From positions 1,542,357 through 1,606,356 of the forward strand of contig NMRA01000012.1 of NCBI GenBank assembly GCA_002633005.1: 64,000 nucleotides of DNA, in the 5' to 3' direction. The stretch is from Phoronis australis. Taxonomy: Eukaryota; Animalia; Phoronida. Within the stretch, counting starts at the first letter, position 1; every line of letters starts with the position of its first letter. This document shows, in pieces, positions 1-64,000 of this stretch. Below the pieces are notes generated by a model. It saw nothing but the letters and a program-made list of their open reading frames with translations. It had not been told where the DNA came from and ran no database searches. Position numbers and translations under genes: made by a program.

Positions 1-172
1 CTTGTGCTGTAGGTGGGGCGAAGAGGTACGCAAAAGTAGTACACCATATTTTTCTTTTTCAATGTAGCATCTACGTATCGTGTAACATGCCTGTTGCATA
101 TAGTTGTCACAGTCAACATTCGAGAGTGAAAAAACGGGACAACTGGATTTAAAAAGGGGACTTTCAGATGGA

Positions 173-1578
173 AACTAGAAAGATTATTGTCACGGCGTGA
201 CTCTGCGCGTGCGTATTACTGGAATTATTATGGAAAGTTACTGACAGCAACCCGTTTACCGATATGAAAAGGAATTCTTTAAAACTGTAGGAGAAATTAC
301 ATATTAATTTTTTGATGACCTTTCCACTAATTGACCTCTTCCGGTTTATTATGAGCCCTGATGAGGGAGTAACTGTTAACTCGATTAAAAGTGTGGTTAA
401 TGCTAATAATCACAGATGTTTTACTTTAAGCACTTCAGAAGCAAAAAGCACCTAATGACCCCATGGGTGCACCAAATGACCTGAAAATTTAGAATTCAAA
501 CTCAATTGCACTTAGTAAACAGATACGTAATTCTGAAGTCTCTAGTTCAAAATTTTAGTTTGCACTCAATGACCTTTGACCAATTTTTTCTGATTGGTTA
601 GGCCTATTGTAAAGTAAATTAGGGTATTCAATTGGAATGTTGACTTACACCAGTGTTCTGAAATTGAAAAGAATTCCTTGAAAAACGTAAGACATATAAC
701 ATTTTGAACGTTACATGACCTTTGCACTAATTGACCTTATCCGGAGCATTTTAAGCATCTTTAGGAGAATTATTGCAAAGCCCATGGAAAATGTGTTTAA
801 CGCTGAGAATCACAGTTGTCTAACGGTTGACACATCAGAAAACTTGCTGATTGAAAAGGTCAAATTTTCAGACGAAAACTGCACCTAATGACCCCATGTT
901 TGCACTAAATGACCTGAAACTTTGGATTCCGATTTGATTTACCTGTGGCAATCAGACCTGTCAATTTGAAGTGTCTAGCTCAAAATTTTAGTTTGCACCT
1001 AATAACCTTTGACCTATTTCACCTGATTGGATGACTCGATTACTTAGAAAAGTAAGTTTTTAAATTGTCATGTTGACTTATACCTGTGCACCGAATTTGA
1101 AAAGAATAGCTTTAAAAATGAAGAAGGAGTAGCATTTTGAATATTACATTACCTTTGCACCAAATGACCTCTTCCGGTGCAATATGGATTATGATTATAT
1201 AACCAATCAAAATTTATATACTGTCAAAAGTCATATGCTGAATTAAAAGACCGTACCTGCACCCAGTTTGGAGTTATTAAGCCTCAAAGTTGGTCGGAAG
1301 AAGAATAAGAATAAGAAGAATAAGAAGAAGAATAAAATTGAAGAAAACCCAGGAACAACAGTACTCTGCGCTTACACGCGCAGAGTAATAAGAAGAATAA
1401 AATTGAAGAAAACCCAGGAACAACAGTACTCTGCGCTTACACGCGCAGAGTAATATGAAGAATAAAATTGAAGAAAACCCAGGAACAACTCTGCGCTTAC
1501 ACGCGCAGAGTAATAAGAAGAATAAAATTGAAGAAAACCCAGGAACAACAGTACTCTGCGCTTACACGCGCAGAGTAA
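173..1578 (-). mobile_element. Non-autonomous Helentron/DINE-1-like element (HINE) with central tandem repeats
   Basis: Subterminal inverted repeat ACTCTGCGCGTG (200-211) pairs with CACGCGCAGAGT (copies within 1375-1576). GTCACGGCGTGAC stem-loop (189-201) lies next to CTAG (175-178). AAG/AAT microsatellite at 1298-1335. Internal repeats of about 400-430 bp period (TGACCTTT.CAC.AA.TGACC at about 316, 716, 1149). This layout matches DINE-1/HINE elements. Confidence 0.7.
1325..1578. repeat. Four tandem copies of a 60-65 bp unit containing a hairpin
   Basis: Unit AAGAATAAAATTGAAGAAAACCCAGGAACAACAGTACTCTGCGCTTACACGCGCAGAGTAAT; copy 3 lacks 5 bp. Confidence 0.95.
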
Positions 1579-2743
1579 AAATGGGACATCTGGATCTATG
1601 CCAAACCACAAGGGTGAAATGTTCGCCTCAACACACAAAAGCGCCCTGTCAGCGTTTTTTTGTCAAACGGGAGACTTAACTCCCAGAAGGGCCCGAGTGC
1701 GTTTTTGTTTTTGTTTTAGTCGAATGGAAAATTGCAGGTGTCGCAGAAATCCATGGAATGGCCCGTTTTTCTTGTGGTCGAACGGGAAAGTTGGCTATTT
1801 CGCGTGGAAAATTAAATAGTATATGATAATACGTCAATTTCGCCGTTTGCCGTGGGACGGTATGGCGGGAAAAATAAAAAGGGACAGTCCGCCAAGAGTA
1901 GGGCAATTGGCAAGTACGTTGTATACTGTCAGCAACGCGAAGTATTAAATTTGATTCTGTTACAAGTTAAACTTATCATTTTTTTAAATTTTATTTCACG
2001 GGTATACTAGATGAATACTACAGATAAGAGTACTGCTTTCGAAAGTTACGTAACCGCACGTGTTAGTAAGGCATAAACATTTCATTTGTAATTGCCGAAC
2101 AAACACTCAGAAACCAAATATCACTTCTTTCTATAAAATACTGTAACATGATTTTAACACTCAAAAATGTCTTGTTGAACACTCCTGGCATGTAGTTTGA
2201 TAGGCTGTGGAAAGGGGTTCTAAGACTGGAGCTGAAAAGATAAGACATGGCATCCAGCCATGAGGGCCACAGGTCTATCTATATAAAAAAGTGACCAGCG
2301 TAATTGTCGGGTTTTTTGACTAATTTTACCGAAAATCGCTGATTGTCTGGAACCGTGCCTCAAGAGTCTCGCTTGACGAACAAAAATGACAAAATGCAAG
2401 TGAAGCAATGAAATTAGGCTCGATTTGATAACTACAACATTCATCAAAACTCAGTCGAGCAGGCAGCCGGAAATTCACAGTGTAAACTCTCGCAGGTAAT
2501 CTTGGGGTCGCAAGCTCTAATAATACAATGCATAGGTCACGTGGGAGTTCGCCTTCCAGGGCCAGAGTTTTATGGTCACCCTGAGATGTTTTATTGCAAA
2601 CAAATTGATCCTAGCGGTTCGTGAGATGTATAAAACTAGCCAAACGATATAATGTAATTTCTAAGTTCGAAGGCAATATCTAGAAGTCTCTTTTACGATT
2701 CTTGAAGTTGTAATGTTGCTTTGAGTTTAATTTTGGATATCAA

Positions 2744-2915
2744 TTATTATTATTATTATTATTATTATTATTTTATCATTATCATTATCATTATTAGTAG
2801 TAGTAGTAGTATTTCCATGTTTGTTATTATTATTATTATTATTATCATCGTTATCGTTATGGTCATCGTTGTCTTCGTCGTCATCCTCATCGTCATTATC
2901 ATTATTATCATTATT
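2744..2915. repeat. (ATT/ATC/GTC)n trinucleotide microsatellite
   Basis: Directly visible; it produces the spurious poly-Y/poly-I ORF 2721-2918. Confidence 0.95.
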
Positions 2916-5900
2916 TGATTACCGTGTACGCGAGTTTTCAGGCTCATGCGTCTACGTCTGAAATAATGAATTTTATAAAATTTCTTGGGTCAAACGCCGT
3001 TAACGTAAAATTAAGCGCGTGTTAGTGGGTTGCTGACGAGGGACCACATGCGTGGATAATTTGGATATTTTAGCGACTTTACGAATAAGCGTTGAGTTTT
3101 GCTGCGTAAAATTAGCCTTGCGGCGTGTGAATGCTACTGCGACTGACAAGTTCTTTTCGAGTCGTATACTTGTGGTGCCTCAAACGAATTAGCCGTTGAC
3201 TGTTGAAAACCCGTATGCAAATGATATTACTGCCAATGAAGCTCTACTTCTATGGCTTTGCATGATAGCCCGCATGTGAATGTATAACGTCAAAATAATG
3301 CTGCAATGACACTTGACAAATTTCATAAATTCGTCATCAATACTGATAGTGACATGGTTACCTGTTAACATTGAAGACCCTCCTACGTTATTAACAACTC
3401 TAGTATTATTCATTTTAAAGACAGCCTTCACCAAAATTTTCTTTTTAAGTTGTTCGAAAAGCCATAATACCATTCATCTTTTTACAAATGTGACTTCTGT
3501 CCTCAACAAACACGAAACTACTTGATAATGGTTAATTTCTCAGGGTTATTTACACTGCATGTTTTGTTTAGAAAGACCCGCATGATTTCCTTTTCTTTGA
3601 ATGTTTTTGGCAAGTTATAAACTATTGTGTTTCCTAAATACTGATTTATCGGAGTGTAATCCGCACACTTATTTGGCGTTACCTAGACGCTAACTTGACC
3701 CTAAGGTCAACTTAAAGATGTGCTCCTACATGTAACTATCCTAATGTATAGCAGGAACTGAACGATAATGCTATTTGAACATCATCTACTCTAACCAAAG
3801 TCCAAAAACTTGTAAATGTGAAAACAAAAAATTCTGCAAATAGGTGACCTTTGCACTAATGACGTACCTTGGGGGCTCACGTAGCCCGCATCACGCAGTG
3901 TTATTCCCCAACACCACGTCACGATACTTACATGCACTGGACTAGTAGACTGATTTACGGAGGGTCATTTTCGACACAAAACTCGTTCTTAAAAACATTT
4001 TGCAATTTAAGCTCCAATTTAAGATGCTTCGAGTTAGTTATTTACCACATTCGTGAGATTTACGGTAACCTAAGTTACGGTTCGCCTTAACGTAAAAGGA
4101 TGCCAAACCCGATTCTTTTCTACTAGTTTTTCCAGTATCAAAAAGGTATATCACATGCAATGACAGAAAACACATAATGGGATTAGAAAGTCATGCATGA
4201 AGACTACTAAATAAAATTAATACATATAACTTTGCTGTATCCATCACGTGACAAGGGAGATAAATACGGAGGCAGATTTTTGTAGTGTTGAGAAAGATAT
4301 GTTTTGAATAGATCTTGGATGTGTGGTGAACAAATTTAAGAAATATCTCAAAGGTTCTTTTTTCACTTTTTTACTTAAAATGTCTCAATATTGCGTTTTT
4401 TTTCTACACGTTTAAGCGATTTTTTTTCGTAATTTCATTACATTTGGAATAGGTTCAAGAAGAAATAATTTATGAAGAACAACATTTTAGAGAACATGAT
4501 GTCTGACGTATCCATGCACTCTTTCACTCATTGAACGTTCACAACTGTCCGCGGGTCAGAGGTTATACATACGCAAGTGACGACACATTTGCCTGTTGCT
4601 AGTACTCAAAAGAATTTTACGGCTGTTATGAATAATTCGTGTAATTTGTAATGAAATTTTCTAATTTGCGCATTATTAAAGACGATTTAGCTCTAATTTA
4701 CAAGCGATTAGTTCGAGACTATATGAAATGGGCTAACCGAAAATTATCTTTTCATTTTGAAGATAAACGCCTACATGTACATCACATGAAGGTGTCGTTG
4801 TCTGCAATACAAAAATGAAAAAGCTCAAAATCGCACTGTGCGTTCAAAAGTTATCACTATTTTTGTGTCAAAATTTGGCTCACTTTCTCACTTTTTTATC
4901 AGGCCGGCCATCTTGGACGACAACGACATGGGTTACGAATATAAAAGTAGTTAATACATATTCTACTGTAAAATTTAGTAACATTTATTATTTCTCAACA
5001 TTCAACAGTTTCCACTAGAATTTAATCACGCAGATGTTACATGTTGATTGGTTAAAGTACTTATATCTGACGTTGGACTTCAGGCGGCACCGACAACAGG
5101 GCGACGTTTGCTGAACTGAAAAGCATGTTCAATCGGCTACTTTGTCATCGGTGAAAATTCAACTATCATACATATATAGACACGTTGCTAAGCAAAAGGA
5201 GCTTTGTACAATTTGCTGATGTTTGTGTTAAAAATATTAAGAATATTTCATTTATTTCAATGTGAAGTGTTTCATTGCATTGACCTTGCACTGTTCTAAA
5301 AATTTAGTTGACGTTTTTGTTTGAAACGCAGTTTTTCTTCAAGGTTTGAGTATGTGCCACAATAGGACACGCATTCTTTCAAAGTTTTATGTATAGATCG
5401 TGTTCATTGATTCGTGTTCTTTAGCTTGTTACTTTCTACCTCAAGTTATGTCAAAACAATGAAATGTGAAGAATCTACAGACATAGGTTACATATAGATT
5501 ATGAAATGCGAAGCTTCAAATCCTTCATCTTTATAGCTTCTTAATTTATCATCATCGTGCTTGTCAAATTCATATTTAATTTGCTAGATGTAGCACTCAG
5601 CTACTTTAAAGGTTTGCAACCCATACACCCAATGTTTTAAAGAGATGGCATTTTTTAATTTTTTATGGAAGTGTGACAACAAGTGACATCAAAAATCAAT
5701 TTTGCGTGGCATCAAGCGATTTGACATCCTGTAGAAAATATAAGACTTAAACTGAAATGACTTTGTATTAAAGATTGACTGGTAACAAGATGGACATTAC
5801 CAGGGCACAGGATCAGCTGGCAACTGAGGGGGGCACGGGCTGGACACGTGAACAGTCTCCCACATGCTAGAACTGTCACTGGTGGTGCAGCACATGTTAG

Positions 5901-7285
5901 AATCTTTCGAAAACATGCGTGTTCCATAGTGTCCTGGAAAGAGCATTTTGGCCAAATTTAATGAACCTTCGCCAAATCAATCTACTTACAGAAAATGCCA
6001 CCAGAGGGGGTCTACAATCGTCGAATAATCTGAAATTGTCGTCGGCCGATTTTATAACCATAGAAATATATTTTCAAAAATTAATGAAGCCTCTATAAAT
6101 AACATAAAGATGTTTTCTTTCCCCTCCTTTCAAACAGTTTTGAAACCACTTTACTTGCTGTACATCTTTGAACCAAAAATGGTCGGTTTTGGACAAAAGA
6201 CATTTTGAAAATATCACCAGGATGTATGTACACACAATTTCTCCAAGATATGTCGGTGACCCTAGAGTCGACCTTTTGATGCTGTCGTGGCATGGCAGTT
6301 TAAGGTTTTCCGATACAGGCGGCTAGGACAAAGTTGTAGTAAAATGGAAACAAGGAGCAATTGTTTACTAACTTGTAATCAGGTTTTTATATTTGAATAG
6401 TTGCACGCGACAGGAGGATGAAATGAAGGTACACGTAACTAATGGGGCGGATGTCTCATCATATGACGTTGACGTCGCCAGTTCAAATTGCGGGAGAGTT
6501 GTGTCATAGTTCCAATTTCTGGGCGACACTCGTCTGCCATTGCCGACACCATTTGCAAAATAGGTGCTGCCATTTGTCTGCACAGCTTTCCACGACAAAC
6601 AGGAATGATGCAATTGTCCCAAAGTGTCATGTATGAATCGTGTATCTCTCACTTTGACCCAAAGAGTGCAGTCAAAGCAATGGAAGCAGTTTGACTCGCC
6701 ACCCTCAAAACTGCTCCGTGCTCTCATGGCTCCATGTTTCAGCTCCAAATCACTGCACTTGGGTCCATGTAACAGAGAACTCGTTGGAAGTTAAAAGCTG
6801 GTAGTCACTGCATAACCTATGGAGATGTGCATCTCGGGTAATATTTCAACTTTCTGCATTACCCAATAAAGGATTACAGAAAATCTTTAATGAAATTCCC
6901 TCGTTCAAGTCTATTCAGTGCTGTTAGGCGCCAAAGTTTCGTGGTACAATGAAAACAAGAGACTTCTTGTGGACCTTGAAATAACCAAGATTCGTACTGG
7001 TGCCTTAGGTGTCTACTTAATGATTCTTCAGGTCTTGATGGATTTCTAATACCTGGTTGGAGGCCATCAGAATTCGGTGACCCATGAAGTAAGTTGCTCG
7101 CCTTAACATCTTTGGTTGGTTGTCAATTCCTGGTATTTTGACGGGGGGTATGTACTCATAGGGAGACCTCCTGGTTCTCTCTATAAATATAGTCAAAGAC
7201 CTGGTGACGGTCAAGACTTATCATGTTGCATGCTCCCCTGGCTACAAAGGCTCTTTAATTGTCGTTATCCAATGCTGTTTTCCAG

Positions 7286-7435
7286 GGTATCATGGCAATC
7301 ATTATGATCATTCCGGGAGACATCTTTACGCTGATCGATTTCTTCAGTTTCACCGCTTGGTTGATCTATGGCGCCAATATGCTTTCCTTGATCGTAATGA
7401 GGTTTACGAAGAAAGACGTCCCCAGACCTTATAAG
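7286..7435 (+). CDS. SLC7A9: SLC7 (b(0,+)AT/LAT-type) amino-acid transporter light chain, internal exon
   Basis: TTTTCCAG acceptor and AAG|GTGAC donor. 150 bp encoding GIMAIIMIIPGDIFTLIDFFSFTAWLIYGANMLSLIVMRFTKKDVPRPYK, typical of SLC7 TM9-10 and the RPYK motif. Upstream exons are not seen in the window. Confidence 0.88.
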
Positions 7436-7469
7436 GTGACTAGTTCAATACGATGTTATATGACGTCCA

Positions 7470-9200
7470 AAACAAACGGATGTAGGACCCTACAAAAAAT
7501 TCCAAATTTTTCTACATTCGGGACATTATATCTCAGAAATGGCTTACCGGATCTAAATGAAACTTTCAGATACTATCCTATGGGCACTGTTCTTCAAAAC
7601 ACTTGGATTCGGGAACTGCTATTAACACGACTCACTTTTGCAATGTTTATCAAAAATAGTAATTATGATAAACATTTAGAAAGCTGAAACATCATTTGTG
7701 AGAGATCGTCTTAAACATTTATATCAAACAAAATGAGATGATGCCGTTGGTTTGCTATGAACGTACCTTTCTTTTTGCTATGTTTTACAAAAAAGACATG
7801 GCCACGTGACCAAAACAAGAGCAGGTTGGCATAGAAGCAAGAATCGATTTCTATAGGATTTCTTCTTTCAGAAATTATATACTTTTCACAGACTTGTCTA
7901 CAAGGTCCTACATAAGCAAGAAACAAATTTTCTAACTACGTAAACCTTCAGTTCAACCAATTCGAAGTTGAGAAAGATAACAGTTTTATGACATGTAATT
8001 AGGCGAACAGACTTGCACAATCATGACCAAATTTGGCAAATTTCGGGACGTCAAATCTCAACTGTGGCAGATCGGATTCATATGAAACTCCTAGGTACCG
8101 GGTTTCATGCACTGTTTTCCGGAATTGTTTTTAAAATGTTCCATTTTACATGATGGTCTGTTAAAATAGGACTTTATGATTTTTATGAAAAACTCAAATA
8201 ATGCATTAACGAAAACGAAGCCTTAATTTAGAAAGCAATAACAGCATGGGGATTTTATCTTGAACATTATGTAAAGTGAAACTTGGTCATGTTATTGATA
8301 CCGTTGATCTGCTTTTTCTAAATTTTACTAAAAAGACATAGTCACGTAACCCAATTAAAACCAGATTAGTACAAAGTCAAACCTGCTATTTTACAATTTT
8401 CCTACTTTCAGAAAATACACTTTTACCAGTGGCGGATCTAGGATATCACAAGGGGGGGGCCCAACATTTTGTCCGGCTGTAAACATTTGCGCAAACTGAA
8501 CCACGATTGTAGATGCGCATAGCACCAAATGGGGGGAGGTCGGGAGGNNNNNNNNNNNNNNNNNNNNNNNNNNNNNNNNNNNNNNNNNNNNNNNNNNNNN
8601 NNNNNNNNNNNNNNNNNNNNNNNNNNNNNNNNNNNNNNNNNNNNNNNNNNNNNNNNNNNNNNNNNNNNNNNNNNNNNNNNNNNNNNNNNNNNNNNNNNNN
8701 NNNNNNNNNNNNNNNNNNNNNNNNNNNNNNNNNNNNNNNNNNNNNNNNNNNNNNNNNNNNNNNNNNNNNNNNNNNNNNNNNNNNNNNNNNNNNNNNNNNN
8801 NNNNNNNNNNNNNNNNNNNNNNNNNNNNNNNNNNNNNNNNNNNNNNNNNNNNNNNNNNNNNNNNNNNNNNNNNNNNNNNNNNNNNNNNNNNNNNNNNNNN
8901 NNNNNNNNNNNNNNNNNNNNNNNNNNNNNNNNNNNNNNNNNNNNNNNNNNNNNNNNNNNNNNNNNNNNNNNNNNNNNNNNNNNNNNNNNNNNNNNNNNNN
9001 NNNNNNNNNNNNNNNNNNNNNNNNNNNNNNNNNNNNNNNNNNNNNNNNNNNNNNNNNNNNNNNNNNNNNNNNNNNNNNNNNNNNNNNNNNNNNNNNCCGG
9101 GCCCCCTGGGCCCCTCCCCCTAAATCCGCCTATGTTTACTGAGTTAAATCTATAGTGTTTGGCTTAATACACAGACTAGTCGATGAGGTCCTCAATAACT
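7470..9200. repeat. Dispersed repeat with an internal duplication of about 530 bp, interrupted by a MITE
   Basis: AAAAGACAT.G.CACGT.ACC at about 7791 and 8331; TCTCA...CGGAT...ATGAAACT at about 7531 and 8056. The same motifs (GACCCTACAAAA, AAAAGACATGGTCAC) recur at 53820-54300. Boundaries approximate. Confidence 0.5.
8427..9134. mobile_element. hAT-like MITE spanning the assembly gap
   Basis: Termini CAGTGGCGGATCTAG ... CTAAATCCGCCTATG are imperfect inverted repeats, with G/C-run subterminal sequence. The interior is N (8548-9096). No clean TSD. Confidence 0.55.
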
Positions 9201-10121
9201 TTATGCAATAGTTGGTGAAGCCAAACCGGACTAGATGACAGCTCGTTCAAACAAAAGAGCTTAAAGAGGCAAGAAAGCGAAACTCGTCAACGATTTCTTT
9301 TAAACAATTCCTAACGAAAGTACCGACTCGCAAAGTCTACTACAAAGTTATACAGTTTCCCCTGTGAGGGAATTTACAGAAAAAGTAACAAAATTGGTGA
9401 TTTTTTTACATACGCGCTAAGGAAAAACTATTAACCACAGAGTTTTTAATGTCCCTCCCGCTTATGATAAGTGCGCGCATGCGCTCGGTCATTCGACAAA
9501 TGGCTGACTGACAAGATGAATATTAATGGCAGCTTATCATTTGTGGTAGTATGAGGCAAGCCAGTGAAGAAAGTAATTTCCTAAAAATTATTCCAAGTGC
9601 AGTTTAGAATATAATTGAATACTATGATACCTTTAATACTAATTACACACTTATGACTCACATCAATTGCCTCTTAATCGGACTGGCTGCTGCTTGAAAT
9701 CGCTGTTTTGTTTACATCAAAGGGCAAATGTCACATTTTCCATTTACAGTGTAAGGGAAATGTGTGACGTCTGTGTCTTTCCGTTCCAAATAAGGAGACG
9801 TGTTTTGCCTTTTGGGAGGAAAATAAATGAAGTGACGAGCAGATGTCACGTCGTTTTTTGAAATTTAAAACTAATACAAAAATGCTATGACATCAACAGA
9901 AATTCAAAAAAAAAAATACGAACAAAATGTAAAAATTCCTGGTGAACACGTTGAGTTTTTTTCAATGGTAGAGAATCACTTTGACTAATGCATTTCAGTC
10001 CGTTTGGGCGTTCCAGGCCTCTTTAAGATTTACATTTAGAAACTTGATGCAATACAAGCCAGAAAAAATGGGAGAAATGGATTACGATGCTTGTTCAGCT
10101 AATTGACATTGTCTTTTGCAG

Positions 10122-10290
10122 GTGCCGATCATCATCCCCATAATCATCCTACTCGCCTCAATATACCTGGTGGTCGTGCCTATCATTCAGAATCCTGCTA
10201 TAGAGTTTTTATATGCCTTCTTGTTCATTATCGGTGGACTTCTCGTTTACGTTCCCTTTGTGCACTTCAAAGTATCTCCCCGTTTTATGG
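10122..10290 (+). CDS. SLC7A9: SLC7A9-like transporter, penultimate exon
   Basis: TCTTTTGCAG acceptor and G|GTAAGT donor. Encodes VPIIIPIIILLASIYLVVVPIIQNPAIEFLYAFLFIIGGLLVYVPFVHFKVSPRFM (TM11-12), in phase with the previous exon. Confidence 0.9.
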
Positions 10291-11525
10291 GTAAGTCTGT
10301 AATGGAAAATATCTGCGCAAAATTATTGATTCAGGAGTTTGTGTCATAGACCCAATACACTCTCACGAAGCACCAGAGACTAGAAATCGTCATTTATGGA
10401 AAGAGAGCGCTAAAGTCTATACCAATTCAACATTCCTACATGTACCTCACCGACCAATTACATTTTGCTTAGGTACTAGTAAGGCCTCGAACAAAAGTGG
10501 GAAACACGTCTTTCACTCGTGTGATTTTGCGAGGTGTTGCTTTTTCGCAAGATATTTGTACCTACGTAACGCACCCCGGATGTTTCCCTACTGGGGCCAT
10601 GGACTTTAAATTGTTAGTACTATAGAAGTCCATACTAGGACCAGATATTGGCAACATTTTATGAAAACATATTGCTGAAGACTGTCTTTCAACGTGAATG
10701 GCAGCGTTTGTTTCACCAGCTATTTGCGAGCTGAGTACAAATGCTCTGAGATAATTAATCACCTGAGACAAAACTGGATTGATAGCGATTTCGTACATTC
10801 GAACTGAAGGACTGGTGACATTCAACAGAGATATTAGATTTATCCGGTGGCAATTGATCAAAGATCATAATGAACATCGCGGAAAATGTACAACTATTTT
10901 CTGCTACGTTAACTCACAGGGCTGCACTGAAATGTCCATTGTGTATATTGAGTTTAAGACATGCCTTCCCGAAATGTGTGTGGTTTGCAAAATTGACAAT
11001 ATGGGCAACACGTCCTGAGCAAAGTTGAGTTCCGTAGACATTAGCCATGCACTTGAGCAGAGAATTCTGTGCTTATGGAACGGAAGCAGTGAATTCTATC
11101 CCATAATTCCGTAAATCCATCTCATTATTCAACATTCCAAACTCACCAACCTATCAGTTCAATGGCTGCAGTTTTGTTAGATTACAGTAACGCGGTCTCC
11201 AGCATACTCGTGATCCACTCCCCTTTCCCTTTCGTGAGTTTTCGTGGTCTTGCGTGATCTCGCTTTCTCGCATGAAATTTGGTGTACGGTACGCTACCTA
11301 GCTTTCGTGATGTGGGCTTCCTTAGCGTAATGGCAAAACGTTAGTTGTTTCTATCGACTATTTTTGCTAGAGTACTCATTCACTAAGAAAGCTCATGTAG
11401 ACGCTCGTTCAGAAAAAGGTCCACATTTGCTCAGCCTCATTTGAAAAATATTCGTAATAAAGTACATGGGTAAGTATTGACACTATAGGTGGCGACACGG
11501 TGTTAATAACCTTGTTTTGTTTTAG

Positions 11526-11593
11526 ATTACATCACTATGTTTTTTCAACTCCTGTTCGAAGTTGTACCAACCGAGACGATACCAGAAGATTGA
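11526..11593 (+). CDS. SLC7A9: SLC7A9-like transporter, terminal exon
   Basis: TTTTGTTTTAG phase-1 acceptor. Encodes DYITMFFQLLFEVVPTETIPED*, resembling the b(0,+)AT C-terminus (ITMxxQxLxEVVP). AATAAA at 11651-11656. Confidence 0.85.
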
Positions 11594-14500
11594 TTGATGG
11601 CTCCAACTGTTTTCTATTACTTGTATAAACTATGTATTTATACCTAAAACAATAAACTGTTCCTGATGCCAATGACAAATCACTAGAAGCTAAGGGCAGT
11701 TTCAATGTTGCGTCGAGATACTAGAATAAATTTAGAAATTTCCGTAAATTGCACTTGAATGTGTTGCATAAAGATATGTAGATTTAGTAAACTTTTTATT
11801 TTATGACGTGGTGAATTTAGATAATAACATGAGATCAATCTTCAAGGGTACTTTTAAGGTATGTTTTTATGTCGAAAGAGAAATTGATTTATGACTTGTG
11901 TCCTATTTGTAAAATATTATTATAGAAAGCATAGTCTAAATATACACCAGGTGGAAATTTTGCCGACGCGTTTGAGACAATCTTGACTTATTTATGCGGA
12001 GGTGCAACAGAAATAGACAACTACCTTACAATTTTCATTCCGTACACATTCGTTATCTGATTTACAATTGTTAAGCAAGACACATTTTGATAACATTACC
12101 ACCTAAAACCACAGCAATCAATGCATGAAGAATAATATTCCCAGGATTAGCATTTTAAGTAATGTTATTACGCAGACCCAACTCTCACAATTTGAAATAA
12201 CGACATGTGTGACTAATACAGAGGTTTGGCATTCAGCGGTTTATTATAAAAATCATACTTTGGTCTGCAACCCTTTCAGGTGATTCTACTGTCCTCCGAA
12301 GCGCGAGTTAAATTACATTACCTGTAAGGTAGGCCATTCATCTAATTTCAACGATTAAAACGATGACTTTTAACAGGTTTCTACTTGCCTAGCCGCCATC
12401 ACGTTAAAACGCAAAACAGCCGCTTTAAAGCGTCAATGTAAATCCACCTTGAAAGTTCTGCGTTGCCCACCTTGAACAGTGTTTAGTGAAGGGGCGGGGG
12501 GGGGGGAGTTCTTAAGTGCTAATTCCATCTAACTACACAAAACGCTAATTATACGTCAGGTTATTCGACCACATGAGACTCATCCCAAGCAATGCTATAG
12601 CATGATAGAAAATTATGCTCGGGCCCAAATACTGAGTACCTGAGAATATACCCATGACTGCTAGTTACTTATATAATTTGAATTAATTATTTCTAGGCGA
12701 TGATGTGCGAATGCTTACATAGCTAACCTTTAGTCGGGAATAATGTGAAGTGGGAACGCAAGACCAAATTTTTGACTGAAGTCTTGAGTCACTGTCTATG
12801 AAACAGACCCCAATTTTTTAGAGATAATCGGCCTATTTTGTGTCTCATGCTTAGCCATAAGTATGACGAAAGGGTACCTCTCGGCGCTAGACGCTTCTTT
12901 AAGCGACTATGAACCTGTCTTACATCACAAAAATCAACCTTTGATTTAAACAACTTACCGTTATGGAATTGGTAACTTAGTCAAATTGTATGTGACTTCT
13001 GGGTTTAGAAAGAGCTGACAGTTGCTGATTCCTTGAGGCAAGCTTCTACAAGTTGACTTATCACGGCGTGTCATTTTATTCGCCGAGTATAGTCTCGAAT
13101 GAGATCACATTTCATTTTGAGGAATAAACAAGTTGACACCAATGTTATGGCTGTAATGGTCAAAATCAAAAGATTTTTTTGACATAACGCGGGTTTATAG
13201 CAGCTTCCAGTGCATCTTGAGGATGAAAACGACCGACAAAGTCAGAAACGTCGTGCAAGCAATTAAGCATCCTCGGCTCGGCTGTGAATTTAAAGAACCG
13301 CTATCTACGCTTGTCCCTGTTTTCAATCATAAACATATGAAAAATACTTTGAATTAAATGTCACTTGATCTAGCAATAGCCAAAATCTTCCGAAAGCAAA
13401 CCTGAGAAGAGTTCTTGGAAAGTCACCAACTTGAGAAGTGACAGCGTTATCACTGCTTAGCACTCACGTCCATGTCCGGTAACAAAATGTGTTGAGGATG
13501 TTTATTCTACACGATTCTTTGAATCTACTCTTGTACGCAGGCGGTTTAATCAAGAGGGTGAATTGAAGGATCGAAAGTCACATTGCAGACAGCGACATGC
13601 ATTAAGCGTTGTGTCATCCAAGAACAATCGTGGTAAATAGGACATAATTTCTCGGAAGTTTGACTCATTTTACTATCCAGTTCTGTAACTCTTGGAAGTT
13701 GGTATCAAAATGAACACAGTGTTTGAAATACTAAGCCTTTCAAAACTGAGTAAGCAGACGTTCTCACATATGTGAGTGTTACTTTTCTTCTTACCATAAC
13801 TTCAAAATACAATTTAAGTTTAGGGTATCAAGACGAAGAGTTATTTTGAACAAATCTTGTACCATACAAATGGAATGCCTGGTGCTACGAAAGTTGGCTA
13901 CCATTGACAACCTTTCCAATTCTAATACGTTTGTCTTACTGTGGTTAGACTTGCTAATTGGGCTAGCACGCTTTTGATATCTGTAACTCGTTTACTCCTA
14001 AAACGGAAGTGTTCTCAGAACAGAAACTCCAAATCAACAGGAACTCTCATAGTGCGATGTATCTTGCCGACCGAAGTCTTCATCTGGTTGTAGAAAGTTA
14101 TGATACGCCAAGGCTGAATGTTACGCCACTGTGGAATACATTTACTTTGCGTTGAAATTTGGGCTCTTATTAATCGCCAATGTCAAGGTTAGTAATCTGT
14201 GCATTGACAATGAGAATTCATTAACAGTCAAGTGTGTTATAAATAAGTGATGGTCGTGTATCAATTAAACGGGAAACTGTTGACACATTCTAACACCCAA
14301 TATTTTTGAGAGAATGCGTTTAGAAGATTGAATTAATAGCATATATCTATGCTTTAAGGCATGTAATTTAAGCTATTGGCTACTTGTCACTCAAGATCTA
14401 AAATATTCTACCCGTAGGAGTGTTTTTTCCTCTAGAAATTGAATGTTAACAAATAAACTTCGTGTTCTCAATGGAATCTTTACACCTTCTTTCCGTTTAC

Positions 14501-17500
14501 TCAAATGATGCCAGTAAGATTTAACGAAATTGTACACGAAATTTCTGACGTAAGATTTAAGTCACATTCATGAAACAGACTCTTCGTAAATTTAGCTTTA
14601 GTTATAAACCTTGTGACACAACCAACCAAAAACCTTCGCTCTTTCCAGACACATGCGCCATCTAGTAGTGGGTGTTCTAAAGACTCTGTAGAATCCGTTC
14701 TGAAAGTGGAAGAAATCTCCCAGGCTTAAAATCAAAACGTTTTCAGTCATGAAATTTTCTTGGTCTTGTTTGAGTGTCCCGTGTGTCTGATTTTATGTCA
14801 TAGTTTCTACTTTTATTTTAATTTCCCTCGCTATTTCTGGGCTTCGTATGGCATAGCTATAATTTTTCAATTCCCGCTGTCTTACACGGTTGTCATGGTT
14901 GAACGATATGATTTAAAGCTGCAACAAACCATGCTCTGAACTCGGAACTCAACTTGAAAATTGGGTAAATTGCACGGTACGTTTTTGAGTACTTTGTACC
15001 GAACTCGAATCATGCGCGCAAGATTGGTTCAGCGTGCTCTGTGGTGTCCGAAGCCTTTGTAACAATGAACATTTCTATGCTGTTTCTGCTCATATGCCAC
15101 CTTTGAAAAACCAGTGCTCGAAATGTTTGGTTTTTATTGTAATTCTATGTAATCATTCGTAATGTTGTATTTTACACCCTTTTCCAGTTTTATCGTTGGT
15201 AACGGCTTTTTAGCATTATTTGATGGGAATAAATAGGTTGGTTTATCTCCACCATGTAACAGTGGCGTGATCACGTTTTTATAACCAATCAGACGTTAAT
15301 ACGTTCTTAAAATTAGAAGATTCTGAAAGGTAACCGACACACAAAATAAGCCACTCAATAAAAGCCTTGCATTTGCCGAGCTACCCCTACCGTTTCGGCG
15401 GCTCCCCAATATTTTAGTCTGTCTATTTCCGGACGCGTTTAGCTCTTTTTGTTTTCATTTTCAACATGATGGCGAGCAATTCTGTTAATAAAATCCTATG
15501 CTTTGTCGTGTTGCAAAATGGAGACCGTGCTCTGATTTCTACTGCGGTTCCTCACAGACGGGTGACGTCTTGGGTTGAAAAGTGCAACTATCTTCGTTCT
15601 TTCCCAAAACATTCACATATTTTTGTAATACTCTATTAAAACGTGCTTCGTCAAAAAATGACATATCGGTATTGATTTATTACTTCACGATTCCGTGGTA
15701 TAAAGGTAGAAGGTTACGATTGCGTGAATCAACTCATTTTTGGTGAATCGATACACTTAATTTGTGTTTTAGACAATATATGTATGTTGACAGGTATAAC
15801 TTCTCGTTAAAAGCTACAACAAGTCTTCGCCCATTTCAGGTTCTTGTTTTGTTAAAATGTTTCATAGACATGGTTCACTTAAGTAAACACGAATGAATGA
15901 ACGTTTTGAAAAGGTGTTGTCACGGTGCGCTACGATAATGATAAATGTTTTTTATGAACACCTTATGACCTGTCCTAGAACTGGGGGGCTTTTGTGGCCA
16001 GACAGAAATGTTGTGTTACGCTTTCCACTAACCGTTTGGCTGTCCAGCTATTCCAGTAGTGAGCAACATGTAGCAACGACTGTTGAAACACCGCCTTCAG
16101 TCATTGTTATCATCACACCGCATCCAGTGCTGTAGTAGGGCGTAGGCGCACGTACGCGCAGCCATGGCATTTGAACGTAGCGCCTACGCAACGCAAGTTA
16201 CGTCCAGTGCTCAAGGTGCCTACTTACCTATAATTTTACCATCACAGCACAGGCGGCATCTAATAGTTTTGGTAAAAATGTACGGTTGAATATAAACATC
16301 GAAAACCGTTCGTTAATTTAAAGTTAGTTTCGGGCACATGTGGTAGTCTTCAAGGGAGACTGTTTCCAAAACTGCTAGTGTCGATCAAACTTTGCTATGT
16401 TTTCTAACGAATAAATTCAATACAATTTTTCAACTGTTATAACTAGTCGGTGTATCGCCGCACTTGTGCAATTAAAATGCATGTGAATTTCACGCATGGT
16501 ATGACCAGAACTTGCATAGCATATAAATCAACATCTATTAAGTCGAGTATCATAAATGCTGGTGATTAAAACCGCAGACAAATTTCTCTGAAAACGTATT
16601 AATTTTGTTTGTGAAATATTTGAAGATTGCCGTGAGCAAGTGTGAAACCATGACACATGCATTAACATTGATTAGAAATACTCGTACGCGATAAGTATAC
16701 TGAAATATTAACATAAAAACATAGTGGTAACAATAAAATTTAGATGACAGTTCAACGCTTCCTTGATTGACAGTGTTTAGATAAGTGTCATAGAAATCCG
16801 TTTTCAATCTTTGTATTAAAAAAATCCCGAGAAATCGAGAGTGGAGATGGGACCGTCAGCAGCGGAGTTTTACGCAGTCTGACCGATCTTTATATACACC
16901 CAGTTGGCGTACACAAGGAAAACCTTCCGCGGATACGCCCAAGGCGTACATTTCAATGGGAAAACTCGCGTGATTGAATTTCAAAACTTTCCCCGGTTTC
17001 ATAGGAAGCGGACACCAAAACCTTTACTAAAGTAAATTTTCAACAATGAACTTCCACTTAAAGGGGACATTCATACATCAGCAGTGCTGCGTATAGACAC
17101 TCTTGGTTTCAACTTGTGCGCCGACAACAGTACAAATACATGCGAGCGAAAATTCGTCACTTTGACTTTTGATCCCAAAATGACATTTTCAGAAAGTTTG
17201 CCCGGTCCTCTGTACGGTAATGTCCGGTATGCCTTTATCGTCAGTTACCGATTCATGACTCCTTTTTTGCAGAAAATGCTAATCTTATAGTCTATGATTT
17301 GAATTTCCGAGAGTTAAGTATGTAACGCGAGATAATCAAAATGATCAGTTGTAAGCATTTTACTTGAATGATGTCAGAATTCTGTGAGCGTGCATGAACC
17401 TAAGGACCATATGTATTATAATATTTTAACACTGTTCTTTGTCCCTCGACGAGCGTTTGCTACACTAGTACATACACCGTAAAATCTCATCAATTAGGAC

Positions 17501-20016
17501 ACAATATATGGCCGACAAGTGAAGTTCTATATTAACTCATTTTCCATGAAAGCTGTGTAGCACCAAATTAATGGTTTTCCATGTTCATCGTCTGTACCAT
17601 AACCTGACAATGTCTTAAGAAACTGTGTCCGTCCACCACAATGTTAGAAACCTTTGAAAAGTAAAAAGGACTATTCATTGGTGAGAGTTGACCACACTCC
17701 GTCTAAGCTCGTTCATCTCCGAACCGCAACCAAGCGCTTGATATTGAAAGTGAGCATCGCCAGGAATAAAAATAATATTTCAACAAAGCTTGCCAGCAAG
17801 CAGTAGTAATTCTCAATAGAGGTATTCTATCTGGAGTGAGTTATCAAAATAACAAAACAACAGTTCAGTAGCAGAACGTTGGCCTCTCAAGCAGTGACCT
17901 GGAACAGGATTCGTAATTTACCTGTTGTGCTGTACTTGTAAAAAATCCTGGCACAAGTTAAGTGATTAAGAGATGTTAGGTATGCAATTGATTCACCGTG
18001 TCACGTATCTTATTTCGACATAGACTTTTATCTCCAGCAGGAGCTTTGGTATAATTTAAGATGCACGGCATATTTAATAAACGCACGGTGTATGCAATAA
18101 ATGCAGAGTGTACGCAATCAACGCACAATGCACCTTAATCGTTTAGCGAGTATGCTCGAGACAAGTTATACAGGCGTAACCTACAAAATGATGGCCACTA
18201 AAGTGATTGGTTGGTGAAGTTGGATTGTTGACGAATTATGGAATGAAATTTACTGTTTCCGTTCCATGATCGAAGATTCCTCGCCGCATGTACATGGCTG
18301 TTTCTATATATTTACGTCACTAGGCCTAGAAATGTGCCGCAGACAGTGTGTCCTTTGTTACCGTGATATGACTTATTACAGAACTACCCAAGTCTGTCAC
18401 ATTGGGTTCACAAACACATCACAGGAAATTACTATTAAAGCAAGCCAAATGCGAATGGTCACTAGTGACTGCTATCAAACATTTATTTACTATTTCCTAA
18501 CATTTTTAATGAGGTATACGAACTGCATTACAATATACCTTCAAATCTTAATAAGATAATTCATGTACGGATATCTAAAACGCTGAGACTCAAACACGTC
18601 CTTATAAAAGAGATAAGAATAACTTTGCTTTGAACATGGATTTATAAAAACAAAACAGTTTAGTTGCTTTTTTTGCTAAATAATACATTAATGTCTGATC
18701 ACTGATAGATGCTCTGACTAGTTCAAAGTTCACTCATTTGAAGCAACATTAAATATTTTGGGAACCTGGCACTTCAAATTAAATATCAATTTCCTAAATT
18801 TGGTCGTGTTTTGCGAACACTGTTCAATTTCCTTAAACATTTAAAGTAACGATGTCCACAAAACACACGTTCATCCCAAGCATGCCAACAGGGAATTTTC
18901 TAAAACTAGAATCGATGCCACTGAAACATTTAAAAGAATATCTAATAACGTCTTAGCCACTCTGCAGAATGATAGTTTCAAAAAGTTTTCCGATCATTCA
19001 TAAAAAACAAATATGAAATAAGTAGAAGTAGTGTTAAGTCAACAAAATGAGGTGGGATCGTCGCTGTACAGAAATTTAGAACTTGTGTTATACGCCAAGA
19101 TAAAAATCCTCACCAGCTTGTCTTTAAAATGCTCCCCGGATATTCATAAAATACTCAAAGTTGAAAACACAGATAAAGAAGGCATGTCTATGTCGAAACG
19201 TCAATACATTACTATTACCTGTATTACATGTTTCAAAATTTTCCAAAATTTGACTTTTAACCGTCGGTTCTCTTTGAATACTTTTGGCATCCATTGTATA
19301 CTTTGCATGACCATGGAACCTAAAGCCCTCACGTTGCTCACGTTCACTTTATTCTAGAACAGGTGCTTCTGAGTTAATAAATGAATTCTAATAAAATCTC
19401 TTTTCATTCCTGTAGTTAATCACCAACAGCGAATAATTATTACAATTGTGATCGTGTAGTTTGAAGTTTTATTTAGTTGAGTAAAATTCAAAGGTGCGGA
19501 GGCCGGAATGTACCTACAGTCGGTGAAAGAGGCGGAAACGCTTTCAGTTTTTAATTATATTGTGAGCATAAAAACATGCGACAACAACTAGATCACTGCC
19601 GGTTCTACGAAGGGCAGTCGCGTAGGAAGATAAATATTAAGTTCGAGCGTGTCTAGCTAGTCAAACATTAACCTTCTTTAGTTCGTTGAATCAGAATATG
19701 ACCGTGACTTGGTGACGTGGTCTGTTGACAGGTCCACGATATCAGTCGTTTAGAAGTTTACTGTTTTCATGAGGACAAACGTCACAAAGCCTAATGTGTA
19801 ACAGAAGTATTGGTAACATGTATTACACACGAGCTACAGAAAATCATATTCATGCTGCAGACGACGAAAAGTACTTTTGAGGAGAACAGTGAATTAAGTG
19901 ACTGGAACAATTGTTCTCGTTATTACGGTCACTCAACACTGGACTTTTATTCATTGTGTTTGGTTAGCTTGTAGTTTGGCCGATACGTATTACGGTCTAG
20001 AGACAATCATATTTCG

Positions 20017-20285
20017 CATGCGCGCACCCAGTCTAAAAATGGGGGGCTCGAATTTTTGATAATGCAGATCATATACTAAGATTCACGGGGTACTTTCAGT
20101 GCTATGAATTGTGTATTCGCTGAATATTGGTAGTTCCTGCCATTTTAGTGGACTTTTGTCTCGTGTTCTAATTTTTTTCGGAGATTTTTTGATTTTCTGT
20201 GGCGGACCTTTTTGCCCACTTCGCCAAATGGGGGGCTCATTCGAGTCCCCCCCGAACCCCCTCCCTCCTCTTGGATGCGCGCATG
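20017..20285. mobile_element. GC-rich MITE, copy 1
   Basis: TIRs CATGCGCGCACCCA / TGGATGCGCGCATG; TTTCG direct repeat on both flanks. Confidence 0.7.
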
Positions 20286-20955
20286 TTTCGTCATGAAGAA
20301 AGTTTGAACGACTACCACGTTACACGGAAATAAAAGTTACTGATAACGAGTAATGACAAAACTTTACTGCTGTTGTTTTACAAGTTTCGTACCACAAAAT
20401 TGGTTGTTGACAGTATTGTTAGCGTAGATCATTCAGTTGTTGACTGACGACCTAGGCCTACCTTAATCTTGCGTTTCCTGTCTTGGTTAGCGTGACCAGG
20501 AAAAATGAACCAGTCTGGAGACCCCGAATGTCTAGAATTTGAGAGGAAATTTCCGAGGGAATATAACTGCTTGAAAGCTTACTGTTGAAAGATACACACT
20601 ATTGAGGAAGAGTCAAGTATGAGGATGTCAATGCGAACCTGACACTGTTATTTGCACACAGGTGGTCAAAAAAGTATTTGTGCTAGCCGCACATGGCGCG
20701 CCAATTGCCACCAGCACAATTTTTGCGTGAGCGTGCCGGGCTGTGGCACAGCCAAGCTTACCACTGTACATGGTGCTTCGATGGACGCAGCTCACCATCT
20801 GCTTCATGTGATCAACACATGACATGTTTATAAATTACAAAAATCGCCATATTGAGACTATGCGAAAGCGCATGTCTTGAGAGACAAGAGCAATCGAACG
20901 CGCGCGTGCTGGGCTGCGTTCCTTCGACCCAAGGCATTAGACTTACTTAAAGGAG

Positions 20956-21164
20956 AATGCGCGCACCCGGGCGGACTAAACAAACAAAAAAAAAAAAAAA
21001 ACGGGAGCACCACTGTGAATTGCGCGTTCGCGCTTATTTACTGGACTTTTGTCCCATTTCCTCGGCCATTTTGTCTCTCAGGGGGGACCTTTTTGCCAAC
21101 TTCGCCAAATGGGGGGGGGGCTCCTTCGAGCCCCACGAGCCCCCCACCCCGGGGTGCGCGCATG
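20956..21164. mobile_element. GC-rich MITE, copy 2 (same family)
   Basis: TIRs ATGCGCGCACCC / GGGTGCGCGCAT; shares TGGACTTTTGTC and GGACCTTTTTGCC.ACTTCGCCAAATGGGGGG with copy 1. Confidence 0.7.
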
Positions 21165-21340
21165 TTGAGGCGATAAATCTTCGCATATAGAACGGAAAAA
21201 CCGAATTATGTTTCATAATTCCTGAATTCTGTCTCGTAAATCAACTTTCCAAGTTCCCACCGACAAAACACTTCAAAGGCTGCCACTTTGGCTAAGATGC
21301 GCGAATAAGGACTCGACTTACACCGCTCGCAAAACACTCG

Positions 21341-21430
21341 TGTGACCTTTTATGGTCTTGTGTGACCTTTTATGGTCTTGTGTGACCTTTTATGGTCTTG
21401 TGTGACCTTTTGTAGTCTTGTGTGGCCTTT
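21341..21430. repeat. 20-bp minisatellite (TGTGACCTTTTATGGTCTTG), about 4.5 copies
   Basis: Three perfect units followed by degenerate ones. Confidence 0.9.
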
Positions 21431-23220
21431 CGTCTTGGTGAGATTCTTCGGAGAGCAACTCGGGGGGTCGGTAGCCGCTCGAATCAAAAACTACCTAACG
21501 CAGCGATGGAACTCAGTCGCAGCGGGATCCCGGCGGGAGATGTCGCTGTAAAACCACTATATAGGCCCAGCACACGATACGACAACTACTGCGCACCGAT
21601 AACGTGCGACCGATGCCACGCCGTGTGTGTCATGTTGACGTAAATGCGATTACGATGTTGATTTCAAACTTGTGAATAATTGCAAAAAGCAACGATTTGC
21701 ATAATCTCTCAATAAGTGGCAACTTATAATTTAGGTTAATATTAACGCCGGGGTATAATTTGAGTGCGACATTTTTTCCAGGCACAGGCGTATCTGGACT
21801 TGGCTCCACCGCTATATAGTAACAACTTTTAGCCTAGACATTCACCCGTCGCAAATATCGAACAATTTCTAATGTATCGGGTACGTGAAATATATGTGTT
21901 GTGGAAACTGCCGCGTAGTTTTAAAATAAACAACGAATTTTCCAATTGCCGCTCCGCAGTAGGGGAAAATCCTGTGGCCAACATTCTTAAAGCTATCAAT
22001 GAAACTGTAACCGAAACTGTCATTCTTCTTTGGCCTGTATCCATGGTTATTGTTGGGCTAAGTAATCTTGGAACGTCTATCAGGATATCATTAACTCAAC
22101 GTGATTTCGTGTCCACAAACACTCCTATTCGAGTTAACCCTCGACAATACTTATCGCAGACCGTAATTCTAAGCTTGAACAGAGTCTTGCAATTCTCAAA
22201 GAACTAGAATTCAAAAGAACCTTCGCTGTAATTTGGGCCTAAGGGGAGGTCGCGTTATAAGCGTCTTTGATCCAACTCCACAGGGGCCGGTTTATCTTAC
22301 CTGCAGACGAGTTCCCACAGATGAGAGATTCCAAGCATGCAACGCTAATGTCAGTTAGAAAGCTATGCTAAATTATAGATTACACCTGCGAATCGAGAAA
22401 CACGGTGAGTTTTTACTATCAGTTAGAGTTATTGATGATATATCTATAATTCAGTATACATGACAATGGAAAAATAACAAGTGGAATTGATTCCCAGAAA
22501 TTGATGATTACAAAGTGTGAGGTGCACTGTAACGAGACTCGAAGCAGTGTCGGGAAAGTCGAGTAAATCTGATATATCTCGAGCGGCAGCTTCTTGCTGC
22601 GTCCTTTTCGAGTAACCGTTGACACTGTCGACCAAAGTGTGCACACTTCAAAATTATTAAAATGCAGTATTGAGAATTAAAATAATTATTTTTTGAAATG
22701 GGCAGGCATGAACATCAAATCGTTGGCATGCCGGGCCACAAGGGTTAGAATAGCATCGTTACCGGCCTCCAATGCGCTGTCAGCTTCGTAAATTAAAAAA
22801 TGAAGTCAAGTTTCTGACTAAAATGTTCCTCTTTGGAAAGTCACATTAGTTGAATAGCCTGCTAGGTGTCGTTGCTTTCTTATTTAAAAGAGTTGTGCAT
22901 AATACTCAAAACACCGTTTGTTTATTATTTTGTTATTATTCTGTTCACAGCGAATTATTCTAAGTATCTTATAAGCAATAGAAGACAAAGACAAGTGCAC
23001 AGTTTGTAGGATAACGCTAGTATCAGTGCTGCGCACTTACTATGAACTGACGCCAGTGCAGTACACGGCGCTCGTGTGAGCTAAATGTGTTGCCGTTACT
23101 GAGCGGGCATCAATGTCGAGGTACGAGTTAAAAAGCGATAGCGAAGAGGGGACCAATCGGTGCCCTTGCTTTGAAACCCAGTCCCATCGTTGCATAGTTA
23201 ATCAATCTCATTTTATGACT

Positions 23221-23274
23221 AAACATGAGGCATAATAGGTCGAAGCCAAACATGAGGCATAATAGGTCGAAGCC
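23221..23274. repeat. Perfect 27-bp tandem duplication
   Basis: AAACATGAGGCATAATAGGTCGAAGCC twice. Confidence 0.95.
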
Positions 23275-26200
23275 GTCTGGTCTCTAAGGTACTTGTCTAG
23301 CTAGGGTACGAATTTATCTTAACTGGTTGCTCTTCAATAGGAATCAAGAGAATGGTTGTTTTAACAACAAAATTTTGCTTACGTTGTTCGCAAGTCATGC
23401 ATCGTGAAATTAACTCTGAGTCGTTCAGTTCTTTTTAATCTTTCATCCCGTTAAAAGTAAATCTGAAAACAAAACGTTTGTTGTCATGGATACATTTTCA
23501 AGTTTAAGGGCACGACATCTTTACATACTTACTCCTCACGTATTAGGGTTCCGAAGCGCAATTTTTGCTTTAGGGTCTTTTGACAAAGAACATATTCTAC
23601 TGCAAAGAACTTTTGACTTTGCATAAGTAATATGTGAAACGTATGGAGTTTTAGTGAAGTTTTGGTTCTCAGCAACTAATACCACAGACTTCCATAAGAA
23701 GTTCATGCACGTGCGTACCAGGCCATCGACTTGTCCATTCCAGAAGCCGAATATTACAATGCCTCAGCACCACAACAAGGTGCGAAGATCTTATTGAATA
23801 AGAAAGGTCTCCGACCGCATGACATCAGCCGAGTGGCTATTTATCTCCATGAAGAGAGTTCTTCAGAGAGTTAACAACCATTTAACATAGGTACGCTATA
23901 CATCATTCAGCTGACTGGTAGTGCAGGGTACAGCTGCGACAATAGAACGAGTCATGATATTGATGGCTGCTCACCCATCCGTAACTATGGGAGCTCTCAT
24001 GAAATGAATTCCAGCAAGGGGTCACACTGCCTACCTTATTCGTAAGCTATTCAGTCATGTGTGAACGGCGACCTAGCATAGTCCGGCAGTCTTTCTTAAC
24101 TTACAATAAAGATCTCAGACAATAATCCTTTGTGAACGACTTCGAATAAAATTGGAACTAATATACACGTTAGTCCATTGATCCCGTGTCAACTCTGATG
24201 GTTCGTTGACTGCGGGCATCTTTTGTTCGCGGCCATGTGAGCTAACGACTGACGACGAGTTCTTCTGAAGTCGTCGATGTTTGCTTGACAAAAGCTGTGG
24301 GTACTCTTTCAAAATCTAGTCCCCCGAAACCAGTGACCCAGTGAAATGAAGTTTTCAAATAACTTTGACAGACGGCTTTACTGAATAATCAAGTATTGGT
24401 TTAATATTTTAAGTCGCCTGTAGTATCAGGTATTTACTCGAGTGTCTTGAAAACATTTCTTCATGCACAGAAACAACATTTTGGCTTTGATGTTAGTTAA
24501 CAACACAACGTCTCTATCCGTTATTTCTAGTGTCGAAGAAACAGTCTCCAATGACGTCAAATGTACTTTTAGTATTTGAAAATTCTTAAAATGGCGAAAA
24601 ATAAAACATTTGGATACAAAGCCAATCGATTAATTGTCCTAAAGAAATGTAACATAACCTGCCCAGAGGTCGAATTTCGAAGAAATAATTTTTGTGCCTG
24701 CGTGAACTCAAATGCCCGGCTGTGCTGCGACTAAACTCGTAGATGAATCAATGGAAACAGATACACAATTCATACCTTCGAGACTGTTAAGACGCCAGAT
24801 ACTTTGGAATACACGGCTGTCAATGGCTGCTGTACAGGGGTCATGAGGCTTCCCTTCACACTGAAACAATGCAGAAATACAAAAATATAATGGATATGAC
24901 ACCGTGTTGTTTATTGTATTGTCATAGTATCCAGCTAAGACTTATATGACTAACGCTGATGAGCAACGTCAAAACTGTAACAACTATCATTAAATATTTC
25001 TCAAAATTCCTGTTTTGTTTTGCAATTTATTTCACGTTAAAGTAATGTAATCATATATTACAGGAAACTAATAACACAAGCGGGATTCATTCGTTTATCG
25101 TTGCGATCATTCATTTATCTGTCATTCTCTTACCAGCATTTTCGAAGACAATTACGGTACTTCAATCGCAGACAACAACATGTACATCTGCCATATCAAA
25201 ACCCTTATTCTTTCCCTCATAGCGCACTCATACATGCACATAAATAAATCCTCATTCGTATGTGTTCGCCAAAAATATTTACAGAATAGCTGCAGGTTCG
25301 GGTGCCTGCAGATTCTTTTGCAGTGCCATACAATCTGGTTTTGAAACTAAATCAATGACTATGAAAACTTGAATCGTAATTTTTCGGAGTTGTGTTTGCA
25401 TTTTACCGTGAGTAGACCATCAGAAGCGAATACTCGTATTTCATATCTTGACTGAAAGAAAACAGCTGCTTCAAGTCTAATTTTAAATCCATCAATAGAT
25501 GACAAACGTTTGATTCAAGGCTTCAAGACATCAGTCAATAAATCAAAATTGTAAATTCCACCCAAGAGAACTCGAGTTGAAAGCAGCTGTCTGCTTTAGT
25601 CGTATGATCGCTACACGGACGCAACAAGTTGTTAAACTGAAGCTTGTCAGAATATTTGCAGAACATCACCGACTCTGTGACAAGTGTAAATAACTAATTT
25701 GGAATATGATTCCAAGAATAAACCCTTCATTAAACGTGTGATACGTAGTAGGGTTCGCGATGGAGTTTTCTTAGTCACGACGCGGTTGTGTTTGATCAAG
25801 GATTGCCAACGATGGCTGTATTGGAATATAGGTCATCCATCCGTGTTCTGATGTTATCACTGAGAAGAGGACGAGCGTGATAAAAAGGTGTTCTGTAAAC
25901 ATGCTCAGTTCCACGGAATCCTCAGGTGCGTTCACTAGGGCTCGTGAGTGTTTGAACAATTTTTTGAACTAAGATTGTCTCCTTAGAGATCACCTTACGA
26001 AATTTGAGAGTGTGGAATCATGAGATTAAAGCTTTTTGCTGTCAACATTGAGTGCCGAATCGAACTTTACCTTTCGCCAGCACTTTTGAGCTAAAATGAC
26101 TTAGCGGTCACGACGGCTTGTTTCTTTCGCTTTGTTTGAAAACCCATCTTTTGAGGTCATGCATTGAACTTGTGGATGCGTGTTTGAACCACTGACTCGG

Positions 26201-29200
26201 TTGTTGATAGTTCCAACTGGTGAGTAAATAGGGCGCAGTGAACAACAGGTTTTAACAATAGCTTCGACTCTTTTATGACGTAGCATATACACCTTGGAAT
26301 TTCTCACTGAGGTCACCGGTGTAGCATTGTTGTCAGTCTCATACTTTGAGGGTAGTGGATGAGATGGGTTTTGGCGCAGTTGCTGTCTGAGACTGTCCGG
26401 GTGACGACTTTACGCAGGTAATGTCTATTAGTGTGCTTCATATGGTTACCTTCCATGTATACGTGTTGTGTATGTTATGTAACGGGAATGGCGATACTAT
26501 TGGGTTTTGTTTTTAATACAAGCATCCGCCGCAGAACGCTCGACTAAACAGTGGTTAAAAATGGGAAGCTTCTCTCCATTAACTTTAATCGACGTTCAGG
26601 TTTTAATTTATCACTGAGTTGTGTAATGTAAGGAATTTTGTCTTTGTAACCAAGGCGCCTTGCTTGATGTATGAGTTGTTCCTACGGAAGCCGGCTATTG
26701 CCGTGAAAAGTGAAACAAATCCCTAGCAGTAGTCATAAATGCAAACATCAGTTTTATTCTTCTTGTTTTGGTGTGCTGGAGGCTTTTTTGGAATTAAGAG
26801 TTTCCATGAAATATTTCTTTTCATCAACAGTTTCAGTTTTGTTCACCTTTGCGACCATAGTCTACGGCGATAACGACCACAGTTCCAGAAACAAGTCAGT
26901 ACGTGTAGAGCCCAAATCTATGTGTATACGTTGTGTATGTGATTCATGGCATTTTGGTGTCTTTCATGAAAAGTGAAACTATAGTCATAAATTCGTAGCG
27001 AAACTGTGTTCTGGGCAAGTACTAGGTGGAGGTAAAATGATTATTAATGATTTTTAGAACTGTGGTCAGACACGGTATCGTCAAGCTGCGTCAAACTTTA
27101 TTCAGGATGGATTTTAGGATTAAGACCTGAATAGCGTATGAACTTTCATTCATTTATTGTCACTTCGCAGCGAGTGGTTAATAAGCAGTCAGGCAATTTA
27201 ATTGTTCATACAGCGCTGTGTATTTAAACTCCGTCTTGGCATGGTTCTTTGACTGCGGGCTAACTGATTAGATCCCCAAATCGTTTTAGAACACCACAAG
27301 GGAACTTGGCGGCTTAGTTTAGTTGAGCAAACACCAGACTAGGACGGTTTAGGGCATGTCTTTAGAATTCTCGTTCTTTTGAAATGCATTCTTTGGGAAA
27401 TCCGATGCTATACTTCTCGCTAGCCATTATCTCTGACAATTGACTATTTTTCTTCTATTTTGCACTTATCTACCACAGTGAAAAAACCTATTCATTGTGT
27501 TCTCGTCGCTCCGTCATTGTAATCCAGTATTTTGATAGCGTGGCCACACCACCTTATGTTAACAAACCCCGTTTTCTAAGATGTCCTTTATTCTAGAACT
27601 GAGATGTCGAACAAAAGGTTCTCCATAGCACATGACTGGGTTTGTATGAGATTCGTGAAAACAAGTTTTCCAAAAACGATCCACCCTGATGTTTTCCACA
27701 TCATGTACGCGTTAAATATTCAATTATCATGGAAAACATCTCTTCGGTCGACTGCCTTACTGAAACTGCCAACTTCAAACAGGTTTTTTCAAGCGCCTTC
27801 ATTGAATATATTAAGTTTCTCTCCTTCTTTCAGTTTACATGGCATCACTGTTTACCCAGTGTTTTCGGGTGTCTCTTATCTGTCGAAATGTTCAGTTATC
27901 GTTAAGGAGTGGAAGCAAAGTTCCACAACGACTCAGAAAGAGTATACTTTGAACTTGGCGAGGGTTTCAGCTATTTGTGATAAGAAAGGGCTGGGAAATA
28001 CGTCACTTCTCTATTTTCTACACGGCGTAACTATTTTAGTTTAGTATACATGTTGTTTCGAGAATGTAATTTTTTTAGTCTTCTGAGACGTGGGAAACAT
28101 ATTTAATAACTTTTTCTTCAGGCATTGTATTTAAAAACAAGAATTCATTTGTTTGCTACTTCCAAAAACATGTTTTAGCCAGATAAGTAAACTACTCACA
28201 CGTGTCGTTTATAAACCAGTTTCTGAAATTTAAATGATAAGGTATTTCAGGAAGACAAGCTAATCACGTGATTCTCATCGTGAAATGCCAAGAATAAGGT
28301 TTTCCAAATTAACCACAAAGATAAAATGTTCTAAGTTTAATCCATCTGCTACTTGCACATTTTTGCAAAAATGAATTTTGAACTAATAACCAACAGCCAT
28401 TAACGACCTGAAACGAAATTAATTAACGGCGTTGACAACTATGGGCATACGTTTAACCAGGTTGCATTACCTTCTGTGAAAAAATAGCTTCAAAATGACG
28501 CGTTAGGTTTAAACTGTTCGCCGCACCTCTAAGCAAAGTACGCATGTTTCGCGAAGATGAACATTGTCTGAGCTGAAGCAACAGTTGGCTGCTTGGTGAT
28601 AGACTTGTGTGTAAGCCGACAGCTGTTTCAATATCGATAGGAATATGATGATATCGTTCTGTGAAACAAGTATTCCATCAATCATCTCAGTAGGGCTTTT
28701 ATTGACTTTTTGACAGCACGTGTTCTCTCGCTAATGGTCGCGTCACCATGGAACCCAACCCGCTTCACAAACCATGTATGGAGGACCATCTCATACCAAA
28801 ATATCTCCTATATGATTAGTTCAAAATGGGTGCGAGTTTGTGTGCCTTTATGGCGATTAAGGTGACTACAGTGAGTCATTGTTTCCAGAATTAAAAAAAT
28901 AAGACAGCGGTTATCGTGTACTGAATATGAAAAGTCTCCTGTTATGCACATTTCAAACCCAAAGTGAAAATATTTAGTTATATAATTTCAAACGTTGTAT
29001 AGCATTTCATAACAGTTTATAAACAGTACACTATTGTTATCTGTCTCACCTTCATGCAATGACTATAAATGCGGGATTCAAAGAAACGGTTCCAATTATT
29101 TGCCCATCAAACCTAACTCTAACTTTAAATTCATCTCCGGTGTATAGGTGTATGCAAAGTTGTATTCTATTCTTATCAAAAGCAAGCAGTGTATGGCGAA

Positions 29201-31894
29201 ACTATTTCTGATCCATTTTTCTGTTTCGTAGAAGAAAGCCTTTAGTGTGCCTTTCAGGCGCCATTGCTGCGCAAACAAAATTTATTTATACAGCCGATCA
29301 CGACAATATTCTATCAACTTTAATCTCGTGAACTAGGAAGTGTAGCGGGGGTTCTTTATCCTTCTTTTGGTACCTTTCCGCACATATCAGTTTTTGTTAA
29401 CATTGAAACCAGAGTTCTCTGATAGCAATTGAGCCGACATGACACAGTATTTGTGTTTGCCAAGTACACCAATCAAAGTGTCTATATTTAGAAACGAACA
29501 GACTCATTTTGTCGTATTTTCGGGTATTCGCTCACACGCAACAATCATTTGTATTTTCAAACAATGTGCGATAACCTTGGCTGTTACGACGTTTCCACTC
29601 ACAGCGTGTAAATATTACCCCTCGATGTAATTAACCCCTTTGCTTCGAAGACTAAAGAAATATCGATACTATCCGTGCTCTTCGGAGCCAAGTGGCACCA
29701 TTGTTTGGGCCAAGCTTCCAATAAAACAATAACACGTGTGGAATGAGGCATTCGGCAACAGATCGATAATTCCTCTTGGGTGGCTATTGTTCCTTTATTG
29801 ACCGATTATTCCTTATTGATATATTTCAGTTCTGGCTGCAAGTTCAAAGCTTCAGAAACATTCCATACTGCTCTGAAGAGAAGCCCTCCCAATACGTGCA
29901 ACGGTGAGTATAAATATTCTAAAATATTGAGTGTACAATTTTTCAATCAGAAATGCTTATTGAAAAAACTGTCGAAAGGCTGTTCCCTATCTCTTAATTA
30001 CAAAAACTAAGTTGTCAGGCACAGATCCAGGGCCGACACCAGAAGCAGTCACCAGGTGGCGAGACCGGCTCGACCGCGAATCCAGGGGTCACCAAGAATT
30101 ACTAATTTAGAACTTGAGGAAATGGACATTTCGTGAGTCATTTAGAGAAGTTTTTGGCAAATAATTATTTCCAATCGAGATTGAAAACTTCATGAGTAAG
30201 GAAAGCGATTGAAAGCATCAAGAACATAAATGATGTCGTGACATGTGGAGATAATTCTTTGTAAGATACTACACGCCAGAGTTCATTTACTTACACTGTC
30301 GTGTATGAACTTATTGATATCCCACTACAGTCATCTCTACATTTAATTAGACGAAAAAAGCATGACATCATGTAACATCGGACATTAAAAGCAATGCCAA
30401 TTTTTGATTAGTGGATTTCATTTTTTCGCTTCCTATACTCATAAATTGTCCATTTGCTGAACTGTTGTTATGCAGACTTCCGAAATGTCGCCGACTCGTG
30501 GACTAGCGGTTCTCACCACCAGCTGATTGCGCTGTGGGTGGCAGTCTAATTAAGAGAGCAAAACCAGGGTGCGCTTTATGTTCTATCGTTATAGCAGCTC
30601 ACTTGTTGAGCGAGGAAAGGGCCCAAACCTCCGAACACCTCGTAGATCCGCTCCAGAGTGGGTGCATATTTAGACACACAAGATTATCATTTAACCGTTA
30701 AACGATGTTTAAACTTAATGACGTACAAATGACCACATTCGGTTGCTAATTAAATTCGCAGTCTTTTTACAGCGGCAATAAACCCACGTTCCGTCCAAAA
30801 ACTAAATTTGACTCAGATCACTTAAAGCTGTAAAGTTGGAATCAAAGTGTTGCTCATTCGGGTGAGAAATGGTTTTTGATCATCCTCAGAACCGACGGTC
30901 GTTAATCCTCGAAACCAAGCTTGGCGAATAAGATGACACAATGTGAAACTTGTTGAGCGTGGTTTCAAACAATATCGAACTGTCAGTTCTTTCACAACCC
31001 AAGTATTTTGACAAAGAACTATCTGAGGCCTATTTCATAGTGTTAAGAGGTGGAAATAAAAAATTGGATTTTGTGACGAAAGGTGGGTTTTCATACTAAG
31101 GTCGACGTGTCGATGTTTTGGGGAGTTGTGGTCAGTGTGAACGATCAACTTTGGTGCTGGATCGAGTTAACAGCGTGGGTTAACTTCGCAGTAAACAGGT
31201 GGATTTAACAGGGCGTCGACGCTGTGGTGCAGTATGAACGGTCAACTTCGGTTCCATCGAAATTATCGCCAGGTGCCACTGATATCGTCAACAATTAAAT
31301 GTTAGTGTCGTCACTAATATTTGCTTATGTTTTGTTCGAATAACCACCCATCGAATTAAAAATAAGTTTTATGTCAATTAGCACATGTAAATGTTCTCAA
31401 ATTGTCACATAAAAAATCTTAGGGTGCAGCGCTACCTTGCGATTACTTCGATGACGACATCGTCACCTACCCTTTACTTTGATGTCCGTTAACTACCGAA
31501 GCCGGTATGAACGGTTTAGTTTTCTTCGCAGGTTACATCGACTCTCCGCTCAGACCGGAGAAAGACCTATAAACGCTTTATAATACTGTAAAAAGGCTGC
31601 GAGCTTGACTACCTACCAAACGAGGTCATTTGTCCGTTATTTAATTGAAACACCGTTTGATGGTTGAATGATAATTGTGTGTATTCAAACGTTGCAAGAG
31701 TCACGATCGCAATCGCAGCTTTTCCCAAGTTCCCACAGCCGTTGCAAAAGGAAACGCGTCAATGAGCGCTAGCTAAGTATAGTAACTTGTTGCAACAACG
31801 TACAGATACTGTACACAAAGCAGCTGGCCATAACTGCAGTTTGGTTGTACTTAGAACAACGTCTGCAGAACAACTGCGCAAAGGGAGTTATCTT

Positions 31895-32115
31895 TCAACA
31901 CTTTGGATCACCTGACTTTATACAGGTCTACGCCCTCCGATTTTCGCATACGACTGTCGTAAATGATTGACCAAAGTGTAGAGACAGGTGTACCCGCGAG
32001 ACTTTTCGACCTAAAAGTCGTAGCACGAAGTCGTACACGTCAGTCGGAGCGTGCAGACAGTCGTCCAAAAGTCGTATGCGAAGTCGCAATCCTACAGAAA
32101 AGTCGAAGTGTGATG
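31895..32115. mobile_element. Decayed MITE-like remnant with repeated AGTCG/CGACT motifs
   Basis: Multiple AAGTCGTA/CGACT motifs in both orientations and an ACACTTTGG / CCAAAGTGT inverted pair. Confidence 0.35.
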
Positions 32116-35100
32116 AACATGAAATTATTTTTTATTAAAAGCTTGAAATCGCAAAGCATCGGTTTGCAAACAGGACTTCCTCCAGGTACTGAATCGCGAT
32201 GAACTAAGGGATGTCAAAAAGTTACTTTTACTTATGACCCAAATTGTACTTTTCTTTGAAACACTTCCCAGCGGGTGAACGACGCAGAATATATGTTCCA
32301 AAATCTGTCTAAATTTCGAGAGAACATGAAGAGGACTCATTGGGCTTCATTAGCAGTGCTTCCAACCAATTGCTAAATTATTTACATGTAGATATTCAAA
32401 CAATTTAACTAACTTATTCAACTTCCTGGATTGCTGTTTTGCTATCGTGGCAAGGATGGTAATTAAAAAGACGTTTCCTTAACTACAACAGAATATCAGG
32501 GTATATTAATTACAAAAATGTTCCCGTATTGTCTCTGAACAGTCTGAGGGTAACAGCACTAGATATTGATTTTTTGGAATGGATTTTACAAACAGCTTGG
32601 ATTAAACAGAAAAGCACAACAGACCATTTTGTTTAATAGCTTAATCCGATGACAGATCATTCCTTATGACAGATGAAGAATTTGGACACACGAACTGCGT
32701 ATGTGTTTAAATTTGGGAGGAAAGAATCGTTACAATGGTTTAACTTTGTAACTGAAAAAATAATGTATTCTTCATGAAGATGTGATTATTGGATAGGTTC
32801 AGGAAAACCAAATCGATGGTTTAGTAATAATATATGTCCATGAGTGACAATCAAAATAATTTCCAGAAGAATACTGGAATGCGTTTCGTAGGCGCAAAGC
32901 ATTCGCGAAAAAGCGAGATCATGCAAGCCTTTCAAGCGATGATCACACTTGCTTCACTTGCTAGTGTTTTGCGTCTACGTAACTCGGCCCCTAATCATGC
33001 GAATCTCGTGTCTATAGCGAACCCCGCCTGTTCTTTTTTCAGTTTCACTCTGCAGGTATACAACATTTTCGGAAACATCGACCTTTGTGGGGCAACCGAA
33101 AGTCTTAATAAGTCAGCAGGACTGCAGAGAATCAAACAATTAATACGATTTGTTTCATTTCAAAATACTTAGATATTGTTTGCTGTAATACTGATATGTT
33201 GCAAGCGGGCATTGTTTTAACCTGTTGCATCTTAGAGAAACGTTTAATGAAGGGCAATTTACGGTGTCCCCAGATGCGTGTTAAAAAGCGTAGTATGTTG
33301 AACTGAGAAAGGCAAACTTTTGCAAACTGTATGAAAATCTAAATTGTGTTCTTCAATTTGGAGACATTTCCCTAAAAAGTCTCAAAATTGTGCTTCCTTT
33401 GACAAACTCTAGGTGGCATTTTTAATAAAGGTCTTAATACAAGTCATAACTAGACGGCACGTCATTACAAACGCTACGCGGAGTTTTCTGAATATAAGCG
33501 GAAACGTTGCAACTGACGTTAAGTTATGAATGTTTTATATTCAGGCATAACGACCCACGTAAATGAACCGTGACCAATTTAATATCGAAGTTATGACCGC
33601 ATAAGACTGTAATTTCAAGCTTTGATAAAACGGACCTCTGATGCACGTAATTTTCATCAATCGAGTATCCCTGAGATTACCAAAATATGAAATATGCAAA
33701 TAAAATTTACAAACTATATGTAATTGTGATTTCGCATTTTTAATGTAAAAAATCAATTTCTTGCAATTGTAGCCGTTAAAGCTGGTTTTACTGCGTGTGG
33801 TAAAAAGAAAAGTATTTGATCTCTTACTGGATATAATGTAAGAATATAACATGCAAGCTTTAAACCTATATCAGAAATGAGACGAGATTTGTGGCGTATT
33901 AATTAATTGCGACCCATTTGAATCCTGTTTTCTATACCCATGAACGTACATGTATGCGCAGATTTGACCGAACATAGCGACAAGAGAATTACCAACGCCG
34001 ACTTTGCCCACAGAAAAATGAAATCATCCGGAATAAATTATCAACAATTAAAGGACTCCAAATGAGAGATTTTGTAGTTTGACCACTACTGTTAAACCAA
34101 AATTGGAATGTTCAGCTACTAGGTCGTTTATTACACAATGATAAAAGAGGTTTTAAACATTTATCCGCCCTCACATTTACAACAGCCATTCCGTTTATTG
34201 CGTTGTTCCAAAATTCTGACCTACGAGAACACGAGTGGCTTATACCCATTTGTTTACAGCATTTGTACGTCAGGCATGAATACGTGCACCTTTCATGTTA
34301 TGAACCATGTCGGCGGGATCATTATTAAGATTAAAATATCATGCATGCGACTGAGGTCGGAAACCCGAGGGTGGTGACGTTTTTCACCTGTACAATCGTA
34401 GATCGGTTCTAAAACAGCTGCGAATATCGATCCGCAGCTTAGAATTACCACCATGTAATGAAACGGTTTCCATGACGCCCAGGGGTGCCATTAGGATTAA
34501 AATTTAATAATGCTCTCCACGGCAATTAAACATGAAAACGGAAAAACAGTTGTCTTCGAAAATCAATAAAATGAGTTCGAAAAAGTTGATAAAGGCGTCA
34601 CAAAACTCACAACGTGGTACTATCGCTGAATATAATCGCCCATGAATCACGAAGGGCAGGTCACAGACGCACCTTTTTTCCTGACAATAAATAACCGGTC
34701 TTGCGACAGAGTGATACCAAATAGTTTTCATAAAAAGATATTTAAATTCTTAGTGTTGGATGACCTGAATAGAGTTATTTTTAGAATCCAAATCGTTGAC
34801 TTGGCACAGCCACGTATAGCCGTGTTTATGGTCCACTGGTTTAGGTTTTGAAACTTGTTTACTATTGCACCTAAAAGGAAATAAACTTACACGTAAAACT
34901 ATTTTGTTTAGCTTACATATCAGAATTATCTGAGTTTTTAAAAGAAGCACCTTTATATTTGTAGCTGCTATTTAAATTGAATTAAAATTTAAATATCCTT
35001 GTTTATCGTTGTGGAATTGAATCATTTTTGGAGCCTTTGGGACCTTAACGTCATCTCTTCAACCAATCTACTTGCAGCCATATGGCTGTACTGTTGCCAA

Positions 35101-35756
35101 TGCACAACACAACATACTTTCCCGCAATAGATGATTCATAAGTTCTTTGCAGATTTTTCAAGTCTGGTGGGTTTCAACTAAACCGTTCAGTGATTTTTAT
35201 TACTTTTGAACACACGGGGGACATTTTGGACGGGTTCCAAATGTTTTTCAGAAACACTCAAGCATTGCTTCTATTTGACGAAAAGTCTCTACATGTTCGT
35301 TGACAAATCTTTTTTTTTTGCTGCAGGTGCTAAAATAGAAATAAAATCATTCGCCCACAAACTTTAAACCAAGACTGTGACCACAATATTATGTACAAAT
35401 GTAGTTTGTCATGTTTTAGAATAATTTGTGGAATGCAGTGATGACCTCTATTGGTCCAAAATTTAAGCACACGTACTTGAATAAAATGATTTATCGCGCC
35501 CCTCGGCTAAGAACTAAGCCAAAAGGAAATTAATTTGTGATAATTATTTAACCACAATGATACTATTCACATACCATGAAATGACTCATTGGTTATGATT
35601 ATTGTGAAATGAGTTTCGCAGTCAGCAGTGAGTGTAAAAGTTATCTTGGTTTTGGAAGTACTTATGAAGATTTCTACTTTGAAACTGACGTGACGTAGAT
35701 CTTCTAAAGTAGGCGTATTTTACTTGTAGGGAGATGAGCATCAGACACTTCTGGCA

Positions 35757-38700
35757 ATGGCGGCAATCGGCGATGTCTCAGTGATCAGTGACGCACACGA
35801 CACCTCACATAAGGAAATCTGTACCAGAGACGCTGAGTTCCTTCGCATTGAGACACAAGTCCACGGCGAGACTGATGTGTTACACGTTGAAGATAGCGGA
35901 CATTCCCTAAGTGACGACGACATTGGTTCGTGGACTTCAAATGGATATAACGACAGTACGCATACAGTGAATGACGATAATGAAGCAGACTATAGCGAAC
36001 AAGAGGAAGTGGATGGTGACAAATGTATACGCCAGCACAACTACACGTGCAATGACTGTGGTTTGACGTCAAGCAATGTTAAACACGGGCAGTCCATTGC
36101 AAGTTCTAATTGCAAAAAATGTTCCTATGCAACGAAGTGCAAACAGAAGCTGTTAACACATGAGACAGCGCATGCGCGATTGGACAACTCTGAGGCACCA
36201 CTTGTTGCTACTAAAACGGTTGGCGATAGCAGCCCGCCACGGTTAATTGTCAATGAGCAAAACTGCGTTGACCAAGAGAAAGCGATCACAAAAGTAGAAG
36301 AAGGCATGGCGGACTCTAACATCAATGAACAGTCCGTTGAAAACACGAATGTAGATAAGCACAAACATAACAAGGCAGCAGCAAACTGGTCGACAGAGCA
36401 AGATTGTCAAAACACCGAAGACGAATTAGATAAGAGCGCAGAAACTAAAACAACAGAGGAAACAGAATGGGCGGTGAACAATCGGATGGATGATGAAGAC
36501 TTCAGAAAAACAATTAGCGTTCCGACGCATGCCATACCACCCCTAGATGAAAGTGATAGTGAGGAAGAAGGGGCGTTGTTTATTGCAGAAGATGAGGCAG
36601 AGAAGGGTACTGCAACACCTGGAAGTAAATCATCTGAAATTAGTTCGCTTGTACCAGCAAGTAGGTCTCCCCAGATGTCTCTGGCAGAGCACGGCGAACT
36701 GCCTCCAAAAAAGAAACGACCACCACGACAGGAAATTGACCCAAATAAATACAAAGAAATACTGGACGAAGAAGGAAAGATTAAGTATTCTTGCACGGCA
36801 TGCGGTAGCGCCTACACGTGGAAAAAATCGCTTAGCAAGCACTGGAAAGAGAAGCATGATGATTCAAAAATTGTCAGATCTTCTGGTTCTCCGTTGGTGG
36901 GTAACTTGGCGAAGACATCAGCACTCGCTCCCCAGTTATCTGCGCGTTTAAACTGCGACCGGATAGTAGACAAGATGACGTCACCCGTTGGTTACACCCC
37001 AATAAACATACCTAAGTATATGCACTCTAGACCAGTCTTCAATTCTTTGTCCTATTTTCCCATCTCAGGCGTTGGCACAGAGGAGGACTACAAAGAACCT
37101 AGTCGAGACAACGGTGACGTCTATGGGAATCCTTTCACAGAAGTAATGCATCAGAAGTCAAAGTCAGACCTTGGTAGAATTCAGCCAATGGATCAACCAA
37201 TTGACCTCAGCATCAAAAAAGAACCACCAGAGCACGAAGATATCAATTCAGCACAAAGGCAACTAGATATTCCTCTTGATTTTTCAATGGTCAAAGACAC
37301 TAGAGATAGTCCACGGTTTGATGCAGGTGGCTTCATAGAGAGCTCAGCGTCACTTCAGTGTTCAAAATGTGGCCAGGTTGCAACCGATTTGGAGGAGTTC
37401 AACAAACACATGGAGCTTCATCTAACCAAGCGAGGACACAACTGCGCTGAATGCAGAACCAAGTTTAGAACCAGCGACGATCTGAATCGCCACTTCAGCG
37501 ACGTTCACCGCGACAAGATACTCGACACGGCTCAGATTGCGCACCAGATGGATAGGGGTACCCAGCAGTCCAAGTCTGAACTTAGACAAAATGTCGGCGG
37601 TCTCAACTGCACCGAGTGCGACTTTATTGCCAAATGGCCTACAGAGCTACAGAAACACGCCATGGTCCACTCGTCTGAGCGCCCCTTTGTGTGCATGGTC
37701 TGCAATGCCGACTACAAATGGAAATGGGACTTGGTGAAGCATTTCGACAAAAGTCATCACTCACTTCCAAATCCGTATCGCAAACGGGACCTAAGTCCTC
37801 ACTTCAAGACCGTTGAGTTAGGGGAATCTCTGGAGCCTGCTCGTAAGCGGAAGTCGAGCGAAGTGAAGCACGCTATTACAGACGAGAACCCTCCGTTTAT
37901 GTGTTCTGTATGTGGATTTCATTGCAAATTTCAGTTTCAGATGGTGCTTCATATGAGAGAAGTGCACGAGATTATTGTGGAAGAGAGCGACACGCGTGGC
38001 AGCAATGGTGACAAAATGACGTATGTCCAAAGACACCAGTCTGAGTTGAAAATCAACATTCCACAACAAAAGATGTACGACAGCGATGAAGAGCTTGAAC
38101 TATCGGAAATGGAAGTTCCGTTATCCTCCCCAGGAACCCATGCCAGTGCCAGAGTTAGAGAGTCTTTAAAGCAGCACTTGACCCACATAAAACAGCAGCC
38201 AAAACAGCCAATTGCTACGTCGATTGAGAAGTTGTCAAGTGCCGATATTTTGTTGCCTTACAAGTGCTCACTTTGCGAATATCGTGCCCGATGGCCTTCA
38301 GAGATAACGCAGCACATGAAGAATCACTCGGACGAGAAGCCATACTTATGTCCGCGGTGTTCGTACAGATCCAAATGGAAGTGGGATGTAGTGAAGCATC
38401 TTAAACGATGCGGAGGGGGAACGATTAAGGATGTCATCGACACCACGAAGCATAAAACACCGAAATATCAGAGGTCAACACTCCCAAAATTCATTCCACC
38501 AGGAGAAAAGTTCATTACAGTTCCGCCACCCCATCTCGCCTCATCTCCGTCACCACCTCCGGCCCACAGTAGCCATGTTAAGGGCAGACCGGTATCAGAG
38601 CCACAGGATGACCCAGCAACAAACATCTCAAATGCAGACATACCGGCAGCTCATACAGTGCTGCCTTCAACAACACTATCTCATTCTCCACTGACTCCCA

Positions 38701-41700
38701 CGGCGCGCTCAGCAACACCAGAGAAGACTAGACCTTCGTTTCCCATGAGCCTTGGTTTAATGCCCGTCAGCAAGAATTCACCATCACCGGTGCTAACATC
38801 AACCAACAAATCGGATAATAACATCAAAGTGAATTCACTTCTTACCTCTGGTGGAAGCTTAATTAAACACCACACGGAAGAAAAAGCAGACGCCATGTAC
38901 GGTCAACCAGCAGTTGCTACAAGCGCTCTTTTAGCACAACTTGAAACAGGTTTTCCCAGAGTCAAATCCAAACCAGTTCATGGGCTTATAAATGAAGGTC
39001 TCCATCACTGCCTGAACTGTGCCTTTGTAGCGAGTAGTCCAGCAGAACTGAGACGACATATCATTCTTCACTCCGAGGAAAAGCCATTTCGCTGTGAATC
39101 TTGCGAGTATCAAACAAAATGGAAATGCGATCTGAAGAAGCACGTGCAAGCTTATGGACACCGAACCTCAACCAAGTTTGTTGCTCGCTCAAAAGCAGGT
39201 CGTATGAATGAATCGCTGAATTTATCTTCAGAAACCACGGTCAATAATTCATATCAAGAGGACTATGTTCAAACAAATGAGCGCGACCAAAAGGACCCCC
39301 TGCTTCAATGCGAGTCTTGTGATTATACCACCCACAAGCGCCATCTGCTGGAAAGTCACCAGAAAATTCACGAAAAGCCGGGACAGGTGCAGGGCAATAA
39401 CAAGTACAAATGTAAACAGTGCCAATTCAATGCCAACGACTTGCCATCATTCCTTCAACACAAAGTGGAACACTCCAACCAACAGGCTCAGCGAGCAGCA
39501 GCAGGCTCACCAGCCTCGGTTGCAGACGATGACGTGAAAGCCAGGGAAAACTGCCATTCCCCGAAACAAGGAAGACATTCTCGCAAGCCAACTAAAAAGA
39601 TTTACTGCTCACTGTGTCCCTTTGCTTGCGTAGACCCAGTGAGAATGGAGTACCACAACAGAATGCATGTCGAAAGGTCAACGTTTACGTGCAATTTCTG
39701 TTCATTCAGCGTTGAAGACAAGAATGAAGTCGAACACCATATGCACATTCATCCCGAGTATACGCGGACATACATTCCATCTGTCAATCTAGAATCGTCA
39801 ACAAGTGACCCTTTCCCAACCGCTGAAGGCTACGAGATAACACGCAAGGGTAATCGTAAACTTTACCAGTGCAAGAAATGTCCGTACAGCAATGAAAGTC
39901 ACGGAAACATCACTCGGCATGTTGAGAAACATGGCCAGAATTCCAAGTACAAATGTCCGAAGTGTGATTACAGCTTGGATCGCTTGAATCTCCTTCTTCA
40001 GCACACTCGAGGTGTTCACGGAATACACGACGCGGATAAAGTGTGGCTCAACTACAGCAACTTCATGCAGTCTGTTTCTCAGCTGAAGCAGATGAGACAT
40101 CATAGTCCCCGAGGTGCGTCAGAAGAGAAATCTCCACAGCTAGAAGTGCAGAAGGAATATCAGATTAGTGACAATCCCAGAAACTTGGCTGTTCGCGGCG
40201 GTGCCATGCAAGTTGTGTTCCGTGGAGTGAAGCATAAAATGTATAAATGTCCGAAGTGTCCGTATAAGTCAAAGAAGGAAGTAAACTGTCATAATCACAT
40301 TCGAATGCACGGCACGCACGGAAGTTTTATGTGCAGCCACTGCGACTACGGCGCCAACAAGATGGAGATAGTCAAGCGTCACATGGAAAATGTCCACAAT
40401 GACGTAGACGCACTTGTCTTGATTAACAAACCGCAAGAGACGACCCAAACCATCGCAGGGCATGTGACTCCAAATGAAGGAAGATGCGTTGATCATGAAA
40501 CAGCTGAATTCTTTCCTAGGCCTCAGGTAATGGAGATGGAGGCCGATGAAAAACTTCCAGCTGAGGAGGGAGAAAGTGACTATGCTACGTATAGAGAGAA
40601 TGTAGTCACGCCGACAAATCAGGAAGCCCGCCCTTTCTTTCCAAAGCCCAGACACAAATCTCCGATGTATGGTTCTCCAAAGCTGCGTCGCTGTAACATT
40701 TGCCCATATGCTGTTAAAGGCAGACTTCCTTTTGAGAGACACATGGAATGTCACAATAAAGACGGTCGCTACACATGTAAACACTGCAATTACAGCCTTG
40801 ACAGACTTAACCTGCTGTATCAGCACATGCAGCTCCATGGAGACATGTCTAAAGACATACCAAGCAAGAATAAGTCCTCCATGAAAATTTTCAATCGAAG
40901 AAAAATGCTTACAGGCGATGTGAAGTCAGATGATTTCACATTCATTCCAACGGGATTTGTCTCAGGCGCTGCAGAAAAAGAGCTATCATATCAGCAAAAG
41001 CGGCTTAACGAACAAATCGTTGACGAAATTAAACGCGAATCTGATCAAGCAGACAGCTCGTTGTTCAAACACACAAAGAATAGTAACAGTGTATTTCCGG
41101 AAAGAGAGATGACAAGTCCTGTCAACAGATCAAATAAGTCCAGTGTGGCAACTGAATCGGACAAATGTGAATTTGTGTGTCACAGCGGAGAAACTAACCA
41201 AGACGAAGGGGACGGCTTTGCTTTAAAACACAATAGCAATGGAACAGCTGTTGATGAATCGTCTTACGATTTGCAGTCTTGCCCAGAGTGTCCTTTCATT
41301 GCTGAGACGGACGAAGAATGCGAAAAGCATTACAAATGCCACGCGAACAGGTACAAGTATCAGTGTGACTATTGTTCGTTTAGTCACGACAGAGTCGACC
41401 TCCTCTATCAGCATCGGAAGTTGCACTCGGACACGGCAGATTTCGATACCAATCCAGACCCGTCAAAGCTCGAAGCTACCCAAGAAGATTTGGAATTGCC
41501 CCTACAGCACAATGAAAGCTTGACCGGAAAAGATGTTGACGAAAGTGGAGAGAGTGTTCCTCCTGCAAAGAAACGACGACTGGGGGAAACAGTTAATAAC
41601 GAAGAAAATGACAGTACCAGAGAAGAGACGGGTGAAGGAATGGAACAGCAGTTAGAACATCGTGTGTGTAGCATAAACGACGCCGACAAACATAGTGTGG

Positions 41701-42134
41701 TTGAGAAACAAGAGACAACGAGTGGCAGGCAAACGCCAGTTTCTCGTAGATCTTCGAGATCTCGGGAAAGGCTGTCAGTGGACAGCGCAGCGGAGACAAG
41801 ACGCGAAAGAAGTTCATCCATGGAGATTAGTATGCAATATTCTGCTGGTGTGTATTGTTGCGAAAAGTGTCCATATACTAGCAACAACAAAGCTAACTAT
41901 TTAAACCACAGCGAGAGACACAAGAAATCGAGTAAATTCAATTGCCCGTATTGCAGCTATAGTACAGGTCGGCACAACCAGTGTTTGAACCACACTCGAT
42001 TGCATTTCGCGTCCGACTCCGAATTCGATATGGACGACGTCAGTGCCAAGATTCTTGAAGCAAGCGCCACGGATACCCAGGATGCGTTTGAAGGGAAACG
42101 TAAACGTACGAAATCCCTGTGTGATCGACAGTGA
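35757..42134 (+). CDS. Large multi-C2H2 zinc-finger transcription factor (2125 aa, about 25 fingers, mostly in pairs)
   Basis: Uninterrupted 6.4-kb ORF with about 25 CxxC..HxxxH motifs, HSEEKPF-type linkers, NLS-like PPKKKRP and PAKKRRL, and PIDLS and PLDFS motifs. An in-frame acceptor TTTTACTTGTAG| at 35729 shows the exon begins at 35730, so upstream exons exist and the true start could lie further 5'. Confidence 0.95.
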   Translation: MAAIGDVSVISDAHDTSHKEICTRDAEFLRIETQVHGETDVLHVEDSGHSLSDDDIGSWTSNGYNDSTHTVNDDNEADYSEQEEVDGDKCIRQHNYTCNDCGLTSSNVKHGQSIASSNCKKCSYATKCKQKLLTHETAHARLDNSEAPLVATKTVGDSSPPRLIVNEQNCVDQEKAITKVEEGMADSNINEQSVENTNVDKHKHNKAAANWSTEQDCQNTEDELDKSAETKTTEETEWAVNNRMDDEDFRKTISVPTHAIPPLDESDSEEEGALFIAEDEAEKGTATPGSKSSEISSLVPASRSPQMSLAEHGELPPKKKRPPRQEIDPNKYKEILDEEGKIKYSCTACGSAYTWKKSLSKHWKEKHDDSKIVRSSGSPLVGNLAKTSALAPQLSARLNCDRIVDKMTSPVGYTPINIPKYMHSRPVFNSLSYFPISGVGTEEDYKEPSRDNGDVYGNPFTEVMHQKSKSDLGRIQPMDQPIDLSIKKEPPEHEDINSAQRQLDIPLDFSMVKDTRDSPRFDAGGFIESSASLQCSKCGQVATDLEEFNKHMELHLTKRGHNCAECRTKFRTSDDLNRHFSDVHRDKILDTAQIAHQMDRGTQQSKSELRQNVGGLNCTECDFIAKWPTELQKHAMVHSSERPFVCMVCNADYKWKWDLVKHFDKSHHSLPNPYRKRDLSPHFKTVELGESLEPARKRKSSEVKHAITDENPPFMCSVCGFHCKFQFQMVLHMREVHEIIVEESDTRGSNGDKMTYVQRHQSELKINIPQQKMYDSDEELELSEMEVPLSSPGTHASARVRESLKQHLTHIKQQPKQPIATSIEKLSSADILLPYKCSLCEYRARWPSEITQHMKNHSDEKPYLCPRCSYRSKWKWDVVKHLKRCGGGTIKDVIDTTKHKTPKYQRSTLPKFIPPGEKFITVPPPHLASSPSPPPAHSSHVKGRPVSEPQDDPATNISNADIPAAHTVLPSTTLSHSPLTPTARSATPEKTRPSFPMSLGLMPVSKNSPSPVLTSTNKSDNNIKVNSLLTSGGSLIKHHTEEKADAMYGQPAVATSALLAQLETGFPRVKSKPVHGLINEGLHHCLNCAFVASSPAELRRHIILHSEEKPFRCESCEYQTKWKCDLKKHVQAYGHRTSTKFVARSKAGRMNESLNLSSETTVNNSYQEDYVQTNERDQKDPLLQCESCDYTTHKRHLLESHQKIHEKPGQVQGNNKYKCKQCQFNANDLPSFLQHKVEHSNQQAQRAAAGSPASVADDDVKARENCHSPKQGRHSRKPTKKIYCSLCPFACVDPVRMEYHNRMHVERSTFTCNFCSFSVEDKNEVEHHMHIHPEYTRTYIPSVNLESSTSDPFPTAEGYEITRKGNRKLYQCKKCPYSNESHGNITRHVEKHGQNSKYKCPKCDYSLDRLNLLLQHTRGVHGIHDADKVWLNYSNFMQSVSQLKQMRHHSPRGASEEKSPQLEVQKEYQISDNPRNLAVRGGAMQVVFRGVKHKMYKCPKCPYKSKKEVNCHNHIRMHGTHGSFMCSHCDYGANKMEIVKRHMENVHNDVDALVLINKPQETTQTIAGHVTPNEGRCVDHETAEFFPRPQVMEMEADEKLPAEEGESDYATYRENVVTPTNQEARPFFPKPRHKSPMYGSPKLRRCNICPYAVKGRLPFERHMECHNKDGRYTCKHCNYSLDRLNLLYQHMQLHGDMSKDIPSKNKSSMKIFNRRKMLTGDVKSDDFTFIPTGFVSGAAEKELSYQQKRLNEQIVDEIKRESDQADSSLFKHTKNSNSVFPEREMTSPVNRSNKSSVATESDKCEFVCHSGETNQDEGDGFALKHNSNGTAVDESSYDLQSCPECPFIAETDEECEKHYKCHANRYKYQCDYCSFSHDRVDLLYQHRKLHSDTADFDTNPDPSKLEATQEDLELPLQHNESLTGKDVDESGESVPPAKKRRLGETVNNEENDSTREETGEGMEQQLEHRVCSINDADKHSVVEKQETTSGRQTPVSRRSSRSRERLSVDSAAETRRERSSSMEISMQYSAGVYCCEKCPYTSNNKANYLNHSERHKKSSKFNCPYCSYSTGRHNQCLNHTRLHFASDSEFDMDDVSAKILEASATDTQDAFEGKRKRTKSLCDRQ

Positions 42135-43850
42135 CAATACGACATCAACATAACGAAGGATACCTTCATGAAAGTAGTGTAGTTATTAATCGTGTATTCT
42201 TTGGTGATTGGGTTTGAATGTGAATGTTTTTGCGGTGAAGGTGATGAAAACATGCGTAACATCTAGAGGTTTTATGTCGCGTCAATGCTCAAAGCAATAT
42301 ATACCCGCCTTCCTCCACAAAAAATCTTTTGATTTGGACTACTTGCCGTTAAGAAACTGGACTCAAATTGTTCATTTGTAAAATTAAAAACGATTTCAGA
42401 GCTTCAAAGGACAGACAGTTTAATAGTTTTTTGAAAACAGGCGCTACAAGTTGGCTTGTCTTGATATGACTTCAAGGGTTAACGAAACCTTCAGAAATCA
42501 CTTCTCACTTGAATAAGGAGCAAGTCGAGACGAGTTTTACCTCAGTAAGTAGTCTACATGAAAGTCAAAAGTTCGTTTCTTGGACAACAAGCGGGTTTAT
42601 AATTGCTTTAAACGTGTTGACGACAGAAAAAAAATGATGGCTCGTAAAATCTTAAGAAATGCTTCTGTAAAAAAATCTCACTAGCAACTATGCAAGTATG
42701 TGTGTACATAGTATACACAGGGGTAAGGTATGACTTGGGCAGAGGGCAACAAGTACATTCCTTTTTGTAGAGCAGCTTAGATAGTACTTGTGATGCGACT
42801 GGCCAGAGTCCTGACACCTCACTTTATTCAAGACTTCGTCTAGATTTGGCCAATCCCGTCTCGAGTAAAGTTTTGAATTTCACGCCATGTGATTCGTTAT
42901 ATTGGAGTGCCTAGTCACAAGTAAAGCTTTGCGATCTAGGGCCATACTGTAGGATTATCGATTTTCATGAGATGATGAAGAACAATGCAAAATAGTTACA
43001 TGCTAACACTCTAGTCTTCGTCGGTGTTAGGTTTTGCTTTTAGGGAAATAGTTCCTACCAAGTGTTTTAGTTTATGAAAGTATTTAGGTAGCTAGCGTAT
43101 AGATTAGCGTATTTTCAGGTTTTCTGAGTTAGGCAAGCTATTGTTGTGACGAAGAATTTTCGATACCGTAATAATTATGTATCTGGGAAGACACTCGCAG
43201 TGTGTTGCAAGGTTTCATGAGATCAGGGGAACGCTTTCCTCTAACTCTCCGCCTGCTTGATTGCAAATTATAAACTAAATTAAATAACCACGTGTCGGAA
43301 CCCTATTCATCCTGTAACAGGAAATCTATTCCACCCAAAACGGACCCAGGGTGCTTCAGGAAGTTTAAGTGTCCAGAAATCATTTTTAAAACGTCTGGTT
43401 TTTCAATAATTTGGCCATTTCAATGCTATTCGATCTCGGGTGATCTCTCGATTCAGGTCATGTCTGAAAATAATGAATTGCTTTCGTGGCAAGTTTTGAA
43501 TTGTCTCCATTGACAGTAGTTGAAAGGATGCGCCGTCGCTGTAGCATTGCTAATCTGGTCTATTGAACCCTATGCACTAATCTTCTATGCAATATTATTG
43601 ACTGCTTTGTAAAACTACTCTCCAGGCTTTCAAACGTCTGATTTATAAAGTTCAAATATTCATCTCCAATGACGGAGCCTTTCTTGATTTTGAGCACAAG
43701 TTGAAATGTTGACCTTTTCGTATTTTGGTGAGTGGTTTTATTATTTGTACTCTGAGTAAGGGGATAGTGATTTTAATTGCATTTAACCATGTTTAATTTT
43801 AACGTACTGCATTCCAATATGTTGCATGTCTTTGTTGCTTTTATAGGAAA

Positions 43851-43856
43851 AATAAA
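43851..43856 (+). other. Probable polyadenylation signal of the zinc-finger gene
   Basis: AATAAA at the end of a T-rich 1.7-kb 3' UTR-like stretch; the strand composition switches to A-rich just after it. Confidence 0.5.
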
Positions 43857-46800
43857 TGAAGTGGTTCATGGAGAATACTATGTACTCACTGACTGGCAGT
43901 TTCAAAATTTGAAAAATAATTTCAAAAGGCAAACAGGAAAATTCGAATTTTAGAACATCCCCCAGATCTAGTGTGGGGCCGGACAGATGCTGAAAGTAAT
44001 ACTAAGAAGAAAGCTGAGAACAACAAGATTTAAAAACATTTAAACTTGTATTTGAGATAATAATGAGTAAACATTAATTACTCTTTAATACAAAATGATT
44101 AGTTGAACATAAGCTCTGAGATTACAGATATAGCCTATATTTTATCAAGATGATTGAAATGAAAGATTCAACATATTTGAACATACATGGTACTGGTTGA
44201 GGAAACTTTCAGGCATGCAATCAGAAAAATTTCCAACAAAAATGTAAAGTATTAAAAGTTGGATACAAAACATTTCCACACTAATACGAAACCTAAAGCT
44301 ACATGCAGTAGTAAGACCAAAGAATTAAAGGTTTTTTAAAACTTTGGTCAGGGTTAGACCTAATTTGATCTGGGGAAACTAGTTCAGCCCATAAAGCAAT
44401 CATGTAAAATCAGGACTTAAGATTTTTCCTGGTAAGAATATGCAGCTTTGAAATGTACCCTATACCAAAAAATAATACTAAAACTGAGATTCTTAAAAAT
44501 AAAAACCCATCATCTCAGTTGACAACTCCTGTTTTCGCCCTAATTCACTGACAAAACTCCCATCACCAGTGTGCAAAAACTAACAATACAATGCAGGGGG
44601 GTTTTGACATACTTAAATTTCTCATAGAGTTAATAAACTTACTTTCACTTTTACCATAAAAAAATATTTGGAAAAATTATGATTCACTTATAAATAGATC
44701 TACAAAAACAGAGGTCAGTGTCCACCAAATGATTACTCATTAGCGCAATGTCAAACTGCTCTCAGCACAGATGCCTTGGTAGTGGTAGATGAGCACTACC
44801 GGACAAAAGTGATCAGAAAAAGTACTGTTTCTCGGTTATGACGGCTAGTTATGTTAACAGCGAAAATGACTGGTAATAACCATTACAGAATGGCTTGGTC
44901 ACCTCACTAATTTTTCTGCTAATTCCCTTCTTTATTCGGTCATGGGGGAAAACTCCTCTAACGAACAATTTGTATTCAGTCCAGCCGTCTTGACGAGTAA
45001 TTTCGCGTCATTTTGTCCGAATACTTTTAGCTTGTACTGTGCAGCGAATTGGTTTCAAAAACATTCAATATCCAATAACAGCTATTCCAAGATGACTTAA
45101 CATTGGTTAAAAAACAACTCATCCTCAGGGCTTGCTTGCACACAACAATACATTATGCAAACAGTTTCAACTGTGGATATAGGAACCAAAATACGCGATT
45201 AAAATTACAGAAATTTCACTTCTTAAAAAGGAGCAAAAATGCATTGTAAAGGCTTTTGTTATAAACACCCTGAAGAAAGTGCACGAAACATTCTAACAGA
45301 TTATCTCAATCACTCACTTAACACTTCTCACCATTCTCAGGTGTGGTGTGGTTTACAGCATCCATCACCAGCATTTTATACACAAAACAACTTTTAGGTT
45401 ATGTAGGACCTTACCAACATGTCTGTGTATATAGGCAAATGACCACAAAACTACCAGGTATCAACTCAGAAATGAATACATTTTTGAAAGCAGAAAACTT
45501 GTAGAAATTGATTTTTGCCTTTTTACAAAACTTAATTTCATCACGTGACCACGTTTTTTTGTAAAATATAGTAAAAAGCAAGGTAAAATGATAGCAGAAC
45601 GACGGCAAAAATAACATGACCAAATTTGGTTTCACATAAATGTTCAAGATGAAGCGTCAAAAATGATGTCATAGTTTTCTAAATTATCATTTTGTTGTTT
45701 TATACAACTTCTGAGTTTTTTCATGAAAAGCATAAAAGTCCAATTTCTGGATGACCATATACAAATTTTAAACATTTTTCTAGGGTAACCTTAACAGCGA
45801 CATAAAAACACCCAAACAATAGCTAATACAGGAGCCAGGATGATACCAGAGAAGGTAGGGGGCAGCACTGCGCAGTGTACCAAGTTGACTGCTTAGGTAC
45901 ACACCCTACACACCACATGTTGAGTGAAGAACTAGTCTTCTTTAAATCTCTGAAAAACAATAACCCATAAACAAGCTTCAACACTAACACGACCATTTGT
46001 TTCTAAATTTCATTCAAGAGCAATGCACAGCTGTGAAATGCTCCCACAATTGCACCCAAGTGGGGTGTTTATTTGTATCATAAAAATGGCCATTAGATGA
46101 CTCAGAATACAAGGAGTCCATTCAAAATTTGGAAGGTGTCGTCATCTCTCAAATTTATTTGTCATTTCTGAAAATCCGTAAAAGAACACCAATTATACAA
46201 AGGCAAACATCAAAAAATAAACTGCCATTAGGAACCACATCAGTAGTCAAATCCATCCATCCATCTGCGGCCAAGTTAATAGGAATACAATTGCAAAATT
46301 TCAAAAACTTCTTAGAAGGGGTTTAGGAGATACAGCCATAGATGCGAAAAAAGTCACTAGGGTGCACCACAGTAGTTAAAATACACGTCAGTCATGCTCT
46401 TGTCAGCAGGAACACATCTGCCAATTCTTATAACGATCCTCTGCACTGTTTAGCACATACAGAAGCGGAAGTCAAAAAAACAGAGTAAAAAATAATTAAA
46501 ATGGTCACTAGTTGGTACAGAATACGTCGAATCCGTCACAAGAAGGAAAGATGCTGTCGTCTTCATGATAGAACTTTGTTTGCCCAATTTCATGAAAAAG
46601 CATCAAGGAACAATAAAGTTACAGAGGCAAAGGTAAAAAATAAAACTGCCACTAGGGAGCAGAGCTGTTGTTGGATTGGTCTTAAACTGGCCAAATTTTG
46701 ATGATTCTTCAAGTGCTTTTGTGGATGGAGAGGGTGATGCCAAAAACGTACTCAAAAATGGTTAAAATGGCCACCAAGTGGTGCAGAATATGTCTCATCC

Positions 46801-48216
46801 GCCTGAATATGAGAAGGTCTCATCGTCTCCTTCTTAGAAAGTTAATAACAAAAGCAATGCAAAGCATTGAAATTCACTCAAGACAGCACTGCAAACAGTG
46901 TGCTTCTATGATGTTTTTAGTATCACAAAAACAGCCATTAGGTGGCGGAGAATGCGCCAAACCCGTCCGAATTGAGAAGGGAGCGCAGTCTCTGTAATAC
47001 ACAACTATTTGCCAAATTTTATAAAATGTGTAAGCCAAGGTACTCATCAGATTTAGAAGTAAACATAAAAAACAGGTAACACACACAGCTATAGCTTGAT
47101 TGGTAGGCAAAAGATTCAAAATAATGCTGTGACCTAAAAGTTATTTGCTCCATTTATTACAAAGCAAAAAGGTGCCACTTTTGAAAATTGAAAAACAATA
47201 ACGTCAAGAACAAAAAACAGCTATGATCAGCAACATTTACCTATCAAATCAAAACGCACGCTGAACATTTTCAACAGTATTCCACCAACATTTGCTGACA
47301 GATGTGGAAATTGACATACGTGTCTTAACATTTAACTTCTCAAAATGACTGTTTACTCATAAGTCGTCATTCAGATAAGTCGTCACTTTTAAGAAGGTCC
47401 AGTCAGTTAAAAAAGCGAACAAACTTTTAAATGCATTACTTTATGCATGACAGCCATTCTAAATACTTGGTATCTGTAACTGTAAAGAAGTAAATAAAAA
47501 TACCCTTACCATCACACTGGACGAAAAACAAAATGTTTTGCAAAATCTGCTCTTTGTTGCCCTAGATTTATCCCCTAAAGTTGAAAAAAACATGAAGCTA
47601 AATCCGTCTTAAAGCAGCAGGATTGATGTTCACATTATCCTCTCGAAGTGGTTTTGCATTCAAAATGTCCTCAGGTGACTGCTTCGGAAAAAAGTGGCGG
47701 AGCTATTTCAGAAACTTGTTTTGCTGACTGCCCCCGTCTGTCGCAGACGCAGACTTGAAATACCAGCTAGGGTTTACTTTGTCAGCAGTTAAATAATAAA
47801 AAATCCTGAGTGCTTTCGTTGGCAGGTGATCAACTTAAAACATTTTAATGGTGCATTTAATGGTCAAAATTTGAGAAATTGGAGTGTCGTGTCAGGGCAA
47901 ACAAAACAATCTCAAAAGAGCCACACTGGGGTTTCATCAAATCTTATTTCCGAAGGGGACACTTTTGAAAATTCCAAGTAGTGTAAGGTACCTCTTCACT
48001 AATTTCACATACACAATGTGGTACGTGGATTTTCATTTTATGATTTCTTTTCAACAAAAAGAACATTCTGGCTCATTCATAGCATAGTTTGTGCTGCACA
48101 CGAGCCATATACCAACACTTTGTGGAATTACAATGGAAAAATACAATTTTAACAACTAATTTTGGGCGACGTAACTGAAGAACTACCATACCCACAGAGT
48201 AGTAGTACACTCAGAC

Positions 48217-48435
48217 TCACTCACCCCATTTCTGCAGGACAATGGCTGCAGCAACAAATATAACGGAGAGGATGAACAAGAAGAGCACTACGTCCCAACG
48301 TCGTCCTACACTGGCTGGCAGTGACGTTGAGGTCACAGACTGAGTGACCTTATGAACAGTGCCGGAGTCACCTGAGTCAAAGTTCAACCTGCCTCGTGAC
48401 CTCAGCATTGGCCGCTGGAGTATGGCTGGGGTCTC
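48217..48435 (-). CDS. Chromodomain-transmembrane protein, exon 4 (C-terminal TM helix)
   Basis: TTTTCTTCAG acceptor, phase 0. Encodes ETPAILQRPMLRSRGRLNF...GRRWDVVLFLFILSVIFVAAAIVLQKW, then either reads on to GE* (stop at 48217) or splices at G|GTGAGT (48224) to an unidentified short last exon. Confidence 0.75.
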   Translation of the reverse strand, partial: ETPAILQRPMLRSRGRLNFDSGDSGTVHKVTQSVTSTSLPASVGRRWDVVLFLFILSVIFVAAAIVLQKWGE

Positions 48436-48976
48436 CTGAAGAAAAGCAATCACAATGCATGTTACTAGTGGGACCCTTTGGACGGATCCCTCGGTGTCAA
48501 AGGGCACAAAAGGTCTGTTTTGTGAAAAGCGACTTCAAGACTTTAGACAGAAATTTGGTTTCGCATGATTAAGGGTTTAGCCATGTAATTATTAGCATGA
48601 CATTACAACCAAGAAATAATTTAAACAAGTTATATCTCGGTAAATAGAGATTATGGGTATATTCTCAGATTTTGTATTTTTGCTTTAAAGTGAGATTTAA
48701 TCATTTAAATAAATAGTTGTGTCAAGTATGAGACAAAATTTCTGACTTAAGTCTTTAGTCACTTTTCATGAAAAAGATAACACAAGCCAATATACAAAAG
48801 CATTACCCAAAACCTCATAGGCATTATCAACCCAGGTATATTGTGTAACCTGCTGTCATAGAGCTGATATCAAGCGACAACCCTAAATTACCCAGTTCAG
48901 GTGAAAATTTCACAAATATTTGCACTCAAACACTGATTGACTAATGAACACAAATCAAGGAATCAATTTGCCTTAC

Positions 48977-49177
48977 AAAGTTAGTCCTAGTAGCCGATGT
49001 GACTGTTGTTGTTCTCTGTGTCACTGTTCGCGTATTCTCTGTGACTGTACTGCTGGAGGTATTCTTGGTGACACTGGTCGAGATTCTACCTGCACTAGTG
49101 GCTGCCATTGTCGACGTCCTGCCTGAGGATCTGGTCAAAGGCTTAGTGCTTGACTTGGCAGCTGGCGTGGCCTGAGA
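48977..49177 (-). CDS. Chromodomain-transmembrane protein, exon 3 (Ser/Thr-rich linker)
   Basis: TTGCAG acceptor and TTT|GTAAGG donor; 201 bp, phase 0-0; SQATPAAKSSTK...TTTVTSATRTNF. Confidence 0.75.
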
Positions 49178-49679
49178 CTGCAATGTAAGCAGAGGCAAGT
49201 TACAGGCCACCAAAACCTTTAGATGATGCTGAATTACGTGGACATCATTATGAGCCCTGTACACACAAGTACTGTTGATGGCGGAGGTAACACTCAGAAC
49301 ACAGAACATGAAAAGAAATTAACATGTACATCAACACTGAATCATAGATCTTAAATGGAGGTTTCACTTACCTTATCTTTCTGGAAAGGTGAATGGCACA
49401 TATTGAGGTCACGCTTTCCTGTGATGCCTTTTACGCACAATATCAGGAAGCTGTTCTGTTCATGTTACTAGAAATGTTTTCCATACAGTATCCCCCTGAC
49501 AATTCACTGGCTCTCCTCCATAGCAAATAACTAAATGGAAAGCTTCAGACAAGCTTTCAGTGAACAGACGATGTGCTGACCAGAGCCAACTTAAAAAGCA
49601 CATCATAAGACAAATTTAAATTTTGTCCTAAACAGAAATTATCAAAGTTAGACTCCTGCCTCGTTAATATGATGCAAAC

Positions 49680-49826
49680 CTTTTTAAATGCTTCCAAGAT
49701 TTCTCCACAATCTAGCAGATTTTCTTCAGGCTCCCAACTGTCCTCTTCGGGGCCATACCTTGCCCACCGTATGTAGTACAAGTTGGATTTTCCTGGCCTC
49801 TTTTTCATACGCAAAATTCGCTCAAC
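49680..49826 (-). CDS. Chromodomain-transmembrane protein, exon 2 (chromodomain body)
   Basis: TTTCATTTAG acceptor and AAG|GT donor; 147 bp. VERILRMKKRPGKSNLYYIRWARYGPEEDSWEPEENLLDCGEILEAFKK is a canonical HP1/CDY/MPP8-type chromodomain. Confidence 0.92.
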
Positions 49827-50719
49827 CTAAATGAAACAAATATTAGCTTGTGAACCTCTTTAATAAATACTCCTTGTGTAACAAGTTCTATATGCTGGAT
49901 TCCCTTTTTTCTTTTTAGACATAAGATTAAGTCTCTTCTTCATTTACAAAATCAAATTGGCTAAATCAATGCCACTGCTCTCACTAGCTTAAAATTTTCA
50001 CCCGAAAAACAACTCTAGAAACGAGAACACTGTCAAGGGTTGCGTTTAATGGCTCTTTGCTGGCAATTACCTCGCAACTGTTGAAACCTTTGCAAGCACT
50101 AGATCATTTACTTCAAAGGACATATTTGCAGTGGCCTGTATTTACTGTTGCGTTAATTTTTTTCAGAGAAACCCTAACAACGGATCAGTTATTGTCATTC
50201 AATTATTGCGAGATCTCACAAAAACTATGTCTTGCTATACGTACAACATTCATAGTCCAAACAGAAAAGTTGAAAGTGCAAAATCAACTGCTGCACACTC
50301 GCCCGAGGAAGTGAGTCGTAGTCACAAGTAAGCAAGTAAGCAAAAAATTATTTTGCATCAGGGAAGACAAGTACAACAACAAAACGTCAGCACACGTGCT
50401 AGTAACCGATAAGAAATAAGAAATTAAGCAAAGTGAATATTTACAGTATTTGTAAAGGCAGACCATGAACATAACATATAGAACAAATGACAATGAGGTA
50501 CAGAAAGCAAAATATTGCATGGACTCACTAACAGCAATCCCAAGTATCCTTGACAATGACACAGAAATTTTAAATGTTTGCCAGTTTTAAAGTCAAGAAC
50601 GTCCGCGTAGTAACATAGTTCATTTTGCATTCCAGAGAGAAACTCCTTGATGACGAATTGAGTTTGTATCGTAGGTTGCAGTATTGAACCAGGTAACAAC
50701 TAGCCTACCAATGTATTTT

Positions 50720-50862
50720 CGGTAAAAGTCAAGTGAATGGGTCCCTCTTCAAAATGGCTACCGGGAACCAGTTTTCACTAAATAACAGACATTGCCATTA
50801 CTCAGTAAAAACTGCTTCCTGGCAGCCATTTTGAAGAGGGCTCATTTAATTGACTTTTACCG
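50720..50862. mobile_element. Foldback/MITE, imperfect hairpin with arms of about 65 bp
   Basis: CGGTAAAAGTCAA..CCCTCTTCAAAATGGCT... is mirrored by ...AGCCATTTTGAAGAGGG..TTGACTTTTACCG. Confidence 0.75.
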
Positions 50863-50904
50863 CATTTCCTTTTCAAACATTGTGTGGCATTGTTTTCGGT
50901 AGCC

Positions 50905-51974
50905 TTGGTACAAAGCTATAACTACATATACAGCTTTGCACCGATGTGGGTAAAAAAGTGTTAAGATAAAATCTGACACAAAATTAGTTACATTAAAAGC
51001 TAGTCTTCCTTGCGTAAACTAAATTATTTAACGGTGTTGGAAAAAATGGCGTTCTACCGTTATTCTGCTGCTAAAGTTTTGGAGCGAACTTTAGCGACGA
51101 CTTTCGGTGCCACGAAATATTGCGTCACCTATTGGCCAGTTTCTTTTTTCGCTGATTCTTCAATCAACTGTAGTTATTCTTTCACGAGGTTGTGTACACG
51201 TCATGCAACAAATTATCATAACTGGTTTCACTTCAATATAAGTTTCTAGAATTTTGATACCGAAAAACCGAATTTCAGAAGAAATTTTGCAGTTGCCAAG
51301 CTATCATCATCTCCTGAGAGATGTCGCAAAAATTTATGAAATGGCGTGTGCCCGTGACACGAGCGTATTGTTTTCAAAACGACGACAGCTAGCTGTATGA
51401 AGACTATTGACAAAATACAGCTAGGTACCACTGTGTGTATTTCTTCCGCAGACCCTGAAATTGCACACAGTCAGGTTAGTTCTGCTCATCACCTCGCCGT
51501 GAAACTTGTATCAACATGTAAAGCTAAAGACAAGACGGGGTGCATGCAAAATCTGGGAATCAACTGACACTCACCTTGCCCGTTACAGCCGTTTAAGTGA
51601 AAAACAATGCAATAAACGTCATTTTCTTGCCTAACTCACCGCTAATTTTCTAACAATGAAAAGTATGTCATCGTTTTGAAAACAGTACGCTCCTGTCACG
51701 CCCACGCGCCATTTCCTAAATTTTTGTGACACCTCTGATGATAGCTTGACAGCAACAAAATAACGGTAGAACACCATTTTTTCCAACACCGTTAAATAAT
51801 TTGTACTCAAGAAAAACTGTAGTTTTTAATGACACTAATTTTGTGTCAGATTTTATCTTACCACTTTTTTACTCACATCGGTACAAAGCTGTATATTTAG
51901 TATACACCTTTGTACCAATAAAGGCTAAGTGGTACCTAGCTGTATTCCGATGATAGTCTTCATACAGCTAGCTG
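50905..51974. mobile_element. Composite long-inverted-repeat element(s)
   Basis: 50905-51070 and 51284-51385 are reverse complements of the contiguous block 51663-51918; 51386-51432 is the reverse complement of 51928-51974. Confidence 0.75.
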
Positions 51975-52251
51975 GATGGCTAGGTTTTTGGTTCAAAGCA
52001 TTTCAGGGACTAGACAGTGACCACCATCTCCATCTGTAGGTAGCCCCAGAGCCAGACGGTGAAGGAGCTTAATTCAGCCTTAATTGCCTTAATTCATATG
52101 CCGGAAGCTTTTCAACGATGTCTTCAATTCCTTTCAACTCGAACGAGCACTCTCGCAACTTTTTCAAGCAGTCCTTCGTGCATAATGCTTTACTTTTTTT
52201 AGACAACAGAACAAATTTACTGTGGATTATAGAGTGTAGGACGGTTGCTCT

Positions 52252-52359
52252 CACAGGCGTCCTCAGCTTCTGATCGTCCCCAATACACTACATATAATAC
52301 TACAAGGTAGTATTATATGTAGTGTATTGGGGACGATCAGAAGCTGAGGACGCCCTGTG
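52252..52359. mobile_element. 108-bp palindromic MITE with 8-bp TSD (hAT/P-type)
   Basis: Perfect 48-bp arms (52256-52303 / 52307-52354) around an AAG loop; CACAG...CTGTG ends; GTTGCTCT duplicated at 52244-52251 and 52360-52367. Confidence 0.9.
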
Positions 52360-52537
52360 GTTGCTCTCTGATCTCATACCAGGGGAAAATATGTGACATA
52401 AGATCTAACAAATGCATACTAGATATTAAGCTTACTGGCATCATTTAACAGATGTCGTAACCTAAACAGAATTGGGTGATATATTTCTTTGTTATGAGTC
52501 ATCGGGAAATTTAGGTGGACTAAGACTAAGAGCTTAC

Positions 52538-52555
52538 CTCGTAAACTTCCGCCAT
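52538..52555 (-). CDS. Chromodomain-transmembrane protein, exon 1 (MAEVYE)
   Basis: AAAATGGCG start context and GAG|GTAAG donor. Supplies the YEVE start of the chromodomain, including the first cage aromatic. CpG-rich flank. Confidence 0.82.
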
Positions 52556-52590
52556 TTTCAAATTTGACGCGTTTGGAAGCGCGCCTAGCG
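52549..52590 (-). promoter_or_regulatory. Promoter-proximal motifs of the chromodomain gene (YY1-like, CHR-like, E2F/MCB-like)
   Basis: On the minus strand: GGCGCGC (52579-52585), ACGCGT (52567-52572), TTTGAA (52557-52562) and AAAATGGCGG over the ATG. Confidence 0.4.
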
Positions 52591-53819
52591 GAGAATACGG
52601 CACAATAACAACCACCGTAAATTTCTGGTCAAATGCCCATCCTGTACCGAGTTGCATGAAACACGGTCCCGGCAAATCAGGGACTCAAATAAGGTCCTTA
52701 AATCTACTGCGTATTTGTGGACACTGATTGTATTTTCCGATGCTGTTTTAGTTGCAGTACTAGTTCAATTCTGACTTTGATTATACAAATCGAGAGTGAA
52801 CTCTACCTTGAAGTAAATCATCACTGCCAAAATAACGGAGTAGAGTATTTTCATGCAACGCTGTTAACTTAAGGACTGAATCGCTATTCATTTTCAGTTT
52901 TTAGGTAAATTTAAGAAAATGTCAGAAGTCAAACAGGAGCACGTAGTTAAGGTAATCAGATTGCAGAAAAAGATTGGCATTTGTGAATAAAACTGACAAA
53001 CTATTTTCCGTTACTAACAAGAACATCCGGGACATCGGGCAAGAACAATAAGTGGCTAATCCATGTATTGCCTGTGACCGTTCATTTGGAAACATAAAAT
53101 GCTATTTTATTACGGAAAGGAATATCACGAGAGTCTAATTCGATTTCTGTTTTTAATTCAGCTACTGAAACACTGAGGAAGCCGGAAAACCAGCTTGGAA
53201 AATTTTCGGACTTTTGTTTAAGTCTGTTATCTCACGACTCCATCAAAACGATGTCTGTAAGTTCTGTATTTTTTAAATTAAAATTAAATGGAAAAGCACT
53301 AGGAATCAGCTATTTACAATAGACTAAGCCTAATCAGCCCCACTGAGGCCAAAGCTAGACAACACAACAACAATTTCGTATCCTCTGTGAAATGGAAAAT
53401 TTACAGACGTGAACTGCGAATTTACATTAACAAAATGTCGGAGCCTCTTAATTATTCCATACAGTAATAACAAATTCAACGCGCACGTAACGTGTGGCGC
53501 TCCGCTTAGACTAAAACTGAATGAATCATGAACGATTGGGTGCAAAATTAAAATTATTAACTTCACGTTCCGTACATTATTTCCGTGAAATGCGTAAACA
53601 GCTTAATTTTTTATCAATTTAAGATGTCCGAAAAGGCTGGAATTTGGAACGGCTATTTTTCAATTTACAATATCAGTAGTTTCGTGATTCGATAAAGTTT
53701 AGAGAACGGCTGTGTATTTCACGACCAATGTATTAATTTTTTAAATCAAATTCTTAAACATTTGCAGAAGAGCAAGTTCCATGGCAAAGTCTCGATCCAA
53801 ACTGATCTTAGTCTACCTA

Positions 53820-54300
53820 CTTAAAGGTATATGTGCGACCCTACAAAATGCCCAAATTTAGCCAGCTTCGGAGTCGTTCTTAGAAATGACAGCTGATTGT
53901 ATTCATTTGAAAGTTTCACTGAGATAGTATGCTTTATACACAGTTCTCTAAGACGCTTACTTTTGTACGAGGGTCTAGCTAAAGTTGAACTTTTATGATT
54001 ATCAAAACTTAAGTTGTGTAAAATGAAAACGGGATAATTTTATTTTTTAGAAAACTGCAACAATTTTTTAGAGATCCTGAACATTTATATTTTAAAACGA
54101 AATCGATATCTTTGTCCTACCGTCGACGTACCTTCTAAAAAGACATGGTCACGGTCACATGATCAATATCAGATTGGTAAAAAGTCAGAAAACGAATTCT
54201 GCAAGTTTTCAACTTTCAAAAAAAAATATATATATACTTTACAGGGGGTTAAAATCTGAAGGCTTTCGGTTGGCTAAATGCACAGTCGTGTCGACAACTA
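53820..54300. repeat. Second copy of the dispersed repeat seen at about 7470-8430
   Basis: Shares GACCCTACAAAA, CTAAAAAGACATGGTCAC and CTTTCA.AAA..ATATACTTT motifs. Confidence 0.45.
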
Positions 54301-57300
54301 GGTCTTCCGTAACCTTGAAAATTTTGCCGAATAGGCAGCAAAATGATACCCTGGTATTTCAGTAACGTCTACGAAAACGAGAAGAAATCACACTTGCAGT
54401 GTAGGTCATTTGATTTTACCCAACTCCCTGACCTATGTTTACATGATCATCCGGGTATCTCTAGATAGTCTTGCTGAAATGCATGTGCTCCGATTGCTAT
54501 TGCTGGCGTGAAGCCGTGACATTCGCGGTTAATTTGAAAATCGCGGAGTGTCACTCAGCTACAGATCGTGACAAGCGCAAAATAATAAAAAATAAATAAA
54601 TAAATCGCCTTCGGCTTAAGTTACGACAACCCTTTAGGAACATATCAGTGACTTCTTTAAAACATTTTTAACACAAAAATCGATCTGTTGAAGACACGTG
54701 CTACCTGTCGTAACCGTCGACCGTTTCTTGTAAAGCAAATGGCACGTGACCTTGCCTTTCAATTACATTTGATCATGGTGGTTAAATCAATGCTGTGTTA
54801 TGGGAAGAAAGTTTTAACTGTAATCAGAGTAGTCTGTTTTCAGCATCATGCCCCATAGTAACTCTTTTACCAGCACTGAATATAGAGCCTACTGAATTGA
54901 GGTGCGTGCACTTTTAGTGTAGTTGAATTTTATAATTTTATTGTATGGGACGGAATAGGTATAGCTACGACCGCTGCATATATTTCTATACTGTATTTTG
55001 TTTTTTTTCTTTGGGATAGTGATCTTTTAGCGGCACTTGGTTTTGTTTGTCCCCTCTTTTAATTGCGGCATAAACTCATGGGTAGCTATGGCCTCAGTCG
55101 CTTTAAGCTGCTGCGAACCCGCCTTCCGCCAAGGACAGATGCCAACATTAGATCAGGTCAAATTTACTTAATAACCAAATTCGAAAAGTGGGATTGAAAA
55201 AAAGACATTTCGTTATTGTTTCAGACCAGGCTCAGCAAAATCGTTGGAGTCCAATTTCACAGCGCTTTACCGCGGCAATCAAGTTCAAGTGTACGTCATG
55301 AGACGGTATAGTTTGGTGGATTCCAAAGAAATAGTGAGTTGACGCTATGAGTTATGCAAAAACTACATTCACCACGACTAACCCCGAAGTCTTACACATG
55401 GGTCAGGACCGAAGGAAAATGCCGTGTCAGTGGCAGCCGGAAGATGTTAATTGTATGATTGCAAGTTACAACAATTTCTTTTTCTACTGCGCGGTTGGCG
55501 TTAGTTACTCGCCTATCCAATGTCACAGCGACACCTAAATCATAGCCTTGAGAAAGAGTGCATAGACCCTATTACTAAACTAAAGTGAATGAGTTTTTGC
55601 TGATCAAGGAGCAGCTACGCTATTGCGTAATTCAAGGAGCTTATAGTACATAAAGAATACAACTCGTGGTTGCTCAGGGTACTGCCACAACAAGGTAGTT
55701 CTCACTTATCAAGATAACACAAATACCTAGAACCCTATTACTTTGTATTCAACACAATTTAAGGTCAGCTGATTTTCAAACCAATCTAACCTCAACACTC
55801 ACATGCTGGTGAAAGGGTCATTGTTATTCATGTGTTTTGTGTTAAAGAACAACAATCAAAAGTAGCTGTTTAGCTGGTCAACTGTTGCTTCCTAAGAGTA
55901 ATTGAAATAGTCGCCAGTTTGGCCAGCACAAGAACACTGTGTTACTAGAGCCCAGTCTTATAAACTGGTGAAGAAAGCCAGTTGTGAAAATAGTGTGTAC
56001 TCATTGATAAAAGACACGTCTTAGCGTGCAGAACAATTTGGTGAACAGAGCAAGAAGTTAGATAAGATCAAGTGAACTTATATTTACTAACTGTCCTTAA
56101 CAAACAACAAAAGTGATCAATACACATTCCTCAATTTGCACTGTGTAAGCGCATAATTCTATCTTTAATATTATTCCAATATTAAATAACAAAATATTGC
56201 CACAGGTCATAAAACATACCACTGCAACACATCCAAACAATGAAAGATAATCACCAGGTGGTGCTAACGAGGAATGGCACTTTTTTTGTTGAAGGCGCAA
56301 CAACCCAGTGTTATGTTGTTCCTTTCGCAGACTGAAAGTGTTTTATGGAGTTGAAAACAGCTAGCAGATCATTACTGAATCAGACCCTGATCAACAAGTT
56401 GGCTCGCCACAGCAGAACAGTTTCAACCAATCAAGACCATCAGGGTTAATTTCAGGCGCTATCCCTTTCAAATCGAACAAGGGATAAGAATGCAATGAGG
56501 GTTACTTGGAAGAGCAAATACGCCTGTGAAGAAAGTCGTTTTTTGACTCCATAACAGAGTTTGTAACGGCCTTAACTGAATACATGTAGGACAGAAAAAA
56601 TGCTCACAAGTACAAGAATGCTTGTGGGGTGAGGATCCCGCTTAAGTCACTATCTGAATACATAACTTTTTACTGGAAAGACCGTTTTCCCTACTATTAA
56701 ACACCACCTAGTGAAATTTGAAGTCCACATTGTTCCCTCCACCTGTATCACCCAAGTCCCTGTAGTGCTGAAACTGAATGGTTCTTCCAAGTCACTGAGC
56801 AAACGAACGTTTTCCACATTGCACCACCAGACACGTTACCAAGTCAGAAAACCTTTATCTACATTCAATATCTTTGGAAAACATGGAAATACAAGCTTTA
56901 AAGTAGATAAACTGTCAACAATCTTGAAGATATTTCAAGCATTCAGACACACACCAATCTTAATCTGAGCACTGTAATTGTTGTATAACTACATTAACAT
57001 ATTAACAATCTATCCATATGCATCCATATATTGATCAGTGGAGGTGAAAGTGAACATTTGCTAGCAGTACAAATGACCTGTCTTCCTGGGTTCTTAAGTT
57101 ACCAGAGCCTGTGGCTTAAACCATACACAAGAGAGCATAAGAAACCCAAGGAAATAGAGTCAAAACTTTGTTTACCAAACTTAACTTTGGACTCCAATTC
57201 CCATTTATTTCATCCTTACCCATGTGTCATTTTTCAAATTCAGACATGACACGCAACAACTGTAGCCATTTATCAATTGTCATAATTCCATTGTCTGCTT

Positions 57301-57357
57301 CATAATCTTGATGTCCAACACTTAACCTCAAAGTCCCCAACCCATATTTCATTGCTA

Positions 57358-57504
57358 TCAAGCGGAAAAGAGATCGCCAGCAGAGGGCAGTGGTGCAAGT
57401 CCTCCAGTTATCTCGGGTAACCGTGTTAGATCTGGTAAGTTCTTTATGTGTGACTCTAGCTGCTCACGAACTGTGTTGACCTTGTTCAGCTTCTCCTTAT
57501 ATTC
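57358..57504 (-). CDS. RPRD1B: RPRD1A/B-like, last exon
   Basis: EYKEKLNKVNTVREQLESHIKNLPDLTRLPEITGGLAPLPSAGDLFSA* matches the RPRD1 C-terminus; CTTCTGCAG acceptor. Confidence 0.93.
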   Translation of the reverse strand, partial: EYKEKLNKVNTVREQLESHIKNLPDLTRLPEITGGLAPLPSAGDLFSA

Positions 57505-57526
57505 CTGCAGAAGGGCGTACACTTAA

Positions 57527-57665
57527 GTCATTACCACAGCAACAGGTGGCACTAACAATTCAGAAGGTCATACACTAAGGTCATTGCCACAGCAACAAGT
57601 AGCACTAACAATGCAAAAGGTCATACACTAACTATAAAGGTCATTGCTACAGCAACAGGTAGCAC
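57527..57665. repeat. Intronic tandem repeat, unit of 53-60 bp, about 2.5 copies
   Basis: GTCATT.C.ACAGCAACA.GT.GCAC at 57527, 57580 and 57640. Confidence 0.85.
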
Positions 57666-57900
57666 AAAAGATGCAGACCAAAGAATACTGGGACAATAAT
57701 GACAACAATTGGAAAGAGTCAATACACAACCATTAAAATCCACATATTCATTGGCCTCATAAAACTAATCACTGTACAAGGTAGTATTCAGCACGAGGCA
57801 CATGAAGTTTCCAACAATGTTCCTATCATGCACACATTGAAAGGTTTTCACCAAAATGCCAAAAAATACACATCAACATTTGACTTGGGAATAACTTTAC

Positions 57901-58076
57901 CTCCAACTTCTTCTCGGACAGAGACAACTGTTCCTTCTGACAGACGATGAAATCTTTTAACATGACCGCCAGTGTTTTACGCTCATCTAGTTCTGTTGCC
58001 AGCCGTCTGTTATATTGATCCAGCATGAGGCAGGCATCATCCACTGAGGCAGTCAGCTTATTTGCTGACTCCTTAT
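57901..58076 (-). CDS. RPRD1B: RPRD1A/B-like exon (coiled coil)
   Basis: DKESANKLTASVDDACLMLDQYNRRLATELDERKTLAVMLKDFIVCQKEQLSLSEKKLE; 176 bp with AG/GT borders. Confidence 0.93.
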
Positions 58077-58309
58077 CTGTAAAATACCATAGCACAAATG
58101 AGTGATCCACATGACCTGGTGACAATTTTGGTGCTGTAGATTCTTTCTTCCCAGTAATCACAGTTTGGTCTGTAGAATATTCTTACTTCAGGCTCGATCA
58201 TACGAAGCACCGGCCTTGGAAAGGAACCCAAAAATCACCTACAAATAGGAAATTCTGACCCCAAAACAAAGCTTTAACCTTGGAAAGGAAGTAGTTACGT
58301 GTACCTTGA

Positions 58310-58560
58310 AACACCATTCTCAAACAGACCCACGCCCTACACCACAGTGCCTCCACACCATACTCAAACAGACTCAACCTCCCACACCACCATGCCTTCA
58401 TACCATACTCAAACAGACCCACGTCCCACACCACCATGCCTTCATACCGTACTCAAACAGGCCCGTGTCCCACACCACCATGCCTTCATACCACAACACA
58501 TGACCCATACCACCATGCCTTCATAACATGCTCAAATACACACACGGCCCACACCACCAG
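58310..58560. repeat. Intronic minisatellite, unit of about 44 bp
   Basis: CCATACTCAAACAGACCCACGTCCCACACCACCATGCCTTCATA repeated with variation. Confidence 0.85.
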
Positions 58561-58578
58561 TTATTGTACAGGACCCAC

Positions 58579-58705
58579 CTTTTATTTTCTCTAGCTGCGA
58601 CACATCCGACACTTCTTGTGGAAGTGCTGCTATTTTTTCTCTTATGGCTGCGTCACTCGACGCGGAATGTTCCAGTTCTGACAACAGCTTGACTAGTTCG
58701 TCAGC
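58579..58705 (-). CDS. RPRD1B: RPRD1A/B-like exon
   Basis: ADELVKLLSELEHSASSDAAIREKIAALPQEVSDVSQLEKIK; 127 bp with AG/GT borders. Confidence 0.93.
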
Positions 58706-58983
58706 CTGGAAAGAATTGCACCTATATACTGACATACCAATTTCTCTTCTAAATGACAGCTGGCGAACTTTTGCAGCAATCATGTTGGAACATTTCTCTC
58801 TCAGCTGCCAAACACGATTTACACACTCCAGCTTTTCTGTTGTAACTGTGGTCAAAAACTGACACAGCCACAAAAGTTAATTATTATTAAGATTAAAATA
58901 CAAAATCTCAATGTTTTTTGAGGCAAAACATCACCTACGGAAGGTGGACTGAGGTCTAAATATCAATGATGACATTATCTTAC

Positions 58984-59090
58984 ATCGGGGGGATCCCTGG
59001 GCTCATCCGTTAAAGAATCTTGAGGGCCTTCCTGGAGTGACAGCACCTCTTCCAGTTTGACTTTCTTGGCAGGAACGGGCTCCGACTCAG
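58984..59090 (-). CDS. RPRD1B: RPRD1A/B-like exon (linker)
   Basis: CTTACAG phase-1 acceptor and GAT|GTAAG donor; AESEPVPAKKVKLEEVLSLQEGPQDSLTDEPRDPPD keeps frame between its neighbours. Confidence 0.85.
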
Positions 59091-59540
59091 CTGTAAGATG
59101 AAAAATGCAATCTATAGTTCATGAGATACAATCAAATGACCCTGACATTAGGGTCAAGGAAATTAAAAAACCCAGTGAAGAGTGATCACCTAGAGCATGC
59201 TATAATGGGATAATTCAAACTCTCCAGGTGGCGCTATTGTGACAACAAACCTACCTGTAGAAATACTCAAGTAATCATGAGGGACTGTTCTTCCACAGAC
59301 TGATGAACTGCTTTCAACTCTCAATCTATTCAGGTGTTAAAAAGAGTAGCATTTATTCATTAGCACCACCTGGTGAATGTTTCGTATCCCTATGATTTAC
59401 ACCAGCATTACAATGTGATGTATCAAACAAGCCATTAGAAAATCAGGAAATTACACACAGCAAGTGATATATGACAACAATTTCACATTAAATGACCATA
59501 TGTGCTGATTCTATAATCCCAATGCTTAATTTTGAACTTC

Positions 59541-60298
59541 TTAAAACAAGTAAACAGTATAAAATCTGCAGTTGCATACTACAAATTGTTTACATTGTAA
59601 ATGTTTCAACATCGCTCTGCTAACTGTCTTGGGTATCAGCGGTACAAAGTGATTAGGTACAAAGACTCTGTCCTTTTCTAATGACCCTTTCCTTGTCCAC
59701 ATAATATACAAGCATTGCCCAGTCTCGCGCCTCCTAGGTTCGATAAGACCATGTAGGAGATGCCTCAATCTCTCACACTTGGGCAAATTTGGATAGACAG
59801 AGAACACAGGTCTTCTGAGTACGCTACATAGGGCAAGCAAGTGTATACAGCAACTCCACATTTTGTCCTTCACTGTCAGTCTAGCTTCACTTTCCACTTT
59901 ATTTGTGTCTGAGTTTCCGGTCGTTTGCGTAGACAATGACATTACAAAGTACGTAGATGTGGAGAGGGCACCAGGATTTTCACTAGCCTGCTGAAATTTT
60001 GGATGTGTCGCGTAATATGTAGAATTCTCGCACAGCTCTGCAGCAGTCAACATCTTTAGTGGTCTGGACAGGCTGTAATCACCCGCATACACCAGAGACA
60101 CAGAGTTGTAAAGGCAATTGCCATCAGACAAAGTCTTCATTGGTAATAAGTCTTGGCCTATGTCATAAGGAAGAATAGACATGGACATTTTATCTACATC
60201 GGTTGGGCTCTGAACACTGCGCCTTGATTTGAGGTCTAGCAATTTGTATAGCTTGTCACTCAACTGTACTGTGTCCACTCCATGCTGTACGGCATTAG
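59541..60298 (-). CDS. Vertnin-like OTU-fold cysteine protease domain, nested in an RPRD1 intron
   Basis: Open frame of about 250 aa with PMKTLSDGNCLYNSVS (Cys codon 60114-60116), W...IHLLALCSVLRRPVFSVYP and IMWT...PNHFVPL (His codon 59649-59651). Strong acceptor TTTCTTTTGTCTTGTTTCAG ending at 60299. Confidence 0.8.
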
Positions 60299-60786
60299 CT
60301 GAAACAAGACAAAAGAAAGCTCCGATATAAGTGCTGGACATGGTGATAAAGTTTTTCAATACTTATAATTTACATCTACCTGAAACCGGCCATCTGATCT
60401 CTTAATAATATAAAAAGTAGATAAACATCTCCATACGACAGAACTGTTTTTTCTCTATGATTCCAGCAGAATTTGAATGGACCGACTTGAATGTTTAAAT
60501 AACTCAATTTACAAAAAATCATGCAGATTAACAACTGATATTGTTTTGTTGTTATTTTTTAATGTCAAATACTGCCAGTCTCCGGTGTGTTGAGACTCAT
60601 TGACTTTGTAATATGAACCTGTTACAGTGTATGTTATTAGATGTGAGGCGTTTTAAAACAAAAGACAAAAAGCAGGCTTTTCACCCTCTAGAGGCGACTA
60701 GTATCCTGCCTCCCAAGATCAATTACGATGTTGCTAGTTGAGTGTCTCCCACTGCGTTCCAACGTGGATAAAAATCACAAGACTAA

Positions 60787-61010
60787 GCCTAAGTCACAGT
60801 CGCACGAGTTCCTGTGGGCAGTCTACTTGCAAAAAAATGCAAAAAAAGCATGGAGGGTGTACGTGTGACGTGATGATTTTTGAGCCATACAGAGACCGCA
60901 GAGGCTCTTTGTCCTGTCAAGCAAACTCTACAGGTGCTTATGTTTCTTTTTTTTGAAGCATGCCAAAATTTGCACGGCCAAAAAATCGTACGTCAGGTTG
61001 TAACCTAGCC
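60787..61010. mobile_element. Possible decayed Harbinger-type MITE
   Basis: GCCTAAGTCACA...CGCACGA versus TCGTACG...TGTAACCTAGCC are imperfect inverted ends. Confidence 0.3.
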
Positions 61011-61149
61011 TTTAGATAAGTCCATGTGCCCGGTATATTCCAAACTAAATTTAAAACATAAAAGACAAAATTCTGTTTTTTGATTTGCATGCATATTATT
61101 GCTCTAGATTATCACCCTAATATCAAAAACAAGCATCTAAACTACTTAC

Positions 61150-61188
61150 CAAGTTTCCAGGAAATCTCAGTAATAGCTGGAAGATGAC
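61150..61188 (-). CDS. Candidate 39-nt symmetric microexon of the RPRD1-like gene
   Basis: CATTGTTTTAG acceptor and TTG|GTAAGT donor; phase 1-1 and open (GHLPAITEISWKL). Confidence 0.55.
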
Positions 61189-62109
61189 CTAAAACAATGT
61201 ACATGCTGAGTTGATGAGTACAATGCAGGCAGTACTTGTGGTATGCACTGCAACAGGGATGATGTTGTAGTGATACAGCACTATCGGTCATCACTCCTTC
61301 ACCACGTAATGCCGTCCATTTTCACTCTCTGCGTCAGCTTATGCAAAACTTTCTAATTATTGTGATCACTCCTTCACTGGGTTAGGCTAGCCATTTTCAT
61401 TCTCTGCGAGAGCCATTTTCTAATCACTTCAAATGTCACTAAATTTTAAGAACATATGCAACAAATAGCATCCTTAAAAATATTTTTTACACGGAAACAT
61501 TCGATTTTTAAAACCTTTCTCGAACGGATTTTTGTTATTCTTGATGTATTGGACTATCCAGAGAGTCTTAACAGTGCTTCAGCAACACTCAAATGCAGGT
61601 TTGTCAAATGATACATAAAGTAGCCTCTTCACCCATATTGCATCACTGCAAGAAAACAGCAAACAAAAAATGTGCAATAGCAATAGCTTGCCAGTACACC
61701 CAGTACAAGTATGACTCCAGCAACCATAGTGTATTGTGTATGAGTGTAATTTGTAGCTGTTTGTAATAAGTGAGAATTCTTACAGTGATGTAGACGAAAG
61801 TCAGGCAATAAGGCAAACTGTTCATTACACGAGCCAACTTCTTCCTTTGGGACAAAGTCAAGTTTTTGATGCATTGCATGAAGTAAATTTACATGTGTTA
61901 CAGTTCAAGATAGGTTTTAAAATGGCAAAATAGCATTTTTAATTTTTCACAAAGGTGCAAATCATAGCTGCAATGGATTCAACAAATGAATGATGAAGTT
62001 GAAAAAACGATTCTCATTTACATCAAAAGTTAATTGTATCTGCAAAAATTTTTTAACGCTAATTTAATGAGTAAAATTCCAAAATTTTTATCAAAGCATC
62101 CATGGTTAC

Positions 62110-62216
62110 CTAAAGCAAATCTCAGCTGTTGTACGACATCTTTCTGCAGTGACTGCCTTTCATCCCAGATCTTCACCAACCTGTTGATGGACTGATGGGT
62201 TTTTTCATCTGTGTCA
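62110..62216 (-). CDS. RPRD1B: RPRD1A/B-like exon (end of CID domain)
   Basis: SDTDEKTHQSINRLVKIWDERQSLQKDVVQQLRFAL; the RLxxIWxER motif is typical of CID domains; ends in phase 1. Confidence 0.92.
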
Positions 62217-62585
62217 CTGTAAAGCAGGCTTGAAACTATTACACATTGTAGTACTGGCATATTTCTTCACAGTCTTTACTTCAACCCTGTATATGCAAAA
62301 CGATGCACTAATAAGCTTTAAAACTTTCTTTGAAAAGAGATTATACATGTAGATTGAAAAATTGTTAAACATGGATTTCTTGCATTAAACTCAAATACTA
62401 GAAACTAACATTAGAAACTTTTCTCATTAGCGGAGATTAATATCATTTACTAATATCATAAGCAAAAATTTACTAAGAAAGAACTATCAGTCAAAATGAT
62501 ATTTGAGTCAAACTTTGAGATGCCGTAAGTTACAACTTAAATTCAGCATCTTGCGTTGTTCTGGTTCCCCACAAGGTGTCGTTAC

Positions 62586-62715
62586 CTGACAGTGTGTGAC
62601 ACAGCTCCAGGCAGTACTTCCCCAAATGCTGTCCTCAGCTCAGGGCCCTTTTTCTTACTGTTCTGTATGGCATCATTAGCAAGGTACAGAAATGTCAGCT
62701 TTCGGTGCGACACAG
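62586..62715 (-). CDS. RPRD1B: RPRD1A/B-like exon (CID domain core); exon 1 is outside the window
   Basis: RKLTFLYLANDAIQNSKKKGPE is the RPRD1 CID signature; 130 bp with AG/GT borders. Confidence 0.95.
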
Positions 62716-63035
62716 CTGTAATGATAACACTACTTATGAGACAATCCGACATATGGGGATCGTAATCATAATCCAAACACAAAGATCAGCCCAATCCTAA
62801 CTGGCCTATTAAAAACTGAGGATGTTTAAGCAGTCGGGTTAAACTTACTATTTCTAAATAGTTGTAATAAGTGGCAGGCTGACCTTTAAGAAGCATGGCA
62901 GCGTGCAATGATACTTTTGAAACAAAATAGTTTGGTTCATGTTTTGGGGTAGAACCCTGTATTTTGGTCCAAAAACATGGTGGTTTATCATTCCTAATAA
63001 CCCATGCTAATTGACACAAGCAGGAGAATTCAACA

Positions 63036-64000
63036 CTGGTTACTTATAAAAATTAGTAATGATTTTGACTTGCTCTTCTGTGTAACTGAGCGCTGTATCA
63101 AGCCCGTTTACTAGCTGCTAAATCAAACTTCGGGTTAGACATCACTAACACTAGACAGTAGACAGTGACCACCATCTCTAGTTGAACTACAGATGGTGAA
63201 ACTCCTATAAGCCCTTCATTCCCCGGAATCTTTTCAGCGAATTATGCCTCACAAAGATTAAAACATCAAAGTCATGTTGTTGCGTGCGCTGTGTCAAAAT
63301 GGCCAGTTTCCAATTTTGGGAAGTGAATAAAGGAAGTCCTGCTCAAAGAGAAAGTTTGACAATGGGAGTTTTGTCAGGATTATTTGTTCGAGTTGGAAGG
63401 AATTAAGTACTAGTCCACGAGAGCACCAGCCATGAGCGGCAAGGTGGGGGTCAGCCGATTTTCACCAAATTTGGCACATAGGTAGTCCTATGGGATCTAT
63501 AAACAGCTGTAAAATATTTCCTCAAAATATTGCGTTTTTCTAAAGTTATAGGCTCAAACACATTTTACGGCTTCGCAGCCATGTTTTCACGGTATAAAAA
63601 CTGTCCAGTTTTAACTGTTCATATTTTTTCTTGAATGAAAGCTATTGATTTATTATTCACTTGGCATTGTTTAGTGGTGCCTGTAGATTGTTACACAGAT
63701 GTCTTGAAACACGATTCCGATTTACCACCCTCATTTAGTAGTTTTACTACACTGCCCCCCGTTATGCCATTTTGAGGTTGTGTTCAGTACACTGNCTGGT
63801 TACTTATAAAGATTAGTAATGATTTTGACTTGCTCTTCTGTGTAACTGAGCACTGTATCAAGCACGTTTACTAGCTGCTAAATCAAACTTCGGGTTAGAC
63901 ATCACTAACACTAGACAGAAGACAGTGACCACCATCTCTAGTTGAACTACAGATGGTGAAACTCCTATAAGCCCTTCATTCCCCGGAATCTTTTCAGCGA
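63036..64000. repeat. 205-bp direct duplication (63036-63240 versus 63796-64000)
   Basis: Four substitutions seen between the copies; the second copy begins right after a single N at 63795. Confidence 0.9.

Follow-up and report, generated by a model that had tools for sequence, protein, structure and literature searches.

According to our analysis, the minus strand of the window (the whole stretch of 64,000 nucleotides of Phoronis australis DNA) carries a gene that joins an N-terminal chromodomain to a hydrophobic C-terminal tail, and this gene is real and expressed (Table 1). The four exons set out in the earlier note have AG/GT ends, are all in phase 0 and give 194 aa on translation. RNA reads were taken from three raw runs sharing the species label, with joints counted per run; for the contig run X4 the exons lie outside its RNA coverage. 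The exon 2-3 joint (49177/49680) is crossed by 6+1+5 = 12 reads and the exon 3-4 joint (48435/48977) by 11+4+7 = 22 reads over the three runs, all oriented as a minus-strand transcript predicts, and the chromodomain exon is joined by them in frame to the tail exon.

Table 1. Features of the chromodomain-tail gene (positions within the window)
Feature	Position	Strand	Remarks
Exon 1, coding part	52538..52555	-	6 codons, with Y5 and clasp residue V4; ATG and GTAAGC donor
Exon 2	49680..49826	-	Chromodomain body (W27, Y30, L44); RNA-covered, donor joint of 12 reads
Exon 3	48977..49177	-	Basic Ser/Thr-rich linker; both joints in RNA, 12 and 22 reads
Exon 4	48225..48435	-	Linker end (TP site, RxxL-x-F motif), then hydrophobic segment; acceptor joint of 22 reads
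Predicted single transmembrane helix	48235..48291	-	Residues 171-189, then 5-residue tail; mean hydropathy 3.3
Exon 5, coding start	45942..45949	-	Final two residues, then TAA; target of the loose ends of reads exiting at 48225
Probable 3' UTR, about 1.8 kb	44090..45941	-	3' end approximate; same-strand RNA depth

Exon structure and transcripts

Exon 4 had been taken for the last one, and a fifth exon at 45949, found by RNA, had been missed; an extra downstream exon does exist, but it adds only two residues and leaves the length at 194 aa. Nine reads of run X1 exit at 48225 and their loose ends map to 45920-45949, across an intron with a GTGAGT donor and the acceptor TTTTTCAG. The spliced C-terminus is QKWEI, replacing a QKWGE of equal length, and since some coverage in X1 continues beyond 48225, a transcript left unspliced here may end in QKWGE. 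Same-strand RNA depth is about 7-18 across 44234-46068 and drops below 44234, with candidate poly(A) signals at 44936 (AATAAA) and 44089 (ATTAAA).

No joint 52538/49826 (exon 1-2) is found among the thresholded RNA joints listed, so that the evidence for exon 1 comes from sequence and homology. It is one of 2 candidate exons of the form ATG..[FY]E, then GT, within 49827-57800, a rival first exon at 50112 would also give an aromatic at the first cage position, and the genes of relatives are split at the same position as the exon 1/2 boundary. A wrong gene model, with the tail coming from another frame or transcript, seems to us hardly credible: the way from chromodomain to tail is spanned by no single read and exon 1 has no RNA joint, but the consecutive joints are in phase 0 in all three runs, independent RefSeq models from other phyla have the same layout, and none of the 8 coding variants in the RNA reads is a stop or frameshift. 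Four of these 8 are synonymous versus 25% expected (p 0.11, not significant), and two read variants, F174C and V165G, fall in or near the tail.

Chromodomain

Exon 2 alone matches Pfam Chromo with E 2.2e-16 (60 bits against a cut-off of 25.1), and a word-index search with it gave 1 unrelated match from 13 candidates. Among solved structures MPP8 is the top sequence match (E 8e-10), and CDYL2 is among the best relatives (E 2.5e-9). The three-aromatic cage proposed in the earlier note (Y5, W27, Y30) is present in the translation, with Y5 depending on exon 1; it aligns with Y7/W29/Y32 of CDYL2, while the clasp V4/L44 aligns with the hydrophobic clasp L6/L46 of that protein. Among the aligned members of the family described below, the tryptophan and the third aromatic are conserved in 18/18 and the first aromatic in 16/18.

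Some features of this domain speak against a role of the protein as a chromatin tether. The two hemichordate members carry a Cys in place of the first cage aromatic, a feature that deprives CDYL1a of binding (PMC2787366). In Polycomb-type domains a hydrophobic clasp and a weakly acidic surface (net -2 here) accompany weak binding, little discrimination between K9 and K27 and potential ligands other than histones (PMC3013012). CDYL1b requires multimerisation besides its chromodomain (PMC2787366), and exon 1, with Y5, has no joint among those listed from RNA.

The absence of chromoshadow (PF01393), ankyrin and enoyl-CoA-hydratase domains, noted before, is borne out by Pfam, which finds only Chromo up to the stop in exon 5; exons 3 and 4 match no Pfam family, and no domain other than Chromo appeared in a Pfam scan of 6 relatives. 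CDYL and CDYL2 also have their chromodomain at the extreme N-terminus, with cage and clasp in the same register, and in CDYL a splice site at the domain start separates the first cage residue (PMC2787366); unlike them, our protein has a hydrophobic tail in the place of their enoyl-CoA-hydratase-like domain. CDY/CDYL membership was rejected, there being no such Pfam match in exons 3-4 or in the 6 relatives and the RNA setting the stop in exon 5. HP1 (CBX1/3/5) has an E/D clasp, whereas a V/L one (V4/L44) is found here, and membership was rejected on the missing chromoshadow and polar clasp; MPP8 was rejected on the length of 194 aa without ankyrin repeats or any further domain, and the LEM-domain and LBR families were ruled out, as Pfam finds only Chromo.

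A structural model of the Lingula member has the chromodomain, an unstructured linker and a terminal helix, modelled confidently, and its top fold matches are H3K9me3-bound chromodomains (Oxpecker/Rhino/Chp1/HP1; Z 9.3-10.1, rmsd 1.0-2.4, 53-61 residues). By Pfam score, by this fold and by its three cage aromatics, the domain qualifies as a chromodomain of the methyl-lysine-reading HP1/Pc/CDY type. The ESM Atlas gave no usable feature hit for two members, and its TM matches, to CDYL, MPP8 and HP1 clusters, all stayed below 0.5, which speaks neither for novelty nor for absence.

Linker and hydrophobic tail

The linker is basic, of low complexity and Ser/Thr-rich, as had been described, with Ser/Thr at 45 of its 113 residues. 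The 19-residue hydrophobic stretch of the earlier note holds at residues 171-189 (48291-48235), the best 19-mer of the protein by mean Kyte-Doolittle value; the RR, said to adjoin it, lies two residues upstream (RR-W-D). By hydropathy scan the protein has one hydrophobic segment, no more than about 30 residues from its C-terminus, and no signal peptide, as expected of a tail-anchored protein. The tail segments of relatives have a hydropathy of 1.96-3.21, and 17 relatives have no hydrophobic N-terminal signal. The soluble part is of 18.8 kDa and pI 10 here and of 15-28 kDa in 17/17 relatives.

In sequence the linker scores higher than shuffles against the relatives from Lingula, Ptychodera and Diadema. 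Every one of 19 members has 2-6 S/T-P sites. An RxxL-x-F/L motif, of a form associated with cyclin docking, occurs in only 5/19 members, and a cyclin-docking role is therefore not claimed.

Family across animals

A hydrophobic 19-mer no more than 35 residues from the C-terminus is present in 22/34 other proteins with a single N-terminal chromodomain and in 3/226 multi-chromodomain proteins, in a protein set obtained by a search seeded with family members. The 22 proteins come down to about 18 genes once isoforms and near-duplicates are merged, and they include P0256 and P0258, whose ends resemble intron read-through (the cluster mates of P0258 carry a proper tail). The 12 without tail comprise 1 HP1, 8 apparent partial models beginning at the conserved intron and 3 unexplained; Cimex P0040, with three chromodomains and a hydrophobic end, was left out of membership. 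The layout recurs in six animal phyla (corals, echinoderms, hemichordates, brachiopod, octopus, ticks), with members from Diadema, Strongylocentrotus, Lytechinus, Amphiura, Apostichopus, Holothuria, Ptychodera and Glandiceps among echinoderms and hemichordates, and from Lingula, Octopus, Ixodes, Dendronephthya, Paramuricea and Acropora.

Relatives retain the hydrophobic tail, and the architecture, for which the earlier note knew of no characterised animal protein, spans multiple phyla; in-frame RNA joints and the kept tails together support it. In the literature searched we found no description of a chromodomain and membrane-tail family. Members are automatically labelled CDYL- or HP1-like though they are without the second domains of those families, and the basis of the CDYL-like label is the chromodomain alone. 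The RefSeq isoform P0269 of Acropora muricata is without the tail, an observation that counts against the tether.

Chromodomain exons might have been shuffled repeatedly onto unrelated tail-anchored proteins, in which case members would differ in function, and this we regard as quite improbable. Members are ungrouped in a 55-column chromodomain tree (7 label changes), one clade of them appears in 0/200 bootstrap trees, and the linker is clearly above shuffles versus only 3/17 relatives, all of which would fit repeated origin. However, the AU test does not reject a single clade (p 0.41), the label is clustered (14.7 changes when shuffled), an intron directly after the first cage residue is common to family members, and size and order are uniform.

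Proposed function

We propose that the protein is probably a one-chain, tail-anchored reader in the inner nuclear membrane (INM) that holds H3K9me or H3K27me nucleosomes against the envelope; it would both bind methylated H3 and reside in the INM, as a single-chain counterpart of LBR with HP1, or of CEC-4. Its C-terminal segment would likely enter the ER post-translationally as a tail anchor, with the N-terminus facing the cytosol or nucleoplasm, and the protein could then diffuse to the INM via the pore membrane, because only about 19 kDa of it are soluble. This is under the limit of 60-75 kDa quoted for passage from outer to inner membrane (PMC6359192); it counts against the proposal that any small tail-anchored ER protein, such as LRRC59, can reach the INM without function there (PMC6359192). 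Retention at the INM might be provided by the chromodomain on methyl-lysine and by the basic linker on DNA, with membrane confinement supplying the avidity that HP1 and CDYL draw from chromoshadow or crotonase oligomers, and mitotic release may come with phosphorylation of the S/T-P sites in the linker.

We think it unlikely that the protein belongs to the ER or another cytoplasmic membrane and binds a methylated non-histone partner through its chromodomain, or that it is a reader kept on the membrane and set free by proteolysis or alternative splicing. Hydrophobic-clasp chromodomains do bind non-histone methyl-lysine sequences (PMC3013012), and soluble release would agree with the tail-less Acropora muricata isoform and with the soluble 127-aa form that skipping of exon 4 would give (computed only). 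No exon-4-skipping joint is present among the 15 of 62 RNA joints listed, which is weak evidence since only these 15 are listed; the protein's small size and its basic linker speak for retention in the nucleus, and the 6 relatives scanned have no further conserved domain hinting at a cytoplasmic role.

Less probable still is a main role at mitotic exit or fertilisation, where the protein would draw ER membranes onto chromatin as the envelope reforms, in place of steady anchoring of silent domains. The basic linker with its S/T-P sites, found in all 19 members, resembles that of the mitotically regulated LBR as it is portrayed in PMC3172257, but the cage, kept in 16/18 members, suggests that binding to a specific mark is under selection, and bulk reassembly would have no need of such binding.

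The steady INM tether can be set beside known systems. The LEM domain binds BAF, reads no histone mark and is absent here by Pfam; to our knowledge, CEC-4 of C. elegans has no transmembrane helix. LBR combines a Tudor domain with eight spans and contacts H3K9me through HP1, whereas here reader and single predicted span belong to one chain. With LBR and HP1 our protein would share the link of an integral INM protein to H3K9me chromatin, as outlined in PMC12339402, and with emerin and other LEM proteins a small N-terminal chromatin module, a disordered linker and a C-terminal anchor, with the tail-anchored route to the INM sketched in PMC6359192. CEC-4, by the descriptions in PMC5788517 and PMC4783997, has a single chromodomain, no chromoshadow and a C-terminal part that directs it to the inner nuclear envelope, where it anchors H3K9me chromatin, and so a chromodomain protein at the envelope can anchor chromatin (PMC5788517); unlike our family, and compared by description only, it is presented there as worm-specific and without obvious mammalian homologue.

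Evolution and significance

Direct recognition of H3K9me2/3 by lamin A/C or LBR is called unknown in a 2025 paper (PMC12339402), and CEC-4, the one demonstrated chromodomain anchor, is described as restricted to worms (PMC5788517). We suggest tentatively, as possible rather than probable, that a one-chain INM tether for methylated histones is ancestral to cnidarians and bilaterians, that most marine invertebrates and ticks have retained it and that vertebrates, flies and nematodes have lost it, with LBR-HP1, PRR14 and CEC-4 as later replacements; within this reading, the losses would explain why the tether was never found. If true, no tether could be simpler than this small single-pass protein with its own reader, conserved from corals to sea urchins and ticks; it could also become a portable tool for relocating marked chromatin to the envelope, and our view of the nucleus of ancestral animals would change. 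CDYL may share its N-terminal chromodomain exons with this gene, the crotonase domain replacing the membrane tail, and the database labels 'CDYL-like' and 'HP1-like' conceal a distinct architecture.

Gene structure and expression

The earlier note had described four minus-strand exons with canonical ends in phase 0, and according to our analysis their coordinates are correct and give a product of 194 aa with the cage residues Y5, W27 and Y30. Exon 2 is, as claimed, a chromodomain (Pfam, E 2.2e-16), and the hydrophobic stretch lies at residues 171-189 with a mean hydropathy of 3.3; exons 3 and 4 have no family match in Pfam. The DNA of the window has introns and an animal-like character. Raw RNA from three runs that share one species label, each read to about 18-19%, covers exons 2-4 on the expected strand, and the joints of exons 2/3 (12 reads) and 3/4 (22 reads) were both seen in 3/3 runs, so the chromodomain frame continues into the hydrophobic segment. 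A wrong gene model is unlikely, though one correction is needed: exons 1-4 were placed properly and the choice of last exon was wrong, since a fifth exon exists. In one run, X1, nine reads exit exon 4 at 48225, with loose ends at 45920-45949, and the exon 4/5 junction has a GTGAGT donor and a TTTTTCAG acceptor. The fifth exon alters the last two residues and leaves the length at 194; the 3' UTR continues from it, with RNA cover down to about 44100-44200, and plus-strand RNA near the neighbouring zinc-finger frame extends to about 43866, close to this 3' end.

Exon 1, whose joint is absent among the RNA joints listed for the three runs, is supported indirectly, by sequence comparison. The 8 kb upstream contain two ATG..[FY]E|GT candidates, this exon being one of them, and all nine hand-picked partial relatives either begin at the same Val or carry unrelated sequence ending in Q directly before it. 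Isoform X1 of the Octopus sinensis relative (P0296) has another first exon, departs exactly at the exon 1 boundary and loses the cage aromatic, as in CDYL1a; in human CDYL1 a splice site is described right where the chromodomain begins, which takes away the first cage residue in CDYL1a (PMC2787366). A candidate mini exon within intron 1 would likewise provide a cage aromatic; it has no joint among the RNA joints listed. The inverted repeats of the same intron, which attract many reads from elsewhere on both strands, are MITE-like.

Features of the gene and its neighbourhood in the window
Feature	Position	Strand	Remarks
Candidate alternative mini first exon	50112-50123	minus	ATG, two codons, Phe-Glu, GTAAAT donor; within intron 1
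Nested inverted repeats and perfect 48-nt palindrome	50921-51901 and 52256-52354		intron 1; arms 82, 88, 52, 47 nt
CREPT/RPRD1-matching exons	57829-58876	minus	PF16566; upstream neighbour, same strand as the gene
273-codon open frame	59544-60362	minus	OTU-like cysteine protease match, PF02338, E 2e-5
2134-codon open frame	35730-42131	plus	large C2H2 zinc-finger exon
Amino-acid permease exon	7259-7684	plus	PF13520, weak
N gap	8548-9096		near permease exon

A family with the same layout

An exhaustive search with exon 2, with the best 150 of 978 matches listed, returned mostly multi-chromodomain proteins. A strongly hydrophobic 19-mer occurs in 4 of the 151 proteins collected up to that point, and two of those, from Diadema setosum and Dendronephthya gigantea, have the layout of the window protein; searches seeded by these two (one with the best 120 of 480 matches listed) and cluster look-ups gave further members. 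Among the 264 proteins collected, 34 have a single N-terminal chromodomain, and a hydrophobic segment lies within 35 residues of the C-terminus in 22/34 of these versus 3/226 multi-chromodomain proteins, in a set biased by a search profile built from members; the 22 include isoforms and correspond to about 18 genes. The proposed combination of chromodomain and C-terminal tail recurs in other invertebrates. In a protein from Cimex (P0040) a hydrophobic segment at the C-terminus goes with three chromodomains; it could be a separate kind of membrane-anchored protein or an artefact of annotation.

Members are named from octocorals, stony corals, sea urchins, a brittle star, sea cucumbers, two hemichordates, Lingula, octopus and Ixodes, which we take to be six phyla. 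Databases list them as 'chromodomain Y-like', 'heterochromatin protein 1-like' or 'uncharacterized', and Chromo is the sole precomputed Pfam family on them. No vertebrate, fly or nematode name occurs on tail-bearing proteins among the matches listed, and we know of no human, fly or worm chromodomain protein with such a tail.

In all 19 members examined the tail has a hydropathy of 1.96-3.3 and is followed by 1-30 residues. In 17/17 relatives the soluble part is of 15-28 kDa, and a hydrophobic N-terminus is absent. Linkers vary, with a net charge of at least +4 in 13/19, about zero in sea cucumbers and ticks and negative in octopus. Of the cage residues, the Trp and the third aromatic are present in 18/18 and the first aromatic in 16/18, with Cys at the first position in both hemichordates, whose members (P0233, P0225, P0227, P0239) have long and short linker isoforms with the tail kept in each. 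When the Lingula member is modelled with AlphaFold from a 17-row alignment, the chromodomain and the terminal helix come out with high confidence and the linker with low confidence; H3K9me3-bound chromodomains are the closest matches to the model in fold.

Possible function

Tail-anchored ER proteins are marked by a single hydrophobic helix at the C-terminus and a short neutral tail behind it, here of 5 residues, and through such a helix the window protein would enter the ER. Small tail-anchored proteins are described as diffusing to the inner nuclear membrane and staying there if retained, with a size limit of 60-75 kDa (PMC6359192); retention would here be provided by the chromodomain and the pI 10 linker. 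The avidity of HP1 and CDYL1b is reported to come from oligomerising (PMC2787366), for which, we infer, membrane confinement could substitute. The tail-anchored chromatin tether suggested in the earlier note is plausible, and it is strengthened by the recurrence of the layout across a multi-phylum family. An ER-side reader, or one that can be released, is a rival to which Acropora muricata isoform X2 (P0269), devoid of the tail, lends support; a role in nuclear envelope reassembly is another.

As a tether the protein is predicted to act in the manner of CEC-4, which is described as specific to worms (PMC5788517, PMC4783997, PMC7111258), and of LBR plus HP1 (PMC12339402), and it has the same layout as emerin. 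Membership of the CDYL, HP1, MPP8, LBR or LEM families was rejected, as their defining second domains are absent. Drosophila HIPP1, which has a crotonase domain and whose chromodomain is degenerate, is reported as a CDYL homologue (PMC6385973), so CDYL-type genes extend into protostomes; a link between CDYL and the membrane-tailed family is a lead only. We found no description of this architecture in literature titles and abstract starts, and exact phrases for it returned 0 papers; tables of envelope proteomes or domain surveys in supplements could mention members.

Origin and expected ligand

A tree of 55 columns, built from 18 members and 32 other chromodomains, none of them a true CDYL or MPP8, is mostly without resolution, and the tail label needs 7 changes on it versus 14.7 when shuffled. 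One clade of members appears in 0 bootstrap trees, and the AU test does not reject it (p 0.41). The window linker aligns above shuffles with Lingula (0/500), Ptychodera (1) and Diadema (2); for the other 14/17 relatives the alignment does not clearly exceed the shuffled ones. Repeated independent fusions could also have produced the layout; from the layout and the intron position, a single origin of members is likely.

Out of 49 solved matches, MPP8 and CDYL2 are nearest in sequence to the window chromodomain, and V4/L44 match the positions of the CDYL2 hydrophobic clasp as described in bioRxiv 10.1101/820647. Because in Polycomb-type domains such a clasp is reported to go with poor K9/K27 discrimination, and also with lower affinity (PMC3013012), we expect binding of both K9 and K27 marks and not of K9 alone. 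The clasp residues differ in other members.
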